IMG/VR virus record: IMGVR_UViG_3300049011_000013
Span: 1-58,592 of that record
Source: a virus
Taxonomy: Duplodnaviria > Caudoviricetes
Direction: 5' to 3' (one strand)
Length of the DNA stretch: 58,592 nt
Shown: positions 1 to 58,592 of the stretch, in pieces
How the letters are laid out: every line of letters starts with the position of its first letter
How positions within the stretch are numbered: position 1 is the stretch's first letter
Made by a program: the position numbers and the translations under genes
Notes under the pieces: model-generated
Told to the model about the DNA's origin: nothing
Databases searched by the model: none
Seen by the model: only the letters and a program-made list of their open reading frames with translations

Positions 1-160
1 GCCTTGTGGGCGGCGTCCTAGTAGGTACTGCTTGAATTTTCTCGGTGGTAGGCTATCTGATGCGTTAAGGGTTCGCCATGCCCAAGCTACCCGCTGCCTC
101 TAGGGCCTGTTGCACGGTAAGTCGCCTTCACAACTGCCGAGCATCACTCGGCATGATTCT

Positions 161-403
161 TTATTTGCCTTCAGGGCGCTTGCTCAAGCCTTGCGCGGCG
201 AGCACTTCCGCGAGGTCGTCAACGTGCAAGCAATCCACCATGCACGCATAATCATTCGAGGCTTGGACGACAGCGATACTGCCGTTGCAGTAGTCATTGC
301 CAGGCACGGCGCTATGCAGCACGCCGTACGAAACAACCTTGCCGCCTTCGAGCTTCACGATTTTGTCGCCATTCTTTGCCTCGCGGCCATTTCTGTAGTG
401 CAT
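161..403 (-). CDS. conserved phage hypothetical protein
   Basis: ORF MHYRNGREAKNGDKIV...; AAGGAA ribosome-binding site upstream; same strand as the early operon. Confidence 0.6.
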   Translation of the reverse strand: MHYRNGREAKNGDKIVKLEGGKVVSYGVLHSAVPGNDYCNGSIAVVQASNDYACMVDCLHVDDLAEVLAAQGLSKRPEGK

Positions 404-558
404 GGTGATTTCCTTATTCTCTATCTGAATCAATCATCTGTTGAAACGCCCGCACAGTCTCAGTGTCGAACTGCTCAAGCACCTCGCGCTGATCGGGCGC
501 GGCGTCATCTTCAATCTCGCGGACGGCTTTCGCTGCCGAACGGTTCAGGAGGCGCACG

Positions 559-705
559 TTAGTGGCGGGGCTTTTCGTCATGGATCAGTTTCCAGCCAAG
601 CTGCTCCCGAATGCGCTCAGGCGTTGGCGGCGGGGTCTTCGCGGCTACCTCGCGGCGCATCCAGTCACGCACAGCCTGCGGTGAGGGTTTCGTGGTCTGG
701 TACAT
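559..705 (-). CDS. small hypothetical protein (MYQTTKPSPQAVRDW...PPPTPERIREQLGW)
   Basis: GAGG RBS before the ATG at 705; compact, phage-like composition. Confidence 0.5.
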   Translation of the reverse strand: MYQTTKPSPQAVRDWMRREVAAKTPPPTPERIREQLGWKLIHDEKPRH

Positions 706-734
706 GGCGGCCTCGCGGGGTGGCGCAACAATGC

Positions 735-759
735 AAAAACCCCGCACTTGGCGGGGTTC
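735..759 (-). terminator. intrinsic terminator
   Basis: AACCCCGC-loop-GCGGGGTT stem with a T-run on the minus strand. Confidence 0.6.
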
Positions 760-1370
760 TGTGTTCGTCCTCGATATCTTCGAGGTACTACGTATGTGCG
801 AGCGGCGGGCCTCTTTTGTTGGCTTGCACTACTCTGGAATCCTTGGCATCGCGGCTTACACCGAACGAATCGCGGAAGATTTGACTGCAACGCCCATTAT
901 AAGGACTTGGCGATAAAATGGTTGCGCCCGCGCGAGATTATTTTTCGCCACGTAGGTCGGTCCGCGCCACATCATCACCCAGCCGCTACCACCACAAGCG
1001 ATGCACGGCGCATGAAAGAACGGCGGCGGGCGGTCTTCCCCAACAACTGGCGGCTCCCAGTTGGCATCACCAGACCCGCCACAGACTTGGCACGACTCCA
1101 CAACGCGGCTAAGGCTCAAGGCACAGCGCCCCAATGGCGGCTTTGAATTTGTCGAATTTGGCGCTCACGGGGTCGCCTCCTTAGTCGAAATCGTGTGGCC
1201 ACAACGAGTGCACGTATCGCCATGGTACGTTGACGGCTTGGAGGCATTGATAATTCTACTCGCGTCACGCCCATCAATGACGTGCTGCAACTTGGTCACA
1301 GTAGGCTGACCAGCGGAATATCTTCCTTGGTAATTATGTCCGAACAGAAGCCCGGCTAATCCGATGCATT

Positions 1371-1577
1371 TCACTGCCATGGGTCCACCTCAGCCTTAAC
1401 CGTAGTCACCCACAGCCTATTCGGCTGACCGACTGGTGAATGCTTGATAAAGTCAATTTGTAGCCCGCTGGCGCGCATGCCGGTGCGTCCCTCGAATTCA
1501 TCAAGCGCCGCTGTAATTGATTGCTTTACTTGCGCCTCCATCTGAATCTTCGCGGTGCGGATTTCGTCTAGGGTCAT
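1371..1577 (-). CDS. hypothetical protein
   Basis: ATGA overlap with the upstream ORF. Confidence 0.55.
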   Translation of the reverse strand: MTLDEIRTAKIQMEAQVKQSITAALDEFEGRTGMRASGLQIDFIKHSPVGQPNRLWVTTVKAEVDPWQ

Positions 1578-1903
1578 GGCATTTGCTTTCCTATTTCAGC
1601 GGCGGCGCGGACGACAATGCGGCACCAAGCGGCGTCGCGGTCATCATTCACCACGAGTTCGCGGATTGATAATGGCTTGGCTGTCTCGTTGAATCTGGTA
1701 TCTAGCCAAACCTCGTTTCGGTCGCTGGTGATGTGGAAGCCCAGTTTCAAAGCGATGTGCCTGGATTCGATCTTATCGGTGAGCGGGTTCCAGAATACCC
1801 ATTGACCATCGGCGCCCATGTACATCGCTTGCGCCGCCGCGCCATTGAGTTGGAGTCCAACCGCCTTCGCGGCCAGCCTCAGTAGTTCGCGGTCGGCACT
1901 CAC
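1574..1903 (-). CDS. phage hypothetical protein, paralog of 26639-26956
   Basis: DRELLxLAAKA...W(N/S)PLTD...IVRAAAEIG motifs shared with 26639-26956. Confidence 0.7.
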   Translation of the reverse strand: MSADRELLRLAAKAVGLQLNGAAAQAMYMGADGQWVFWNPLTDKIESRHIALKLGFHITSDRNEVWLDTRFNETAKPLSIRELVVNDDRDAAWCRIVVRAAAEIGKQMP

Positions 1904-2082
1904 TTAAACACCGCCGCCAAGCCCCAAGTAATCGAAATCACAGCCAGCGCCGGGACCATGCACATGATCCATGCAAGGGTGCCGACAAAGCCGTCATCCT
2001 TGCGGCAGTACCAAATTGGCCAGTACAGGGCGAGTGCGGTGATGATGGTGGGGATGGTCCACCAGGTGAAATGAATTGTCAT
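1900..2082 (-). CDS. small membrane protein
   Basis: two hydrophobic segments; translational coupling on both sides. Confidence 0.55.
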   Translation of the reverse strand: MTIHFTWWTIPTIITALALYWPIWYCRKDDGFVGTLAWIMCMVPALAVISITWGLAAVFK

Positions 2083-2375
2083 GTTGACCCCTCCGGCTTC
2101 AGGCCGAGGCCGCGCAAGTGAATGCTGATCGGGTCATCGTCCGGCAGTTCCAACCCCTTGCTCGGCGTAGCTCGGACCGCAGCAGGGTCGAGGAACTCGC
2201 CGATATCCTCGACCAACTTGCGCAGTTGGTCACGGGACAGGATGATTGTGCTGGTCTCGTTCTCTCCGCTACTGCGCACGGTTACGATCACGTCGCGTGG
2301 GTCCGACACGCGCTCGCTAACGTTGATATAGGCCGGGAGTGGGCTGCGCGGTTCGGTGAAGGCGTGGATGGTCAT
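2079..2375 (-). CDS. hypothetical protein
   Basis: likely start MTIHAFTEP just after the upstream stop codon. Confidence 0.55.
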   Translation of the reverse strand: MTIHAFTEPRSPLPAYINVSERVSDPRDVIVTVRSSGENETSTIILSRDQLRKLVEDIGEFLDPAAVRATPSKGLELPDDDPISIHLRGLGLKPEGST

Positions 2376-2377
2376 AA

Positions 2378-2569
2378 TTAGAATTTCGGAAGGAGTGACC
2401 CAAGGCCCGCAGCGAACAGCATGTAGACCGCGCACAGGCCGCGATTGCTGCTGTCGCCAAAGTCAGCAATGTTGAAGCTCATGAAGACGAAACAGAAGGC
2501 GAGATAAACAATCGTCGCACCAATGGCCGCGCAAAGAACTTGGCTGATGTAGCCGGTAATCTTACTCAT
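2378..2569 (-). CDS. small membrane protein
   Basis: two hydrophobic helices; GGAGG RBS; ATGA overlap. Confidence 0.55.
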   Translation of the reverse strand: MSKITGYISQVLCAAIGATIVYLAFCFVFMSFNIADFGDSSNRGLCAVYMLFAAGLGSLLPKF

Positions 2570-3108
2570 ACTTCCCTCCTAAGCAGCGCATTTGCCGCGC
2601 CCGCGTGGCTCGATTCGAGCGCATGCAATTCTGATACGACATCGAGCACAAGGTTTCTTTCGTACCCGCTCACGCCAGTGATAAGCGCTTCACCAGTCCC
2701 GAAGCAGGCGGCACATGTGCGGCGGTCGGCGTTGACTTTGGAGCCGTGGCACTCGGAGCACTTGCCGTCCAACCAGTGGGCCAACGAGCGATCGGCAACC
2801 CGCTTGTACAGCGGCGGGCCGAGCGTGGCTTCTTGGTACGCATCGCCACGAATCCATTTCCGATCCCTGCCCTTCTGCGCCACAATCTCATGCCACCGCG
2901 TCAGCAGCTTCGCCAGAGCTTGCGTATCGCCATCGTGCGCCTTGCGGTACACGTTGGCATTCTTCACGCGGGACAGGAGCGATCCGATTTCACGCGCGGC
3001 ACGGTCGGCATGGGCAGCGGCTTGAAGCGCTTCCGTCTGATGGTGGAATGAGTCGTCCATCAGGTTGGATGAATTCAAAGATCGAACGTAGCGGCTTGCG
3101 AAACTCAT
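2566..3108 (-). CDS. antitermination protein Q-like
   Basis: CxxC...CxxC zinc motif (KCSECHG...CAACFGTG) in a helical protein at the end of the early operon; AGGAG RBS. Confidence 0.6.
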   Translation of the reverse strand: MSFASRYVRSLNSSNLMDDSFHHQTEALQAAAHADRAAREIGSLLSRVKNANVYRKAHDGDTQALAKLLTRWHEIVAQKGRDRKWIRGDAYQEATLGPPLYKRVADRSLAHWLDGKCSECHGSKVNADRRTCAACFGTGEALITGVSGYERNLVLDVVSELHALESSHAGAANALLRREV

Positions 3109-3371
3109 CGGTTCTCCTAATTTCCCGAATTTTACCTGCCATATCGAAATAGTTTCACGGCCACGCGGACTTTATTTTTAGTCGCGCTCGTTCTTGCGAA
3201 GTGCTTTGCGTTTGGCTCGCGCCTTCTCGCGTTCCAGGCGCTCGGATTCAAACAGAACTGTTTCGGCGGGATCGCGGTAAGCCTCTTGCGGCAGGGCTTC
3301 GGTCTTTGGCTTGCCGGCGCGGTACAAGTGCACTTGGTACAGGTCGGCTTTGGTGAGGTCTTTTTCTTTCA

Positions 3372-3737
3372 TTACCAGCCGCCTTTCGGGCGCGGCGGCC
3401 ACTCTCGAAACCGCTCCACAATCGATCCATCCTGCAATCCAAGAAGCTCAATCGCATCTTTCTCGCACATACGAATCGGGCCGACAGCGAGATATGCTAG
3501 GCGCATCTTTTCAACTATCCGCTTACGCATATCGTCATAACAATTCATTACAAAGTCAGGCCCAACCTTTCGCGGTAGCTTCTTCTCCTTAATTTCGCGC
3601 TCCAGTTCATCCTGAACAATCCTTGCCCGCTCCATGAAGATGGGCCAAAGCCGCTCGATTTCGTTGACGGCCTTCTCGTAGGCCTGCCGGGCCTTAAGGT
3701 GGTCTACGTCGAGAATCATGCCGATTCTGTCGCTCAT
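3372..3737 (-). CDS. hypothetical protein
   Basis: coupled ORF in the early operon. Confidence 0.55.
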   Translation of the reverse strand: MSDRIGMILDVDHLKARQAYEKAVNEIERLWPIFMERARIVQDELEREIKEKKLPRKVGPDFVMNCYDDMRKRIVEKMRLAYLAVGPIRMCEKDAIELLGLQDGSIVERFREWPPRPKGGW

Positions 3738-4144
3738 TCGCCCTCCGTCGAAGTAAGTTTCATTTGCGCCACCATCTGCGCATCGCTCAAAAGCCCGATT
3801 TCCATGCTCGGCAACGAACTCAGGTACGTGCGAAGTGCTTTGCTGATCGCCCTATGCTCGCCGGTCGTCAGGTCAAGTAGCTCTGTCGGGCGCTCGCTTG
3901 CCTTCTTGAGCGCATAATAAGCGGCCATGACTTGGTCATAGAACGGGCGCGCTTTCTTCTGCTGCGCGATGTAACTGGCCATGATCAAGTGCAGAGCCAG
4001 ATGGTTCGCGCCTGCGTGCGGGCACTCGCCGCGCTTGGCTGCGTCCAGGTAGACCATCACTGGTAGCGCCACGGCCTCGGCATCATCCTTGCCGACCGTC
4101 TGCTTGCGGGCGAACACGTGGAGCGGATTGAATTTCACGGTCAT
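3734..4144 (-). CDS. phage hypothetical protein
   Basis: coupled ORF; helical, 136 aa. Confidence 0.6.
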   Translation of the reverse strand: MTVKFNPLHVFARKQTVGKDDAEAVALPVMVYLDAAKRGECPHAGANHLALHLIMASYIAQQKKARPFYDQVMAAYYALKKASERPTELLDLTTGEHRAISKALRTYLSSLPSMEIGLLSDAQMVAQMKLTSTEGE

Positions 4145-4343
4145 TGCGGACCTCCCGCCGATACATGCACGCCGTCAAAGCTCATGCCGAAATTAAGCCC
4201 GTCGCTATGCATCGTCATGCCCGCCATTCTGATCGACCCCGTTTCCAGGTGGTCGGCCAATTCGCGCAGCCTCTGAATTGCGTTCTTGGTATTTTCCTCG
4301 GCTTGCGCGATGTCCTTTTCAAACCGCTTCTTGGTGATGGTCA

Positions 4344-4688
4344 TTAAAATTCCTCCGTCTTCCAGCCGCCGCCAAGCTTCTTCGGCAACTGCTGCACTGC
4401 GATAAACCGGATCGGGTACATGTCGGCGGCGATCTTGATCTTCGCCCTTCCGTCGTCGGTCCAGAAACCTTTCACTTCGTGCGCCTCAAGCGCGCCGCTC
4501 GCCAGCATCACCGCAAAGTCGGGCGTGTAGAACGTGTTGTCCGCCAATCGGAACTTCATACCCTCGAAGCGATACCAAAGCACTTCGCCGTCATACTTTC
4601 GGCATTCGAGTGTGCTGGCGTACATCGCCTCGGTCTTATTCATGAAGCCGGTCTTGAGGCGGCCTAGCGCTTGGATTGATTTATGCAT
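4344..4688 (-). CDS. PD-(D/E)XK endonuclease (DUF1064-like)
   Basis: YTPDFAV...EAHEVKG catalytic motif. Confidence 0.75.
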   Translation of the reverse strand: MHKSIQALGRLKTGFMNKTEAMYASTLECRKYDGEVLWYRFEGMKFRLADNTFYTPDFAVMLASGALEAHEVKGFWTDDGRAKIKIAADMYPIRFIAVQQLPKKLGGGWKTEEF

Positions 4689-4796
4689 GGGAGCCTCGTA
4701 GCGGCGTTTGAATCAGCACGGATGAGGCGACATAGCCACCCATGCGTGCAAACGTGATGGCGGGGCCGCAGAATGCGCGGGCGGGGCTTTGGTGGT

Positions 4797-5441
4797 TCAT
4801 GCGGCACTCCGATCTGTTAGTTGTTCGACGCGCGCCACCTCGGATGCGGGTCGCATCGAAAGTGCCGCCGTTGCGCTGCCGCCGGCCATCACGCGCCGCG
4901 CAAGCTCTTGGTCGCCAACGAGCACAGGCGGGAGGCGTTGCATACCCTCTTTGCCGTTGTGCGCGTTTGCGAGGCCGATCAGAACCGGTAGGTATTCCGG
5001 CACCTCGCCGCGCATCTTGTAGCCCCGATAGCGGTTTTCAAAGTCGCGGGCAATGAACGGCCATTCGTCCTCGGTCTTCATCGCCAGCGACAGCCAGCCG
5101 CCCATGTCCACAAGAACGCGGTGAATGATCGAGTCATCGAAAACCACATCGGCGTAGCTGCCCACGCGGCGCACGGCGGTGTCAACCTTTGTCCAGGCAA
5201 TCGCGGCTTGGTCTGCGGTGCGCCCGATGAGCATCTTGGTCACGTCTGCGATCTTTGGCATCCACTGTCCGCTGTCCGGGTTCTGCGTGTGCTGCCAAAG
5301 CGCTTTCTCGACCGCCTCGATGTCGTACTGGCGCAGACCTTCCCAGTACAGGCCGATGACGCCGATTGAGATTTCCTTGGCGTAGTAGTCCGCGATGCCA
5401 GTCAGCAGCGTGACGAAGCGCTTCTTGTCGTTAGGTAGCAT
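4797..5441 (-). CDS. replication protein P-like / DUF6475-like helicase-loader partner
   Basis: directly follows the O-like gene; W-P-K-I-A-D N-terminal motif and FDD..IH.V...MGGW segment; start MLPNDKKRF. Confidence 0.6.
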   Translation of the reverse strand: MLPNDKKRFVTLLTGIADYYAKEISIGVIGLYWEGLRQYDIEAVEKALWQHTQNPDSGQWMPKIADVTKMLIGRTADQAAIAWTKVDTAVRRVGSYADVVFDDSIIHRVLVDMGGWLSLAMKTEDEWPFIARDFENRYRGYKMRGEVPEYLPVLIGLANAHNGKEGMQRLPPVLVGDQELARRVMAGGSATAALSMRPASEVARVEQLTDRSAA

Positions 5442-6303
5442 CGCCACCCTCCTGTAGCCAGCGCTTAGCCGCCGCCGCCGTGGCTTGGCCAGCCTTGCCG
5501 AGCACCCCGCCCCCGGCTCGATCAGGAATCGTCCAATCGCTTTCAAAGTGATTCCCTGGCCCGAAGAAGGTTGCCGGCTGCTTGATGAATTTCGATTCCG
5601 TCCCGTTGTGCGCCACGTACGCGGCGTAGCGGGTGACGCCATCGAGGATTAGCAGCGGGTCGATTCCGTCCTTGATGCGGGCATTCCAAGCCTTCAGGGA
5701 ATCGGCCTTGCTGGAACCGGGGCGCTTTGGGTACGCAGCCCACGCATCCGCGAAGATCAAATCGGAATCCGACAATTTATTCTGTTCCTGCTCTTGCTCC
5801 TGTTTCTGTTCTTGTTTCTGTTCTTGTTTCTGTTTCTGGCTTCGTAGGGGCTTAGAAGCCCCTTGCAAGGGGCTTGCCAATTCATCCTCATCTGGCAGGT
5901 GAAAAACGGAGCCGTAACGCTCAACGAACCCATACCAGCATTGGTTGCGTGGTATTTTTGATAGTTCGTTCCAGACCCCGGCGCAGCGCTTGTCCTTGCG
6001 CTCCATTTCCTCACCGATCTGGTAAGCGGCGAACTCGTGGACGAATATGTAGTCGCTCTCCTCCTCGTAGGTGCAAAAATCCGCTTCGATGGCGCTCGCA
6101 AGCCCCTTGGAAGCCCCTTCCAAGCTCAGCCCGGTATCTATGGCTATGTACGCGACAGGGCAGTGATACACCCCGATCATGTTGGCATGCGGGCTTGTCA
6201 TCAGGTACATGGCGACGATGGTTGCCTCCTGACCGGCCGCCTTGAGGGCTTTGCCGGTCTTCCCCGTCCAAAACTGCGGGGCCACTTTCGCGTAGTCACG
6301 CAT
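5431..6303 (-). CDS. phage replication initiator (O-like)
   Basis: MRDYAKVAPQFW N-terminus, HTH region, QKQE low-complexity linker, C-terminal F...W..YP...K...KAW...ATF domain. Confidence 0.75.
   Translation of the reverse strand: MRDYAKVAPQFWTGKTGKALKAAGQEATIVAMYLMTSPHANMIGVYHCPVAYIAIDTGLSLEGASKGLASAIEADFCTYEEESDYIFVHEFAAYQIGEEMERKDKRCAGVWNELSKIPRNQCWYGFVERYGSVFHLPDEDELASPLQGASKPLRSQKQKQEQKQEQKQEQEQEQNKLSDSDLIFADAWAAYPKRPGSSKADSLKAWNARIKDGIDPLLILDGVTRYAAYVAHNGTESKFIKQPATFFGPGNHFESDWTIPDRAGGGVLGKAGQATAAAAKRWLQEGGDAT
5781..6125. repeat. putative replication origin: AAGCCCC(T) iteron-like repeats plus a 12-bp tandem array
   Basis: GGGGCTTAGAAGCCCCTTGCAAGGGGCTT at 5847-5875; AAGCCCCTTGGAAGCCCCTT at 6100-6119; TTGTTTCTGTTC-type repeats at about 5781-5838, all inside the O-like gene as in lambdoid origins. 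Confidence 0.55.
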
Positions 6304-6730
6304 TCGACCCCTCCACCTGATTAACCCGCATCCCCACAAACAGCGCCGACGCCCAGCCCTGCGGCCTCTTGGCGGCTTTATTCGCCCGGTCCCGCGCCCT
6401 TACCCTTGCCAGGTATAGCGCGTGCCGTACCGGGTCTTTCTTGATGCGCTCACGGAAGCCGCGATTTTCCTCGACGCGGGTTAGTGGGATTGGTCGTGGC
6501 TTGCTCTCGCCAGTGCCCCACAGGTACACAGCGGCCAGCGTATGGGCGTTGCGGCGCCAGTCGATAATGTGGACGCGGCCTTGGTCAAGCAGGTAGCGCG
6601 TGTACTGGTTGCCCGATACGCGGTTCATGTAGATTGCATCGGAAATCTCGTTGGCGGTCATGCCACGGTCGGCAATGGCCGCTTTGATGGCCTCGATGCG
6701 GCGCTTGGTACGGATGTCGGATTCGTTCAT
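6296..6730 (-). CDS. winged-HTH hypothetical protein
   Basis: MTANEISDAIYMNRVSGNQYTRYL HTH-like segment. Confidence 0.55.
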   Translation of the reverse strand: MNESDIRTKRRIEAIKAAIADRGMTANEISDAIYMNRVSGNQYTRYLLDQGRVHIIDWRRNAHTLAAVYLWGTGESKPRPIPLTRVEENRGFRERIKKDPVRHALYLARVRARDRANKAAKRPQGWASALFVGMRVNQVEGSNA

Positions 6731-6945
6731 TGCGCCTCCAATGTGTATTGGGCGACGCGAGATTTTCCGTGGACGCCGGCGACCTCGATCATGGTTGTGA
6801 TGATATTCATGCCGCTGTGGCGAAGCTCGTCCACGCGCGCGGCCAGACGGTTACACCCGAACCGGCTAAGGGCTTCCAGTGGCGTCAGCGGTGCGCCAGT
6901 GCGCAGATAGTCGGCTACTTGCTGGCATTGGGTTTTCGTTGTCAT
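6727..6945 (-). CDS. small HTH protein
   Basis: LTPLEAL..FGC.RLAARV.ELR..G..I.T motif typical of phage HTH proteins. Confidence 0.7.
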   Translation of the reverse strand: MTTKTQCQQVADYLRTGAPLTPLEALSRFGCNRLAARVDELRHSGMNIITTMIEVAGVHGKSRVAQYTLEAQ

Positions 6946-7304
6946 GGAGCCTCCAAAAACATATCAACCGTTAATTCATCCTTAATCGGGATGGCGTGGC
7001 CCGCCTCAACAAACGAGTGACAACGCGGCTGCCCATCAGCGCCGTACTGCCAATCATCTGGATAGTTCGGGTCGTTGACGCTGAATGCGAAGGTTCGCGC
7101 GATGATGTCGCAGACTTGGTTGTCGTCACACTCTTCGAGCGGCAGGCCTTTCATCATTCCATGGTCGCGCTCGCACTGGCCGCACCAACTCTCGATGAAT
7201 AGTTCGCCCTCGGTTCCGTTTCCCGGACGGTATTTAGCCCCGGCGCGCTCGATGTTCATTGCGGCCAAAGAATCCGGGTAGATGCGAATAGTGACCGCGC
7301 TCAT
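6942..7304 (-). CDS. Cys-rich hypothetical protein
   Basis: YRPGNGTEG..F...WC..C motif; coupled ORF. Confidence 0.65.
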   Translation of the reverse strand: MSAVTIRIYPDSLAAMNIERAGAKYRPGNGTEGELFIESWCGQCERDHGMMKGLPLEECDDNQVCDIIARTFAFSVNDPNYPDDWQYGADGQPRCHSFVEAGHAIPIKDELTVDMFLEAP

Positions 7305-8005
7305 GGAGCCTCCGAGAATGCGTCGAGTTGGATTTGCTTTGGGATGTCTGGCGCGAATAGCGCTACTTGGCTGTACGCCTCAGCGATGCGCTCACAGGCC
7401 GCCGCGAAGTAGTGGCCATCCAGTTCGCATCCAACAAACTCGCAGCCGTATTCATTCGCGGCGATGGCGCTTGAGCCGCTACCGAGGTGTGTGTCGAGGA
7501 TGCGTTGGCCCGGCTTAGCGTAGGTCGCCAGCAGGCATTGGTAGAGTTTCACCGGCTTTTGCGTTGGGTGGATTCGCGAGTCCTGCAGCGGCGACATAGA
7601 GAATTTCTTTGCAGTCGTGCCGAATGATGTCCAGGCAAGTTCAACGGCGGCAAAACTGACCTCATTCGAGAACAGCTTGTCCCACACGATCCAGCACGGC
7701 GAACGGCGCGGAAGCATATCGATGAAGTGATTTGCACCCCATACGATCTGGTTCACACTTACGCGGCGAACCTCGTCAAAGTAGGCCTGCTCGGGCGGTG
7801 ATGAGTCCCAATCTCCCATCTTGTACTCGGCGCGCTTATTGCCTTTGCGGCGACCCATGCCGGCCTTGTTGTCACCAATATTGATCCCATAAGGCGGGTC
7901 AACTATGGCTAGATCGAATGACTTATCTGCGCACGTCTTGAGGTAGTCCATGCAGTCACAGTTCAACATGGTAGCCCCCCCCACAATGATTCTGTTGTCG
8001 GTCAT
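7301..8005 (-). CDS. DNA amino-methyltransferase (N6-A/N4-C, beta class)
   Basis: DPPY, HPTQKP and LDTHLGSGS motifs. Confidence 0.9.
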   Translation of the reverse strand: MTDNRIIVGGATMLNCDCMDYLKTCADKSFDLAIVDPPYGINIGDNKAGMGRRKGNKRAEYKMGDWDSSPPEQAYFDEVRRVSVNQIVWGANHFIDMLPRRSPCWIVWDKLFSNEVSFAAVELAWTSFGTTAKKFSMSPLQDSRIHPTQKPVKLYQCLLATYAKPGQRILDTHLGSGSSAIAANEYGCEFVGCELDGHYFAAACERIAEAYSQVALFAPDIPKQIQLDAFSEAP

Positions 8006-8673
8006 AAGGCCTCCAAAAACGCATCAAGCTGCACTTGTTTCGGCGGCGCAGGCGCGAATAACTGGCCCTGTGCGACGGCTTGCTCGATGCGCTTGCAGGC
8101 GATGTCGAAATACTTCGGGTCGCGCTCAATGCCGATGAATTCGCATCCAGCCTCGATTGCCGCTACGCCGGTAGTTCCGCTTCCCATGTACGGGTCAAAT
8201 ACGGTACCGGACGCCCTCACTACTTGGAGCGTCCATGCCATGATTGGCAATGGTTTCTCTGATGGATGCCCGTGCAAGACTCGGCCTACTGGATGGCTTT
8301 TTCGCTTCGTATTAGCGTCAAGGCTGGTCCACGCCAATTCACAGTCGGCCATCGTTGGTACCGCGTTTTGCTTGTCCCATACGAGCCAGCAGCGGGTTGG
8401 TGGCAGTCCGTAATAGTTCCCGCCCCAGAACACGCACGTATCGGCCAGCGCCGCCAGCGAGAGCAGGAAATCGACGGTCGGCGGAGCGTTGTCCCAAACG
8501 ACCATTTCCTTAAATTCTTGTTTGGCGCCCCAGGTGCCACCCTGCATGCGCTTTCCAAGGCCATAAGGAGGATCGGAAATTACGGCGTCTACTTTGCCAA
8601 TGAGCGGCAGCACATCCTTGCAATCAGCGCGATACATCGTGCCCCCCCCTATAACTACCTTTTCAATAGTCAT
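8002..8673 (-). CDS. DNA amino-methyltransferase (N6-A/N4-C, beta class)
   Basis: DPPY, HPSEKP and DPYMGSGTT motifs. Confidence 0.9.
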   Translation of the reverse strand: MTIEKVVIGGGTMYRADCKDVLPLIGKVDAVISDPPYGLGKRMQGGTWGAKQEFKEMVVWDNAPPTVDFLLSLAALADTCVFWGGNYYGLPPTRCWLVWDKQNAVPTMADCELAWTSLDANTKRKSHPVGRVLHGHPSEKPLPIMAWTLQVVRASGTVFDPYMGSGTTGVAAIEAGCEFIGIERDPKYFDIACKRIEQAVAQGQLFAPAPPKQVQLDAFLEAL

Positions 8674-8764
8674 AACCGCACCTCTGCTATCATTTCTTTA
8701 CTCATAACTTCCCCTGAGGTTTTGACAGGATCTCGGTCGGGTGCAACCTTCCGAGGTCCGACTT

Positions 8765-9124
8765 TTAATATCGCGGCAGGTTTTGCTGCATCTGGTACAC
8801 CGTTTGCTGAATCGCGCCGCCCAGCATGTTGTGAAGAATTGCCCCGGCGTTTTCGGTGATGAGTTTGGTGACGGCCTCGCTCGCGCCGCTCCCAGTGAAT
8901 TGGTTGTAGACGGGCCTGTACTCAGGCTTGCTGAATTCCACTTTGATCGCCTCAGCCATTTGCTTCGTGATCTCGGTCTTGATCAGTTCCGGCAGCGTGT
9001 GGCGCTGAAAGTGCGCGACCTGTTCCGCAACCATCTTGGCGAGGTCCTCTTCCGGCACGAGGTCTGCAATGGTTTCAGCGATGCGCTCTTGGACGCGCTG
9101 TTGAAAGGTGGTGATGTTGCTCAT
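8765..9124 (-). CDS. hypothetical protein
   Basis: AGGAG RBS; helical ORF. Confidence 0.6.
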   Translation of the reverse strand: MSNITTFQQRVQERIAETIADLVPEEDLAKMVAEQVAHFQRHTLPELIKTEITKQMAEAIKVEFSKPEYRPVYNQFTGSGASEAVTKLITENAGAILHNMLGGAIQQTVYQMQQNLPRY

Positions 9125-9402
9125 GCCGTATCTCCTTGAGGTGCTTTCATGCCTTTGATGTTGCCGAGTTTGCCGTTTGCTGTTTCCAGGCGTAGGCGAG
9201 CCTGTCCAACTTCACTTTCGGCACTCGACATTAGGAACGCGTGCGCCTCATCCCAGGAATCGTGATATGCGGCGTAGGAACCGACTTTGGCGCAGCGAGT
9301 AGTTCCAATGAAAACTGAGGTTTTTGTTTCGCGATCAACTGCAACTTGCTCAATTCGATTCCTTGAGAAGTTGGTTTTGTACTTTCTGATTGGTGCGCTC
9401 AT
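9121..9402 (-). CDS. hypothetical protein, paralog of 10255-10548
   Basis: shared ET...YH(D/E)SW..AHA.L...AE motif. Confidence 0.65.
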   Translation of the reverse strand: MSAPIRKYKTNFSRNRIEQVAVDRETKTSVFIGTTRCAKVGSYAAYHDSWDEAHAFLMSSAESEVGQARLRLETANGKLGNIKGMKAPQGDTA

Positions 9403-10241
9403 GCCGCCTCCAACTGCTTCGCCGTCCCGCGCAGATACGCAACCAGGTCAGCGTAAGCCGGACAGGAATCCTCGACGCGCTCCTCACCACTCGTCGCAAT
9501 CTCGCGCTTAATGGCCTTGACGAAGTCCTCGGCAGCGATTTCCGCCTTGATAGACGCGACGCGATCCTGCTTTGGCCAGCCAGCGACGACCTGTGGCGTG
9601 ACTTTGGCTTTGCCTGCTGCCTTGGCTGCCTCCAAGTGGCCGGCGAGCGCCTTGCCTGCATCCTGGCCCTTGGCTTTGACGACCTTCAGCGCGGTAGTTG
9701 CGGAGACTTCGCCGCGTGTGACCATGCCTTGAACATCGCTGTTCGATTCGGCCAGCGCGATCATGTCGTTGACGTGGTTCGCGGATTTGCCGCAGCGCTT
9801 GGCGATCTGTGATGCGGTCCAGCCGAAGCCGAGCATCTTGCGGTACTGGACGCCCAATTGCAGCGGCGTCATTGGCAAGCCCTGCTGGCTGGTGATCATT
9901 AGCATCACGCGGTCGGCGTCATTGCCCCGGAATTGGCGGCAGTCGAGTGCGACGATTTCAGCGCCTTCGCTGATCGCCAGCAAAGCGCCCTCACGGCGGT
10001 GATGTCCATCAACCACGATCACGCGACCGTTCTCGACGCGCACTTCGAGCGGCGGCAGCGTGGCCCCGCCAATCAGCGAGTCCGCAATTGCGCGCACGTG
10101 TGCCGGATCAATCGGGCGTCCGTTAAACCCTTCCTCCACTTCCATGATGCGCGGATCGACTGCGAAGTTCGTCGTCTTCGATACACCCGCCTCCTTCTTC
10201 TCCGCCATTACCTTTAGCGATACCGCTCCTGTACTTGTCAT
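9399..10241 (-). CDS. ParB-like nuclease-domain protein
   Basis: VVDGHHRR ParB/Srx motif followed by an HTH (ASQIAKRCGKS). Confidence 0.8.
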   Translation of the reverse strand: MTSTGAVSLKVMAEKKEAGVSKTTNFAVDPRIMEVEEGFNGRPIDPAHVRAIADSLIGGATLPPLEVRVENGRVIVVDGHHRREGALLAISEGAEIVALDCRQFRGNDADRVMLMITSQQGLPMTPLQLGVQYRKMLGFGWTASQIAKRCGKSANHVNDMIALAESNSDVQGMVTRGEVSATTALKVVKAKGQDAGKALAGHLEAAKAAGKAKVTPQVVAGWPKQDRVASIKAEIAAEDFVKAIKREIATSGEERVEDSCPAYADLVAYLRGTAKQLEAA

Positions 10242-10254
10242 TGCATTCCCCTTG

Positions 10255-10548
10255 TTATGGCTTTGCAGCCGGTTGTTTCATGGCCTTGACGATTGCAAGG
10301 CGCTCTTTGGTTTCGGCAAGCACCTTGTTTGCAGTGCTTACCTTGCGTTCCGCCGACTCAACCAGGGCGGCGTGCGCTGCGGGCCACGACTCGTGGTAGC
10401 TGTGCATCAACGACTTCTTGCGCTCGTTGCGGATGCGGGCGGCACCTTTGCACTGTTCTCGGATCAGGTAAGCCGTTGCGGTCTCGCTGATGACTTCAAC
10501 GGGCTCGATTGGGGCGGCTGCGCATTGGGTAAGGCGGTACTTGATCAT
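10255..10548 (-). CDS. hypothetical protein, paralog of 9121-9402
   Basis: shared motif as above. Confidence 0.65.
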   Translation of the reverse strand: MIKYRLTQCAAAPIEPVEVISETATAYLIREQCKGAARIRNERKKSLMHSYHESWPAAHAALVESAERKVSTANKVLAETKERLAIVKAMKQPAAKP

Positions 10549-10949
10549 TCGATTAGCCCCTTTGCGCGCAAGATGCCTTGGCTAACTCGCCTGGCATTGT
10601 TGAAATAGCTGTCAACCAGGCTGCGCTCCATGTGGCCCGCGTAGCCGCCATCGAGCCACGAGTGACATGCACTACAGGCGTAGCAGCCCTCTTCGTCGCG
10701 CGCCTTGATGCCCGCGCCCTTGCCGTCTAGGTGGCTGTTCGAGTGCGCCCACACGGTCGTCGCCGGATCGAAATTGCAACATGGGAAGTGCAGCGTGCAA
10801 TCCTCGTCCTTGGCGCTCTTGCGTATCGGCGTCATCTTCGGGCGCGAAGTCTTCATGCGCTTGACGGCGGTCGCTTCCTTGCGCTCGCTGCGCTTGAACG
10901 AGGCGGGTTTTAGGCCGCTAGTTCGGGCGTTGAACCCTGACCTTTTCAT
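10545..10949 (-). CDS. DUF1364/YbcO-like zinc nuclease
   Basis: SAK.E.CT....CN.DP.TTV.AH...G.G.K......ACS.CH..LD motif. Confidence 0.8.
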   Translation of the reverse strand: MKRSGFNARTSGLKPASFKRSERKEATAVKRMKTSRPKMTPIRKSAKDEDCTLHFPCCNFDPATTVWAHSNSHLDGKGAGIKARDEEGCYACSACHSWLDGGYAGHMERSLVDSYFNNARRVSQGILRAKGLIE

Positions 10950-11106
10950 GCGCCACGCCTTTGGCAACGAATGCACTTCGGGCAATCGCCTGCGAATTGA
11001 GTTATCGACCTTCGGATGCGACAAGCCACGCACTGGCGCATCTTCGTCGTCATGCCGATGTTGACCGTGTGCGGGGTCAGCTTGTGGCTAGTCGTACCCG
11101 CGCCAT

Positions 11107-11463
11107 TCATTGATTCACCACCATTGCGGCCGGCACACCCCACCACAGGCATTCGAGCACGCCGCGCTTGTGATGCGGCGGCCAGGTCTTTACCGTGACT
11201 TGGCATTCCACCGAGGTATTCGGTTTCCTACGCGCGCTCGGATCAGACCCAGCCACCCAAAACGCCGGGGCTTTGTTCGTGGCGACGATCTGCATCGTGA
11301 TGCGGCCCTGTTTCCACATTTCATTCAGGTAGCCGCAAACGGTAGCCGGCGAGCGGAAAAGCGCTTCGCCAAGCTGGTAACTGTTCGCGCCGCATCGGGC
11401 GCGGATAATCGCTTCAATCTTGTTCATCATTTCGATAGCCTCGGGTGTGGTGAAGTTGGGCAT
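11107..11463 (-). CDS. HTH-like hypothetical protein
   Basis: coupled ORF with an HTH-like segment. Confidence 0.5.
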   Translation of the reverse strand: MPNFTTPEAIEMMNKIEAIIRARCGANSYQLGEALFRSPATVCGYLNEMWKQGRITMQIVATNKAPAFWVAGSDPSARRKPNTSVECQVTVKTWPPHHKRGVLECLWWGVPAAMVVNQ

Positions 11464-12021
11464 ACGGCCTCACAAGCGGCTGCATTTGACCGTTGCTCGC
11501 GCATCGACCACGACCTGCATTGCACGCATCACGGCAATCTCGCGGTTCAGCGTGGTGATTTGTGATATGCGGCGCGCGAGCTCGTTGCTCAGGTCGATAT
11601 TCGCGCGCCGAAGTGCTTCGTTCTCGGTGCGCAGTTCTGCCATGTGGGCGGCTTGGGCGGAAAGGCTCATTTCGCCGCCAGCAAAAGCGCTTCGATTTCG
11701 TCAACCGTTTCGCGCACCCACCAAGGCGAATCGACGCCGAGAATCGTGATGATCGAGCGCGCCGCCGAGTAGTCGCTTGGCTTGATGGCTGCGATTGCGT
11801 TGACGCCCGCTAGACGCGCCTCCCCCGTGTCATGCATATGAACGCGGATATGAGTCATTTCTGATTTTCCTTCCAGAGTGGGCAAGTCCAGCAGAGTTTT
11901 GCGGCGTAGAGACTGGCAACAAGAATGGTGGCCGCGCCTACCAGGAACACGCCGAGCGGGCCGAACAAGTACATCAGCGGGATGCCCATGAGCGAGACGA
12001 GGAGTGCTAGGAGGTGGCGGG

Positions 12022-12273
12022 TCATGTGGCACTCGCTTTCGCCGCTTCAACGAGGCGGTCATAGGTCGCCCTATTCATAATCAATGTATCGCCCAGGTAC
12101 TCGTAGACCAGCCCATCGGGCATGCGCTCGGTGCATCCGAAAAATTCGGTCATCCACGCGTTTGTCGCCGCGACCAACTCGGGCGATTGGATGCGGGCGA
12201 ATGAGGTTGATACCTGCATGTGCGGATCGGCTGGCGCGATTTGCACTTTTCTTCCAAGGATGGTTTGCATCAC
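12022..12273 (-). CDS. hypothetical protein
   Basis: coupled ORF in the early operon. Confidence 0.55.
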   Translation of the reverse strand: MMQTILGRKVQIAPADPHMQVSTSFARIQSPELVAATNAWMTEFFGCTERMPDGLVYEYLGDTLIMNRATYDRLVEAAKASAT

Positions 12274-12824
12274 ACACCCACCTGTCCGCGAGCAATCGCA
12301 ACCAAGCGCGGATCAGCCTTGGTCATCACATCGAGCAGCAGCCGCTTTTCTTCGAGATAGGTCACGGCGAACTTCGGATCGTGCATAACGATGCTGGGCG
12401 TGTTGCTGATCAGGTCAGCAACCTTGATGGTTTGAATCCAGCCCGGAGAGGCAGCGAGGCGAGCGCGGCTTGCGGCCTTGCGTGCAGCACGATTGCCGAT
12501 TTCGAGGTCGGACAGCAGATAAACCGCCTTAGCAACCAATGCTCCGAAGCGCTTCGTCAACTCGCTCTCGGTGATTCCCCAATCCTCCGCACAGTCATGC
12601 AAAAGTGCGACCGTTATCGGAATATCGCGCGGCATGGGCGCGGCATGGTCGCCAACCTTGTACATATCGCCCGCGCTGTCGCAGTGCATCGGCAGATCGC
12701 CACACGATGCGACGATGCCGGCAACCTCCGAGAGATGGCAAAAATACGGACAACCCGTGTAACGGCGCTGCTGCTCCCGGTGCACTTCGCGAGCGAACAG
12801 CATGGCTTCGTAGGCGAGCGTCAT
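12270..12824 (-). CDS. HD-domain (p)ppGpp-hydrolase-like protein (small alarmone hydrolase/MESH1 type)
   Basis: A..FA...H..Q.R...G.PY..H...VA, ALLHD..ED and IK.AD..SN motifs of the RelA/SpoT hydrolase domain; no synthetase domain. Confidence 0.8.
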   Translation of the reverse strand: MTLAYEAMLFAREVHREQQRRYTGCPYFCHLSEVAGIVASCGDLPMHCDSAGDMYKVGDHAAPMPRDIPITVALLHDCAEDWGITESELTKRFGALVAKAVYLLSDLEIGNRAARKAASRARLAASPGWIQTIKVADLISNTPSIVMHDPKFAVTYLEEKRLLLDVMTKADPRLVAIARGQVGV

Positions 12825-13114
12825 GCCGCCACCCCTTCACGCTGCGGCATCGGCTTGAACAGTGCCAGGGTGGATTCGAGGCCAGTTTGCTTGGGTGGTT
12901 TGCGGCGAAGTTGCTTTGGTTCTTGAACGGTAATAAGCCCATCCGACCACCTGACGCGATATGCAACCCATGTTTCTCGCTTGAATGTCACAGCATTCAA
13001 GACTTCGCGCGGCTCCAACCCGCCAATTACTTCGCACTCAGCGCCGTTGTATGCATCCCATGCTATGTTCCTGCCAATGGCAACCTCACCAACCTTAAAC
13101 GTATCCATAGTCAC
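12821..13114 (-). CDS. hypothetical protein
   Basis: coupled ORF beginning FKVGEVAI. Confidence 0.55.
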   Translation of the reverse strand: MTMDTFKVGEVAIGRNIAWDAYNGAECEVIGGLEPREVLNAVTFKRETWVAYRVRWSDGLITVQEPKQLRRKPPKQTGLESTLALFKPMPQREGVAA

Positions 13115-13536
13115 GCCTGCGTAAAGAAATGATGATCGGAGCCGCGTTGCGACCAGGTAGGTGCGTCGTCGCGGAACCCGCGCGAGCTGGTGAGGTAGCG
13201 CTTCGACAGCGGCGGCTGAAGGTAGGCGTTGTACTCACGCTTGGCTGCAATCTCGCCCTTTTGCTTTGGCGCTTCGGGCCGCTCGATCTGGTCGAAGTGC
13301 TTTCGGGCGAAGGGGCTGATGGTGATCTTGTCGTCGTGCTCGATCAGCCAGCCGCTTGCGATGGCGCGTTCAAGCGTGGCATTGCGATTGAATTTCTTCG
13401 CGCCGAAGTAGCCAGCAGCGAACAGGTCGGCGGCGAGCGCTGGACCGTGCTCGTAGATGTGCTCGGACGCGCGATAGGATGCGGTGTGGTTGCTTGGGAC
13501 GCGGGTGGCGTGGATGGATTGGTTTGGCTTGGTCAC
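13111..13536 (-). CDS. hypothetical protein
   Basis: coupled ORF with AGGAG RBS. Confidence 0.55.
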   Translation of the reverse strand: MTKPNQSIHATRVPSNHTASYRASEHIYEHGPALAADLFAAGYFGAKKFNRNATLERAIASGWLIEHDDKITISPFARKHFDQIERPEAPKQKGEIAAKREYNAYLQPPLSKRYLTSSRGFRDDAPTWSQRGSDHHFFTQA

Positions 13537-14063
13537 GGCGCACTCCTGGAGTTAGCGTACTCACCAAAATGCCCAAGAGCGGCAGTTTTATATGCCTTTG
13601 AAGCATCTTCCAAAACGTCGAATGTTCCGAGATACATTTGCTTTCCGTGCACTTGAATCTGCGCCATCCAGCGATTTCCGACTGGGGTTACGCCTTTAAT
13701 GCCATGCTTGTTATTTTTTTGCACTCCGCGATTGAACGTGTTTTGCGACACTGTCGCTATCCGTAAATTTTCAATGCGGTTATCTGATCGAATGCCGTTA
13801 ATGTGGTCTACGTATCCGTATGGCCACTCGCCGAAATGAATTGCCCAAGCGATGCGGTGAGCGCGCATTGTTACGCCACATGTCCTAATCTGGATGTATC
13901 CCTTGTTTGGAGTTCCGCATACATCACCTACACGCGCACGCCGGCGATTTTTCTTCCACGTCAGTACGCCGGTATCTGGCGCGTACGCGATCAATTGCTG
14001 GATGAGTGTTACGTCGAGCACCTTGCTTGGAGGGTTGCAAGTCCCCTGATCGATGGCGCTCAT
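13533..14063 (-). CDS. HNH homing endonuclease with AP2-like domain
   Basis: AHRIAW...VDHING.RSDNRIENLR; C-terminal W.AQI....YLGTF. Confidence 0.9.
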   Translation of the reverse strand: MSAIDQGTCNPPSKVLDVTLIQQLIAYAPDTGVLTWKKNRRRARVGDVCGTPNKGYIQIRTCGVTMRAHRIAWAIHFGEWPYGYVDHINGIRSDNRIENLRIATVSQNTFNRGVQKNNKHGIKGVTPVGNRWMAQIQVHGKQMYLGTFDVLEDASKAYKTAALGHFGEYANSRSAP

Positions 14064-14287
14064 ACCGCCCTCGCCACAACTTCGCCCGCAGCTTCAGCGA
14101 TACAGAACTGGTGATCCTGGTAGTAACGCTGGCGAGCGGTTTGCATGGCAACAATCGCTTTCATGTCGGCCAACAGGCCATCAGCGATTGCCTCGGACGA
14201 AAACGCCGAAGTGTGAGATTGCGCACAGACGCGCGGCGCAGGTTGCGTAAAATCGGATACAATGCGGTTCATAGTGTTCCTTAGTTG

Positions 14288-14319
14288 AAGGCCGGATGTC
14301 AGATATCCGGCCTTTTGTT
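14288..14319. terminator. hairpin/terminator
   Basis: AAGGCCGGAT...ATCCGGCCTT inverted repeat followed by TTGTTTTG. Confidence 0.55.
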
Positions 14320-14322
14320 TTG

Positions 14323-14583
14323 TCAGGCCAGAACAGCGGCGCGGAACTTCGGTGCAATGTCGCCCATCAAGGCGCGCAGGTCGCGGATTTCCATCCCGGT
14401 CACTTCGTGCATGCGGATCAACATGGACGCGCCGACCGGCAGGCGGTGGTGGCGAATCTTGGACAGAACTGGGGGCTGAATGGACAGCATGCGCGAAAGC
14501 GCCGCATCATTCTTCAACATCATCTTGTCGAGCAGCGTGTCCAGCAGTTGATTCGGGTTGTACTCGTTCGTTGCCATCTTCAT
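14323..14583 (-). CDS. HTH transcription regulator (host-like family)
   Basis: LKNDAALSR.L...PPV.SKIRHHRLPVGAS.LIRMHE HTH signature. Confidence 0.7.
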   Translation of the reverse strand: MKMATNEYNPNQLLDTLLDKMMLKNDAALSRMLSIQPPVLSKIRHHRLPVGASMLIRMHEVTGMEIRDLRALMGDIAPKFRAAVLA

Positions 14584-14878
14584 CCCCTTGTTTTGGTTGG
14601 TCTGCCAGCTCGTGCGGCTGGCGCAGTCGTACTTGAATGTCCATCTTCCCTTTCGGCGCTGTCAGCGCTCAGGCTCCTTTTTCACGGTCCGCTCGTAAAG
14701 CTCACTGGCCAAGATCAAGTCACTGTGTGCCTTGTCGCGTAACCTGATGGCTTGAGACTTCTTGCCATCAGGGGCGGCTTTCATAGCCAGGTGCGCGCGG
14801 CGGTAGTCGATCAACTTTTGCAGCGCATTTTCTTTAAGGCTCATAAGTCTCCGATTTTTTAACTACTTGACCGGCAAA

Positions 14879-15127
14879 TCAAAGCCGAAGCGGAAGGGGA
14901 GCCCCGCCGCGCCGGCTCGGGAACATGGCCATGTTCTGGCCACCTTTGGGTCGTTCCCTTCGTCGCGTTTGGCCAGTACGATTCACCCATCGCGACCAGT
15001 TCCGCGCAAGCTCACGCAGGATGCGGCTTTGGGGTACGTCGCTATCAACGCAGGCGCGCTCGAAATCGAGAAATTCGTCGGCGTTGAACAGGGACTTCAC
15101 TACGATATTGCGTACGTCTGTTTTCAT
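14879..15127 (-). CDS. small DNA-binding protein in the cII position
   Basis: AGGAG RBS; directly downstream of cro; RHH-like pattern. Confidence 0.5.
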   Translation of the reverse strand: MKTDVRNIVVKSLFNADEFLDFERACVDSDVPQSRILRELARNWSRWVNRTGQTRRRERPKGGQNMAMFPSRRGGAPLPLRL

Positions 15128-15181
15128 TTTTGACTCCTATGAGGGGAAGGTTGAAACGTGAAACGATGTTGAAGTGAGGTG

Positions 15182-15391
15182 TCAGGGCGGCGCACCTGAT
15201 TGCGCATGGCGCATGAACAGGTCAGGCCGCTCGACTTTGACTTTGGAGGGGATGCCGCGCGTCATCCAGTTGGACACACGCGACACGTTGCCCGGAGATT
15301 TTTCTAGGCCGAGCTTTCCGCATACGGCCACGGCCCCGCCGAGAGATTCGAGCAGTGCCTTGTCGGCGGTAATTTGTTCAGAAGTGTTCAT
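15182..15391 (-). CDS. cro: Cro-like repressor
   Basis: LLESLGG..AV...LG.....RVSNW..RGIP Cro-type HTH; divergent from the repressor. Confidence 0.8.
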   Translation of the reverse strand: MNTSEQITADKALLESLGGAVAVCGKLGLEKSPGNVSRVSNWMTRGIPSKVKVERPDLFMRHAQSGAPP

Positions 15392-15398
15392 AAGACGT

Positions 15399-15454
15399 AT
15401 TTAACACCACGTGATGGGGTGTTGTCAACGTCACGTTAAACAACGGCACGTTAA
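15399..15454. promoter_or_regulatory. OR-like operators and leftward promoter
   Basis: quasi-palindromes TTAACACCACGTGAT (15401), TCAACGTCACGTTAA (15425) and ACAACGGCACGTTAA (15440); TTGACA on the minus strand at 15423-15428. Confidence 0.75.
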
Positions 15455-15479
15455 TTTGCTAGAAAATCACGGCCACGCT

Positions 15480-15923
15480 ATGAAAAACAAGAAAAGGGAA
15501 TCCCAGATGCACGAATCAGCCGCGCGCCTTTACGAGGTCGTAAAAATCCTGCGCGACATAGAAGGCCAGGCTGCGGTAAGTCGGGTAATGAACGTGTCGG
15601 CCCAAACACTGGGCATGTGGGCGATTAGAGGGGTGTCGATTGACGGCGCGCTTGATGCGCAGCGCAAGCTAAGTTGCAATGCTGTTTGGATACTGGATGG
15701 CACTGGCCCGATGCTGCTGAGTGATGCGCATGGTGGAACTTTGGAGCGAAACGGCGGGGGCTTGGCCGACGCTCTAAAGTTGACTTGTGAGACCGCACGA
15801 GAGATACAACTTTTATCGATCTACAGGCTGTCGAATCAGGACAACCGCAGGGCTATCGAAATCGCCATTGACTTGGCGCGGAAGGACCTCGACATCCTCC
15901 GCTGGCTCAACCAGGGTAAGTAA
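15480..15923 (+). CDS. CI-like repressor without an S24 peptidase domain
   Basis: HTH (QAAVSRVMNVSAQTLGMW..RGVS), WILDGTGPM linker, short helical C-terminus; divergent from cro. Confidence 0.75.
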   Translation: MKNKKRESQMHESAARLYEVVKILRDIEGQAAVSRVMNVSAQTLGMWAIRGVSIDGALDAQRKLSCNAVWILDGTGPMLLSDAHGGTLERNGGGLADALKLTCETAREIQLLSIYRLSNQDNRRAIEIAIDLARKDLDILRWLNQGK

Positions 15924-16046
15924 AACTCGTGGCGCAGGAAAGTCGAGTGCGTACTGCGCCCCCGTCTGTCGATATTTCTGCCGCGCCCAAGGGTTCATTG
16001 CAAGGTAGTTGGTAATCAACTCCTGAACTTCTGAAGAGTGCATCAT
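15813..16046 (-). CDS. small antisense ORF overlapping the repressor 3' end
   Basis: GGGGAA RBS-like sequence; N-terminal half resembles the repressor C-terminal domain. Confidence 0.45.
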   Translation of the reverse strand: MMHSSEVQELITNYLAMNPWARQKYRQTGAQYALDFPAPRVLLTLVEPAEDVEVLPRQVNGDFDSPAVVLIRQPVDR

Positions 16047-16291
16047 TCGTCATTTCCCCATGGCAATCATTGGATAGTTTGAGTAGGACCATTCCTACGC
16101 CAATAGTCACTTGTAGCATGTTGGATGCCACTTAAAAGTAACCAAAAACCACACGTCAATACACAATTTTGTGAGAATCGACTAAGTTACCTATGGCGAA
16201 CGAACGTTGCACTAAAAAATATATTTGTAACTCGGCTTCATGATGAAGCCGAAAACAACACTTTGATTACCAATCGCGCAACACTCGCGCG

Positions 16292-16552
16292 ATGAAAAAA
16301 CTAGCCACCTCTCAGGACGAGTATCACCGCACCGCTTTGCGACTTCCAAGAGACCTGCACCAGCAAGTGCTAAGAGCCGCCGAGGCTGCCGGGCGCACGA
16401 TGAACGCGGAACTGCTGGCGCGGATCGCTGGCGCCGATGAGGTCGTGGCCAACAAGGAGTTGGTGCGGCAGAACGCGGAGCTTAAGGCCATGTTGCGCGA
16501 AATCATGGAGGCCATCGAGCTTCTAAAGAAACCGGAGATAGGAAAGCTATGA
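16292..16552 (+). CDS. Arc-family ribbon-helix-helix protein
   Basis: RTALRLPRDLH.....AA...GRTMNAEL..R. Confidence 0.85.
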   Translation: MKKLATSQDEYHRTALRLPRDLHQQVLRAAEAAGRTMNAELLARIAGADEVVANKELVRQNAELKAMLREIMEAIELLKKPEIGKL

Positions 16553-16875
16553 AGACTACGATACTCGCCGCCCTGCTCCTGACTGCGGCCCACGCGAGCG
16601 CCGGCCAATGCGTGACGCTCGATTACCAGGAAATGAAAGAAATGTCCGTAGAGGCCGTCATTGCCGAATACTGCAAGGCGCAAGCGGCGGGTGTCGATAG
16701 CCTCATTCACGGCATGAAAGCCAGCACGGCTGGCGATAGAGCCTTAAGCAGAACCCTTGGCGACCAGGGCGAGCATTGCCTGTTGCAAGTCAAGCGGATC
16801 GAGCGAATATTGATTGGCAAGGGAATCGAGAAGCCGGCCGAGGCCACCTTATGTAAGACCGCAAGCTCCGAGTAA
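16549..16875 (+). CDS. secreted/periplasmic protein, possible superinfection-exclusion factor
   Basis: signal peptide MKTTILAALLLTAAHASA; four Cys; in the immunity operon. Confidence 0.55.
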   Translation: MKTTILAALLLTAAHASAGQCVTLDYQEMKEMSVEAVIAEYCKAQAAGVDSLIHGMKASTAGDRALSRTLGDQGEHCLLQVKRIERILIGKGIEKPAEATLCKTASSE

Positions 16876-16892
16876 TCCAAGGCAGCCACACC

Positions 16893-16917
16893 AAGCCCCG
16901 CAAGTCGGGGCTTTTTT
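16893..16917 (+). terminator. intrinsic terminator of the immunity operon
   Basis: AAGCCCCG-CAAGT-CGGGGCTT followed by TTTT. Confidence 0.8.
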
Positions 16918-16968
16918 ACGTCCGTAGCATTGCCGATTGTGCATCCGTACAACAAGTCGCTGCGTTAC

Positions 16969-17042
16969 TTCACGCCGTGTCAAAGTATTTTGCATATTTT
17001 CTTAACATGGTGTTGACATGATGATTAACATCACGTTACCAT
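16969..17042 (+). promoter_or_regulatory. OL-like operators and pL-like promoter
   Basis: TTCACGCCGTGTCAA (16969), TTAACATGGTGTTGA (17002) and TTAACATCACGTTAC (17025) match the OR consensus; TTGACA(17013)-18 nt-TACCAT(17037). Confidence 0.75.
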
Positions 17043-17075
17043 GACTCATCTGCTCAACAAACACACGAGAACGCC

Positions 17076-17342
17076 ATGAACATCAACCCGACCTACAAGC
17101 TGCTCGCCTCTGGCTACAACTACATGGATGTCGTCGTTGACCTGTACGGCGACTTCGACGGCGAGGCTGATGTGCAAGACGTGGCTCTGTGCGGCGACAA
17201 GCGCAGCATCGGCGCGCTGATTCCAGGCAAGGCTTACGACGCCATGAACGAGTTTGCCGATCGTGCGATTGCGGCGGCGCGGCGTGAGAGCCAGATCAAC
17301 TACCAGATTGCGCGCTTTGCGTGCGACAGGCTGGCGGCTTGA
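17076..17342 (+). CDS. first early-operon hypothetical protein
   Basis: first ORF after the pL-like promoter. Confidence 0.6.
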   Translation: MNINPTYKLLASGYNYMDVVVDLYGDFDGEADVQDVALCGDKRSIGALIPGKAYDAMNEFADRAIAAARRESQINYQIARFACDRLAA

Positions 17343-17488
17343 ATGAGTGCGCCGCGCCCTCAATCACAAGCGCGGCTTGCCTTGGTCAGGTCAGGAAATC
17401 AGACCCTTTGGGCGGTAGCCCCGACTCTCCGCGCAGTCGGCCCGATGGGCGAGCGCGGAACCACTTAACCACACTTAAGGATGTCCAT

Positions 17489-17704
17489 ATGAATGCCAGG
17501 AAAGCCAAATCGCTCCGCGCCCTCGCCCGCTCAACTGCCGTCGAACTCGTCGCGTATCTGCCGATGAGGCCGCAAGTCATCTTCGGCAAGATGGACATTG
17601 CCCGCAAAGGCCCAAGCGCAATCTGGCTCGGCCAATGCACGCTCGATCCGAAATGCGCCCGCGCTCAATACCAGCAGATGAAGCGTGAAGCTCGCGCAAC
17701 CTGA
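17489..17704 (+). CDS. basic hypothetical protein
   Basis: TAAGGA RBS; MNARKAKSLR start. Confidence 0.55.
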   Translation: MNARKAKSLRALARSTAVELVAYLPMRPQVIFGKMDIARKGPSAIWLGQCTLDPKCARAQYQQMKREARAT

Positions 17705-18055
17705 GCGAATGTGCTTTGCGCCTCACCCTCGTAAGGGGTGTCCACAAGAGAGAGTCCGGGCAAATCAGCGAAGCGCCCCGGCAAGTTGAGCCAGTCTCCG
17801 GGCTCTCTCTTGTGGTGCCGCATGACTGGATTTGGGCGGCTAGTACCCGACCCCGTTAAAGCGCAGGGCGAAGATTAACTTCAGGATTCCCGGCAGTACG
17901 TAGCGATGAAAGTAGCCCGGCCACCACTTCAACCAACCGGAGACAACCATGAACCAAGACCGCATCACCAGCCGCGAGAATCGCCACGCAATCCGTCTCC
18001 TGTTTTTGATCGTGCTGGTGTGCGGCCTGCTTGATGGATTGTCGGGGGTGGTGGT

Positions 18056-18289
18056 ATGAGCGCGAAATTGACGCCGTGGTTTCCTGCCGACGTAAAGCCG
18101 GTGCATGTCGGGGTATATCAGCGAGAGGATTGCGATACGGGCAGGCCATATTACTACTTCTGGAATGGTGACTTCTTTGAATTCGGCGGGCGCAGCGCTC
18201 CTGAAGATGTCAAGCGCAATGACTGGCCGACCATCTCAGAAGGCGAGCGCTGGCGCGGCCTCGCCGATGAACCCGGAGTCACGCCATGA
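18056..18289 (+). CDS. phage hypothetical protein
   Basis: LTPWFP..VKPV..GVY...WRGL motif. Confidence 0.65.
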   Translation: MSAKLTPWFPADVKPVHVGVYQREDCDTGRPYYYFWNGDFFEFGGRSAPEDVKRNDWPTISEGERWRGLADEPGVTP

Positions 18290-18601
18290 CCCGCCGCGAG
18301 CAAGAAGCCCTGCCTAGCCTGCTGGGCATGGCCCTCGGAATCCTCGCCGCATTCGCCGTGATCGCCTGCCTCGGCGGCGCGCAGTACCAGGACCAGCGCG
18401 ACGACGAAAAGCTGCGCGACCAGATCGCCAAGAAGGTTGACAAGTACGCCGACCTTGACCGCCGTGGCCGCCAGATGACCGCGTACGACGAGATTAAGAA
18501 GTGAAGCTGATCAAAGCATATCGCAAGTGGCATGGCTGGGGATTTCGGCGCAAGGATGCGCTGTACCTGGCAATCAAGTATTTCAAACTATAGGAATGAC
18601 A

Positions 18602-19354
18602 ATGAGTGAAGTAATCGAAAACGGTCAACTGGTAGTTCGCCCGGAGACGCCGCTTACTGCGCCAAGCCAATCTGTCGGTCCCGCTGATCTGCTTCGCTAT
18701 GCGTTGGATAGCGGCGCGGATTTGGACCGCCTGGAAAAGCTTATGGAACTGCAAGAGCGCCATGAGGCCAACAAGGCACGCATGGCTTTCGTTGAGGCTA
18801 TGGCCGAGTTCAAAAAGACCGCGCCGACCATCTACAAGGAGAAGAATGTTTCGTTCTCCGGTACTAGCTATAACCATGCCACGCTCGGCGGCATCTGCGA
18901 GGCTGTGATTGGCCTGCTTGCGGCGAACGGCATCAGCCACGACTGGGACACGAAGCAGCCTGAGAGCGGCATGATCGTTGTCACCTGTACGCTTACCCAC
19001 AAGCTGGGCCACAGCAAGTCCACGTCCTTGGAAGCGCCACCGGACAACTCTGGAAAGAAGAACGGCATTCAGCAGATTTCCTCCGCGATTACTTACCTCC
19101 AGCGCTACAGCCTCTTGGGCGCCTGCGGCCTCGCGACCAGTGATATGCCGGACGATGACGGCGCTGGGCATGGCCAAGTGCGCGAAACTCCGCAAGCGCC
19201 ACCAGTCAAGGAGCCGCTCAACAGCAAGCGCTTCGATCAGGCGGTTGCCTCTATTGCTGCTGGTGACTACACCACAAAGGAAATGCGCGACTACTACGCC
19301 TTGACCACTGATCAACTGGTCGTCCTGGCTGATATGGACTCGAAGGCAAAATGA
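18602..19354 (+). CDS. erf: ERF-family single-strand annealing protein
   Basis: Q...SAITYLQRYSL..A.GLA....DDDG ERF motif. Confidence 0.85.
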   Translation: MSEVIENGQLVVRPETPLTAPSQSVGPADLLRYALDSGADLDRLEKLMELQERHEANKARMAFVEAMAEFKKTAPTIYKEKNVSFSGTSYNHATLGGICEAVIGLLAANGISHDWDTKQPESGMIVVTCTLTHKLGHSKSTSLEAPPDNSGKKNGIQQISSAITYLQRYSLLGACGLATSDMPDDDGAGHGQVRETPQAPPVKEPLNSKRFDQAVASIAAGDYTTKEMRDYYALTTDQLVVLADMDSKAK

Positions 19355-20082
19355 TTCGATTCCATCCATCCAGCGTCGGCCTTTTGATGAGCGACGCGCA
19401 ATCGGTCGATCTCGCCATTCTTCCGCCTGATCTACTTGAGATCGCGCGCAAGTCGCGCAAGTCTGCCGCCGACACTGATCGCCTTCTTCCGTACAAGGAG
19501 CTATCCCTGTCGGCCGGCGCGAAGTCCTATTTGATGGGTCTCGCAAAGGAGTTTGTGTTTGGCTATCACAAGGTGGTAACGACCAAGTTTATGGACAAGG
19601 GTTTGCTACTTGAAGATGAGGCAATCGCCTTTATCAACAAGATGCGATTCAAGAGCTACGCAAAGAACACCGAGCGGCGCGTCAGCCAATACTTGACTGG
19701 CGAGTGCGATATCTACGAACCAGGCGTCAAGACCATCGATACCAAGGTCGCATGGGACTTGTCAACGTTCCCGGCCCTGAGTTCTGAGGCGCACGATCCG
19801 CTCTATATGTGGCAAGGCGTCAGCTACATGAAGCTCTGGCCAGACGTTCATGAGCATGAAGTGGCTTTCATCATGCTCGACACGCCGGACGATCTGCGCA
19901 AGTGGGAGCAGCCAGAACTGCATGAAGTCAGCCACATCGACCCGGCGCTACGAATTACCAGCATCACTTACAAGCGCGACCCAACGTTAGAGCAAAAGCT
20001 TGACGCCAAGTGCGCCGTTGCTCACAACTACCTAATGGACCTGGTAGCCCAAATCAAACTAGAACATCGAGAGGCCGCATGA
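19351..20082 (+). CDS. phage exonuclease (lambda-exo/YqaJ-like)
   Basis: M.KG..LE.EAI, GECD, IDTK and Y.WQ..Y motifs; coupled to erf. Confidence 0.75.
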   Translation: MIRFHPSSVGLLMSDAQSVDLAILPPDLLEIARKSRKSAADTDRLLPYKELSLSAGAKSYLMGLAKEFVFGYHKVVTTKFMDKGLLLEDEAIAFINKMRFKSYAKNTERRVSQYLTGECDIYEPGVKTIDTKVAWDLSTFPALSSEAHDPLYMWQGVSYMKLWPDVHEHEVAFIMLDTPDDLRKWEQPELHEVSHIDPALRITSITYKRDPTLEQKLDAKCAVAHNYLMDLVAQIKLEHREAA

Positions 20083-21254
20083 ACGCCGAGACCAAAACCG
20101 AGCTGCAAGCCATCACACAAAGCGCAGTCGATGCGATGGCCGTTGTCACGCTGTCGCCAGAGAAGTACGCCGCCGAGGTCTACCAGCCGTTCAAGGCCAA
20201 GCTTGCATCGGCCATCGACAGCGTGCGCGCCATCGACTACGACATCAAGACCACAGCAGGCATGCAAGTCGCCATCAAGGCCCGCGCCCTGTTCCGCGAT
20301 CTACGCGTTGATGCCGACAAAGAGCGCAAGGCCCGCAAGGAGCCAATCACCAAGATTGGCAAGCTGCTGGAATCGGGCTTCGACGGCGTGGAGGAACTGA
20401 TCACGCCGCTGGAACTGCTGTTCGACGCCGATATCAAGGCCGAGGAAGGCCGCAAGGAGACCGAGCGGCTTGCAAAGGTGGCTGCCGAGCGCGCCAGAAT
20501 CGAAGGCTTGCAGGCCAAAATCCAAGCCATCCGCGACCTCGCCCTAGCCGCCACTGGCAAACCTTCCGCGACCATCAAGGCGCTGCTCGAAACGCTGGCC
20601 GGCACGGAAGTCGAAGCCGAGACCTTCGCGGACTTCACCGAGGATGCGCGCAAAGCCGTTTGCGAAACCGCCCTGCACCTTGAAGAACTGTTCGCTACCG
20701 CCGACGCTGCCGAGAAGGCCGAAGTAGCGCGCCTCGCCGCTGTCGCCGCCGAACAGGAGCGCATTGCTGGCGAACGTGCCGAGCTTGCCCGTCAACAGGC
20801 CGAGCTTGCCGCCGCGAAGGCCGCACAGGACGCCGCAGCCGCCGCCGAGCGCCTCGCTATCCAGAAAGAGCAAGCGCGCCTTGCAGAGGTCGCGGAAGAA
20901 GCCGAGCGCCGCGCCAAGGCTGAACAGGTCGAGCGCGCCATCGAAGCCGCTTATACGAAGCGCCAGCTTGAGGCGCAGGCAAAGCAGATTGCGGAGGAGC
21001 GCGCGAAACTGGAAGCCGAGAAGGAAGAAGCGCGGGTAGCGATGCTGCCTGTGGAGCCGCTGTTGGAAGTGCGGGAAACAATCGTCACACTGCCGGAAGA
21101 TGGCTGCTTGGTCGTAGGCGAGGATAACTCCCTCGCCTACGCACCCGACGCCGAAACGCTGGTAATGATCGTCGCCAACGAGCTCGGGACGGATCGCGCC
21201 ACCGCGCTTGCCTGGCTGCTCGAAGCTGACTTTGAATCACTGGCGGTGGCATGA
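20079..21254 (+). CDS. coiled-coil protein (DUF1351-like)
   Basis: long Ala/Glu coiled coil; K.RK..KEP motif. Confidence 0.6.
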   Translation: MNAETKTELQAITQSAVDAMAVVTLSPEKYAAEVYQPFKAKLASAIDSVRAIDYDIKTTAGMQVAIKARALFRDLRVDADKERKARKEPITKIGKLLESGFDGVEELITPLELLFDADIKAEEGRKETERLAKVAAERARIEGLQAKIQAIRDLALAATGKPSATIKALLETLAGTEVEAETFADFTEDARKAVCETALHLEELFATADAAEKAEVARLAAVAAEQERIAGERAELARQQAELAAAKAAQDAAAAAERLAIQKEQARLAEVAEEAERRAKAEQVERAIEAAYTKRQLEAQAKQIAEERAKLEAEKEEARVAMLPVEPLLEVRETIVTLPEDGCLVVGEDNSLAYAPDAETLVMIVANELGTDRATALAWLLEADFESLAVA

Positions 21255-21541
21255 ACCGAATCACATTCGACCAGCCCGGCGACTTCCAGGCGCAATACGC
21301 TGCCGAGCGCTGGCTTCGGGAACGCGGCTTCTCGATAGGCTCGTCACAAGGCGATTCGCCTCGCGCAATCTGGCACGGCGACTGCTATATCTCGAAGTGG
21401 CGCGGCCTGAGTGCGGCCGACAAGGCTGAAATGCACGCGCAGATGCTTGGCAATGGGCGCAATGGTCCGGTGCATATCGAACTGTGCGCAGGGGCGACGC
21501 CTGCGGCAATCGCGGCATTCGGCGCGGGGAATCCACCTTGA
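21251..21541 (+). CDS. phage hypothetical protein
   Basis: GDF.A..AAE.WL...G.S.GS.Q...P...I.KWR motif; coupled. Confidence 0.65.
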   Translation: MNRITFDQPGDFQAQYAAERWLRERGFSIGSSQGDSPRAIWHGDCYISKWRGLSAADKAEMHAQMLGNGRNGPVHIELCAGATPAAIAAFGAGNPP

Positions 21542-21999
21542 CGCAAATCGTCCTCATGAAGGTATCCAACGTTCTGTCGCCCTACGACGAAGCGGCGGCG
21601 GCATTCATCCAGAAAATGAAGGTTGGCGAGTTGGCGCATTCGGACTTCCGCCGTGTTCGCAATTACAAGTTTCACAAGAAGTATTTCGCGCTGATCGGTT
21701 TCGCGTTTGATATGTGGGAGCCGAGCGGCGAATTAACGTACCAAGGCCAGCCGGTCCAGAAGACCAAGGAGCGTTTCCGTAAGGATGTCGCGATCTTGGC
21801 TGGCTTCTTCGAGACGACGATCAACATTCGCGGTGAGGTGCGGCTTGAGGCGAAAAGCATTTCGTTCGCACAGATGGATGAAATTGAGTTTGAGATTCTG
21901 TACAGCGCGACTATCGATGTGATCTTGTCGCGCATCCTGACGCGGTACTCGAAAGAGCAACTGGAAAACACGATCAACCAGCTTTTGGAATTTACATGA
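21538..21999 (+). CDS. DUF1367-family protein
   Basis: RNYKFHKKYFAL...F..W and KSISFAQMDE.EF..LY; TTG start overlapping the upstream stop. Confidence 0.8.
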   Translation: MTQIVLMKVSNVLSPYDEAAAAFIQKMKVGELAHSDFRRVRNYKFHKKYFALIGFAFDMWEPSGELTYQGQPVQKTKERFRKDVAILAGFFETTINIRGEVRLEAKSISFAQMDEIEFEILYSATIDVILSRILTRYSKEQLENTINQLLEFT

Positions 22000-22348
22000 C
22001 CACCGAATACGCCCCGCTCGATCCGGACAGCTACAAGCACGCGGCAGTGCTCCACAAAGCGCTTCATGCGGCCCATCCGGTGCTTTGGGACGGCAAGGTC
22101 GGCTACATCCAGGTAATCATCTCGCGCCTCGCTGGCGGCCGCGTTGAGACCGAGGCTTATCTGACTGGCAATCCGCAGTGCATCGATATCAAGGACATCG
22201 CACTCTATGAAAACGCTTGACATTTTCGCACCGCAGGAGCAACCTATCTATGTCGCTGAGAAAAAGGCGACCGGGATTGGTCTCCTGAGAAACCGCGTGG
22301 CACGAAGCCGCGCTAACAACGTGGCTTTTTCATTGCCTGCTGCCCTCA

Positions 22349-22428
22349 ATGGCGGCTTGGTGGGAGAGCTTCGGCTCGCCGGTTCGCTCATGCGGTTCCC
22401 GGTAGACCAATCCTGTCAAGCCGCCGCC
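22349..22428 (+). ncRNA. c4: C4 (P1/P7 c4, P4 CI-type) antisense RNA
   Basis: outer stem GGCGGCTTGGTGGGA / TCCTGTCAAGCCGCC, GAGC-TTCG-GCTC hairpin, CCGG stem, AGACCAATCC single strand; complementary targets upstream (22274-22283, 22291-22299) and downstream (22431-22440, 22463-22472); TTGACA at 22217. Confidence 0.8.
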
Positions 22429-22482
22429 CCGAATTGGTCTTCGTTGCGTCGGTTTCCAAACCGAACCGCATGGAGCCACATC

Positions 22483-22716
22483 ATGAAATTCCTCTTGCTT
22501 TTCCTCGCCTGCGGCGCTGCGCAAGCTGCCGACACGCACGTCCTGACTATCGAATTGCGCGATCCCGCTGCGAAGCCGCAGACGGTCAACTACCCGCCGA
22601 TGTCAAAGGTGAAGTGCGAGCGCGCCAAGGCGGATGACCTCAAGGCGTTGGCAATCGAGCCGCGTGGCTATCGTCTTGTCAGTGCGAAGTGCCTGCCTGC
22701 TGGGGGTGTGCAATGA
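22483..22716 (+). CDS. small secreted protein directly downstream of the C4 target
   Basis: GGAG RBS adjacent to the C4 target; signal peptide MKFLLLFLACGAAQA; two Cys in the mature part. Confidence 0.6.
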   Translation: MKFLLLFLACGAAQAADTHVLTIELRDPAAKPQTVNYPPMSKVKCERAKADDLKALAIEPRGYRLVSAKCLPAGGVQ

Positions 22717-23624
22717 CCGTCGCCACCCTCAACGTTATCCAGACCGCTGGCAGCAAGGTCTTCGATCTGTCGCTCGGCGCGCTTGCTGCGGACCTTCCTG
22801 CCGGCGAGTATCCGCTGTGCCTGGTGGACGCGGCGAACGCTGCCATTAACGATGCGCTGGCCGCCAAGCCATCCTCCATCCAACCAGTCGCCCACTTGAG
22901 CCTGCACGCTACCGCTGGCGCCCGTCACACCGCCCTGGGCATCAAGGCAGCAGCGAATGAACTGCCTGATGGCGAGTACGATCTGTACGCATCTCTCCCC
23001 ACCCAGCCAGTAGCAGAGGGCTGCGAGGAACTGGCAGCCGCTTCTGAGCGCGCAGTTGAGTACACCATGGCCGCCGTGCAGTGCTACGCGGAAGAATGGC
23101 GGAACAATCGCCACGAAGACGCCTGCAACACGCGAGACCGCATCCGCAACATGCTGCAAGCCGATGCAAAGTTGCTCGCTGACCGCGCCCAATTGGCCGA
23201 GCGCGTGGCGTACTACGAGGAGTTGCACGGCGCATTAGAGCGCATTCGACAGGTCGATCCGAAGTTCACGCCAGAGTGGGCAGCAAGCGTAATAGCTGGC
23301 AAGGCTCACACTCCCCAGCCGCACGCCGACGAAGTCGCGAAAGGTGGGGAGAGGGGTCGGTGTACGAGGCTGAAGAAAATCGCTGAGTGGCTGAAATCGA
23401 GCGCGCAAGATCAACAAGTCGGGCCTGACGAGTGGGCGCCTGCTAGTCAGTTCGATTATGAGCTTGGGCAGGCAGGCGCGGAAATCGACGAGATCGTATC
23501 AATCTGCACCAAAGAATGCCGTGGCGATTGCGCCCTATGCCGCAACTGGTACGAGCGCTCCAATAAAGCCGCAGCCAAGAATGTCGCCCCACCATCACCA
23601 GCAGAGGACGGTGGCAATGGCTAA
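22713..23624 (+). CDS. mosaic hypothetical protein (linker blocks A-D)
   Basis: ATGA-coupled; shares blocks A, B and C with 24877-26427 and block D with 26427-26642. Confidence 0.65.
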   Translation: MTVATLNVIQTAGSKVFDLSLGALAADLPAGEYPLCLVDAANAAINDALAAKPSSIQPVAHLSLHATAGARHTALGIKAAANELPDGEYDLYASLPTQPVAEGCEELAAASERAVEYTMAAVQCYAEEWRNNRHEDACNTRDRIRNMLQADAKLLADRAQLAERVAYYEELHGALERIRQVDPKFTPEWAASVIAGKAHTPQPHADEVAKGGERGRCTRLKKIAEWLKSSAQDQQVGPDEWAPASQFDYELGQAGAEIDEIVSICTKECRGDCALCRNWYERSNKAAAKNVAPPSPAEDGGNG

Positions 23625-24533
23625 AGTTATTCTCACCTGCGATGAAGTTAGATCAATTTTCGATTATGACGCTGTGGCGGGCGGGCTGCGCTATCGGGAT
23701 GGTCATGGAAGAGTAAAGAAGGGCAGTTTGGCAGGTTCAATTACCAGCCATGGGTACACAAAAATCGTGATTCTTGGCGGGGATCATTTAGCGCATCGTC
23801 TGATTTGGCTGCATGTATATGGGACTTATCCAAAAACTTCGCTTGACCACATAAATCATGTGAGGAATGACAATCGAATTGAGAATTTACGGGAAGCTGA
23901 CGCCTCGGAAAATATGCAAAATCGTCGGCTTAACGGGCCGTACTGGTCGGGTCATGTTGGGGTTATTTGGAGTAAGAAAAGTAGGAAATGGGTGGCCCGA
24001 ATTGCGGTTCGCATGAAGCAGATCCAGGTTGGTACGTTTGACGACATTAACGACGCGATTGCCGCTCGCAAAGAGGCTGTAAAGAAGTACCACCCATTTG
24101 CACCAAAGGAATCCCCATGACCGACCTGACCGCAATGCGCGCCACCTATGAGACGTGGGCCACCGAATGGCACGGGCGCGACTTCATCCTCAAGAACACA
24201 TCAGGCAGCTATTGCGTTGCCTCTGTCGAGCATGACTGGCGCGTGTGGCAAGCCGCCTGGAACGCAAAGCCAGCAGCCCAAGTATCGGAGGCGGTGGCTT
24301 GGATGCCGCAGTTCTTCAAAGGCGACCGTGTTGAAGTGGTTAACCCGCACGGGCACATCTACAAGGCGACGATTACAAAATCCGAAACGCGGTGGTGCGC
24401 AAAGCACAGGCCGTACATTTTCTACACGGTGCAGGCCGATGGCGAGACCGCGAAAAGCATCATTGTTGCCAGTGCCATCCACACCAAGCCTGTCGCAGCC
24501 CACCCCGCTACCGAGCAAGCCGATGTGCCGACA
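22868..24533 (+). repeat. copy 1 of seven conserved blocks (A-G)
   Basis: A 22868-23035, B 23183-23210, C 23309-23347, D 23590-23609, E 24115-24144, F 24246-24297, G 24495-24533. Confidence 0.9.
23617..24120 (+). CDS. HNH homing endonuclease with AP2-like domain
   Basis: AHRLIW...LDHINH.RNDNRIENLR; GV.W.K...KW.ARI; lower GC than neighbours. Confidence 0.9.
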   Translation: MAKVILTCDEVRSIFDYDAVAGGLRYRDGHGRVKKGSLAGSITSHGYTKIVILGGDHLAHRLIWLHVYGTYPKTSLDHINHVRNDNRIENLREADASENMQNRRLNGPYWSGHVGVIWSKKSRKWVARIAVRMKQIQVGTFDDINDAIAARKEAVKKYHPFAPKESP

Positions 24534-24659
24534 TGGCAGGAGCGTGTCAAAAGAGAGTTGCCAGAATTGGATTTCAAGTGGTTGCAGCCCGCATATCAGA
24601 TCAAGGAAATGCAGGCCGAAATCGCCGACCTTCGCGCCGCGCTGGCACAGAAAGGATAG
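24117..24659 (+). CDS. mosaic hypothetical protein (blocks E-G)
   Basis: MTDLTAMRA, WQAAWNA..AAQVSEAV and AAHPATEQADVPT shared with 26953-27438. Confidence 0.7.
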   Translation: MTDLTAMRATYETWATEWHGRDFILKNTSGSYCVASVEHDWRVWQAAWNAKPAAQVSEAVAWMPQFFKGDRVEVVNPHGHIYKATITKSETRWCAKHRPYIFYTVQADGETAKSIIVASAIHTKPVAAHPATEQADVPTWQERVKRELPELDFKWLQPAYQIKEMQAEIADLRAALAQKG

Positions 24660-24661
24660 CC

Positions 24662-24880
24662 ATGAACTACCCGATCCCAAGCAAGCACATGAAGGCGGCC
24701 ATGGACGCGCAAAGCAACCTCAACATCCTCGCAGCGATTGAGAAGATTCTTGAGGGTGGCACGTTCCACGGCGAGTGCGCAGCGCAGCGCAAGATCATCG
24801 CCATCTGCAAACAAGAACAGCAACGCCAGCTTGGCCTGATGGATCGGGCCGTCGCGGCGATTAATAAGGACACCCAATGA
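24662..24880 (+). CDS. hypothetical protein
   Basis: AAGGA RBS; ATGA overlap with the next gene. Confidence 0.55.
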   Translation: MNYPIPSKHMKAAMDAQSNLNILAAIEKILEGGTFHGECAAQRKIIAICKQEQQRQLGLMDRAVAAINKDTQ

Positions 24881-26427
24881 ACACCACCAATCCAGAATTG
24901 CCACCGCTGCCAATAGCAACAAGCACCCACACTATGCTTCACGGCTTCACCTCGCAGCAGATGCACGCCTACGCCCTCTCTGCCATCGCCCTCGCCAGCA
25001 AGGAAGCGCCCACCGAGTTCAGCGACCACGATAAGGGCATCATTGCTGATATCGAGGCCATGGCAAAGAGCCATCACACTGGCTGGTGGTCGCGCGCATT
25101 GGCATCAGCCGCGCTGCGAATCATTCGCCGTGAAGGGCCCGCCCCTGTACTGGCAGCAGAGGCGGCAAGTGTGGATACGGTGCAAGATGACGAAATCATC
25201 AAGCGCTTCGAGGCAGTAATTGCGCAAGATTTAGACGCCTATACTCGCGCTGGCGAAACCGTCTATCAGGTTACGCGCACTGAAATATTGGCGTACACCC
25301 GCGCCCACGTCAGCGCCCTCGCCAATAGCAAGACGGAAGCGGCGGTGGTGTCGGTTGGTATTTCGGATACGTGGATCGAGAACCAGCGCAATCAATCAAA
25401 TCTGACCAAATTCAATGAGCGCGAAGTTTTCCAGCATTTCGCACGTGCTGTAGAGCGCGAGACGTTGCGACGTACTGCGACCACCCCGGCCGCACCCATA
25501 GATGTGGCAGCGAGTGCGGAGAGCATCGACAACAACGAATTCAACGCACTGATCGAGAAAATGTGCGATGGATTCCATAATAGTATTCCTCCGTATCTCG
25601 CTGCACGCAAACAGGTGATCGAGCACATCAACGACCACGTTGCCGCTCAAGTAGGCGCGAAGCAGGCCGAGATTGACCGCCTAATGCTCGAATTCTGCCC
25701 CGACGAAATGGCGGAAGATCAGACCATCGAATGGGCCAATAACCAGCGCTGCGCCATCCCTGCTGCCGCCCCAGCTACGCCGAGCGATACGCTGATCCGT
25801 GATTTGGTCAAACTGTGGGACTCGCCAAGCGTTTCGGAGGACGACCACAACGAGGAAATGTGCCGCATTGAAGATGCGATGCGCAAGGCCGCCGCCCGGC
25901 CATCCTCCATCCAGCCAGTCGCCCACCTGAGCCTGCACGCTACCGCCGGCGCCCGCCACATCGCCCTGGGCATCAAGGCAGCGGCGAATGAACTGCCTGA
26001 TGGTGAGTATGACCTGTTCACCTCTCTCCCATCCCAGCCAGTAGCAGAGGGCTACGAGGAACTGGCGCTGCCTGAACCGCTCGAAATCGACTGGCCAGTG
26101 CTGCACAGCACCGCTCTCGGATGCGGCGTCGAGGATCGCGGCTTGCATGGCCGTTATGAATGCGCCGAATACGGCTTCCAGGAGGGCGTCGATCAGGCCG
26201 CATCACGGGTGCCGGACGACATCTACGACTCGGCAACCGTCCGCGAGATTCAGTGCGAAGCATTCGAGGCGGGCCGCGCCCAATTGGCCGAGCGCGTGGC
26301 GGTACTGGAAGCGGCGTTGGGGTTCTACGCCGATCCGAAGAGCAATTGCCCCGGCGCGCTTGCTCGCGAGGTACTCGCCGCCACTCCCCAGCCGCACGCC
26401 GACGAAGCCGCGAAAGGTGGTGTGTGA
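24877..26427 (+). CDS. large mosaic hypothetical protein (blocks A-C at the C-terminus)
   Basis: short helical modules separated by Ala/Pro linkers. Confidence 0.7.
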   Translation: MNTTNPELPPLPIATSTHTMLHGFTSQQMHAYALSAIALASKEAPTEFSDHDKGIIADIEAMAKSHHTGWWSRALASAALRIIRREGPAPVLAAEAASVDTVQDDEIIKRFEAVIAQDLDAYTRAGETVYQVTRTEILAYTRAHVSALANSKTEAAVVSVGISDTWIENQRNQSNLTKFNEREVFQHFARAVERETLRRTATTPAAPIDVAASAESIDNNEFNALIEKMCDGFHNSIPPYLAARKQVIEHINDHVAAQVGAKQAEIDRLMLEFCPDEMAEDQTIEWANNQRCAIPAAAPATPSDTLIRDLVKLWDSPSVSEDDHNEEMCRIEDAMRKAAARPSSIQPVAHLSLHATAGARHIALGIKAAANELPDGEYDLFTSLPSQPVAEGYEELALPEPLEIDWPVLHSTALGCGVEDRGLHGRYECAEYGFQEGVDQAASRVPDDIYDSATVREIQCEAFEAGRAQLAERVAVLEAALGFYADPKSNCPGALAREVLAATPQPHADEAAKGGV

Positions 26428-26642
26428 TGGCAAAGTTGACCAAGGCAGCTATCGCCATGCTTGAAACGGCTGGCTGCACGGAGGTGGCAGACGACTACCT
26501 CATCCTGTTCAATAGCGACGTGACCGTGCTGCTGTCGAGCAAAGCGGTGGGCGACCTTAACCGCCAGGCTGCGGACAGACCTGCTTCCCAGGATGTGGGC
26601 ACACTCCCCGCCTCACCATCACCAGCAGAGGACAAGACATGA
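26427..26642 (+). CDS. hypothetical protein ending in block D
   Basis: TGATG coupling; MAKLTKAAIAML...SPSPAEDKT. Confidence 0.55.
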   Translation: MAKLTKAAIAMLETAGCTEVADDYLILFNSDVTVLLSSKAVGDLNRQAADRPASQDVGTLPASPSPAEDKT

Positions 26643-26956
26643 GCGACCGCGAATTATTGGAACTGGCAGCGAAAGCGGCGGGATACTCCCCGGCAGTAGT
26701 CACCGATGACGGTGTTGTGTTCTTGCGTGGCGTGCGCGTGAAGTGGAGCCCGCTCACCGACGACGGCGACGCTCTGCGGTTGGCTGCGGCTTTGCGGCTG
26801 AGCATTCACCCAGGGAAGCACAAGGGTGATGGCTGCACCGTCGAAACGCAGCGCAGCGGAATCGCTGGTTGTACCGCCTTTTATGACGACAAGGCCAACC
26901 AGATGCGCCAAGCCATCGTCCGCGCCGCCGCTGAAATCGGAAGGGCGATGCCATGA
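26639..26956 (+). CDS. phage hypothetical protein, paralog of 1574-1903
   Basis: MSDRELLELAAKAAG...WSPLTDDGDALRLA...IVRAAAEIG. Confidence 0.75.
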   Translation: MSDRELLELAAKAAGYSPAVVTDDGVVFLRGVRVKWSPLTDDGDALRLAAALRLSIHPGKHKGDGCTVETQRSGIAGCTAFYDDKANQMRQAIVRAAAEIGRAMP

Positions 26957-27438
26957 CCGACCTGACCGCAATGCGCGCCAAATTCGAGGCGACGTACGGA
27001 CCGAAGAAAGAGTTCGCGTGGCGCAACCCAAGCGGCTCCTACAAAATGGCCGCGCTTGAGAGCGCGTGGGAAATCTGGCAAGCCGCCTGGAACGCCAGGC
27101 TAGCAGCCCAAGTATCGGAGGCGGTGGATTTGCACGCTGCGATTATGAATCTGCCGTGCGATCTTGAGAAATGCACCAGCAAGGATTGGGTTATGGCGTT
27201 CAAAGTTGGACACAAGGTTGCTCGCCACGCCGCCGCAGAACTTGCTGCAGCCCACCCCGCTACCGAGCAAGCCGATGTGCCGACAAGCGATGCGGGCCGC
27301 TTCCGGTTCGAGCATACGGAGCATGACGCAATGGCGCGCATTGAGTGCAAGGCATGGGGCGATCCAGCATCAGTGAACAACATTGATTGGTGGCGCGCTG
27401 AAATTGACGCAGCCATGAAGCCAAAGGAGGGGATGTGA
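26953..27438 (+). CDS. mosaic hypothetical protein (blocks E-G)
   Basis: paralog of 24117-24659 with different inserts. Confidence 0.7.
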   Translation: MTDLTAMRAKFEATYGPKKEFAWRNPSGSYKMAALESAWEIWQAAWNARLAAQVSEAVDLHAAIMNLPCDLEKCTSKDWVMAFKVGHKVARHAAAELAAAHPATEQADVPTSDAGRFRFEHTEHDAMARIECKAWGDPASVNNIDWWRAEIDAAMKPKEGM

Positions 27439-27614
27439 ATAGTCCAAAACCAAAATACGTGACCTTGCAGGAATGGGCTGCTACCATGTTCTCAAAGGTG
27501 CCGCACAATAACACCCTACTTCGCTGGGTGCATGATGGGCGCATCCAGCCGCAGCCGCGCAAGATTGGCAAGCACTGGCAAGTGCGGCCGAATGCGGAGT
27601 ACACATCGGACTAA
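27435..27614 (+). CDS. xis: excisionase (lambda Xis family), absent from the ORF track
   Basis: GTG start after AGGAGG; YVTLQEWAATMFSKVPHNNTLLRWVHDGRIQPQPRKIGKHW resembles lambda Xis; immediately upstream of int. Confidence 0.85.
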   Translation: MNSPKPKYVTLQEWAATMFSKVPHNNTLLRWVHDGRIQPQPRKIGKHWQVRPNAEYTSD

Positions 27615-27615
27615 T

Positions 27616-28703
27616 ATGGGCCGCCAGAGACTAGCAAAAAATCGAGGATTTCCGCCGAACCTGTATCAGAATGCGGCGGGATACTTCTACTATGTCAACC
27701 CGATATCCGGAAAGCAGCGCGGTTTGAAGAAGGATCGCGCCTTTGCGTTTGCGGAGGCGCGCGCGGCGAATGCGGTACTGGCCACGATGCGTCATACGCC
27801 GTTAGCTGATTGGGTGGCTGGCAAGGATTCCTTCACTATCAAGTCGTGGATTCCGGCTTATGAAAAACTGTGGTCCGAGAAGGCTAAGCGCGCCGCGTCC
27901 ACGCTGAGAATGTGCAAGTTTTACCTCAAGCGCATCGAGGAAAGCGACTTCGCCTGGATGCGCCTACGCGATGTCGAGACGGTTCACATAGCCGAACTGA
28001 TTAGGACCACCGAGAAGGATAGCGGGGCCGCCACGGCGTTGATGCTTCGCGCGCGACTCTCCGACCTGTTTCGCATGGCAGAGGCCGAGGGGCACGTTCC
28101 TAGCGGCTGCAACCCGGTGACGGCAACCTACGCGCCAAGCCGAACCGTGAAGCGCGAGCGCCTTTCGCTTGAACAGTTCTGGCTTGTACACGCTCAGGCG
28201 CCAACGTGGCTGCAACGCGCGATGATGCTCGCCCTCTTGACGGCACAGAGGCGGGATGATGTGGCGGGGATGAAGTTCGCGGACTTCAAAGATGGATACC
28301 TGCACATCGTGCAAGGCAAGGGACAGGGCGACATACGGATGCGCCAAGATGGAAGGATCGGACTAAAGGTAGTGGGCTTAACGATAGCAGACGCCATCGC
28401 AGCGTGCCGCGATTTGATCGTGAGCCGGTACATGGTGCATCACACGAAGCACGTATCGAAAGTAAAGCCAGGTGACAGGGTGACTAGCAACGGGCTCTCG
28501 AATGCCTTCCAGTACGCCAGGGAGGCGGCGGGCGGACGCCGCCCAGCTTCCACGAGATTAGGAGTCTTGCCGAGCGGCTATACCGCGAGCAGTACGGGGC
28601 TGAGTTCGCGCAGGCGATGCTTGGCCACAAAAACCCATCGATGACGGAAAAATACAACGATCTGCGCGGCGGCTGGCAAGACATACAAGCAAAGATTCTA
28701 TGA
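27616..28703 (+). pseudogene. int: lambda-family tyrosine integrase, frameshifted near 28531
   Basis: arm-binding N-terminus and LLTAQRRDD lie in one frame; catalytic FHEIRSL...LGHK...T.KY lies in the -1 frame at 28533-28703. Confidence 0.85.
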
Positions 28704-28915
28704 AAATTCTAAACGAATATTCTGAATTTTCGCAAACTCCATGCGGCTGTAAGGCTACTTTCATCGGCTTTGTTAGCGGTCGAAAGCATTATACAAAGGC
28801 TCTTTTATCAATGGAATCAGGCTCTTAAGAGCGAATCGGCCATTATACAACAACCACTCATAACCACTGTACGAACCTATAGTTAACAATGACTTACGAC
28901 TGTATTTTATGAAAA
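28704..28915. other. putative attP region
   Basis: AT-rich gap just downstream of int; CATTATACAA direct repeat (28787, 28841); two one-mismatch IHF-like sites (AATCAGGCTCTTA, TAACAATGACTTA). Confidence 0.5.
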
Positions 28916-29212
28916 CTACGATCCAGATACCCTCACCGACCATTCCTGCAACCAGGTCGCCTCATCCGGCCCACCGCGCCGCTCCAAGCCACGGAACAGC
29001 ATCTTATCGCCTTGCATGGAAATCAGGCGAGCATCGTAGAGGATCGGGATCAGTGGCTCGCGGCTGGAGCCATCGTTCTCGGAGTGCAACTTGAGTTCGT
29101 AGGCGCTGCCGACCATCGCCATGGTGAGGTGACCGGCGACGGGTGGCTCGGAATGGATTTGGCGATCACTGAGGCGCGCGCCATGGCGTCGAAGTTGTTT
29201 GACACTGTACAT
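28916..29212 (-). CDS. SOS-regulated hypothetical protein
   Basis: 98-aa ORF whose ATG lies inside a LexA box. Confidence 0.7.
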   Translation of the reverse strand: MYSVKQLRRHGARLSDRQIHSEPPVAGHLTMAMVGSAYELKLHSENDGSSREPLIPILYDARLISMQGDKMLFRGLERRGGPDEATWLQEWSVRVSGS

Positions 29213-29220
29213 GCGAACAG
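29205..29220. promoter_or_regulatory. LexA (SOS) box
   Basis: CTGT-ACATGCGA-ACAG is a perfect CTGT-N8-ACAG; overlaps a TATACT -10 on the minus strand. Confidence 0.85.
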
Positions 29221-29368
29221 TATAGTGGCGAAAGTGTTTACCCGCGACCCATAAACAACATAGTGCCGATGGTTTGCGAAGTGTTCAATTATTCCTTGTG
29301 CAATATGGCGCAAAGATGCATACTAAAATCCAACTTTAATTTCATGCAGTGCAACTAATGAGGCAGCG

Positions 29369-30169
29369 ATGAAAATTGACGCTAAAGAGCTTGGCGCGAT
29401 CCTGGACCACACGAATCCACCTGATTACGTGCTGTGGAACCGCGAGCGGATTATTAGTTGCGTCGATTTTCTGCGGGCGAGTATTCCGCTTGCTGGCAAG
29501 CGCACGCTCGACCTCGGGCACGATGTGCATGTGGGTTCGCTGCTGGCAAATTTGGGCTGCATCCTACGTGGCAATGTCGCGCCGGATGAGTTAGGAGGGC
29601 ATGAGTCTGCGCGCGACTCAGCGTCGTTTTCGACACCATCAGGCGCAGTCAAGAATTGGCAGTTGGATGCATTCGACTTCGAGAAGGCGTTTCCCTACGA
29701 TGATGCGAGTTTCGATGTCGTGACCACGATGGAAGTGTTCGAGCACGTCCACGATAACCCGCGCGGCTTCCTCCGAGAAATTAAACGTGTGCTAGTGCCT
29801 GGCGGTCATGTGTTCATCGGCACGCCGAATGCTGCTTCATGGGCCAAGATCATGCGCCAGTTCGCGCATGCGCCCTCTTACGACTCTAAGCCGTTTTCGG
29901 AGAACTTCGGGCCGCGCCACCCGATGTGCCATGTCTACGAGTACACCCCATGGGAACTGAAGGACTTGCTCATGAGCGAGGGCTTCGAGATAACCTCGTT
30001 TGGCACATGGGACCCGTACGAATCAGACCCGCGAGGCATTCGCGCTGGCCTGTTGAAATTCCTGCTGGCAGGCGCTTTGGCTGCGCTTGGCTACCTCAAA
30101 TTCTCCGCGCTGATGTATCGCAATCGCGGCCATCAAATGGCCTTGGTCGCGCGCTTGAAGCCAGTCTAA
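29369..30169 (+). CDS. class I SAM-dependent methyltransferase (moron)
   Basis: FPYDDASFDVV...EVFEH...L.EI.RVL.PGG.VFI.TPN; opposite strand to the late operon; AT-rich upstream region. Confidence 0.8.
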   Translation: MKIDAKELGAILDHTNPPDYVLWNRERIISCVDFLRASIPLAGKRTLDLGHDVHVGSLLANLGCILRGNVAPDELGGHESARDSASFSTPSGAVKNWQLDAFDFEKAFPYDDASFDVVTTMEVFEHVHDNPRGFLREIKRVLVPGGHVFIGTPNAASWAKIMRQFAHAPSYDSKPFSENFGPRHPMCHVYEYTPWELKDLLMSEGFEITSFGTWDPYESDPRGIRAGLLKFLLAGALAALGYLKFSALMYRNRGHQMALVARLKPV

Positions 30170-30363
30170 TCGCCCAAGTCCCAGCCATCCACGGCACATC
30201 CGACTGCCCAGGCCTCGTCTTTCGGCTTTGTGTAGAGGATTGCAGCCCCGTGGCGGCCACAACGGCACTTGACCTGTACCGAGGTGGCAAACGGTGTCTT
30301 GCGTCGCTCTACGATGGGCATTAGGCCACAGGCGCATTGGCGGCGGGGCGATTGGGTTGTCAT
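30166..30363 (-). CDS. small Cys-rich protein
   Basis: CACG..P...C.CG motif; coupled. Confidence 0.5.
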   Translation of the reverse strand: MTTQSPRRQCACGLMPIVERRKTPFATSVQVKCRCGRHGAAILYTKPKDEAWAVGCAVDGWDLGD

Positions 30364-31538
30364 GCTGCCTCGAACATCTCAGGGCACACGACAGTCCTAG
30401 CAACTTGACCGAAGCGCTTGTGATACGTGATGACGTTCGCTGCGCGGTCCGATATCCAGCCACCGCGTGAGGCGTGCGCATCCCTAGCCGCCAAGGTTGG
30501 ATGTTGCGTAACCGACATGCCAGAGTATTCCTTCTCGTCAATGTGATGGCGGTGTCCGCAATGGGCATACCGTTTTGTGGTGTCGCCCCACATTTTGGAA
30601 TATTGCGCCGCAAACAACATCGGCAATTGCTCGTTCTTGACCTTATGCCCGTGATGAAAGCCAAGCATGGTTTCGCCGTGCTGGTGGACGTAGAACGGCA
30701 GTTCTGAATCATTGACCGTCATGCGCGGCTCATTCTCAAACATCGCGGCGAACATCTGGCGCAGCCACATTGAACTAGCTTCGTCGTGATTGCCCTCGCA
30801 AATAATGAGGTGCAGAGAATCGTGCTTAGCGAGCGCGTGAGATATCAGACGGCGAAGGACGCGGATCGCTGTTGCCACAATCTTTGAGAATCGACCATCG
30901 GCATCGAGGACGTTTTTGTGCGCTGGCGTCAGCGGTAAAAGCCCGTCCGTGTGAAGAAAATCACCTTGAATGCACAGCACACACGCGGATGCATTTGGCG
31001 AGACATCAACCATATGCGTGAAGCTGGCCATAAGCATGGACTCGGCAATCTTGAGATCCCAATCGGCGCCACCCTCTTTGTGCCATGAAAGCTGGCCCAA
31101 GTGGTAATCCGTGAAAACGTAGAGATTGCAAAGGGCATCGTCGGTGAAGCGGCTAGATTTCAGTGGTACGACACGCGGCAAATCCTCAGACATCGCCGCA
31201 AACGCCGCCTGCATTATCTCGCGCTGACGCTCTGTATCAACTGCGCTCTTGACCCACTGCGCGGAGGGCTTGCCCTCTTTGTCGTAGTAGGTCGAAACGC
31301 CCTTGACCAGATAGCCATCAGGGACCGTCCGGCGCATATCATGCTCGGGCGAATAACCCTTTAGTGCCGCCCGCTTCTTCAGTGCCCTAATACGCTCGTT
31401 GACAGCGTTTTTTGTGACGCCAAGCTCTTTCGCTGCCTGCGTCCCACTTCCCAAGCGATTCACCGACTCCACGCATCTAGCCTCTGTCGGCGTGGCCCAT
31501 TCGAGAAGCTGTGTGTCGATTACGGTCGGCTCGTTCAT
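30360..31538 (-). CDS. HTH plus calcineurin-like metallophosphoesterase
   Basis: TDYH, GDFLH, GNHD, HHGH and GHRHH motifs; N-terminal HTH. Confidence 0.8.
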   Translation of the reverse strand: MNEPTVIDTQLLEWATPTEARCVESVNRLGSGTQAAKELGVTKNAVNERIRALKKRAALKGYSPEHDMRRTVPDGYLVKGVSTYYDKEGKPSAQWVKSAVDTERQREIMQAAFAAMSEDLPRVVPLKSSRFTDDALCNLYVFTDYHLGQLSWHKEGGADWDLKIAESMLMASFTHMVDVSPNASACVLCIQGDFLHTDGLLPLTPAHKNVLDADGRFSKIVATAIRVLRRLISHALAKHDSLHLIICEGNHDEASSMWLRQMFAAMFENEPRMTVNDSELPFYVHQHGETMLGFHHGHKVKNEQLPMLFAAQYSKMWGDTTKRYAHCGHRHHIDEKEYSGMSVTQHPTLAARDAHASRGGWISDRAANVITYHKRFGQVARTVVCPEMFEAA

Positions 31539-31957
31539 TTGGTCCCTAGGTTCATTATCTGCACTTCACTTCCGGTGCTTGAGTCGTACCGGGCCGCGAC
31601 TTCGATTGCGCGCCTCGGGCTGGAGCGCATGGCCATCGCTCCAAGTGCATAAGCCGCGCCAGATCCAATCGCGTAGAAATCGCTGTCAATCGGGATTGCG
31701 ACCATTTCAGCGCCCCACCAAGTAAGCTGCCCGTCCGAGGAAAGCTCAAGCGCCTCAAGGCTGACGGCATCGGAGAAAGTCGGCTTGAGGTCAGGATTGC
31801 GCCGCCACTCGATAAACTTCAGGCATTGCTCGAATGGTCCGGCAACACCAATCAGTGAGCCGTGTACGCGAAATATCTTGCTGGCGTTGAAAGTGTGCAT
31901 TGATGTGATTAAACGGTCTGCGGCCATGCACTTGCGGGTGGCGATCACGGTTGTCAT
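31535..31957 (-). CDS. HslV/proteasome-beta-like Ntn hydrolase
   Basis: N-terminal MTT, AAD, KI, G.AG, AIGSG..YALGAM, D..TG. Confidence 0.75.
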   Translation of the reverse strand: MTTVIATRKCMAADRLITSMHTFNASKIFRVHGSLIGVAGPFEQCLKFIEWRRNPDLKPTFSDAVSLEALELSSDGQLTWWGAEMVAIPIDSDFYAIGSGAAYALGAMAMRSSPRRAIEVAARYDSSTGSEVQIMNLGTK

Positions 31958-31959
31958 GG

Positions 31960-32523
31960 CTAATCCGGCGTCGCTTTGAACCAATCCCCGGCCTTGCCGT
32001 TGATCGCTATTTGCTGCTTGGCGTAGAAGTCGCGCCACCCGAGGGCCTGTTCTCGCCACGCTCGGCAGGCTGTGGCGTTGCTGGCCTCGACTTCTCCGAT
32101 GACAGATAGCGGAATGCCCGCTGGTTCTCGATCAGCGTCGCTGCCGGGTTTAGCAAGCTCACCTGACCAGGCGGCATCGTGGTTGCGCACGAAGCCAGCA
32201 TTGACGCCAAAGCGGGCATCGTCATCACGCGTAATATAGACAGGCACTTGCTTTTCAATTTCATCTCCCTTGATGTAGACCTTCTGGATGCGGTCGCGCC
32301 ACTTCGTTTCAATCTTCGCGACAACTTCGACTTGGCGCTTAACGATGAAGACGGTTTGCGACGCCTGCTTACTGACGTATTCGGCATGAGCATCCGCGCC
32401 GCGTCGGGCTTCGTGTAGGCGCCCCATGCCATAGACCGCCGAAAGCAGTACCAGGAATGCGAGCCACTTGGCCCACGGCGGGATGATGGTTGCGCGGGCG
32501 GTGGCGAGGAATTTGGCAATCAT
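31960..32523 (-). CDS. Rz-like spanin/lysis accessory protein
   Basis: N-terminal transmembrane helix; directly after the endolysin. Confidence 0.6.
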   Translation of the reverse strand: MIAKFLATARATIIPPWAKWLAFLVLLSAVYGMGRLHEARRGADAHAEYVSKQASQTVFIVKRQVEVVAKIETKWRDRIQKVYIKGDEIEKQVPVYITRDDDARFGVNAGFVRNHDAAWSGELAKPGSDADREPAGIPLSVIGEVEASNATACRAWREQALGWRDFYAKQQIAINGKAGDWFKATPD

Positions 32524-33041
32524 TGAGCCCCCATGCATTTATCGTATCGAGCCTTTTGGCGTATCCATACGCCCCAGCAGCGCTTATTCGGACGGCCATT
32601 GACCAAAGTTTTGCAGTCGTAGCCGGCGGCGAAGCGGTAGCGCAGAATCGCCTTGCACGCGGCCACGTAATCGCCCGCGATGATATTTGCGCGCATGGCT
32701 GAGCCGCGCCAATTTCCAATCCCGTACTGCCCGGTGAAGTCGAGATACACGTCATACTCCTCGGGGAACAAGCGCGCATCGGGCGGCAACGAGGCGGCGA
32801 AGGTACGCTCGTCCTTGGACATCAGATTGCGCGCCAACACGGCGGCGCGCTCTCTGGTGATCGTGTCGCCAATCTTGACCGGCGAGCCGTCCTCGTAACG
32901 AGTGCTGCCGTGTCCTATGGTCGGAACGTCGCCCTTTGTCGGGATGACCGCGACATCGGTGAAGCCCTCGCTCGCCTGCCATGTTCCGAAGGCGGCGATA
33001 CTAACCGCCAGCGCGGCAACGAGGCTCCTGGCGCGCCTCAT
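32520..33041 (-). CDS. endolysin, GH24 lysozyme with SAR-like N-terminus
   Basis: EG.......D..TIG.GST catalytic triad; weakly hydrophobic N-terminal helix. Confidence 0.85.
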   Translation of the reverse strand: MRRARSLVAALAVSIAAFGTWQASEGFTDVAVIPTKGDVPTIGHGSTRYEDGSPVKIGDTITRERAAVLARNLMSKDERTFAASLPPDARLFPEEYDVYLDFTGQYGIGNWRGSAMRANIIAGDYVAACKAILRYRFAAGYDCKTLVNGRPNKRCWGVWIRQKARYDKCMGAQ

Positions 33042-33244
33042 TGCATATCCTTCTGCTTGACGAAGCGGCTGTACATGCCGAACGCGGCGAACAGCAGAGC
33101 GACCCCAGCAAACCATTTGCGCGGCATCGCATCGGAGAACAGCGGCAGCGCCATTTCGGCAGCCTGGCACGCCGCACTAACAGCCCACCAGCGTACGGAC
33201 CATGCCTTCCCGAGGACTGCGCGCCAATCATCGATCAGTTTCAT
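33038..33244 (-). CDS. putative holin
   Basis: MKLIDDWR....AWS; two transmembrane helices; precedes the lysozyme. Confidence 0.65.
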   Translation of the reverse strand: MKLIDDWRAVLGKAWSVRWWAVSAACQAAEMALPLFSDAMPRKWFAGVALLFAAFGMYSRFVKQKDMQ

Positions 33245-33510
33245 GTCATGTTCTTTCCGAATTGCGAGAACGCCCAAGTAGCCAGCGCACCGATGGTCGA
33301 AGCCGCCCCGCCGACAAGCATCAATGTTCGCCAGCCGCCCTTAGCCGACGACAGGGCCAAGAGAATCTGATCAATCTTTTCCGTTTGCTCCCGGTTGCTT
33401 TCCTTGAGTTCCCCGACGCTTTTTGTCAGGTGCATCACGTCCACTTCAAGGCGCGCAATTTGAATGCGGGCGTCGGTGATTGCCTTCTCGTTGGCGTTTT
33501 GGTCTGTCAT
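33241..33510 (-). CDS. coiled-coil membrane protein of the lysis cassette
   Basis: coiled coil plus a C-terminal transmembrane helix. Confidence 0.6.
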   Translation of the reverse strand: MTDQNANEKAITDARIQIARLEVDVMHLTKSVGELKESNREQTEKIDQILLALSSAKGGWRTLMLVGGAASTIGALATWAFSQFGKNMT

Positions 33511-34007
33511 GGATTAGCCGTAAAAAAACCCGCCGAAGCAGGTTGGTTGTAGGGAAGTTTCGCAAGCTGCACTTGTCGTAGATCGTTCGGTGTCACCCTC
33601 CGCAATTCAGCGGGATCGAGAATCCAATTGTCGCCAGCGCCAAGTGCCGCGAGAATGATTTCGCTGCACCACCAGCGGTCATCGTCCTGCCACGCCTCCG
33701 AGCGCAGGATCGGCAATCCGATAGCGCCAAGCCAGTCATAGCCCTTGCCGTACTGGTCGCGCAGGAATGTGCGCATGGCCTCTATGTTTGGGACGATCAC
33801 TACCATGTCCTGAAACTTCTTCACGCCGCGCATGGCTATGTCCGTCTTCACGTACCGCGTTCCACCCCACGTCACAGCCTCCGACACCATGTCGCCGTCA
33901 ATCAGCATGCAGTGATTAAACTCGCGCGACTGGGATAGTTTGGCTGCGATCCTGCTGCCGATGTGCCCCTTGGTCGTGAATCGAACAACGACGCGGCCCG
34001 GCCTCAT
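33507..34007 (-). CDS. permuted papain-like (YiiX/YebB NlpC/P60) protein
   Basis: N-terminal His (FNHC), G.GYD and C-terminal WWCSE. Confidence 0.7.
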   Translation of the reverse strand: MRPGRVVVRFTTKGHIGSRIAAKLSQSREFNHCMLIDGDMVSEAVTWGGTRYVKTDIAMRGVKKFQDMVVIVPNIEAMRTFLRDQYGKGYDWLGAIGLPILRSEAWQDDDRWWCSEIILAALGAGDNWILDPAELRRVTPNDLRQVQLAKLPYNQPASAGFFTANP

Positions 34008-34390
34008 GGCAGGCTCGCGGCGAGAATAAAGAGTTCGTCAAGGTCAAGGCCCATCGCGCCGCCAATGGCGATCACCAAGGGGCGGGTGCGCTCGAACGTT
34101 TGCGACGTGCGGAACTCGATCAAGGCAAGCTCGCGCTGAAGGCCGGTCAATGCCGCCTCGATTGCGGCCTCGATCATTGCCTCGGTAACGCCGGAAATCA
34201 GAAGCGCTTGCAGGCCACGGCGGCGCGTGACTTCTTGCGGCACGACTGGAACTGGCGGTGGATCGGCCACTTCGGTGACGCCGTGCGCGGCACGATTCTC
34301 CCCGTTGAGGAACCAGCCTGCGGGATACTGCACGTCACCAATGACATGCAGCATATTGATATCGAATGGATTGCCAAGACGAATAAACAT
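34004..34390 (-). CDS. tail-fibre-associated protein
   Basis: QYPAGW; P.EVT.R....AL...FER..P......GL....LF..AA; located after the fibre genes. Confidence 0.6.
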   Translation of the reverse strand: MFIRLGNPFDINMLHVIGDVQYPAGWFLNGENRAAHGVTEVADPPPVPVVPQEVTRRRGLQALLISGVTEAMIEAAIEAALTGLQRELALIEFRTSQTFERTRPLVIAIGGAMGLDLDELFILAASLP

Positions 34391-34397
34391 GGGTGCC

Positions 34398-35384
34398 TTA
34401 CATGAAGGAAAGAAAGCCGCTGTAGATGACAACGAAAGTCCAGTTGGTATTGCCGCCGCTATCTGCGGAGCGCGTGGCATAAAAGGTCGATGACGGGCTG
34501 GCGATGATGTCTCTGATGTCGCAGTTGTAGACCATCACAGTTCCTCCGCCCGACTTGACCAGGGTAGCTGGCGTGCCAGGCGATGACGACCGAATGCTCA
34601 TGATTGCGTATGGCGTGCCGTCTGCTGTGAGCGTCGCAAGCGTGGTTGTCGCGCTAGCCGGGAAATATAGGTTTGCCGACGATCCGGTAATTTTCACGTC
34701 GTTAAAGGTGTTCGCGCCGGTCAGCGTGCATGTGTTGGTGGAATCCCACCAAAAATTGTTGTAGGTTTTACCACCGCCAGCGAAAGTTACAGAGATTCCT
34801 GTAAACCTCAGCAATGAGGTGCCCCCATCTACCGTGCAGCCCGAGCCAATCGTAAATAGAGCACCATTGCCATAAAATAACCATGTGCCGGAGCCAAAGT
34901 TGATGGTTGCAGCTCCAGATGCAAACAATCCTTCACAGGTAACATTGGCACTGCTGGCTGTAAGCGTTGCCCCATCACCCACGCTTATCCATCGAGGAGA
35001 GATAGCTAGGCCCAATGTAAGCACTGCGGGACTAAGAACGCCAAGCGTATCTAACACGCACGCCGCCTGGTTCAGGGAGCCAGACGCCTCAAACTGCACT
35101 TGGTCAACTGAGGCAAGTCCAGTCAGATTTACATTGCCATACGCGTGCAAAGTACCAGTGAACGTCATCGCGTTCACCGCTCCAATTGTTCCGAAGGACT
35201 TGCAATAGGCCTGATCGGTTGCCAGCGGAATCGTCCTGACCACACCTGAATTCACATCGAAGATTACGTCTGTATTGATATCCGGGACCAGGCCATTGCT
35301 AGGCCCGCCCGACGTGTCAGACCAGCCGCCAGCCGACAGTGCATCCCAGGTTGCCAGCGTCGAGCGTGCATACATGTTCGCCAT
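34398..35384 (-). CDS. beta-helix-like tail fibre/spike protein
   Basis: Gly/Thr/Ser-rich beta-solenoid-like repeats; WSDTSGG...DV.FD.NSG N-terminus. Confidence 0.6.
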   Translation of the reverse strand: MANMYARSTLATWDALSAGGWSDTSGGPSNGLVPDINTDVIFDVNSGVVRTIPLATDQAYCKSFGTIGAVNAMTFTGTLHAYGNVNLTGLASVDQVQFEASGSLNQAACVLDTLGVLSPAVLTLGLAISPRWISVGDGATLTASSANVTCEGLFASGAATINFGSGTWLFYGNGALFTIGSGCTVDGGTSLLRFTGISVTFAGGGKTYNNFWWDSTNTCTLTGANTFNDVKITGSSANLYFPASATTTLATLTADGTPYAIMSIRSSSPGTPATLVKSGGGTVMVYNCDIRDIIASPSSTFYATRSADSGGNTNWTFVVIYSGFLSFM

Positions 35385-35392
35385 ATCGCGCC

Positions 35393-36652
35393 TTAGATGT
35401 TATCCAGCACGGATACGAGATCCCACTTGGAGTCAACGCCGTTAAATATCCAGCCGATGTACATCGTTTTATTGGCGATGGTAGTAGAAGGAAAGGCCAA
35501 ATTACTACCGGCGCGGTATATCGAGTTGTACGCGAAGGTTCTTGGTGTGCCATTGTCCTTAACGCGAAACATGAGCGACTGACCATCCGCTGGTGTACCG
35601 GTCGGAGCTGCAAAGGTGGCATTCGCCGCGAGCGCGGTAACGGTGAATAGGTCGGTCGTTGCGCAGTTGGGCGTTGGCGCGCTGCTGCTAGTGATCGTGT
35701 TGACCCGGCGTTGCAACGATCCAAGGTCGCCCGAGCGCGAGAAATGCAGGCAAAGGTTATCGCCGTTCGTGAACGGGCTTGAGGCACTGGCTGATACAAG
35801 GGCAACCGTGAAGTTTTTATAGCCGGACGGCGATGCAATCGAAGACAGCGTGAACAACATCCATTTGCTAGGGTCGCCGTATTTCGTCAGACGCAGCAGG
35901 CCCTTGACGGCATTCGTACTGTCATCCATGGCATCGAGTGCGTCAGTTTGCGTCGTTCCAAAGCGATCAACCAAGTCCATGCGGATAACGGTCGAAAGGT
36001 TCTGCGTCGCATTGGACAGGCGCAGCACGCCCGCGCCCGGATCACTATCGGTCGTTGTTGAACTGAAGGTGTAGCCGATAGAGTCGGTTGCGCCATCGGT
36101 GCCGTTGGTGCCAGCCGTTCCAGTGCTTCCGGTGTCGCCCTTGTCGCCGGTTCGCCCGAAGTACATCACCACCGTGTCGCCATCCGCGAACGGACTTGAG
36201 GTGCTTGAGGAAACCGGCGTAACAGTGAAATTGCGGTAGCCGGCTGGTGATGCAATAGCGGTTAGGGCAAACATCAGCCACTTGGAGGCGTCGCCAGATT
36301 TGATGACGCGAATGAAGCCCTTAATAGTGCTGGTGCTATCGTCCATCGTATCGAGAACGGTCGTTTGCGTAGTGCCAAGAGCATCGGCCAAATCAAGGCG
36401 CATCACCGTTGCCGCGTTTTGAGTCGCGCTGCCAAGTCGCATATATCCAGCGCCAGGGTCGGAGTCGGTGGTCGTGGTGCTAAAGGTGTACTGGATCGAG
36501 TTTGCGCCGCCAGCGGACGCTGCGTTCATCGCCGCAGCCAGGGCGTTTGCCTCAGTGCAGAAGGTCGGCAGCTGAGATAGAAAGAACGCATCCAACGACG
36601 CGCGGAAGCCAGCGGCAGTGCGGTCTAGCGATGGAAGTGGCGTAATTGACAT
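35393..36652 (-). CDS. tail fibre protein with a duplicated domain and collagen-like linker
   Basis: two copies of YTFS.TTTDSDPGAG...F.R.GD.G joined by G-X-Y triplets. Confidence 0.7.
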   Translation of the reverse strand: MSITPLPSLDRTAAGFRASLDAFFLSQLPTFCTEANALAAAMNAASAGGANSIQYTFSTTTTDSDPGAGYMRLGSATQNAATVMRLDLADALGTTQTTVLDTMDDSTSTIKGFIRVIKSGDASKWLMFALTAIASPAGYRNFTVTPVSSSTSSPFADGDTVVMYFGRTGDKGDTGSTGTAGTNGTDGATDSIGYTFSSTTTDSDPGAGVLRLSNATQNLSTVIRMDLVDRFGTTQTDALDAMDDSTNAVKGLLRLTKYGDPSKWMLFTLSSIASPSGYKNFTVALVSASASSPFTNGDNLCLHFSRSGDLGSLQRRVNTITSSSAPTPNCATTDLFTVTALAANATFAAPTGTPADGQSLMFRVKDNGTPRTFAYNSIYRAGSNLAFPSTTIANKTMYIGWIFNGVDSKWDLVSVLDNI

Positions 36653-37551
36653 TAGATAAGTCCTTCGATTTCAAGGGAGCAATGGTGATGGGAGAAGTAG
36701 GCAACATCGATGCTGAAGTCGCGGAAGAAACCATAAATAAGCAGCGGCTCCATTCCTGCGGCCTCGGTGCCGATGTAAATGCACGGTGTTCCACGGAGGG
36801 CGGCGAGGCGGCGGAAGATTCTGTTGAAGCTCGCCTTCTGCGTGACGACATCGAACGATCCGCGCTTGCTGAAAGTGCGCGACACGATGTAGACGTTTCC
36901 GAATACATCGGTGTCTTTGCCGTCGTAGTTGATGATTCCGACCTTGGCGCCTGCGAGCGTATTCCCAATGTCGATTACGAGGCCGGGCTTACACACACCG
37001 CATGACACATTCCCGCTCGTGGCGGTGATCGTTACCGTGAGCTCCGCGCTAGTGAATTGCGCTGGGAGGTCGGTCAAAACGATGTCTGACAATTGCTCGT
37101 AGTCGGCAAAGAACCAGTCGAACACGTCCAGCACAATCGTGCCGTCTAGGTCGAGAGTCCGGCTGTAGACTGTTGTGCCGCCCGGCGCATCTTTCATCGA
37201 GACCACGCCGGTACGGCCAACGAGCTCAAAGAGGGCGATGCCGCCCACGCTGCCAGCCGTGAGCACGTCCGTCATGGTGGTGGCAGCGGTAGTGACCGTG
37301 CCCACCTTGTCGTCGTACTTGGCCCATCGGTTCGTCGGGGCGATGTCGAGCCAGTTGACTGCATCGCTTTCTGGTGCTGTGGCGGTAGTCCCCGCAACCA
37401 GCCGTCGATAGATGCGGTGAGTGCTCGTGCGGATCACCTTATCTGCGACCGCGTAGGCTGTGCCAGAAGACCACGCCGGATAGTCAGTTTCCGGGACGGT
37501 GCTACTGACCAGCATTGCCGTCGTCAGGGTTGTTGGCTGGATAATCTTCAT
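36652..37551 (-). CDS. tail tip/distal tail protein
   Basis: follows the tape measure gene; W.D..PTNRW and D.FGN motifs. Confidence 0.6.
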   Translation of the reverse strand: MKIIQPTTLTTAMLVSSTVPETDYPAWSSGTAYAVADKVIRTSTHRIYRRLVAGTTATAPESDAVNWLDIAPTNRWAKYDDKVGTVTTAATTMTDVLTAGSVGGIALFELVGRTGVVSMKDAPGGTTVYSRTLDLDGTIVLDVFDWFFADYEQLSDIVLTDLPAQFTSAELTVTITATSGNVSCGVCKPGLVIDIGNTLAGAKVGIINYDGKDTDVFGNVYIVSRTFSKRGSFDVVTQKASFNRIFRRLAALRGTPCIYIGTEAAGMEPLLIYGFFRDFSIDVAYFSHHHCSLEIEGLI

Positions 37552-40500
37552 GCAATAGCCCTCGTTTGCAGTGCATCGCCATTTGGCATAAGTCGCTCAA
37601 GTGTCGACGCAATCTTGCGAGTGTTTTGGGCGGTGGCGAGGCCTTCTGCCCCCCTAGACAAACTAGATTCGGCAAGTTCCGCACGCAACGCGCGAATCTC
37701 AGCCACAAGCGCCTCGTTGCTCCCGCCTGGATTGCGAAGCCTCAACATCAGCTCGCGGTTATCGGCTGGTGGGATGACGCGCTCACCCTCATGAATGAGG
37801 GCAATGCGATCCCTTGGGACGCTGTTGGTGCCAGAGCTAAGCGGGTGAAGCTTCTTGTACTCGTCGCTCTGCATAAACAGCATGCGAGCCGTTTCAAGCG
37901 ACATTCCACTAGCCAAGGCCTGCGTCCAATACTGCACACCGGCAGCGTCGCCAGCACGGCCAAGGACATCTTTAAACAGGCTTTGGGCCTTAGCCTCGGC
38001 GCTGTTTGCAATCTGGCTTACGATGTCGGCAATTGGCACGCCGCCCGCCGCCTGATTCGTGAAGAAATCAAGCCCGGCAGCGTCAGGGGCGCGGCCAAGA
38101 TAGTCCTTGTACGCTTGCGAGATAGCTGGCGTTCCGGTTAAGACCGGGTTTGCTTGCGCCGCCTTGATCGCATCAGCCAAGCCGAGCATTGCCTCTGCAA
38201 CCGACTTGGTATTGGCATCAATCCCCTTGAGGAAATTAACCTGCTTCTGTGCCTCGGAATAGATTGCGCTGAGGCGCTCGATTTCGGCGTTGCTCGCCCT
38301 ATCGATGGCGTCTTTTTGCGCGTTCAGCGTCCTTAGCGTTTGCTCCTCGATGCTGATCTGGCCATCGGTGAGGTCGGCAAGATCGCCCAAGGCAGTGCGC
38401 GTGCGAGCGGCATCGATCTGGAAGTCAACGAGGTTGGAGAACAGGCTAGACGAATCGCGGGAGAGTGTGGACAGCGCGCCGCGAAGGCCTTCGGTCGTTG
38501 GTAGACCACCGCCAGCGCGAGCGATCGCCAGCGCCGTCTGAATCTGCGCTTGTGCTGCGGCGCGGTCGCCTCTGGCATTGCCTGGCACTGAAATCTGATC
38601 GAGAGAGGATCGAAGGGCGTCCGAAAGCGTCTTGTACTTTTGCAGCGCCGCCGTTTCGACGTCGATCACATCTTGAACTGCCTTGAGGCGAAGCGTCCTA
38701 GCCTTGTTCTCGGCGTCCTTCTCTGCATTAACGCTCGTCTGCACCACCGAAAGGGCATTGTCCACGCCGCCCAGCAAGGTTCCAGCAGCCTCCTTGATGG
38801 ACGAGATTGCAGCGGCGGTCGCGTTGATCGCCTGAATGTTATCGAACAGCGCGCGATTGCTCTCGTGCAGGGCATTGCGTTGCTGCTCAAGGCGCTGCGT
38901 CGATGTGAGCGTTAGTGCGTCCAGTTGCTCTTGCAGTCCACGGCGCTCATCGGCTGCGCCCTGGGCGGCCTTGATCACAGCGTTGAATGCGGGAGCAATG
39001 GCCATGAGCGAGGCGTAAGCCCTGGCCCCGGCTTCGGACGTGGTATCGAGGCCCACAACGACATCGCGGAAGGCTTTGCTGGCGCCCTCGCCTTCGGTGC
39101 TCAGCCCGAACTGCGACAACGTAGGATCGATGCGGGCGCGCAGCTTAGCCGCCTGCTCGGCATCCGTGAAGAAGTTCGTCAGGAAGTATTCGCCCTGCGA
39201 CGTGAATTTCTCCAAGCCGCCCGACAGGTCAATAAGACGCTCGCGGGCCTCGACCGACTCCAAGCCGATTTGACCGAAGGCCTTGCCGAACGATGCAAAC
39301 ACCGTATCAATGGCGACAAAGTCGTTGGCCACACGAACAACTGTCTCAGACAGCCCCTCACCAAGCTTCTGGAATTTCTCGAAGCCGGGGAATGCCGTAC
39401 TGGCAATTTCATCCATCGCCTTGGAGATAACGGCGTTGATTGCCTGCGTCAGCTCATCCCCCTTCAAGCCCTTGAGGGAGATTGAAGTCGATTCCAGCAC
39501 GAGATTATTGAGGGCCGCCGATACCGAATCTGATCCGATACCAATGCCTTTTGCAGCAACCTTTAATGTGTCCTCAAGGCCGGTGAATATCATGGCGAAC
39601 TGCTGCGATAGCGCGTCGCTGATTGCCTTCGATTGGACCGAGTTACTGACGGACTTGGAAAGCCCGAACCAACTGGATTTCGTCGTATCCACGCTGGCGT
39701 ATTGACTGAAACCACGGCCAGCCTGCAACTCGCTCAGGGAGCCGCCGAACGACAGGCCAGAATCTACGATGTTCTGCTTGGTCTTGCCCCACAGGCCGCC
39801 CAGCGACTTCGCAATCGTGCCCTCGGTGATGCCGAACGATTTGCCGTCAACGATCCCGCCGTCGCGCAGAACCATATTGGTGAGGCCAGACATCGCGGCT
39901 TCAATGGCGCGCAAAGATGCTAGCATTCCGGCGCTGTACGTGAGGCCTTGGTAGGTGTTCTTTTCGACCAGATCGATAGAGCGGGTGATGGATTCAGACT
40001 TGGCCGAAGAATCACCAAGCACGCTACCGGCTCCCTGAGACTTCTGCACATCGGCAGCGGACTTGCCGCCACCCGAACCTCCACCGCCACTTATCGCGAC
40101 ACCAAGGCCAGTGACGATTGCCGCCATCGCGGCCATGCGCCCGAATGCAGTGTACGGGTCACCTTTGCCTTGCGTCAGAACCGCACTTATGCCTTTAGGG
40201 ATAAGCTCTGCCAGTGTCATGGCCAGTTCGGCGGCGTGGAATACTTGCGATGCGGCTTGAAGTGCCTTATAACCTCGGCTTTGTTCACCGAAGAAACCAG
40301 ATGCGGCCGAAGCCATATCTCCATACGACCCCAATTGTTCCTTGGTATTCTGGCGATTGAGTTCGGATATATTTTTGAGGTACTTTTCCTCGCTGTCTTT
40401 CCCGTTCATGTAGCGGAAAGCGGCATTGCCTCGCTGCTTCTCAATTTCAGCCTGCTTCGCTCCGTAGGTCTGAAGCGTGCCGGTCAATTTCACTAGCGAA

Positions 40501-43106
40501 TCGCCTGCTTTCCCGAACGCACCACGCAGAGCGTCGCCAAAGCTTTGTGCCTTTGCTGGATCAAGGAACTTGTCCAGGTCTTCGCCAGCTTTCTTCAGCG
40601 CTTCATTAGCGTCAATTCCGCCAAGCGCCGCAGCATTGGCTTTGCGGGCGGCAATCTCACGCTCAAGCGAGGCGACCTTCTTCTCATCGTATTCGTTCGC
40701 TTGGCGGTTTGCCAGATCGTTCTCAAGGCGTGCGATGGTCTCAAGTTCGATAGCCTGCTTTGACTTGTCGAACAACTGAACCAAGCGCTCATTGCTGAGC
40801 ACTTCCTTGTCCAAATTTCCTAAGTAGTTTGCGGTCTCGGAATCGCGCTCGGCGATGGCCTTTTGCACGTTCTCGATTGACTTTTGACGCTCCTTTTCCC
40901 CATCGACCGCGAACTTTTGCTGGGAAATATAGTTGCCCAACGACTTCATGTACGACTCAAGCCCAATTCGACCAGACGCATATGCTGATGACAGCGTGCC
41001 GACGTTCTTCTCGAAGTCGGCATCAACGCCAAGGTCTTTGCCGTTGATCTTATTCATCAAGTGGGCGAACTCGTCGGTCGTCTTTTTCGGCTTTGAGGCT
41101 TTCGTGGTGTACTTTTCGCGAATCAACGCGACGCGCTTCTCAACTTCAAGTTGATCGATTTGCGCTACCCTCCCGAGATTCTGTACGGCCAAAATCTCCT
41201 TGCGCATCTTTGCTTCTTTGTTTAGATATTGGTCGCCAAGGTCCATCCACTTGATTCTGTCTGCCTCAAGTTGAACGCCCGCAGACTTAGCCTCATTGGC
41301 CCGATTTTGCTCGCGCACGTTCGCCTGCAACAATTCCTGCTCGCCGCGCATTGCCGCCAGTTCCGCTTCCGCTATGCGCGTTACGTCGTCGTCTTTCGTC
41401 CCGGTTCGCGCGCGCCTGTCGTCCAGCATTCCTTGCCTGTTGGCGATGCGCTGCGATAGCAGGCTCAACTTGCCAGATTCGGTGTCCCCACGCCCAATGT
41501 CTAGGAATGAATCCCACGCGCTCTTTGCCGAATCCTTCGCGCCGCGCCAGGCCTTTTCAACCTTCCCGACATTGGCCTCAAGGCGTTTTGTTACATCATC
41601 AAAGGCGCTCGCATATGCCTGTTGCGCCGCAATGCCAGCCTCGGTTTCGCGGCCTTGATCATGAAGCGCTTTAATTTGCTCGTAGGTTGAGGCGGTTACG
41701 AAGTGATAGCTATCGTTGAGCTCCTTAAGCGCCTTGACAGGATCGTTGCGCAAATTGGCAAACTGCTTCGCGGTATCGGCCACCTCAATCCCAAGCTCGC
41801 GCTGGATTCGGATTGCGACTTCCCCGAAGCGAGTCATATCGCTTGCCGCGACACGTCCAGTTGCCAGGAGGGCAGCAACAGCCTCGGCGGCTGCGCCTTG
41901 GGTGCCGGTAATCTGCGCGATTGCACGGGCCGACGATGCCGCGCTGCTTGCGGTGGCACCAGCAGCGTTGTTCGTCAGGATGATCTGTTTGTTGAACTCT
42001 TTCGCCTCCGCTGCGCCCTGACTATAGGCGTACGCCAACACCCCAACAGCGGCAGCGCCGACCGTGAATGGGTTGATCAGGCCGAGGACATAGCCGCCAA
42101 GCGCCTTCGCGGCATTACCAGCTCCGCCGAACATATCCTTGAGCTGGCCGCCCTGTTGCAAGAACACTGTCAGGGGCGCTTGCCCGCCTTGCAAGCTGGT
42201 GACAATATCAGTGAACTGCGCTGGCACGCCACGGAGCGCGGCGGCGGTTTGCTTGGACGAAAGACCTAAATTAGTTACGCCAACCTCGGTCTCGCGCAAT
42301 CGAGCAATGAATGGGGCCGCTTGGACGGAAAGGCCAAGTTGCGCCGCCTGCATCTCTAATAACTGCGACCTTGTTTTACCGACCGCAGATGCTTGCTCTT
42401 GTAGGCTCGCAATAAACGAGTCCTTGCCGGTTTGTTTTTGCACGGACTTCTGTTGAGCGGCGGCTTCCTCTCTTGCGGCCTGCGCGACAGCTTCGTGTGC
42501 AGCCTTAATATTCTTCAGTTGAAGAATCAATGGCTCAGCCGATTCGGCAACTCCCGCTTGTGCCGCGCGGAATCGAATTACCTCCTCAGATGATTTTCCA
42601 TAGAGTGAAATTTGCTCACGGAGGGTGCTCAAGAATGATTCGCGACCGGCAAGTGCTTGCGCGGCCTCGCGTTGGGCAATCAATTCGTTCCGAGCCGCCT
42701 GCGCTGCTCGGACCTGTGCTGCACTCGCGTCCTCAGCCGCTGCGGCTGCTTTTCTTTGCGCCTCCTCCACCATCTTTAGTTGGGAGAGATACGGAGCCAG
42801 CAGGGCCGGATTGATTCCACGCTGGTTTGCAATTGCTTCGTAGTATGCCGAAGTAGATTTCCCGCCAGACTCCAGCGCCGTCGTTGTTCGCTGGATCGTA
42901 CTAGCTAGGGATCGCCCTGCAATTTCTACCTTTCGCGCTGCGGACTCGGCATCAGTTGCAACCTTACTCAGTCCATTGCCGCCCCCCAATGTGTCGAGCG
43001 ACTTGCCGGTCTTAGCGGCGGCGGCGTCGATCTTGGCAAGGCCTGATTCGACCTGACTACCATCGACAACTACCTTGATCGTCGCGCTGTTGGTGATTTC
43101 TGACAT
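37548..43106 (-). CDS. tail tape measure protein
   Basis: about 1850 aa, Ala-rich; LRGVPAQFTDIVTSLQGGQAPLTVFLQQGGQLKDMFGG lambda-type TMP motif; follows the chaperones. Confidence 0.92.
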   Translation of the reverse strand: MSEITNSATIKVVVDGSQVESGLAKIDAAAAKTGKSLDTLGGGNGLSKVATDAESAARKVEIAGRSLASTIQRTTTALESGGKSTSAYYEAIANQRGINPALLAPYLSQLKMVEEAQRKAAAAAEDASAAQVRAAQAARNELIAQREAAQALAGRESFLSTLREQISLYGKSSEEVIRFRAAQAGVAESAEPLILQLKNIKAAHEAVAQAAREEAAAQQKSVQKQTGKDSFIASLQEQASAVGKTRSQLLEMQAAQLGLSVQAAPFIARLRETEVGVTNLGLSSKQTAAALRGVPAQFTDIVTSLQGGQAPLTVFLQQGGQLKDMFGGAGNAAKALGGYVLGLINPFTVGAAAVGVLAYAYSQGAAEAKEFNKQIILTNNAAGATASSAASSARAIAQITGTQGAAAEAVAALLATGRVAASDMTRFGEVAIRIQRELGIEVADTAKQFANLRNDPVKALKELNDSYHFVTASTYEQIKALHDQGRETEAGIAAQQAYASAFDDVTKRLEANVGKVEKAWRGAKDSAKSAWDSFLDIGRGDTESGKLSLLSQRIANRQGMLDDRRARTGTKDDDVTRIAEAELAAMRGEQELLQANVREQNRANEAKSAGVQLEADRIKWMDLGDQYLNKEAKMRKEILAVQNLGRVAQIDQLEVEKRVALIREKYTTKASKPKKTTDEFAHLMNKINGKDLGVDADFEKNVGTLSSAYASGRIGLESYMKSLGNYISQQKFAVDGEKERQKSIENVQKAIAERDSETANYLGNLDKEVLSNERLVQLFDKSKQAIELETIARLENDLANRQANEYDEKKVASLEREIAARKANAAALGGIDANEALKKAGEDLDKFLDPAKAQSFGDALRGAFGKAGDSLVKLTGTLQTYGAKQAEIEKQRGNAAFRYMNGKDSEEKYLKNISELNRQNTKEQLGSYGDMASAASGFFGEQSRGYKALQAASQVFHAAELAMTLAELIPKGISAVLTQGKGDPYTAFGRMAAMAAIVTGLGVAISGGGGSGGGKSAADVQKSQGAGSVLGDSSAKSESITRSIDLVEKNTYQGLTYSAGMLASLRAIEAAMSGLTNMVLRDGGIVDGKSFGITEGTIAKSLGGLWGKTKQNIVDSGLSFGGSLSELQAGRGFSQYASVDTTKSSWFGLSKSVSNSVQSKAISDALSQQFAMIFTGLEDTLKVAAKGIGIGSDSVSAALNNLVLESTSISLKGLKGDELTQAINAVISKAMDEIASTAFPGFEKFQKLGEGLSETVVRVANDFVAIDTVFASFGKAFGQIGLESVEARERLIDLSGGLEKFTSQGEYFLTNFFTDAEQAAKLRARIDPTLSQFGLSTEGEGASKAFRDVVVGLDTTSEAGARAYASLMAIAPAFNAVIKAAQGAADERRGLQEQLDALTLTSTQRLEQQRNALHESNRALFDNIQAINATAAAISSIKEAAGTLLGGVDNALSVVQTSVNAEKDAENKARTLRLKAVQDVIDVETAALQKYKTLSDALRSSLDQISVPGNARGDRAAAQAQIQTALAIARAGGGLPTTEGLRGALSTLSRDSSSLFSNLVDFQIDAARTRTALGDLADLTDGQISIEEQTLRTLNAQKDAIDRASNAEIERLSAIYSEAQKQVNFLKGIDANTKSVAEAMLGLADAIKAAQANPVLTGTPAISQAYKDYLGRAPDAAGLDFFTNQAAGGVPIADIVSQIANSAEAKAQSLFKDVLGRAGDAAGVQYWTQALASGMSLETARMLFMQSDEYKKLHPLSSGTNSVPRDRIALIHEGERVIPPADNRELMLRLRNPGGSNEALVAEIRALRAELAESSLSRGAEGLATAQNTRKIASTLERLMPNGDALQTRAIA

Positions 43107-43121
43107 TGGCAAGCCCAATAG

Positions 43122-43143
43122 AAAAACCCGCCGAAGCGGGTTT
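43122..43143. terminator. bidirectional intrinsic terminator
   Basis: AAAAACCCGC-CGAA-GCGGGTTTT. Confidence 0.7.
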
Positions 43144-43145
43144 AG

Positions 43146-43469
43146 TTAAGTCTTCTTCCGGTGCATTTCTTCAAGGGCGGCGAACTCCATCACCCTGATA
43201 TCTGCTTCGAGTTCTTCGTAGTCCTCAGCAGACAATTTCATGCGATCCATCTTGTGATGCATCACTTCGTATTTCAGGCCCATCGCGCCGGCCATCGAGT
43301 AAGTCCACTGTGTCTGCATGTAGCAGAACAGCGCGTAGGGCGTCGCGTTCTCCGTGAACACATCTACCGGCTCGCTTGCATAGTCCTCGGGCGCGAAGCC
43401 CGCCGCAGCCGCTTCCTCCGCAGAGGGAAGCGACTGATACATGGACTGTGCAAGCTGCCTTAGTTTTTT
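43146..43469 (-). CDS. tail assembly chaperone, T-like frameshift extension (DUF1799-like)
   Basis: EN.....F....TQW......GL.Y...I.VME..AL; reached by a -1 shift at AAAAAAC. Confidence 0.75.
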   Translation of the reverse strand, partial: KKLRQLAQSMYQSLPSAEEAAAAGFAPEDYASEPVDVFTENATPYALFCYMQTQWTYSMAGAMGLKYEVMHHKMDRMKLSAEDYEELEADIRVMEFAALEEMHRKKT

Positions 43470-43774
43470 ACGCGTACCCCGGCTGATTCTTCGATGTAGT
43501 GGTTCAGGATGGCGCGGGCCGAACCCATGTAGCGCTTGAGCAACTTATCGACCGCATCCTTGTCGAACGGGTCGTCCAAATCCCACGCGCTGACAACATC
43601 GAGGATCACGTCGAGGTCGTCGCGGCCAGGCAGGTTTTCCATGAACTCCTTGAAGTCCGGGCGCTCGCGGTGCTTGAAGGTGAACTCAACGTCTGCGGCT
43701 TTATCGCCAGGGACTGGAATTGCTACCATCCCCTTGAAAGTCGGGGCGATATTGAGGGAGAGCTTCTTTGCCAT
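43460..43774 (-). CDS. tail assembly chaperone (G-like)
   Basis: PTF...V.IP.PG....VEFTFK; ends in the slippery A AAA AAC. Confidence 0.8.
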   Translation of the reverse strand: MAKKLSLNIAPTFKGMVAIPVPGDKAADVEFTFKHRERPDFKEFMENLPGRDDLDVILDVVSAWDLDDPFDKDAVDKLLKRYMGSARAILNHYIEESAGVRVKN

Positions 43775-43890
43775 GATATTTTCTTTCTAGTGGGTGAAAA
43801 AGACCCGACAAGGTGCGACCAAGCGGGTTGCGCACAAGCGCGAAAGCCCCGCAGAAGCGAGGCAGGACAACGAAATAAATTGAGGGATGT

Positions 43891-43925
43891 AAAAAAGCCA
43901 GTCGTGATTTCTCAGGACTGGCTTT
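43891..43925 (-). terminator. intrinsic terminator after the GIY-YIG gene
   Basis: AAAGCCAGTC...GACTGGCTTT stem with a T-run on the minus strand. Confidence 0.65.
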
Positions 43926-43945
43926 GGCTCCGCACGATGGCGGTA

Positions 43946-44731
43946 CTAGCTAGTTATTAAACTTCTCTTTGATGCGCGTGTCGCGGCGATCTTTTCCAAC
44001 CTTGCGGCTTTCTTGATTGGATCGGCCCACGCCGCTTTCCTTGCTGCGTTTCCAGCTTCGCGTGTAGCATCGAGCGCTTTCATCATTGCTGCACGCCTAT
44101 CAGGATCAGACCAAATTGCGCGCGATTTTTCGGCAGCGGCAGCGCGATATTCAGGATTCGCTTTCCCAGCGATTTGCGCTGCATAGACTTTGGCGCGCAA
44201 TTCTGGATCGGCCCAAGTCTTCTTGCGGGCCTCAGACTGCTTCTTCCTGGCTGCATCCGTGTGCTTCTTACCGATGAGGCTAGCGGACCTCTTAGCAACA
44301 TGCTCGGCGCTGTGCTTTACGCCAAGTCTTGCGGCGCTCAACTTTGCACGAAACGCCGGATTCTTATACGCCTCCAGCACCGCGATAGACATCTTTTTGC
44401 GGGATTCTTCGCTGTGCTTCCCATTACTTCCGCCCTCGCGCAAATTGTAGCCGTTGCGCCTAAGGTGAGTACCGAAGAATTTGATGAAAAACACCTCTCG
44501 AATATTGAGATCTTCAGCCGAATCGGCGGTATCGAGAATATCCACTCTAAAGGCGGATCGACCATACTTCTTAATGGATCGGTAAAGCAATGGGCAATAA
44601 CTGCTTTTCCCATGCTCCGACCAGCGCGCCGAAAGCCGCCTCACAGTTTGCCCGATGTATAACATGCCGGAATCTATGTGCTCTATGCAATAGACGATTC
44701 CATAAACGGATTTTCCTGCCACCTCTATCAT
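43946..44731 (-). CDS. GIY-YIG homing endonuclease with NUMOD3 repeats
   Basis: GIVY...YIGQT, E..FI, GYN; KHSEESRKKMS repeats. Confidence 0.9.
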   Translation of the reverse strand: MIEVAGKSVYGIVYCIEHIDSGMLYIGQTVRRLSARWSEHGKSSYCPLLYRSIKKYGRSAFRVDILDTADSAEDLNIREVFFIKFFGTHLRRNGYNLREGGSNGKHSEESRKKMSIAVLEAYKNPAFRAKLSAARLGVKHSAEHVAKRSASLIGKKHTDAARKKQSEARKKTWADPELRAKVYAAQIAGKANPEYRAAAAEKSRAIWSDPDRRAAMMKALDATREAGNAARKAAWADPIKKAARLEKIAATRASKRSLITS

Positions 44732-44798
44732 TTCAACCTCGGAATAAATGGGGAGGTGCATGCCGTCGCACCAACCCATCTATTTTACTTCGCCTGGA

Positions 44799-45446
44799 TC
44801 AGCTTCCGTACCGAGTATTCCTGTTATTGCCCGAGAAGGTAGCGGCAACGGTGTTGATCTGTCCGTCTTGCAGGCTGATCGACTCGTTCAGCGCGGCGGT
44901 GCACGGCAGGAGGACGAGCGAACCGGAACGGGTCGTCATCTTCAGGCAGGTATCGGTCTGCACGTCGGTCAGGGCTTTGAGGGCCGTGTAGCCAGCGGTG
45001 CCGATACTGTCGGCGTCGAGAGTCAGCGAACCGCTCGATGCAGCAAAGCCGTCGTTGATCTTGTACTTCACGTCAGATTCAACGTATTTGTACTCGACGT
45101 CCGAAGGTTCGCCGCCGCTGAACTGGGCGCTGGTCACTTGCGTGATCTGCGTAAAGGTGGTGATCTTGCGCACCGAGCCGATACCAGTGCCGGCCGAGAA
45201 GAACGTCGTGCTTGTGGTGTCGGCACCTTCGAGCACCATCGTGTTGGTTGCGACCGACTTGATTCGGAAGACGCGCTTGTTCAGGCGCCCCCAGCCAGAG
45301 GTAACTTCAACGAAGTCGCCGTTCGAGTAGCCGTGCGCGGCTGCGGTGACGACTGCCTCGGCGGCGTTGGTCACAATAGTGGTGGTTACTGCGCTTCCGT
45401 ATGCGGCTGCAATGTGGAAGACTGTCCCGGTGGGCACTTGCGCCAT
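44799..45446 (-). CDS. major tail tube protein
   Basis: TNAAEAV.T..HG...GD.VEV.SGW..LN.RVFR; GAAAGGAA RBS; synteny. Confidence 0.8.
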   Translation of the reverse strand: MAQVPTGTVFHIAAAYGSAVTTTIVTNAAEAVVTAAAHGYSNGDFVEVTSGWGRLNKRVFRIKSVATNTMVLEGADTTSTTFFSAGTGIGSVRKITTFTQITQVTSAQFSGGEPSDVEYKYVESDVKYKINDGFAASSGSLTLDADSIGTAGYTALKALTDVQTDTCLKMTTRSGSLVLLPCTAALNESISLQDGQINTVAATFSGNNRNTRYGS

Positions 45447-45523
45447 GGTAATTCCTTTCGTTTAGGCGTAAAAAAAGCCGCGCGAGGCGGCTGGAGGTAT
45501 TGCCCACGAAGGGCTGAGAAAAT

Positions 45524-45874
45524 CTATGTCCAAATACTGAAGTCCTGCATGGTTCCGCGATACTTCGTGTCTTCGTCGTAGGTCGCGATGCGGCCAGTGA
45601 TGACTTCAGTTTGCAGGGCCGCAGTAAGGCGCAAGGCGTCCTCTACCTGCTTACCAAGCGCGGATGCATCGTCACGCGTGGCGGCCCACACATTCACTTG
45701 CAAACGGGTGTTCTCGCGGTTAGGGATCGCGCCCTCTACGTAATTGACTGGGGAGCCGCCGACAGCCTGGTAGGTGATGAATGGAAGTGTTTCGCCCTCG
45801 CCGCCGAAATCGGGCAAGACGCGATCCGAGACAAGGCCGCGCAGCGCTTCAAAGATTTGCGCTTCCATGGTCAT
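45524..45874 (-). CDS. tail terminator (DUF3168-like)
   Basis: P.ITYQ.VGG, RLQVNVWA; synteny. Confidence 0.8.
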   Translation of the reverse strand: MTMEAQIFEALRGLVSDRVLPDFGGEGETLPFITYQAVGGSPVNYVEGAIPNRENTRLQVNVWAATRDDASALGKQVEDALRLTAALQTEVITGRIATYDEDTKYRGTMQDFSIWT

Positions 45875-46389
45875 AATTTGAGCCCTTCGATCTTCGCTTT
45901 GAGAACGGCGAGAATTGCCTCGTCGGCATCGATCTTTTTCGAGTCGTACGCGGGGCGCATGAACGGATAAGCAGGAACTGACGAAGTGCCGTATTCGAGA
46001 ATGGCGGCCTCTCTGTGTGCCTTCCATCCAATTGTTTTGCCGGTCTTCTTGCTGACCTTCTTATTGCGTGGCACGAACTTATGTCCCTTTTCAACGAAGC
46101 GCCAGTAATACGCATCGCCCTCAGCGCCGAATTTGCCGTTACGAACCGTGACCAGATATGACTGTCGATACGCGCCCGACGATTCCTCTTCAAGGCGCTT
46201 GACAATGATGTTGTTGTAGATGACACCAGTTTTCTTGTGCGCCAGCGCATTGCGCTTAGCCTCTTCGCGGAAGACCTTCGCGCCAGCGAAGCCAGCCTCG
46301 CGCAATGTTCCCTCATCGAGTGCGCTGCCGATCTTGGCGACAGCCTCTTTTATGCCGGCAACGAGGTTGGTTGCGTCGAACTTAAACAT
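45871..46389 (-). CDS. HK97 gp10-family neck protein
   Basis: YYWRFVE.G and PA.PFMRPAYD. Confidence 0.85.
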   Translation of the reverse strand: MFKFDATNLVAGIKEAVAKIGSALDEGTLREAGFAGAKVFREEAKRNALAHKKTGVIYNNIIVKRLEEESSGAYRQSYLVTVRNGKFGAEGDAYYWRFVEKGHKFVPRNKKVSKKTGKTIGWKAHREAAILEYGTSSVPAYPFMRPAYDSKKIDADEAILAVLKAKIEGLKL

Positions 46390-46708
46390 TCTGCTCACAC
46401 ACCAGATCAACGTGCCGCTTCTTGCCGCTCGTGTCGGGCAGGACCGCCAGAACCTTGTAGGTGTCGGTGCCGTGCGCGATTTCCATCGCGTTTGTCAGGT
46501 CCAGGCGATACCGCATACGGATCGATACCTTCACGGTCGAGGTAATTGCGCCCGCCTTGATCGTTTCAAGTCCGCCAGTGGTGGCGATGTTCGCCCAAGC
46601 CGTGTCATATTCCACCATGCCGACGACAGGCTGGCCAGAAGGAAGGCGGCCAGTGCCGGGCGCATTGATCGTGACAAAGTGCCGAAGAGTCGCGGCAAAT
46701 GCCTTCAT
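46382..46708 (-). CDS. head closure/stopper protein (SPP1 gp16-like)
   Basis: LRH.VTI, WA.I, IRMRYR; synteny. Confidence 0.8.
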   Translation of the reverse strand: MKAFAATLRHFVTINAPGTGRLPSGQPVVGMVEYDTAWANIATTGGLETIKAGAITSTVKVSIRMRYRLDLTNAMEIAHGTDTYKVLAVLPDTSGKKRHVDLVCEQNV

Positions 46709-47250
46709 GAGTACACCACGAAGCCATCAAGGCAATGCCCGAGGAAACCTTCGCTCGCGCCCGGATCATCGAACAACTGCACCGTGCGGGCGCGGATGTA
46801 TGCCTGAATCGCCTTCGGCACGCTCATGTACGATTCGCCGTAGCCGCAGGTATAGTCCACCGTCACTGTGTTGAGTTGATCAGCGAGCGTTTCAGGCCAC
46901 GCCTTACCCGATGCCGGAACCACGTAGCCAGGCTCCGTTACCAGGTCTTGGTAGTAGTCGAGTGGGTCGAGCGTTTGCGTAACGCCGTTGGTATCAACAA
47001 ACCTTACGGACTCAATCGAAACGACAGGCGCGAGGTCCAGTTTGATCGACTCAGGAAAGCCATCCAGCGTCACGCGGCGAGTCTGTGTGATCAGCGCGCG
47101 CTGCAATCGATGCTCGACTTCGGCCGTAATCGCATAGATGATCGATTCGATCTGGCCGTTCAAGGCCACATCCGGATCGCGAAGGTCCAGGCGAACGTCA
47201 TCCATCGAGACCGGCAGCGCTTCCGGTCCCGTTACTTGTTTGTAGCTCAT
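46705..47250 (-). CDS. head-tail connector (gp6-like)
   Basis: P.ALPVS, RALITQT, PV.SI.SV, V.V.Y..GYG....VP. Confidence 0.8.
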   Translation of the reverse strand: MSYKQVTGPEALPVSMDDVRLDLRDPDVALNGQIESIIYAITAEVEHRLQRALITQTRRVTLDGFPESIKLDLAPVVSIESVRFVDTNGVTQTLDPLDYYQDLVTEPGYVVPASGKAWPETLADQLNTVTVDYTCGYGESYMSVPKAIQAYIRARTVQLFDDPGASEGFLGHCLDGFVVYS

Positions 47251-49988
47251 CGATTGCCGTCCTGTGCGGTGTTTCTGCCGGTGGTTGGGTTCGTGCGTTT
47301 GGTGCGGTAGCCGCCGCCCGATGGGGATCGCACATAGTTCGTTTCGGCCTCGATTGCGTATGCGCCTGCGAGATTGGCGCTGACAGCCGCGACAATGGCG
47401 AAGGTCGCCGCAAAGTCAGAATTGATGCGCTCCAAAATCGCGTATGTGGCCGAAAGATCGCTGCTTACCTGCCCTGTAACCGAGTCAATCAGGTACGTCG
47501 CAGCCATGTTGCCGCTGACCGAATCCAGGATGGCGTAGGCGGCAGCTAGATTGCTACTAACCGACGAAGCCACAGTATAAGTTGCCGCTAGATTTCCGCT
47601 GACCGAGCCGGCCATCGCATACGTTGCCGCGAGGTTGCTGCTAACCGAGGTGAAACCGATGTTGATCGTGTAAGTGGTGTCCGGTTCTGCTACGCCGTTT
47701 TTATACGTACGCTTGTCGCCAACATAGGTGCCATCGGCGCCAGTAGCAACGTAAGATCCGTCCTCGTCAACCTCAATCGTCAGGCCCACTGGCACGGTCA
47801 GGATGCGGACCATGTACTCGGTGCCGACCGGATCACTTACATCAACCTCATCTTCCAGCAGGCTCGCAATCGGGAACCCGGAGGCGATGCCAGCGGCGAG
47901 CACTCCGTGCCCCCTGTCGCCGCAAACTACGGTGCCAGGAATCAGGCTTACAGTGTCGCAGCGGATCGTTTTTCGCATTGTTCGCTCAGGTGTAGATTCG
48001 CCAATTGAGGCCGGGGCAACGCTCCAAACCGGCGAAATATTGAAAGTCGCCTGTATGTCGTCATAATTACTGGCCGCTGTCATGCGGTTGTAGGCCGCCT
48101 CCGCGCCAGGCACGCCGAATCGCACGGCGTAGGAAATCGACGGGTGAATGTTCCCCCACATCGACCTTGCCCATGTGTTCGACGTAAATTCCGCGCCAAG
48201 CACTCCCTCCGTGTCGCTCATGTATCCCGGATCGTCCAGCCAAGTGCGCCGGTAGATATCGGCCCAGTCCGAAATCCACGGGCCGGTTCCACCGGCAAAA
48301 TCGGGCAGCACCGTGGTTCCGGCCGGGAAATCGTATGGCGCGCCGTTCACATACCAAAAATCGCTAGACGTGCCGAGACGGCCCACCACATGCTTGGCAT
48401 TCCACTGGAAGAAGGTTTCTAGCTTGGCGAACTTGTCGGACGGGATTGGCACACCCATTGCGATGGCGTAGCCGATGGTCGCAGTGAAAAAATCCTGCTG
48501 CCAGATGGCGATCATCATGCCGCCCTCTACGGTGTCGTAGAACTCGCCAGGCTGGATCAGGCCATATGGATTGTTGCTCTGCTCGATGTATATCATCGAG
48601 AAGTAATCGATAATTCTGTCGATCAGGGTGATGAACTCGTCGCGCAGCGCCGTGTCATCGTCCGGCATGATTGTCAGCGCCTGCACCAGGGCGCGGAAGC
48701 CCCATGCAACCGCGCGAGTTTGCGTCGCACCGTACGACGAATAGAATCGGATGCGATAAGATGCTTCCGGCAACCAGTCCGTGATGTTAAACCAGTTCAC
48801 AGTGGCCGCAAACTGGATGGTTTCTACGTGATACCAGTGTCCTGTCAGCAGGTAAGCCATGAAGCCCACGGATGGGCTGTGCGCAGTGTCCCAACTCGCA
48901 TTAACGCCGCCTGCTGGCGTCGGCGTGTAGTTACTAGCCGTCGATGCACCGGTGTGAAAGACCCCGCTGTTCTCCGCGAGAACCAGTGTCGGGTGCACGG
49001 AAAAGCGCGGGGCACGGTTGGTTGACGCTTCGCGGTAATGAAGCGGATACCGACCCGCCGAATAGCCGTTGCGCACTGCCGCACCGTAGAGCAATTCAAA
49101 ATTATCGGTGCAAACAAGGTAGGCGACATCATGCTCTGGCAACAGACCGATAGGAGGCTGGTAGCCCGATTCCGCCATGTTATCGGCGTAGTACGTGAAC
49201 CCGCCGATTTGGAACGGCGCATAGGTGGTCGGAAGTGTTGCAACGCCAGTGGCGCTGCGCGAGGCACTGTAGGTCGGCACCAGTTCTGTCGATTGCAGGT
49301 AAGCCACATCAAGGCGCGGCGTCACGCCCGGCGCTGTGTCAAGCCAATACGACAGCGCGGTGCCATTAATCAGTGGCGTGCGTGTGTGGTGCTTCAGGTC
49401 AAGTGCGCCAGAGTAGCGCGACGTGCCGCCTAGCGTGAAGGAATAGGTGGCGCTCTTGTTCGTCGGTGAAGCGACCTGGAAATAGCCATTCTCGATCCAC
49501 GGTAAGACTTCCACTTCGCCGCCAGAGAACAGGCGCACCTCAACGAAGGCCACCAAGTGAGCGTCAGCGCCCACAGGTTTGCGGTAGACCCACGAACTCA
49601 TCTTCGGGCCGGATACCCATGACTGCCAAGGGCTATCCCAATCGGTTGTGGCCCACGACACCGAGCCGAAAGCGCCAGCGTCAATCGCGGCGCTTACGCC
49701 AGTAGCTTTCAGATCCGTGGTCGTCAGCGCCGTGCCGCCCGATGGTGTGCCGATTGACAGCGCCACCGATAGCGGCGTATCAGCGGTCAGCGTCGCGCGG
49801 CCCGACACCACTGCGAACTTCAGCGATCCATCAGGCCAGGCATTCTTTGCCACCACCTGGATGTCAGAGAAGCCAGCGACCAGTTGCGAGCCGCTAGGCA
49901 CATCACCCTGCTTGAAGGCGTGACCCAGCGAGAACGGCGCAGCCGCTTGCGTGGACGCTGACTTCAGGGTGAAGGTTGCTACACTCAT
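47247..49988 (-). CDS. 913-aa virion-module protein: PcRGLX/YetA-like (exo-rhamnogalacturonan-lyase-like) domain plus 14-aa repeats
   Basis: N-terminal PF.LG..F..GD.P...WPDGSLK.A pattern; aromatic-rich helical core; seven VSSNLAATY-type repeats at the C-terminus. Confidence 0.5.
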   Translation of the reverse strand: MSVATFTLKSASTQAAAPFSLGHAFKQGDVPSGSQLVAGFSDIQVVAKNAWPDGSLKFAVVSGRATLTADTPLSVALSIGTPSGGTALTTTDLKATGVSAAIDAGAFGSVSWATTDWDSPWQSWVSGPKMSSWVYRKPVGADAHLVAFVEVRLFSGGEVEVLPWIENGYFQVASPTNKSATYSFTLGGTSRYSGALDLKHHTRTPLINGTALSYWLDTAPGVTPRLDVAYLQSTELVPTYSASRSATGVATLPTTYAPFQIGGFTYYADNMAESGYQPPIGLLPEHDVAYLVCTDNFELLYGAAVRNGYSAGRYPLHYREASTNRAPRFSVHPTLVLAENSGVFHTGASTASNYTPTPAGGVNASWDTAHSPSVGFMAYLLTGHWYHVETIQFAATVNWFNITDWLPEASYRIRFYSSYGATQTRAVAWGFRALVQALTIMPDDDTALRDEFITLIDRIIDYFSMIYIEQSNNPYGLIQPGEFYDTVEGGMMIAIWQQDFFTATIGYAIAMGVPIPSDKFAKLETFFQWNAKHVVGRLGTSSDFWYVNGAPYDFPAGTTVLPDFAGGTGPWISDWADIYRRTWLDDPGYMSDTEGVLGAEFTSNTWARSMWGNIHPSISYAVRFGVPGAEAAYNRMTAASNYDDIQATFNISPVWSVAPASIGESTPERTMRKTIRCDTVSLIPGTVVCGDRGHGVLAAGIASGFPIASLLEDEVDVSDPVGTEYMVRILTVPVGLTIEVDEDGSYVATGADGTYVGDKRTYKNGVAEPDTTYTINIGFTSVSSNLAATYAMAGSVSGNLAATYTVASSVSSNLAAAYAILDSVSGNMAATYLIDSVTGQVSSDLSATYAILERINSDFAATFAIVAAVSANLAGAYAIEAETNYVRSPSGGGYRTKRTNPTTGRNTAQDGNR

Positions 49989-51112
49989 GCAGCCGCCAGC
50001 GTTGCCATTCCTTCGCTTCCGTCAGCGAATTTGAACACACATCGATAGCTCGTACCGGACACGAAGGCGGCATCCGAGTAGTCGTTCAGCGTCGCATCCG
50101 AATTGGTCGTAAGCGATGCTGTCGCGATCAGGGCGTTGGTGCTGGCCAGATTGAAATATACTGTGACCGCCGCGCTGTCGAAATAATACGCGGCAGTGTT
50201 CTTGCCGAAGTCCAGCGGCGAACCAGGACTCGCGGGATCATCGAAGGCAATGGTTGCCGTTGGTGCTGCAATCGCATAGGTCGCAGCCAAATTGCTGCTG
50301 ACAGAGGCGACAATGCCGTAAGTTGCTGCAAGGTTGGATGAAACCTGCCCAACGGAGTCAATCGTGTAGGTTGCTGCTAGGTTCGATGAAACGCTTGCGA
50401 CGATTCCGTAGGTCGCTGCCAAATCCGACGAAACGGACGTGGTAGAAGCGCGCGACAGGGGATGTGCAAGGGCCGAGGAAGACACGCCACCAACCGCCGT
50501 CATCGTGCGTGTTCCGCCAATCGACGTGTATGTGCCTCCTGCCTCGTAATCCTTCAGCGTCCAGCCGTCAACCCAGCCGGTCGTATCTTCCGGCTTCGTG
50601 GTGTCGGCGATCATTGCGTCGATCTGGCCGGTGGTCAGGGCCGTATTGAACCAGTGCGCCTCGGCGAATGCGCCATTGCTAAAGAAAGCAGCCGCGCCGC
50701 TGTTGTAGTGCAGTGCGCCAATGGTGCAGCGGTCGTGGTTCGTAACCTCATCAGTAATCGATGCGGTGCTAGTCACCCCCGAACTGTCGCCGAAGTAGAT
50801 CGTTCGGCTTATGGCGCTCGTGAATACGACCGTCATCATCTTTAGGGCGGTGGTGCTCGTATTCGGCGCAGTAGCCTTCCCTGCACCATCGTTATTCCCG
50901 ATGATAGCTGCGGTCGCATATTTGCCGTCGCTGGAATCCAAATGCCAGCCAGCGAGGTAGCGGTTGTTGTTGCTCTGCTGCTGCGCGATCCAGAATTGAC
51001 TGCCGCTACTTGAAGCTCGCGTGCCGAAAATGACCATCGAGCACGGATAGCCGCTGACGATCTTGGCGCCGTGCTCCAAATAGCCGGTGGTTCCGTTGAG
51101 GGTAATAGGCAT
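49985..51112 (-). CDS. LamG/ConA-lectin-like protein with 14-aa repeats
   Basis: TIGA....F.NG..AE..W.NTALT..QI LamG-like pattern; four VSSNLAATY repeats. Confidence 0.55.
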   Translation of the reverse strand: MPITLNGTTGYLEHGAKIVSGYPCSMVIFGTRASSSGSQFWIAQQQSNNNRYLAGWHLDSSDGKYATAAIIGNNDGAGKATAPNTSTTALKMMTVVFTSAISRTIYFGDSSGVTSTASITDEVTNHDRCTIGALHYNSGAAAFFSNGAFAEAHWFNTALTTGQIDAMIADTTKPEDTTGWVDGWTLKDYEAGGTYTSIGGTRTMTAVGGVSSSALAHPLSRASTTSVSSDLAATYGIVASVSSNLAATYTIDSVGQVSSNLAATYGIVASVSSNLAATYAIAAPTATIAFDDPASPGSPLDFGKNTAAYYFDSAAVTVYFNLASTNALIATASLTTNSDATLNDYSDAAFVSGTSYRCVFKFADGSEGMATLAAA

Positions 51113-52258
51113 TTAGACCGCCGTTGGTAAGAAATACAGGTTGCTCGATTGCTTCGGCATGAGCAGGAAGCCTTTCATCGCTGGCACGTAGCGGAAGCGG
51201 CCGGTTAGGCCTGCGCCGCCGCCAGGGCTTTGGCTTGGGGTGGCGGACCCGACGCCGAGCGAAAGGATGGAAACGTCCCAACCAGACCCGCCGTCCGATT
51301 TCACGACGTAGACGCGCTCCGGGTTCGGGTGCGGGCCGACGCCCAGCTTCGCGCCGGGATAGAACAGGAAACGGTCGTTGTCGGGGTCGTAGTCCATCGC
51401 CGAATAAATCGGCGCATCAGCCAAAAGTTGAGTCTTCGCTGCGCTTGCATTTAGCGTTGCGGGTGTCTGCACGCCAGCGGCGCTGATTGTCGATGCCAGC
51501 AAGCCGAGTTCCGGATTGAAGCCTTGTCCATCCCCATAGTTCAACGTGAACACGATGTCGCGCGCCGAATCGTAGGCAGCGGGGAACCGATGTAATTGCG
51601 ACCAGGTGTAATAGGTGTAGGTGTCGGCAACAGGATTCCATTTCACGCCGCCGTGAATCCACACTTCACCGTTCTTACCTTGGCACATCGAATAAGTGCC
51701 GGACGGGTACACCATGTCAGTCCACGTGCCGATTGGGTCCCACACGCCAACGCCGGCGGTAAGTTCCCCTGAGCCCATGTCGAATCCGTCAACGTAGCGG
51801 AATTGGTAAGCGTTGTACTGCGTCCCATACAGACCGTGCATCATCAGACGGTTATTTTCCGCGCTCCATGTCCCGGACGAATAGGTATGACGGGATGCCG
51901 GCTCACCGTCTGCGTAATAAGCCACGTCGGTGATCGGCGAGCTAGAACTGGCGCGCAGCTGCACCCATCCCTGCGTCGTCAGGTCGTCTTTAGACAGGCG
52001 AAGCGCAACCACGCGATTGTCGAAGGTGGCGCCGTGGCCACCGGCAAGCGCAACGATGATGTCACTCGTGTCAGGGCGCACCACGAAGCCGCTGAAGGCA
52101 TCAACCGCCGCGCCGCCAGCACCTGACGTGCCTGCCAGTTCATACCAAGTATCGACGGCCATGCCTTCGCGCCAAGCCGGATAACTTGCGGCAGGCGCTT
52201 CGCAGCCGCCATAGATCGGCACCGCGCCAGGTGCGACGCTAACGACGTAGTTCGGCAT
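51113..52258 (-). CDS. beta-propeller (Kelch-like) protein
   Basis: GGHG...DN.V, G.P.SRHTY, repeated YD(P/S) turns and W..L; TAATG coupling. Confidence 0.55.
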   Translation of the reverse strand: MPNYVVSVAPGAVPIYGGCEAPAASYPAWREGMAVDTWYELAGTSGAGGAAVDAFSGFVVRPDTSDIIVALAGGHGATFDNRVVALRLSKDDLTTQGWVQLRASSSSPITDVAYYADGEPASRHTYSSGTWSAENNRLMMHGLYGTQYNAYQFRYVDGFDMGSGELTAGVGVWDPIGTWTDMVYPSGTYSMCQGKNGEVWIHGGVKWNPVADTYTYYTWSQLHRFPAAYDSARDIVFTLNYGDGQGFNPELGLLASTISAAGVQTPATLNASAAKTQLLADAPIYSAMDYDPDNDRFLFYPGAKLGVGPHPNPERVYVVKSDGGSGWDVSILSLGVGSATPSQSPGGGAGLTGRFRYVPAMKGFLLMPKQSSNLYFLPTAV

Positions 52259-52755
52259 TACGCAGCGGTGTCGCCAGTTGCGCGCAGCGTGAAGGTGTCG
52301 GTCGCGGCGGTGGTTCCAGCCGTGATCGTGCGGCGCAGCCATACGGCCATGTGCTGACCAGCTGGGATCGTGCCGAGCGAGACTCCAGCGCCGAGGGTCG
52401 CAGCAGCCACCCAGGTAACGCCAGTTGGCGCGGTCGATTCGTTGGCGACGGTCTGCTCAGTGCCGTTCACAGCCGACGTGCCGACAGCGATGTCAACGGT
52501 GGTCGTGGAGCTTGGCGTATTCGCCGGGAGCCAGGCGACAGCGGAAGTCAGCGACAGCGATCCGTGACTGTTCTTGACGTAGACGCAGCGGTATTCGACA
52601 TCGCCTGCGGTGGACTCGCCCGAGGTGACATCATCGAAAATTGCCGACGTTGCCTCGGTGGAGGTGGAGCGCGCGCCGCCGAGCGACGCGGCTGCGGAAC
52701 TGTTGCCCGACCCGCCCGAAAGGAAGAAGTCGATATCTGCGGCTACGATTGCCAT
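52258..52755 (-). CDS. Thr/Ala-rich virion protein
   Basis: SLGG..S, FDDV...E...G.VEYRC.YV.N, VWLRR; GAGG RBS. Confidence 0.6.
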   Translation of the reverse strand: MAIVAADIDFFLSGGSGNSSAAASLGGARSTSTEATSAIFDDVTSGESTAGDVEYRCVYVKNSHGSLSLTSAVAWLPANTPSSTTTVDIAVGTSAVNGTEQTVANESTAPTGVTWVAAATLGAGVSLGTIPAGQHMAVWLRRTITAGTTAATDTFTLRATGDTAA

Positions 52756-52800
52756 TTTTTACCTCGTTGTATTGGGGATTGCTGCCCGGATGGGCGGGGA

Positions 52801-52974
52801 TTACTTCAGCGATTCGGCGTAAGCGACGGCTTCAGGGCTGGCGTCAAGTTGGCCGGCACTTGCGGCGGCCATTTCTGCGTCAACCTCAACAACATCGTTC
52901 GGCTCTCCGAATGAGCACTTGAGAAGGACGCGCGCCTTGACGGTGCCTTCCGGGGCTTTTGGGGTCTTTGCCAT
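52801..52974 (-). CDS. small post-capsid protein (57 aa), absent from the ORF track
   Basis: MAKTPKAPEGTVKARVL...AVAYAESLK*; usual position after the capsid gene. Confidence 0.6.
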   Translation of the reverse strand: MAKTPKAPEGTVKARVLLKCSFGEPNDVVEVDAEMAAASAGQLDASPEAVAYAESLK

Positions 52975-53026
52975 TGATTTCTTTCAGGTGTAAGATAGCG
53001 GCGAGCCGAAGCCCGCCGCAGGCCAC

Positions 53027-54223
53027 TTAGGAAGCTGCGTTGATGTAGTGCTTCACAGCTGCCGGCTCAAGCAGGTTGCCGCCCGAACGGTGCCAGCCGC
53101 AGAAGCCGACTTGACCCTTCAGCGCAAACGCCGAGTCATCGAAGCGGCGCATCTGCGTGGTGTTGGCCACATCGCGGATGGTGTATTGCGACAGGTCGCC
53201 GAAAATGATCGACTTCGCGCTAGCAGCCATCACCGCAACGTCGTCGTTGGTGACAACAGCCTTGCCCAGCAGGGTGTCTGGCACGCCTTCAGCAACCGAA
53301 GGAACCCAGATCGGGCGACCGGTGGTGTCCTTCAGCTTCGACACGATGGCGACACTGGTGTCGTTCATCATGAACTTGGCATTAGCGCGGTAGGCGCGGT
53401 TGACGGCGTGCTTCAAGTCCACCAGGTCGTCGTAGATGACGGTGGTGGTCTGGCCGCTCGCGCCAACTTTGCCGGCGCCAGATTTCGGCACGATGCCATC
53501 CGGCAGGGTCGAGCCCGCGCCAGTGGTGAAGTGCGTGTTCTGGATGCGGGCGATGCGGGTTGCCAGGCGGTTGACGACGAAGGCGATGATGTCAATCGCG
53601 CTGTCTTGGATCAGCTCAATTGGCAGGGCGATCTGCTTGGACGAGTATTTGTACGTCGGCAGCGCGATGGTGCCGAAGGTCACATCGCCAGCGGTGGCGA
53701 CGATGTTCTCTGCCAGGATTTCGCCCACTTCGCTGGTGCCGTCGCTGGTCGGGAAGTTCAGCGAATTGCCGCTGGAAGTGGTCAAGATGGTTGCCACTTC
53801 GCGCATACCGCCGAAGGCCTTCAGCTTGTCGATCACCATCGCGGCGATTTCGGCCGGAACGGTATAGCCGCCCTCGGTCGTGGTCGTGGTGGACATCGCA
53901 TTGCGGATTTGGATCGCCTGCTCGTTGGTCACGTTCGCACCGTGACGCAGGTACAGGGCAACAGCGACCAGCGCATCGACGGTGACGCCTTCTTCCGGCT
54001 TCTTGGGCGGCGCGGCGTTGAAGAACTGTTCCGCTTCCAGCTCGCGCATGGCTTCCAGGTTCTTGATCTGGTTTTTGGCCGAGACGATGTCTGCTTGCAG
54101 GCCGTCGAACTTGGTCTGGTCTTCAGGGGTCCATACCTGATCGCCCTTTTCGGCAAGCAGGTGATTCGCGGCAGTTGCGAGAGTCTGGATCTTCTCGCGG
54201 AGGGCTTGGATAGTAGCAGCCAT
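53027..54223 (-). CDS. major capsid protein (HK97 fold)
   Basis: N-terminal coiled-coil delta domain, GGYTVP, ELIQDS, LKD..GRP.W, GDLS.Y. Confidence 0.95.
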   Translation of the reverse strand: MAATIQALREKIQTLATAANHLLAEKGDQVWTPEDQTKFDGLQADIVSAKNQIKNLEAMRELEAEQFFNAAPPKKPEEGVTVDALVAVALYLRHGANVTNEQAIQIRNAMSTTTTTEGGYTVPAEIAAMVIDKLKAFGGMREVATILTTSSGNSLNFPTSDGTSEVGEILAENIVATAGDVTFGTIALPTYKYSSKQIALPIELIQDSAIDIIAFVVNRLATRIARIQNTHFTTGAGSTLPDGIVPKSGAGKVGASGQTTTVIYDDLVDLKHAVNRAYRANAKFMMNDTSVAIVSKLKDTTGRPIWVPSVAEGVPDTLLGKAVVTNDDVAVMAASAKSIIFGDLSQYTIRDVANTTQMRRFDDSAFALKGQVGFCGWHRSGGNLLEPAAVKHYINAAS

Positions 54224-54240
54224 TTATGGCCTTTCAAATG

Positions 54241-54263
54241 AAAAAGGGAGCCAAATGGCTCCC
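54241..54263 (-). terminator. hairpin/terminator between the protease and capsid genes
   Basis: GGGAGCCA-TT-TGGCTCCC followed by TTTTT on the minus strand. Confidence 0.55.
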
Positions 54264-54306
54264 AGTTGTTGAGGTGTCCGACCTCGGCGGGCGTACGCGA
54301 GAAGCG

Positions 54307-55116
54307 TTACAGTGCTAGGGTGAGTGCGAGACGATTCTTGTTCGCCTGGGTCATGGATGGAATTGGAGCGGGCGGCTCAATGACAGGCTCGGGCGCAGGT
54401 TCCGGCTCGACGGCTGCAACTGGCGCGGCCGCCGGCTCGGGAATGGGATCGGGTGTGGGCGCGGTCAGGGCCGCCGGGGCTTTGTCGTACGCTGCGAGGT
54501 TCCATGCCGCGACGTTCGCGACATTGGCTGCACCGGTCTTGACTGGCGAGGGGGTAATGCTGTCGATGAATCCATGCTCAAGCGCTTGATCGGCGCTCAT
54601 CCACGTTTCCTCATCCATCATCGCGACAATCTCGTCCTTTTCCTTGCCAGTCTTGGTCGTGTAATCGTTGACGATAGAGCCTTCAATCTGCTCCAGTAGA
54701 TCAGCGGTTTCGCGCATCGCGGTCTTGTCGCCCCAAGCCATCGCGCTGGCGTTATGCACCATGAAGAAGGCCCCTTGCGACATTTCAACCTCGTCGCAGG
54801 CCAGTGCGACACTGGTTGCGGCGCTCGCGCACAGGCTATCAACGTGGGCAACGGTCTTGCCCTTGAACCGCGACAGGGCGGCCATGATTGCGCGCCCCTC
54901 GAACACCGAGCCACCAGGGGAGTTGATGTAGACGTGAAGCACTTCCGCGTCGCCAGCCTCGGCCACCGCTTCAGTTACTTGCATGGCGCTCACGCCCCAG
55001 TACGAGTCAATCACGTCATAGATGTACAGCGACGCCTCGGATGCGTTGCGCACCAAGTTGACCGGCTGCTTTGGTCGAGCCGCGTTGTCGCGGAATAGCT
55101 GAAGGATTTTGCTCAT
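54307..55116 (-). CDS. ClpP-type prohead protease
   Basis: INSPGGSVF, ASAAT, FMVHNA, ETWMSA.QA...GF.D. Confidence 0.92.
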   Translation of the reverse strand: MSKILQLFRDNAARPKQPVNLVRNASEASLYIYDVIDSYWGVSAMQVTEAVAEAGDAEVLHVYINSPGGSVFEGRAIMAALSRFKGKTVAHVDSLCASAATSVALACDEVEMSQGAFFMVHNASAMAWGDKTAMRETADLLEQIEGSIVNDYTTKTGKEKDEIVAMMDEETWMSADQALEHGFIDSITPSPVKTGAANVANVAAWNLAAYDKAPAALTAPTPDPIPEPAAAPVAAVEPEPAPEPVIEPPAPIPSMTQANKNRLALTLAL

Positions 55117-56426
55117 TCTGCGGGCGTGCTTTCAGGATTTGGTTTGTCGGAAGGCTTGCCGGGGTCTCGTGGGGCGCGGTAGTATTCGCCGCCGCCTTCA
55201 ATTGGGGGCATGCGCTTGATGCGGCGAACGTCGTCAACTGACATCCAGCCATCGCCAGCGCCAGGGCCACCAAGCGCGGCGCGGAAGTATTCGGCCTGCG
55301 CTTTCACGTCGCTCTCGTACAGCGATTCGCGGTGGAATTCAAGAAAGCGACCAGTGTTTCGCGGGTAGAGCTTGCGGTTCAGTTCTTGTTCGATTTTCTT
55401 CAGCCAGGTTTGCACCGTGTACTGAATGAAGGCGCGGCTGTTTGTTTCGAGGCCGGTGCCCCATGAAGTCTGTCCGGTCGATTCGCCAATCATGTGCGCC
55501 GGCACGCCAAAGGCGCGGGCGATATCGCCAACCTGGAACTTGCGCGCCTCAAGCAGTTGAGCATCGTCGGCGCTCAGGCTCAACTCTTTTGCCGTCACAC
55601 CCTGCGTCAGAACCAGCGGGTTCCTGTGAGCGTTGGCCAGACCGGAGTAGCGATTGCGGAAGGCGACTTGCATATCCGTAATCTGCTGCTGGCTCATCTT
55701 CGACGCCGACTGCAAGACAATCGAAGGGTTCGCGCCGTTCTCGAAGAACTTGCCGCTGTATTCGTCCATCGCAATGGCGTTGCCAATGGCGTTACGGGCG
55801 CCGAACTGGATCACCGACATCGAGCGCATAATCTCGTCATCGAAGCCTAGGCCGGGGAAATGCAGGATATCCGAGGGGTCGAACCACGTTGTGATGCCGT
55901 GGGACGGCAGGTTGACGTAGTATCGGACCCCGTTGCCAGGCGTGCGAACCGGTGACACGCTACCCCAAGGCAGTGGCAGGATTTCGCGGAACGATCCATT
56001 GAGGCGGCGACGGATCAAGCCGTAGCTGTCGCCGCGCAGAAGTTGCGCCATGCTGACGCCTTCCCACATCGAGGCGGCGGTGTATAGCGGCGACGGCGAT
56101 TCGTTGAGCAGATACCACAATTCACTGCGCGGCATGCGCGCTGGAATCTCGCCGCCATCAAGCGAATACTCGTGAATCGGCATGTTGACGATTGCGCCGC
56201 TGATCTTCGCCACGCACGCGGCCACAGCGGAGACTTGCATTGACGACGCGGCAGAGACGGATGTGCCGCCCGCAGAAATGCCGAACGACTCCATAACGCT
56301 GTCGCTGTACGTCACCTCGTTCGACACGCGGGCCGCCTCACGCTCCGCCTTCCAGTTGGTCAGGATTGGCGAACCCTGTACCGAGGCGCGGCGCTTGACA
56401 TCATCCCACGTGTTTTTGTTGGTCAT
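55113..56426 (-). CDS. HK97-family portal protein
   Basis: V.ACV..IS, L.GD.Y, ILHF, FF.NGA.P, DAQLLE.RKF, IARAFGVP. Confidence 0.95.
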   Translation of the reverse strand: MTNKNTWDDVKRRASVQGSPILTNWKAEREAARVSNEVTYSDSVMESFGISAGGTSVSAASSMQVSAVAACVAKISGAIVNMPIHEYSLDGGEIPARMPRSELWYLLNESPSPLYTAASMWEGVSMAQLLRGDSYGLIRRRLNGSFREILPLPWGSVSPVRTPGNGVRYYVNLPSHGITTWFDPSDILHFPGLGFDDEIMRSMSVIQFGARNAIGNAIAMDEYSGKFFENGANPSIVLQSASKMSQQQITDMQVAFRNRYSGLANAHRNPLVLTQGVTAKELSLSADDAQLLEARKFQVGDIARAFGVPAHMIGESTGQTSWGTGLETNSRAFIQYTVQTWLKKIEQELNRKLYPRNTGRFLEFHRESLYESDVKAQAEYFRAALGGPGAGDGWMSVDDVRRIKRMPPIEGGGEYYRAPRDPGKPSDKPNPESTPAE

Positions 56427-58105
56427 AAGGAAACGTACCCTTGCGTAATAATTCCTGCCGATGCTTCCGGGTTCAGTGCCATCAATGAGGCTGCGTCGAA
56501 CAGACCCATGAGAGGATCGATCTTGGCCGTGCCGGAAGCCTGCTTAGTAATTGAGATTGCGTTGCCGTTTTGGACGATACGGGCGTTACCCACGCACCAA
56601 TTCATCATGTCCGACTCGCCGTGCGCCATTTCCCCGCCTGCTAACTTGCGCTCGGTGGTCTTGATGGCTCCGTTTAATTTCCAACCCTGCGAGATAGCGA
56701 CGATCTGCTCTGGCGTGATGCCGCGTTCCTCGGTGGTAATCTCGTCCACGATGTCGCCAATGCCTGCGGCGTCAACGCCGATTGCCAACTTCTCGGGCAG
56801 AAGGTCCATGTCTCGCACGCGGCAGATGATGTCTGCAACTGCGGTCACGTCATCGCCAGGGCGATCAACAATGGTCAGGTCGCCGTCCCGCTCAAAGTCG
56901 AGCAGCCTCGGAGCAATGTCCTTACGGCGCTCCAAGACAATCTTGTGCGCCCATGCGTGTGACCAGGTGAGCCAGCGGCGCGTATCGCGCTCGCGGCCAA
57001 TTAGACCGAGGCCGAGCAAGTCGTCCAGCCCGCCGCCGTCAACGCCAATCGTGACCACTTCGCTTCGCTTAAGGATTTCATCGAGCGTCAGGCAGGCTTC
57101 GGTTTGGGCTTGCCAGAAGTCCGCGCCCGCCCAGCGGTCGGAGCGGAGGTTTAGGCCGATCTCGACGTTGGCATGCTTGGCCATGAAGCCATTGAATGAG
57201 CCCGGCCCGGCTTCCTCGGCCTTCTTGAACTCGCGCTCAAGGAACGCTTCGTCTACCGAATAGCCCATGTTCGGATTCACGAGCCGCATGTTTTCAAGCT
57301 TCAGGCACGCGCCCGACTTCACCATTTCTGGCGGGTGCTCGAAGATGATCGGCACGAAAGCAGGGTCGATGATTTCACCATCGCGCACCTTGCGGGCATA
57401 TTCCAACTTCTGCTTGAAAACTCCGGCAGGCGGCTCGTCCGATTGGGTCGAGAGCCAAATAACAAAGCCTTCGGGGCGCGATGCCAAGCCGCCCAGCGCC
57501 TCGCGGAACATATTCTCCGCGCTAGAAATCTTGCCGAACAGGTGGAGCTCGTCCACCAGCGTCCCGACCGACTTCTTGCCGCCGACCGTGTTCTGATCGG
57601 CAGCCAACACCTTGAGGATCGCGTTGCTATTTTTATGGGTAATGGTCTTTACGTGGCTCTGGACGTGCATGAGCGCCTCTAGCTCCTCGTCCTTCTGAAC
57701 CATGTCACGCGCTGGGGCGTAGGCGTTGTTCGCCACCTCGACCGTAGGCGCCAGGACCGAGAACTCGGCAGACTGCCGCCAGTTCAGGATAAGCGCCGTC
57801 ATCATAATTCCGGCCGCAATCGTGCTCTTGCTGTTCTTCTTCGGGATCAACACGAAGAATTCAACGATCAGCCGGCGACCGCTATCGGCGTCGTATGCGC
57901 CAAAGATGCAGCGCACCAGGTCAAACACCCACTCCGCGCAGGACTCGCCAAAAGTCGGGCTACCAGGCGCATCCACTATCTTGAGTTGCTTGAAGATCGC
58001 AAGCGCTTGCTCGGCCTGTTCGGGGAAGATCGGCGGCGGGATGATGCTCTGTCCAGCCATAAGCCGCGCCGCCCAATCGGGGCACGAGGTTGACCAAGTT
58101 GGCAT
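56423..58105 (-). CDS. terL: terminase large subunit
   Basis: Walker A IPKKNSKS, Walker B VDELH, STQS, nuclease G.DGGG.DD, KID. Confidence 0.95.
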   Translation of the reverse strand: MPTWSTSCPDWAARLMAGQSIIPPPIFPEQAEQALAIFKQLKIVDAPGSPTFGESCAEWVFDLVRCIFGAYDADSGRRLIVEFFVLIPKKNSKSTIAAGIMMTALILNWRQSAEFSVLAPTVEVANNAYAPARDMVQKDEELEALMHVQSHVKTITHKNSNAILKVLAADQNTVGGKKSVGTLVDELHLFGKISSAENMFREALGGLASRPEGFVIWLSTQSDEPPAGVFKQKLEYARKVRDGEIIDPAFVPIIFEHPPEMVKSGACLKLENMRLVNPNMGYSVDEAFLEREFKKAEEAGPGSFNGFMAKHANVEIGLNLRSDRWAGADFWQAQTEACLTLDEILKRSEVVTIGVDGGGLDDLLGLGLIGRERDTRRWLTWSHAWAHKIVLERRKDIAPRLLDFERDGDLTIVDRPGDDVTAVADIICRVRDMDLLPEKLAIGVDAAGIGDIVDEITTEERGITPEQIVAISQGWKLNGAIKTTERKLAGGEMAHGESDMMNWCVGNARIVQNGNAISITKQASGTAKIDPLMGLFDAASLMALNPEASAGIITQGYVSL

Positions 58106-58569
58106 TAGGTCTTCCTGCCGCCGACTGCTGCCAATCTAGGCGGCGCGGCAGAGCCAAACTTACCTGCGCCCGCTTCCTTAGCCTTTGCGCCAGCAGCATC
58201 TTTCTTGCCGCCCTCACCGAGTTTCACGTTCGTGTACGGCAGCAACGCGGTCAGCGCCTTGTACTGCTGCGCCGACACCTCGACCAAGCCGAGCGCGATC
58301 TGCTCCAGCATCGGGCGCGGGTCGAATTGCTTGCCATCGGTAGCGGGCTGAATCACTTGCGGCAATTCTGGCTCGGGCGCGGGCTTTTGGGCGGCGGCAC
58401 GCTTCGTGGCCAGGTATTCCGCGACCTGTTTGTCTTTAACAAGGCGCGATCCGGCAGCCGATGCGGTCGCCTCACTGTACTGAGCCTTGATTGCCGCTTT
58501 CTTATTCGTGAGACCGGCCAAAACGGCATCCGCGAACACGCGTTTCCTGCCTGTTAAAGCCATTAACAT
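58105..58569 (-). CDS. terS: terminase small subunit
   Basis: LT.RKR.FA.......AAIKA.YS..TA..AGSRL HTH; upstream of terL. Confidence 0.9.
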   Translation of the reverse strand: MLMALTGRKRVFADAVLAGLTNKKAAIKAQYSEATASAAGSRLVKDKQVAEYLATKRAAAQKPAPEPELPQVIQPATDGKQFDPRPMLEQIALGLVEVSAQQYKALTALLPYTNVKLGEGGKKDAAGAKAKEAGAGKFGSAAPPRLAAVGGRKT

Positions 58570-58592
58570 ATTCCTCAAAGGGGGATTTATTC

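What the first reader, a model, noticed from the sequence alone, without database searches (positions are those of the whole stretch)
22868..27285. Linker-delimited module array: seven conserved blocks in the same order twice, with unrelated inserts
Seen in sequence: blocks A (168 bp), B (28), C (39), D (20), E (30), F (52) and G (39) occur in identical order at 22868-24533 and 25899-27285. B, D, E and G are identical, C has 1 mismatch, F has 3, and A is highly similar. The spacers are unrelated (A-B, B-C, C-D, D-E, F-G) or only weakly related (E-F). The intragenic spacers differ in length by 60, 18, 6 and 78 bp, all multiples of 3, so each block keeps its reading frame (RAQLAERVA, TPQPHADE.AKG, PSPAED, AAHPATEQADVPT). 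A simple decaying tandem duplication would diverge evenly rather than leave sharp identical islands around non-homologous inserts. Inference: the blocks act as recombination handles for in-frame swapping of 30-70 aa sub-gene modules and whole genes, possibly via the ERF/exonuclease pair upstream. That would be a combinatorial diversifier for early, possibly anti-defence, proteins.
Basis: partly seen in the sequence, partly recalled or inferred. Interest (0 to 1): 0.85.

Follow-up and report, generated by a model that had tools for sequence, protein, structure and literature searches.

The report
Shuffled phage gene modules with conserved joints
A soil phage carries two neighbouring versions of a small set of early genes in which short, almost identical joint sequences separate unrelated protein pieces, and related phages carry the same joints around different pieces, so this is a clear natural case of genes being rebuilt by recombination at short shared sequences.

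Summary
Seven colinear blocks recur about 2.75-3.09 kb apart, far beyond chance. One detail was missed: the C-D spacing differs by 49 bp, because copy 2 has a stop right after C.

The locus lies in the early-left arm of a lambdoid-type temperate phage from a soil metagenome, between Erf/exonuclease/NinB genes and the integrase. It holds two tandem allelic-type versions of one accessory cassette. Blocks C, D and E are gene-end/ribosome-site/start joints. The tail of F and all of G are unstructured interdomain linkers. E and the start of F are the conserved helices of a folded N-terminal domain.

Relatives keep the blocks but carry different, reassorted inserts. Blocks are near-identical even at synonymous sites, unlike neighbouring shared modules. 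A homing-endonuclease gene bounded exactly by D and E is 99.5% identical in another phage whose flanks are about 91% identical.

Best reading: population-level module exchange by short-homology recombination at conserved joints. Erf dependence, a dedicated diversifier and an anti-defence role are untested. This is a new variant of a known kind (PeSL cassettes, gp38 motifs). Protein function is unknown.

The parts
18599..19354 (+). Erf-family single-strand annealing protein
   Evidence: Pfam ERF, E 8e-16. phrog_155, E 1.7e-37.
19351..20082 (+). Exonuclease partner of Erf
   Evidence: phrog_5715 'exonuclease', E 5.7e-49. No Pfam hit.
21553..21999 (+). NinB/Orf recombination mediator (DUF1367)
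   Evidence: Pfam DUF1367, E 2.2e-33. phrog_319, E 3.8e-47.
22713..23624 (+). Gene 1a (303 aa), a chain of modules carrying blocks A, B, C and D
   Evidence: ORF. No family hit. Relative P0003 keeps the blocks with other inserts.
22860..23035 (+). Block A, copy 1: a roughly 35-aa 'LSL..AG..LP.GEY.L' module plus the linker SLPxQPVAEGxEEL
   Evidence: 159 of 176 nt identical to copy 2. 9 synonymous differences.
23183..23210 (+). Block B, copy 1 (RAQLAERVA)
   Evidence: 28 of 28 identical. Invariant in 4 of 4 aligned relatives.
23309..23347 (+). Block C, copy 1 (TPQPHADEvAKGG). Read through here into the next module.
   Evidence: 38 of 39. In copy 2 and in L004 the same block ends a gene and supplies AAAGGTGG before the next start.
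23585..23609 (+). Block D, copy 1 (PPSPAED), the C-terminal tail of 1a. It contains GAGGA, 8 nt before the HNH start codon.
   Evidence: 24 of 25. It is the left edge of the 559-nt piece that is 99.5% identical in the X4 contig.
23617..24120 (+). Free-standing HNH_3 + AP2 homing-type endonuclease, in the D-E slot
   Evidence: Pfam HNH_3, E 1.2e-13; AP2, E 0.0012 (below Pfam's cut-off). phrog_99, E 1.3e-54. PADLOC HEase. Absent from copy 2 and from L004.
24115..24144 (+). Block E, copy 1: stop/start overlap ATGA plus MTDLTAMRA
   Evidence: 30 of 30. 32 nt identical in L004. It is the right edge of the X4 near-identical piece.
24117..24659 (+). Gene 1c (180 aa): N-domain, linker, beta-rich middle module, linker, C-terminal helices
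   Evidence: AlphaFold2 model. Relatives.
24246..24297 (+). Block F, copy 1 (WQAAWNAKPAAQVSEAV): end of helix 2 plus an unstructured linker
   Evidence: 49 of 52. Residues 51-60 have pLDDT 55 and no secondary structure.
24495..24533 (+). Block G, copy 1 (AAHPATEQADVPT): an unstructured linker
   Evidence: 39 of 39. Residues 128-139 have no secondary structure.
24662..24880 (+). Gene 1d (72 aa), a variable slot gene between 1c and 2a
   Evidence: ORF. The X4 contig skips 24665-24870. No family hit.
24877..26427 (+). Gene 2a (516 aa): a P0055-like multi-module N-terminal part fused to blocks A, B and C
   Evidence: ORF. P0055 shares seven short blocks with the N-terminal part. BLASTP against 1a.
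25891..26066 (+). Block A, copy 2. Its start is the likely joint of the tandem arrangement.
   Evidence: L004 and the X2/X3 contigs diverge from the window at about 25895-25918.
26274..26301 (+). Block B, copy 2
26382..26420 (+). Block C, copy 2: the gene end, followed by TGATG (stop/start overlap)
26427..26642 (+). Gene 2b (71 aa), ending in block D
26609..26633 (+). Block D, copy 2
26639..26956 (+). Gene 2c (105 aa, phrog_5086), in the D-E slot of copy 2
   Evidence: phrog_5086, E 4e-26. A paralogue lies at 1574-1903 on the minus strand.
26951..26980 (+). Block E, copy 2
26953..27438 (+). Gene 2d (161 aa), the paralogue of 1c with a different middle and C-terminal module
27076..27127 (+). 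Block F, copy 2
27247..27285 (+). Block G, copy 2
27619..28703 (+). Lambda-type tyrosine integrase, apparently frameshifted near 28490-28540
   Evidence: Pfam Arm-DNA-bind_1, E 3.9e-09. The C-terminal catalytic motifs lie in another frame, 28488-28703.

Best explanation
The locus is a pair of tandem, allelic-type versions of one accessory gene cassette. It sits in the early-left operon of a lambdoid-type temperate phage, between the recombination genes (Erf, exonuclease, NinB) and the integrase.

The cassette genes are chains of small, mutually unrelated protein modules. The modules are joined by short conserved joints of three kinds:
- Gene-boundary joints that carry the C-terminal tail, the ribosome-binding site and the overlapping stop/start (C, D, E).
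- Unstructured Pro/Ala/Gln/acidic interdomain linkers (the tail of A, the tail of F, and G).
- The two conserved helices of a folded N-terminal domain (E and the start of F).

Related phages in soil and rhizosphere carry the same joints around different modules. Homologous recombination needing only about 25-50 nt of identity swaps modules and whole genes in frame at these joints. This is inferred to use the phage's own Erf/exonuclease/NinB system. For the D-E slot it is inferred to be triggered by breaks made by the HNH homing endonuclease.

The tandem pair most likely arose from one unequal, short-homology recombination between two such phages, near the start of A2. That event joined a P0055-like gene of one phage to the A-B-C part of the other. 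This would explain why the two copies look like alleles from different lineages rather than a decaying duplication.

Shown: the blocks, their positions in genes and in the model, reassortment in relatives, excess synonymous-site identity in the joints, and the recent transfer of D-HNH-E.

Inferred: the enzymes involved, the origin of the tandem pair, and any function of the proteins. I take them to be dispensable early proteins that bind host or rival targets through their variable modules.
For: 1. Blocks are real and sharp-edged.

2. Relatives keep the blocks around other inserts.
- P0003 has the 1a N-terminus, the tail of A, then B, C and D, with different inserts.
- Five JGI metagenome proteins and the two window copies keep MTDLTAMRA, AAWNAxxAAQVSEAV and PATEQxxVPT around variable segments.
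- L004 carries B, C, D, E and F at 92-100% nt identity (1 of 28, 0 of 39, 2 of 25, 0 of 30 and 1 of 49 mismatches). Its 19.6 kb otherwise shares only three modules with the window (284, 216 and 158 nt at 90-95%) and one 193-nt match at 76%.

3. Modules are reassorted.
- N-domain interior: {1c, P0006} 77%, {L4_464, P0008} 97%, {P0010, P0012} 92%.
- Middle module: {P0006, P0012} 80%, {P0010, P0011} 76%.
- C-terminal module: {1c, P0007} 84%, {2d, P0011} 84%.
- All other pairs are 8-54%. The groupings cross one another.

4. Middle modules are not detectably homologous: 15 of 15 hhalign pairs have probability of 5.8% or less.

5. Synonymous sites.
- Copy 1 against copy 2: 63 of 64 same-residue codons are identical in blocks B-G (25.7 expected from codon usage), against 43 of 52 in block A. 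Fisher p = 0.005.
- L004 against the window: 52 of 53 in B-F, against 45 of 65 in the shared A-B module, p = 2e-5.
- Within one ungapped 284-nt alignment: 19 of 19 against 45 of 65, p = 0.004.

6. In a 51.8-kb contig from another study (X4), window 23585-24143 (D + HNH + E) differs at 3 of 559 nt. The homologous flanks differ at 46 of 501, p = 1.5e-12.

7. In the AlphaFold2 model of 1c, residues 1-50 have pLDDT above 90. The F tail (51-60) and G (128-139) have no secondary structure.

8. Erf, exonuclease and NinB are encoded upstream. In the passages read, De Paepe 2014 (PMC3945230) shows that the phage D3 Erf/Exo pair recombines diverged sequences as well as lambda Red does, and that roughly 100-bp intragenic exchanges are frequent.

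9. The exact-match unitigs of the probable source run have similar depth in the flanks (15.1 and 12.1), in cassette 1 (17.1) and in cassette 2 (15.8 and 17.3).
Against: - DNA-level comparison rests on one IMG/VR locus and on tables of Logan contigs from three other runs. The contigs themselves could not be read.
- Short blocks are partly defined by their identity, so the synonymous-site tests are biased. Only the test within the 284-nt alignment escapes this, and it rests on 19 codons.
- No recombinant or deletion joint was seen in the source run. All 15 joints listed show zero depth in X1, 12 more joints were not shown, and contigs drop rare variants.
- E, the start of F, the TWQER motif and the C-terminal EIADLRAALA motif are also conserved in distant relatives. 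Protein-level selection therefore explains part of the pattern.
- Weak similarity in B-C, and a possible C..E..W/F..D pattern in the A-B inserts, leave room for very old homology of some inserts.
- Erf and HNH involvement is inferred only.
- The function of every cassette protein is unknown.
Confidence: 0.6

Rival explanations
1. This is an ordinary in-situ tandem duplication followed by divergence. The blocks are simply the most constrained peptide motifs, and the inserts are fast-evolving but homologous.
For: - The blocks are colinear and in frame.
- E-F is clearly homologous and B-C is weakly similar.
- Several motifs are conserved in distant relatives.
Against: - Divergence is not uniform. 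Block A has 9 synonymous differences in 52 codons, the short blocks 1 in 64.
- The D-E slot holds unrelated genes, HNH against phrog_5086.
- Middle and C-terminal modules differ in length and show no profile similarity.
- Each copy's modules have closer relatives in other phages than in the sister copy. For example the 1c C-terminus is 84% identical to P0007 but 16% to 2d.
Confidence: 0.08
2. The modules were exchanged by random illegitimate recombination, and selection kept only in-frame products at domain or gene boundaries (the Hendrix-type model). The blocks are conserved only because the peptides or translation signals are functional, not because they guide recombination.
For: - C, D and E carry ribosome-binding sites and overlapping stop/start codons.
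- E and F belong to a folded, widely conserved domain.
- Module order can differ. In P0004, block A precedes the SALANSKTEAA block, whereas in 2a it follows it.
- The linkers resemble one another: CCAGC/CAGCC occurs in 4 of 7 blocks. Microhomology joins are therefore plausible.
Against: - Peptide selection does not predict near-complete identity at synonymous sites in the joints when neighbouring shared modules in the same gene pair have 20 synonymous changes in 65 codons.
- The breakpoints of the 99.5%-identical HNH segment fall inside D and E, the only homology available there.
Confidence: 0.17
3. The tandem arrangement is an assembly chimera. Two co-occurring strains each carry one cassette, and the metagenome assembler stitched them head to tail through the shared blocks.
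For: - The window is a metagenome-derived virus record, with 81% estimated completeness.
- The probable source run holds related variants: of 36 contigs laid, 22 are 99% or more alike and 14 are less alike. Its unitigs break at the blocks.
- The two relatives seen (L004 and the X4 contig) have single cassettes.
Against: - Exact unitigs have about equal depth in the shared flanks and in each cassette: 15.1 and 12.1 against 17.1, 15.8 and 17.3. Two strains would roughly double the depth of the flanks.
- One exact unitig (24515-24999) joins the end of 1c through 1d to the start of 2a. Another (25492-26165) joins the 2a N-terminal part to A2.
- The order 1c-like gene followed by a 2a-N-terminus-like gene recurs in the independent X4 contig.
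Confidence: 0.07
4. The pattern is mainly the footprint of the HNH homing endonuclease. Repeated homing and co-conversion around the D-E slot, possibly also between the two cassettes, homogenised the nearby blocks. Endonuclease-induced breaks produced the tandem amplification, as described for SegB.
For: - D-HNH-E is 99.5% identical in another phage, against about 91% for the flanks.
- The blocks nearest the HNH gene (D and E) are the most alike.
- Chihara 2026 (PMC13096335; abstract and sections 7 and 12 read) shows that a free-standing homing endonuclease drives tandem segmental amplification through microhomology.
Against: - Blocks B, C and G, which lie 0.3-0.4 kb from the HNH gene and are separated from it by non-homologous DNA, are equally identical. 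Conversion tracts cannot cross non-homology.
- L004 lacks the HNH gene yet has the same blocks.
- Reassortment of the N, middle and C modules occurs in proteins from contigs where no HNH gene is known.
- The two cassettes are not identical repeats like those of a recent amplification.
Confidence: 0.08

Closest known systems
PeSL cassettes of T4-type phages (Arbiol et al. 2010, PMC2839356; passages read)
   Same: - Short conserved sequences flank variable ORFan genes in hyperplastic early regions.
- They are proposed, and shown by mini-circles, to act as 'linker sequences' for homologous recombination that inserts, deletes or replaces the flanked gene without disturbing its neighbours.
- They end in a Shine-Dalgarno sequence and a start codon, like blocks C, D and E here.
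   Different: - PeSLs are intergenic promoter plus stem-loop elements of about 100 bp.
- These blocks are 25-52 nt and coding. Four of the seven lie wholly inside ORFs.
- They keep the reading frame, so parts of proteins are exchanged as well as genes.
- No promoter-like or terminator-like site coincides with a block. Promoter-like sites: 3 found against 1.8 +/- 1.6 expected. Terminator-like sites: 7 against 5.6 +/- 2.5.
gp38 adhesins of T-even phages: hypervariable segments between conserved glycine-rich motifs (Trojet et al. 2011, PMC3157838, passages read; Tetart et al. 1998 seen only in that paper's reference list)
   Same: - Conserved short motifs alternate with hypervariable segments inside one protein.
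- Crosses gave chimeras in which the variable segments were swapped.
   Different: - There the conserved motifs are thought to form the structural core of one domain and the variable segments are loops.
- Here the variable parts are whole modules of 40-120 aa or whole genes, and at least two joints are modelled as unstructured linkers.
- The proteins here are early and non-structural, and their function is unknown.
Relaxed homologous recombination by Rad52-like phage recombinases (De Paepe et al. 2014, PMC3945230; passages read)
   Same: - A temperate phage with an Erf/exonuclease pair.
- Mosaics form at short or diverged homologies.
- The paper notes frequent exchange of roughly 100-bp segments inside genes.
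   Different: - That work measured exchanges between lambda and defective prophages over regions of hundreds of bp.
- No enzyme activity was tested here.
- The homologies here are shorter (25-52 nt) and recur as an ordered series.
Free-standing homing endonucleases and SegB-driven segmental amplification (Chihara et al. 2026, PMC13096335, abstract and sections 7 and 12 read; T4 mobE paper PMC2790892, search listing only)
   Same: - A free-standing HNH gene lies between two genes.
- It is present in some related genomes and absent from others.
- The gene and its immediate flanks are far more alike between genomes than the surroundings.
- A tandem repeat of the surrounding segment exists.
   Different: - Cleavage was not tested here.
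- The tandem units are old or foreign alleles (identical only in the blocks), not recent identical repeats.
- The slot is occupied by other genes rather than being empty in HNH-free versions.
Polyvalent proteins of phages and conjugative elements (Iyer et al. 2017, PMC5512222; search listing and start of abstract only)
   Same: - Early-acting mobile-element proteins made of many independent domains in variable combinations.
- Some domains also occur as stand-alone genes. Here, window ORF 2079-2435 (minus strand) is fused inside the 464-aa L004 protein.
   Different: - No domain of the cassette proteins matches any named family.
- The proteins are much smaller (150-630 aa).
- Conserved nucleotide joints are not a described feature of polyvalent proteins, as far as I recall.

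Membership tests
Simple tandem duplication with decay | Divergence between the two copies is roughly uniform along the unit | tested here: not met
   Block A has 9 synonymous differences in 52 same-residue codons. Blocks B-G have 1 in 64 (Fisher p = 0.005). Elsewhere there is no detectable similarity.
Simple tandem duplication with decay | Each part of a copy is most closely related to the same part of its sister copy | tested here: not met
   The 1c C-terminal module is 84% identical to P0007 but 16% to 2d. The 2d C-terminal module is 84% identical to P0011. The 1c N-domain is 77% identical to P0006 but 37% to 2d.
Free-standing HNH homing endonuclease | HNH nuclease domain with a DNA-binding domain | tested here: met
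   Pfam HNH_3, E 1.2e-13, above the cut-off. AP2, E 0.0012, below the cut-off. phrog_99, E 1.3e-54.
Free-standing HNH homing endonuclease | Lies between genes (not in an intron or intein), and is present in some related genomes and absent from others | tested here: met
   It lies between 1a and 1c with overlapping stop/start codons. It is absent from copy 2 and from L004. It is present in the X4 and X3 contigs.
Free-standing HNH homing endonuclease | The gene and its immediate flanks are much more alike between genomes than the surrounding DNA (recent homing or co-conversion) | tested here: met
   3 of 559 nt differ across D-HNH-E, against 46 of 501 in the homologous flanks of the same X4 contig (p = 1.5e-12).
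Free-standing HNH homing endonuclease | Cleaves the endonuclease-free allele near the insertion site | not testable with these tools
   This needs a cleavage assay.
PeSL-type linker cassettes | Intergenic element with an early promoter and a stem-loop | tested here: not met
   Four of the seven blocks (A, B, F, G) lie wholly inside ORFs, and C lies inside 1a in copy 1. None of the 3 promoter-like or 7 terminator-like sites in 22600-27650 falls in a block, and the counts are at shuffle level.
PeSL-type linker cassettes | Conserved sequences flank variable genes, and homology breakpoints between related phages fall in them | tested here: met
   joints at 24143/24249, 24297-24306/24502, 26316/26380, 26431/26608 and 23585.
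gp38-like architecture of conserved motifs and hypervariable segments | Conserved short motifs alternate with hypervariable segments within one protein family | tested here: met
   Alignments A1 and A2.
gp38-like architecture of conserved motifs and hypervariable segments | The conserved motifs together form the structural core of a single domain | tested here: not met
   In the 1c model, the F tail and G are coil segments between separate units. The model's overall confidence is modest (mean pLDDT 70).
Erf/Rad52-like recombination module | An Erf-family annealing protein with an adjacent exonuclease | tested here: met
   Pfam ERF, E 8e-16. phrog_155 and phrog_5715 in adjacent, overlapping genes.
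Erf/Rad52-like recombination module | It catalyses the exchanges seen at the blocks | not testable with these tools
   This needs crosses with erf mutants.
Known anti-defence or defence proteins | Match to a described defence or anti-defence family | tested here: not met
   Ten proteins were searched against PADLOC, namely the eight cassette proteins and two upstream ORFs. The only hit was the HNH gene, matching 'HEase'. There was no convincing Pfam, PHROG-function or NCBIfam match. No dedicated anti-defence library was available.

The most novel reading that the evidence does not exclude
The joints may be more than well-conserved peptides. They may be kept identical at the nucleotide level across a phage population because they serve as in-frame recombination handles. 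That would make them a coding counterpart of PeSL or integron-type cassette borders.

Together with the phage's Erf/exonuclease/NinB system and a homing endonuclease that supplies breaks, they would turn the early-left arm into a shared combinatorial library of small target-binding modules. These modules can be stand-alone genes or beads in one polypeptide. A tandem pair like this one would be a within-genome donor and acceptor that can expand, contract and generate chimeras during a single infection.
Probability: 0.2. Interest if true: 0.8.

Novelty: new variant of a known kind. Interest (0 to 1): 0.55.

Why it matters
How phage mosaics form is an old argument. One view is homologous recombination at conserved 'linker' sequences (Botstein's modular theory). 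The other is random illegitimate joins sieved by selection. Clear natural examples of linkers are few.

This locus offers an unusually clean one, for four reasons:
- It has an ordered series of 25-52-nt joints that keep the reading frame.
- The joints are more conserved at silent sites than the modules they join.
- They coincide with homology breakpoints in phages from independent samples.
- They bracket a recently moved homing-endonuclease gene.

The locus also shows that small early genes and domains of larger early proteins are interchangeable units. It defines an uncharacterised, highly modular protein family in Pseudomonadota phages whose variable parts are candidates for host or rival-phage interaction. 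The tandem pair, next to an Erf system, gives a direct experimental handle: deletions and chimeras between the copies are predicted.

Tried and rejected
**Searches that found little or nothing**
- BLASTN of 22600-27500 against 50,697 phage records gave only two hits of about 50 nt inside gene 2c.
- Exact blocks G and B gave 0 hits in IMG/VR. Parts of F and E hit only the contig already known as L004.
- The search for related loci with alignments A1 and A2 found nothing in metagenome contigs or genome contigs. In viral contigs, A1 gave 1 locus, while A2 and P0007 alone gave none.
- The host was not identified. A search of 1-8000 against phages gave only hits of 60-80% identity, to phages of many genera.

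**Function**
- Pfam, PHROGs, NCBIfam and PADLOC gave no convincing family for 1a, 1c, 1d, 2a, 2b or 2d, nor for 20 relatives. There were only weak hits: PUA_4 for 1c, and phrog_343 (unknown function) for the N-domain.
- Foldseek of the 1c model against the PDB gave no match at E of 0.001 or better. The best rows were Tudor/chromo-barrel domains at E 0.16-0.6, which is not evidence.
- ESM Atlas hits were all below 0.9.
- The 1a model was useless, with mean pLDDT 38.

**Other readings and checks**
- A DGR-type mechanism was not pursued. The variable parts differ in length and show no residual similarity, rather than differing at adenine-templated positions. No reverse transcriptase search was run.
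- No within-sample A-to-A deletion or chimera was seen. In one search, all 15 listed joints have zero depth in X1 and 12 more were not shown. Contigs cannot show rare variants, so this says nothing either way.
- A search for a k-mer shared among the blocks found only Pro/Gln/Ala-codon pentamers and no 7-mer present in 3 or more blocks.
- Supplementary files of papers were not consulted. The supplements of De Paepe 2014 and Chihara 2026 may hold homology-length data relevant to the 25-50-nt claim.

Full report
**Observation**

| Block | Copy 1 | Copy 2 | Identical nt |
|---|---|---|---|
| A | 22860-23035 | 25891-26066 | 159 of 176 |
| B | 23183-23210 | 26274-26301 | 28 of 28 |
| C | 23309-23347 | 26382-26420 | 38 of 39 |
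| D | 23585-23609 | 26609-26633 | 24 of 25 |
| E | 24115-24144 | 26951-26980 | 30 of 30 |
| F | 24246-24297 | 27076-27127 | 49 of 52 |
| G | 24495-24533 | 27247-27285 | 39 of 39 |

The self-BLAST of the whole window lists 10 repeat pairs, of which these are seven. Blocks G and B each occur exactly twice at up to 3 mismatches, and none of 100 shuffles gave any match. The offsets are 3031, 3091, 3073, 3024, 2836, 2830 and 2752.

In copy 2 a stop codon follows C, and D ends a separate 71-aa gene in another frame.

**Gene map**

The window is an IMG/VR virus record, linear, with an estimated completeness of 81%. The + strand from about 16.3 kb to 28.7 kb reads like a lambdoid early-left operon:

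- Erf (18599-19354), exonuclease (19351-20082), a coiled-coil protein, NinB/Orf (21553-21999) and two small ORFs.
- Cassette 1: 1a (303 aa; blocks A, B, C, D), an HNH_3/AP2 endonuclease, 1c (180 aa; blocks E, F, G) and 1d (72 aa).
- Cassette 2: 2a (516 aa; blocks A, B, C in its last third), 2b (71 aa; block D), 2c (105 aa; phrog_5086) and 2d (161 aa; blocks E, F, G).
- A lambda-type integrase.

No promoter-like or terminator-like site coincides with a block, and the counts are at shuffle level.

**What the blocks are**

Reading the flanks gives the following.

- C ends with AAAGGTGG. In copy 2 and in L004 it is followed by a stop that overlaps the next start. In copy 1 and in P0003 the frame simply runs on into the next module.
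- D encodes the last residues of a protein and holds GAGGA 6-8 nt before the start of the slot gene.
- E begins with the ATGA stop/start overlap.

C, D and E are therefore gene-boundary, translational-coupling joints.

An AlphaFold2 model of 1c was built from a 28-sequence alignment (mean pLDDT 70).

- Residues 1-50 form a confident N-terminal domain (pLDDT above 90), with helices at 4-19 and 35-49.
- The rest of F (residues 51-60) and G (128-139) have no secondary structure.
- They lie between this domain, a beta-rich middle module and the C-terminal helices.

E and the first part of F are thus the conserved ends of a folded domain, and E-F is homologous between the copies (36 of 60 residues). 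The F tail and G are linkers. The peptide joints are all Pro/Ala/Gln-rich and acidic: PTQPVAE, TPQPHADE, PPSPAED, KPAAQVSE and HPATEQAD.

**Relatives**

Homologues are rare.

- 1a found 4 proteins and 1c found 7, the window's own included.
- An HMM of the 1c family found 41 proteins at E of 0.001 or better among 1.84 billion representatives, and 8 at 1e-10 or better.

All close relatives keep the joints around different inserts.

- P0003 has the 1a N-terminus, the tail of A, then B, C and D with other inserts.
- P0006-P0011 keep MTDLTAMRA, AAWNAxxAAQVSEAV and PATEQxxVPT. Four of these five also keep EIADLRAALAKRGQx, and P0011 has the 2d-type end instead.
- P0055 shares seven short blocks with the N-terminal part of 2a.
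- The copy-2 A-B insert (PEPLEIDWP...GCGVEDRGLH.RYECAEYGWQ.GVD) recurs at different positions in eight proteins of 284-627 aa.
- P0052 and P0053 are near-identical apart from one replaced internal module.

Segment-wise identities show cross-cutting groupings.

| Segment | Groupings (% identity) |
|---|---|
| N-domain interior | {1c, P0006} 77; {L4_464, P0008} 97; {P0010, P0012} 92 |
| Middle module | {P0006, P0012} 80; {P0010, P0011} 76 |
| C-terminal module | {1c, P0007} 84; {2d, P0011} 84 |

All other pairs are 8-54%. This is reassortment. The six middle-module types gave hhalign probabilities of 5.8% or less in 15 of 15 pairs, though the profiles are thin.

**DNA evidence**

Only one IMG/VR contig (L004) holds relatives. 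Apart from the short block matches, its 19.6 kb shares with the window only three modules (284, 216 and 158 nt at 90-95%) and one 193-nt match at 76%. Yet it carries B, C, D, E and F with 1 of 28, 0 of 39, 2 of 25, 0 of 30 and 1 of 49 mismatches.

L004 has a single cassette:
- a 246-aa gene (the tail of A, the copy-2 type A-B module, B, a new long insert, and C);
- an 82-aa gene ending in D;
- a 96-aa slot gene;
- a 464-aa protein that starts with E-F and then strings together modules which in the window are parts of 2a or a stand-alone gene on the other arm (2079-2435, minus strand). That last module is still preceded by its own ribosome site and ATG.

Synonymous sites:
- Between the two window copies, 63 of 64 same-residue codons in B-G are identical. 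Codon usage alone predicts 25.7. In block A the figure is 43 of 52 (p = 0.005).
- Between L004 and the window, 52 of 53 are identical in the joints, against 45 of 65 in the shared A-B module (p = 2e-5).
- Within one ungapped 284-nt alignment, which avoids the bias of defining blocks by identity, the figures are 19 of 19 against 45 of 65 (p = 0.004).

**Other samples**

Twelve runs from twelve studies hold part of the region, all labelled soil or rhizosphere metagenomes. One holds 96% of the sampled words and is probably the source. I laid the contigs of four runs.

A 51.8-kb contig of run X4 encodes the P0003/P0007/P0055-type phage.
- It joins 22859 to 26020, that is, the 1a N-terminus to the tail of A.
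- It skips the E-F, F-G and 1d intervals.
- It matches window 23585-24143, exactly D + HNH + E, with 3 differences in 559 nt. Its homologous flanks differ at 46 of 501 (p = 1.5e-12).

A whole gene has therefore moved recently, with its ends in D and E.

X2 and X3 contigs reproduce the L004 arrangement. X2 also holds short exact pieces of the window phage at low depth.

**Is the tandem pair real?**

Exact unitigs of X1 have depth 15.1 and 12.1 in the flanks, 17.1 in cassette 1, and 15.8 and 17.3 in cassette 2. Unitigs bridge 1c-1d-2a and 2a-A2. That argues for one genome, but no single record spans the region. I leave 7% for a chimera.

**Origin of the pair (inferred)**

L004 and the X2/X3 contigs follow the window up to about 25895-25918 and then continue as ...AAAPQASQPEAAP, as P0055 does. 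The window instead continues into block A.

One unequal, short-homology recombination between two phages would give exactly this map. One phage would supply everything up to a P0055-like gene. The other would supply its own A-B-C gene, 2b, 2c, 2d and the integrase. This would also explain why the copies differ like alleles of different lineages.

**Mechanism (inferred)**

Erf-type annealing proteins with their exonucleases recombine short and diverged homologies efficiently. The D3 Erf/Exo pair did so in lambda, and exchanges of about 100 bp inside genes are common (De Paepe 2014, passages read).

Free-standing homing endonucleases mobilise themselves with flanking DNA and can drive tandem amplification through microhomology (Chihara 2026, abstract and sections 7 and 12).

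Conserved sequences acting as 'linker sequences' for gene shuffling are documented for the PeSLs of T4-type phages. Conserved motifs between hypervariable segments are documented for gp38.

The present case differs in that the joints are coding, in frame and very short, and in that they serve both sub-gene modules and whole genes.

**Limits**

- The function of the proteins is unknown.
- The DNA comparison rests on one locus plus contig tables.
- Part of the conservation is surely protein-level. E, the start of F, the TWQER motif and the C-terminal motif persist in distant relatives.
- No active recombination was observed.

**Verdict**

This is a new variant of a known kind. Interest 0.55.

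Noticed in passing
window 27463-28703 (+): The integrase reading frame changes near 28490-28540. The N-terminal and central parts are in the frame ending at 28644. The C-terminal catalytic stretch (...PSFHEIRSLAERLY...LGHK...MTEKY) is in the frame 28488-28703. This is either a real frameshift (a decaying prophage) or an assembly error. An exact unitig of the probable source run ends at 28531.
   Followed up: partly
window 1574-1903 (-) and 1572-1614 / 26916-26958: A 109-aa paralogue of slot gene 2c (phrog_5086 type) lies in the other early arm. Its 3' end and gene junction share a 43-nt stretch, 88% identical, with the end of 2c. The same kind of conserved gene-end joint therefore occurs outside the cassettes.
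   Followed up: partly
window 2079-2435 (-); L004 10613-10828: A stand-alone small gene of the window is 91% identical in DNA (216 nt) to an internal part of the 464-aa L004 fusion protein. There it is still preceded by AAGGAG and its own ATG. This looks like a gene fused by loss of the upstream stop.
   Followed up: partly
window 22207-22716 (+): A 169-aa ORF with an internal signal-peptide-like stretch (MKFLLLFLACGAAQA) is absent from the related X4 contig, which has 43 other letters in place of 22199-22728. This is a moron-like insertion just upstream of cassette 1.
   Followed up: no
window 26744-26786: Within gene 2c, several contigs of runs X1 and X3 break off into unrelated sequence at the same places (loose ends at 26744, 26750 and 26784-26786). 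This suggests another recombination joint inside that gene.
   Followed up: no
proteins P0014, P0027, P0031 (not in the window): A more distant branch of the 1c family shows the same architecture with its own joints (WQAATEAAKATGTAGE ... ARQPAPVVAVKTWQE ... EIADLRAALAARSQP). In P0031 a DnaJ-type zinc-finger-like module is inserted between them.
   Followed up: no
window 29327-30169 (+): Just beyond the integrase lies a 280-aa open frame whose sequence looks like a SAM-dependent methyltransferase. This is my reading of the translation; no family search was run.
   Followed up: no
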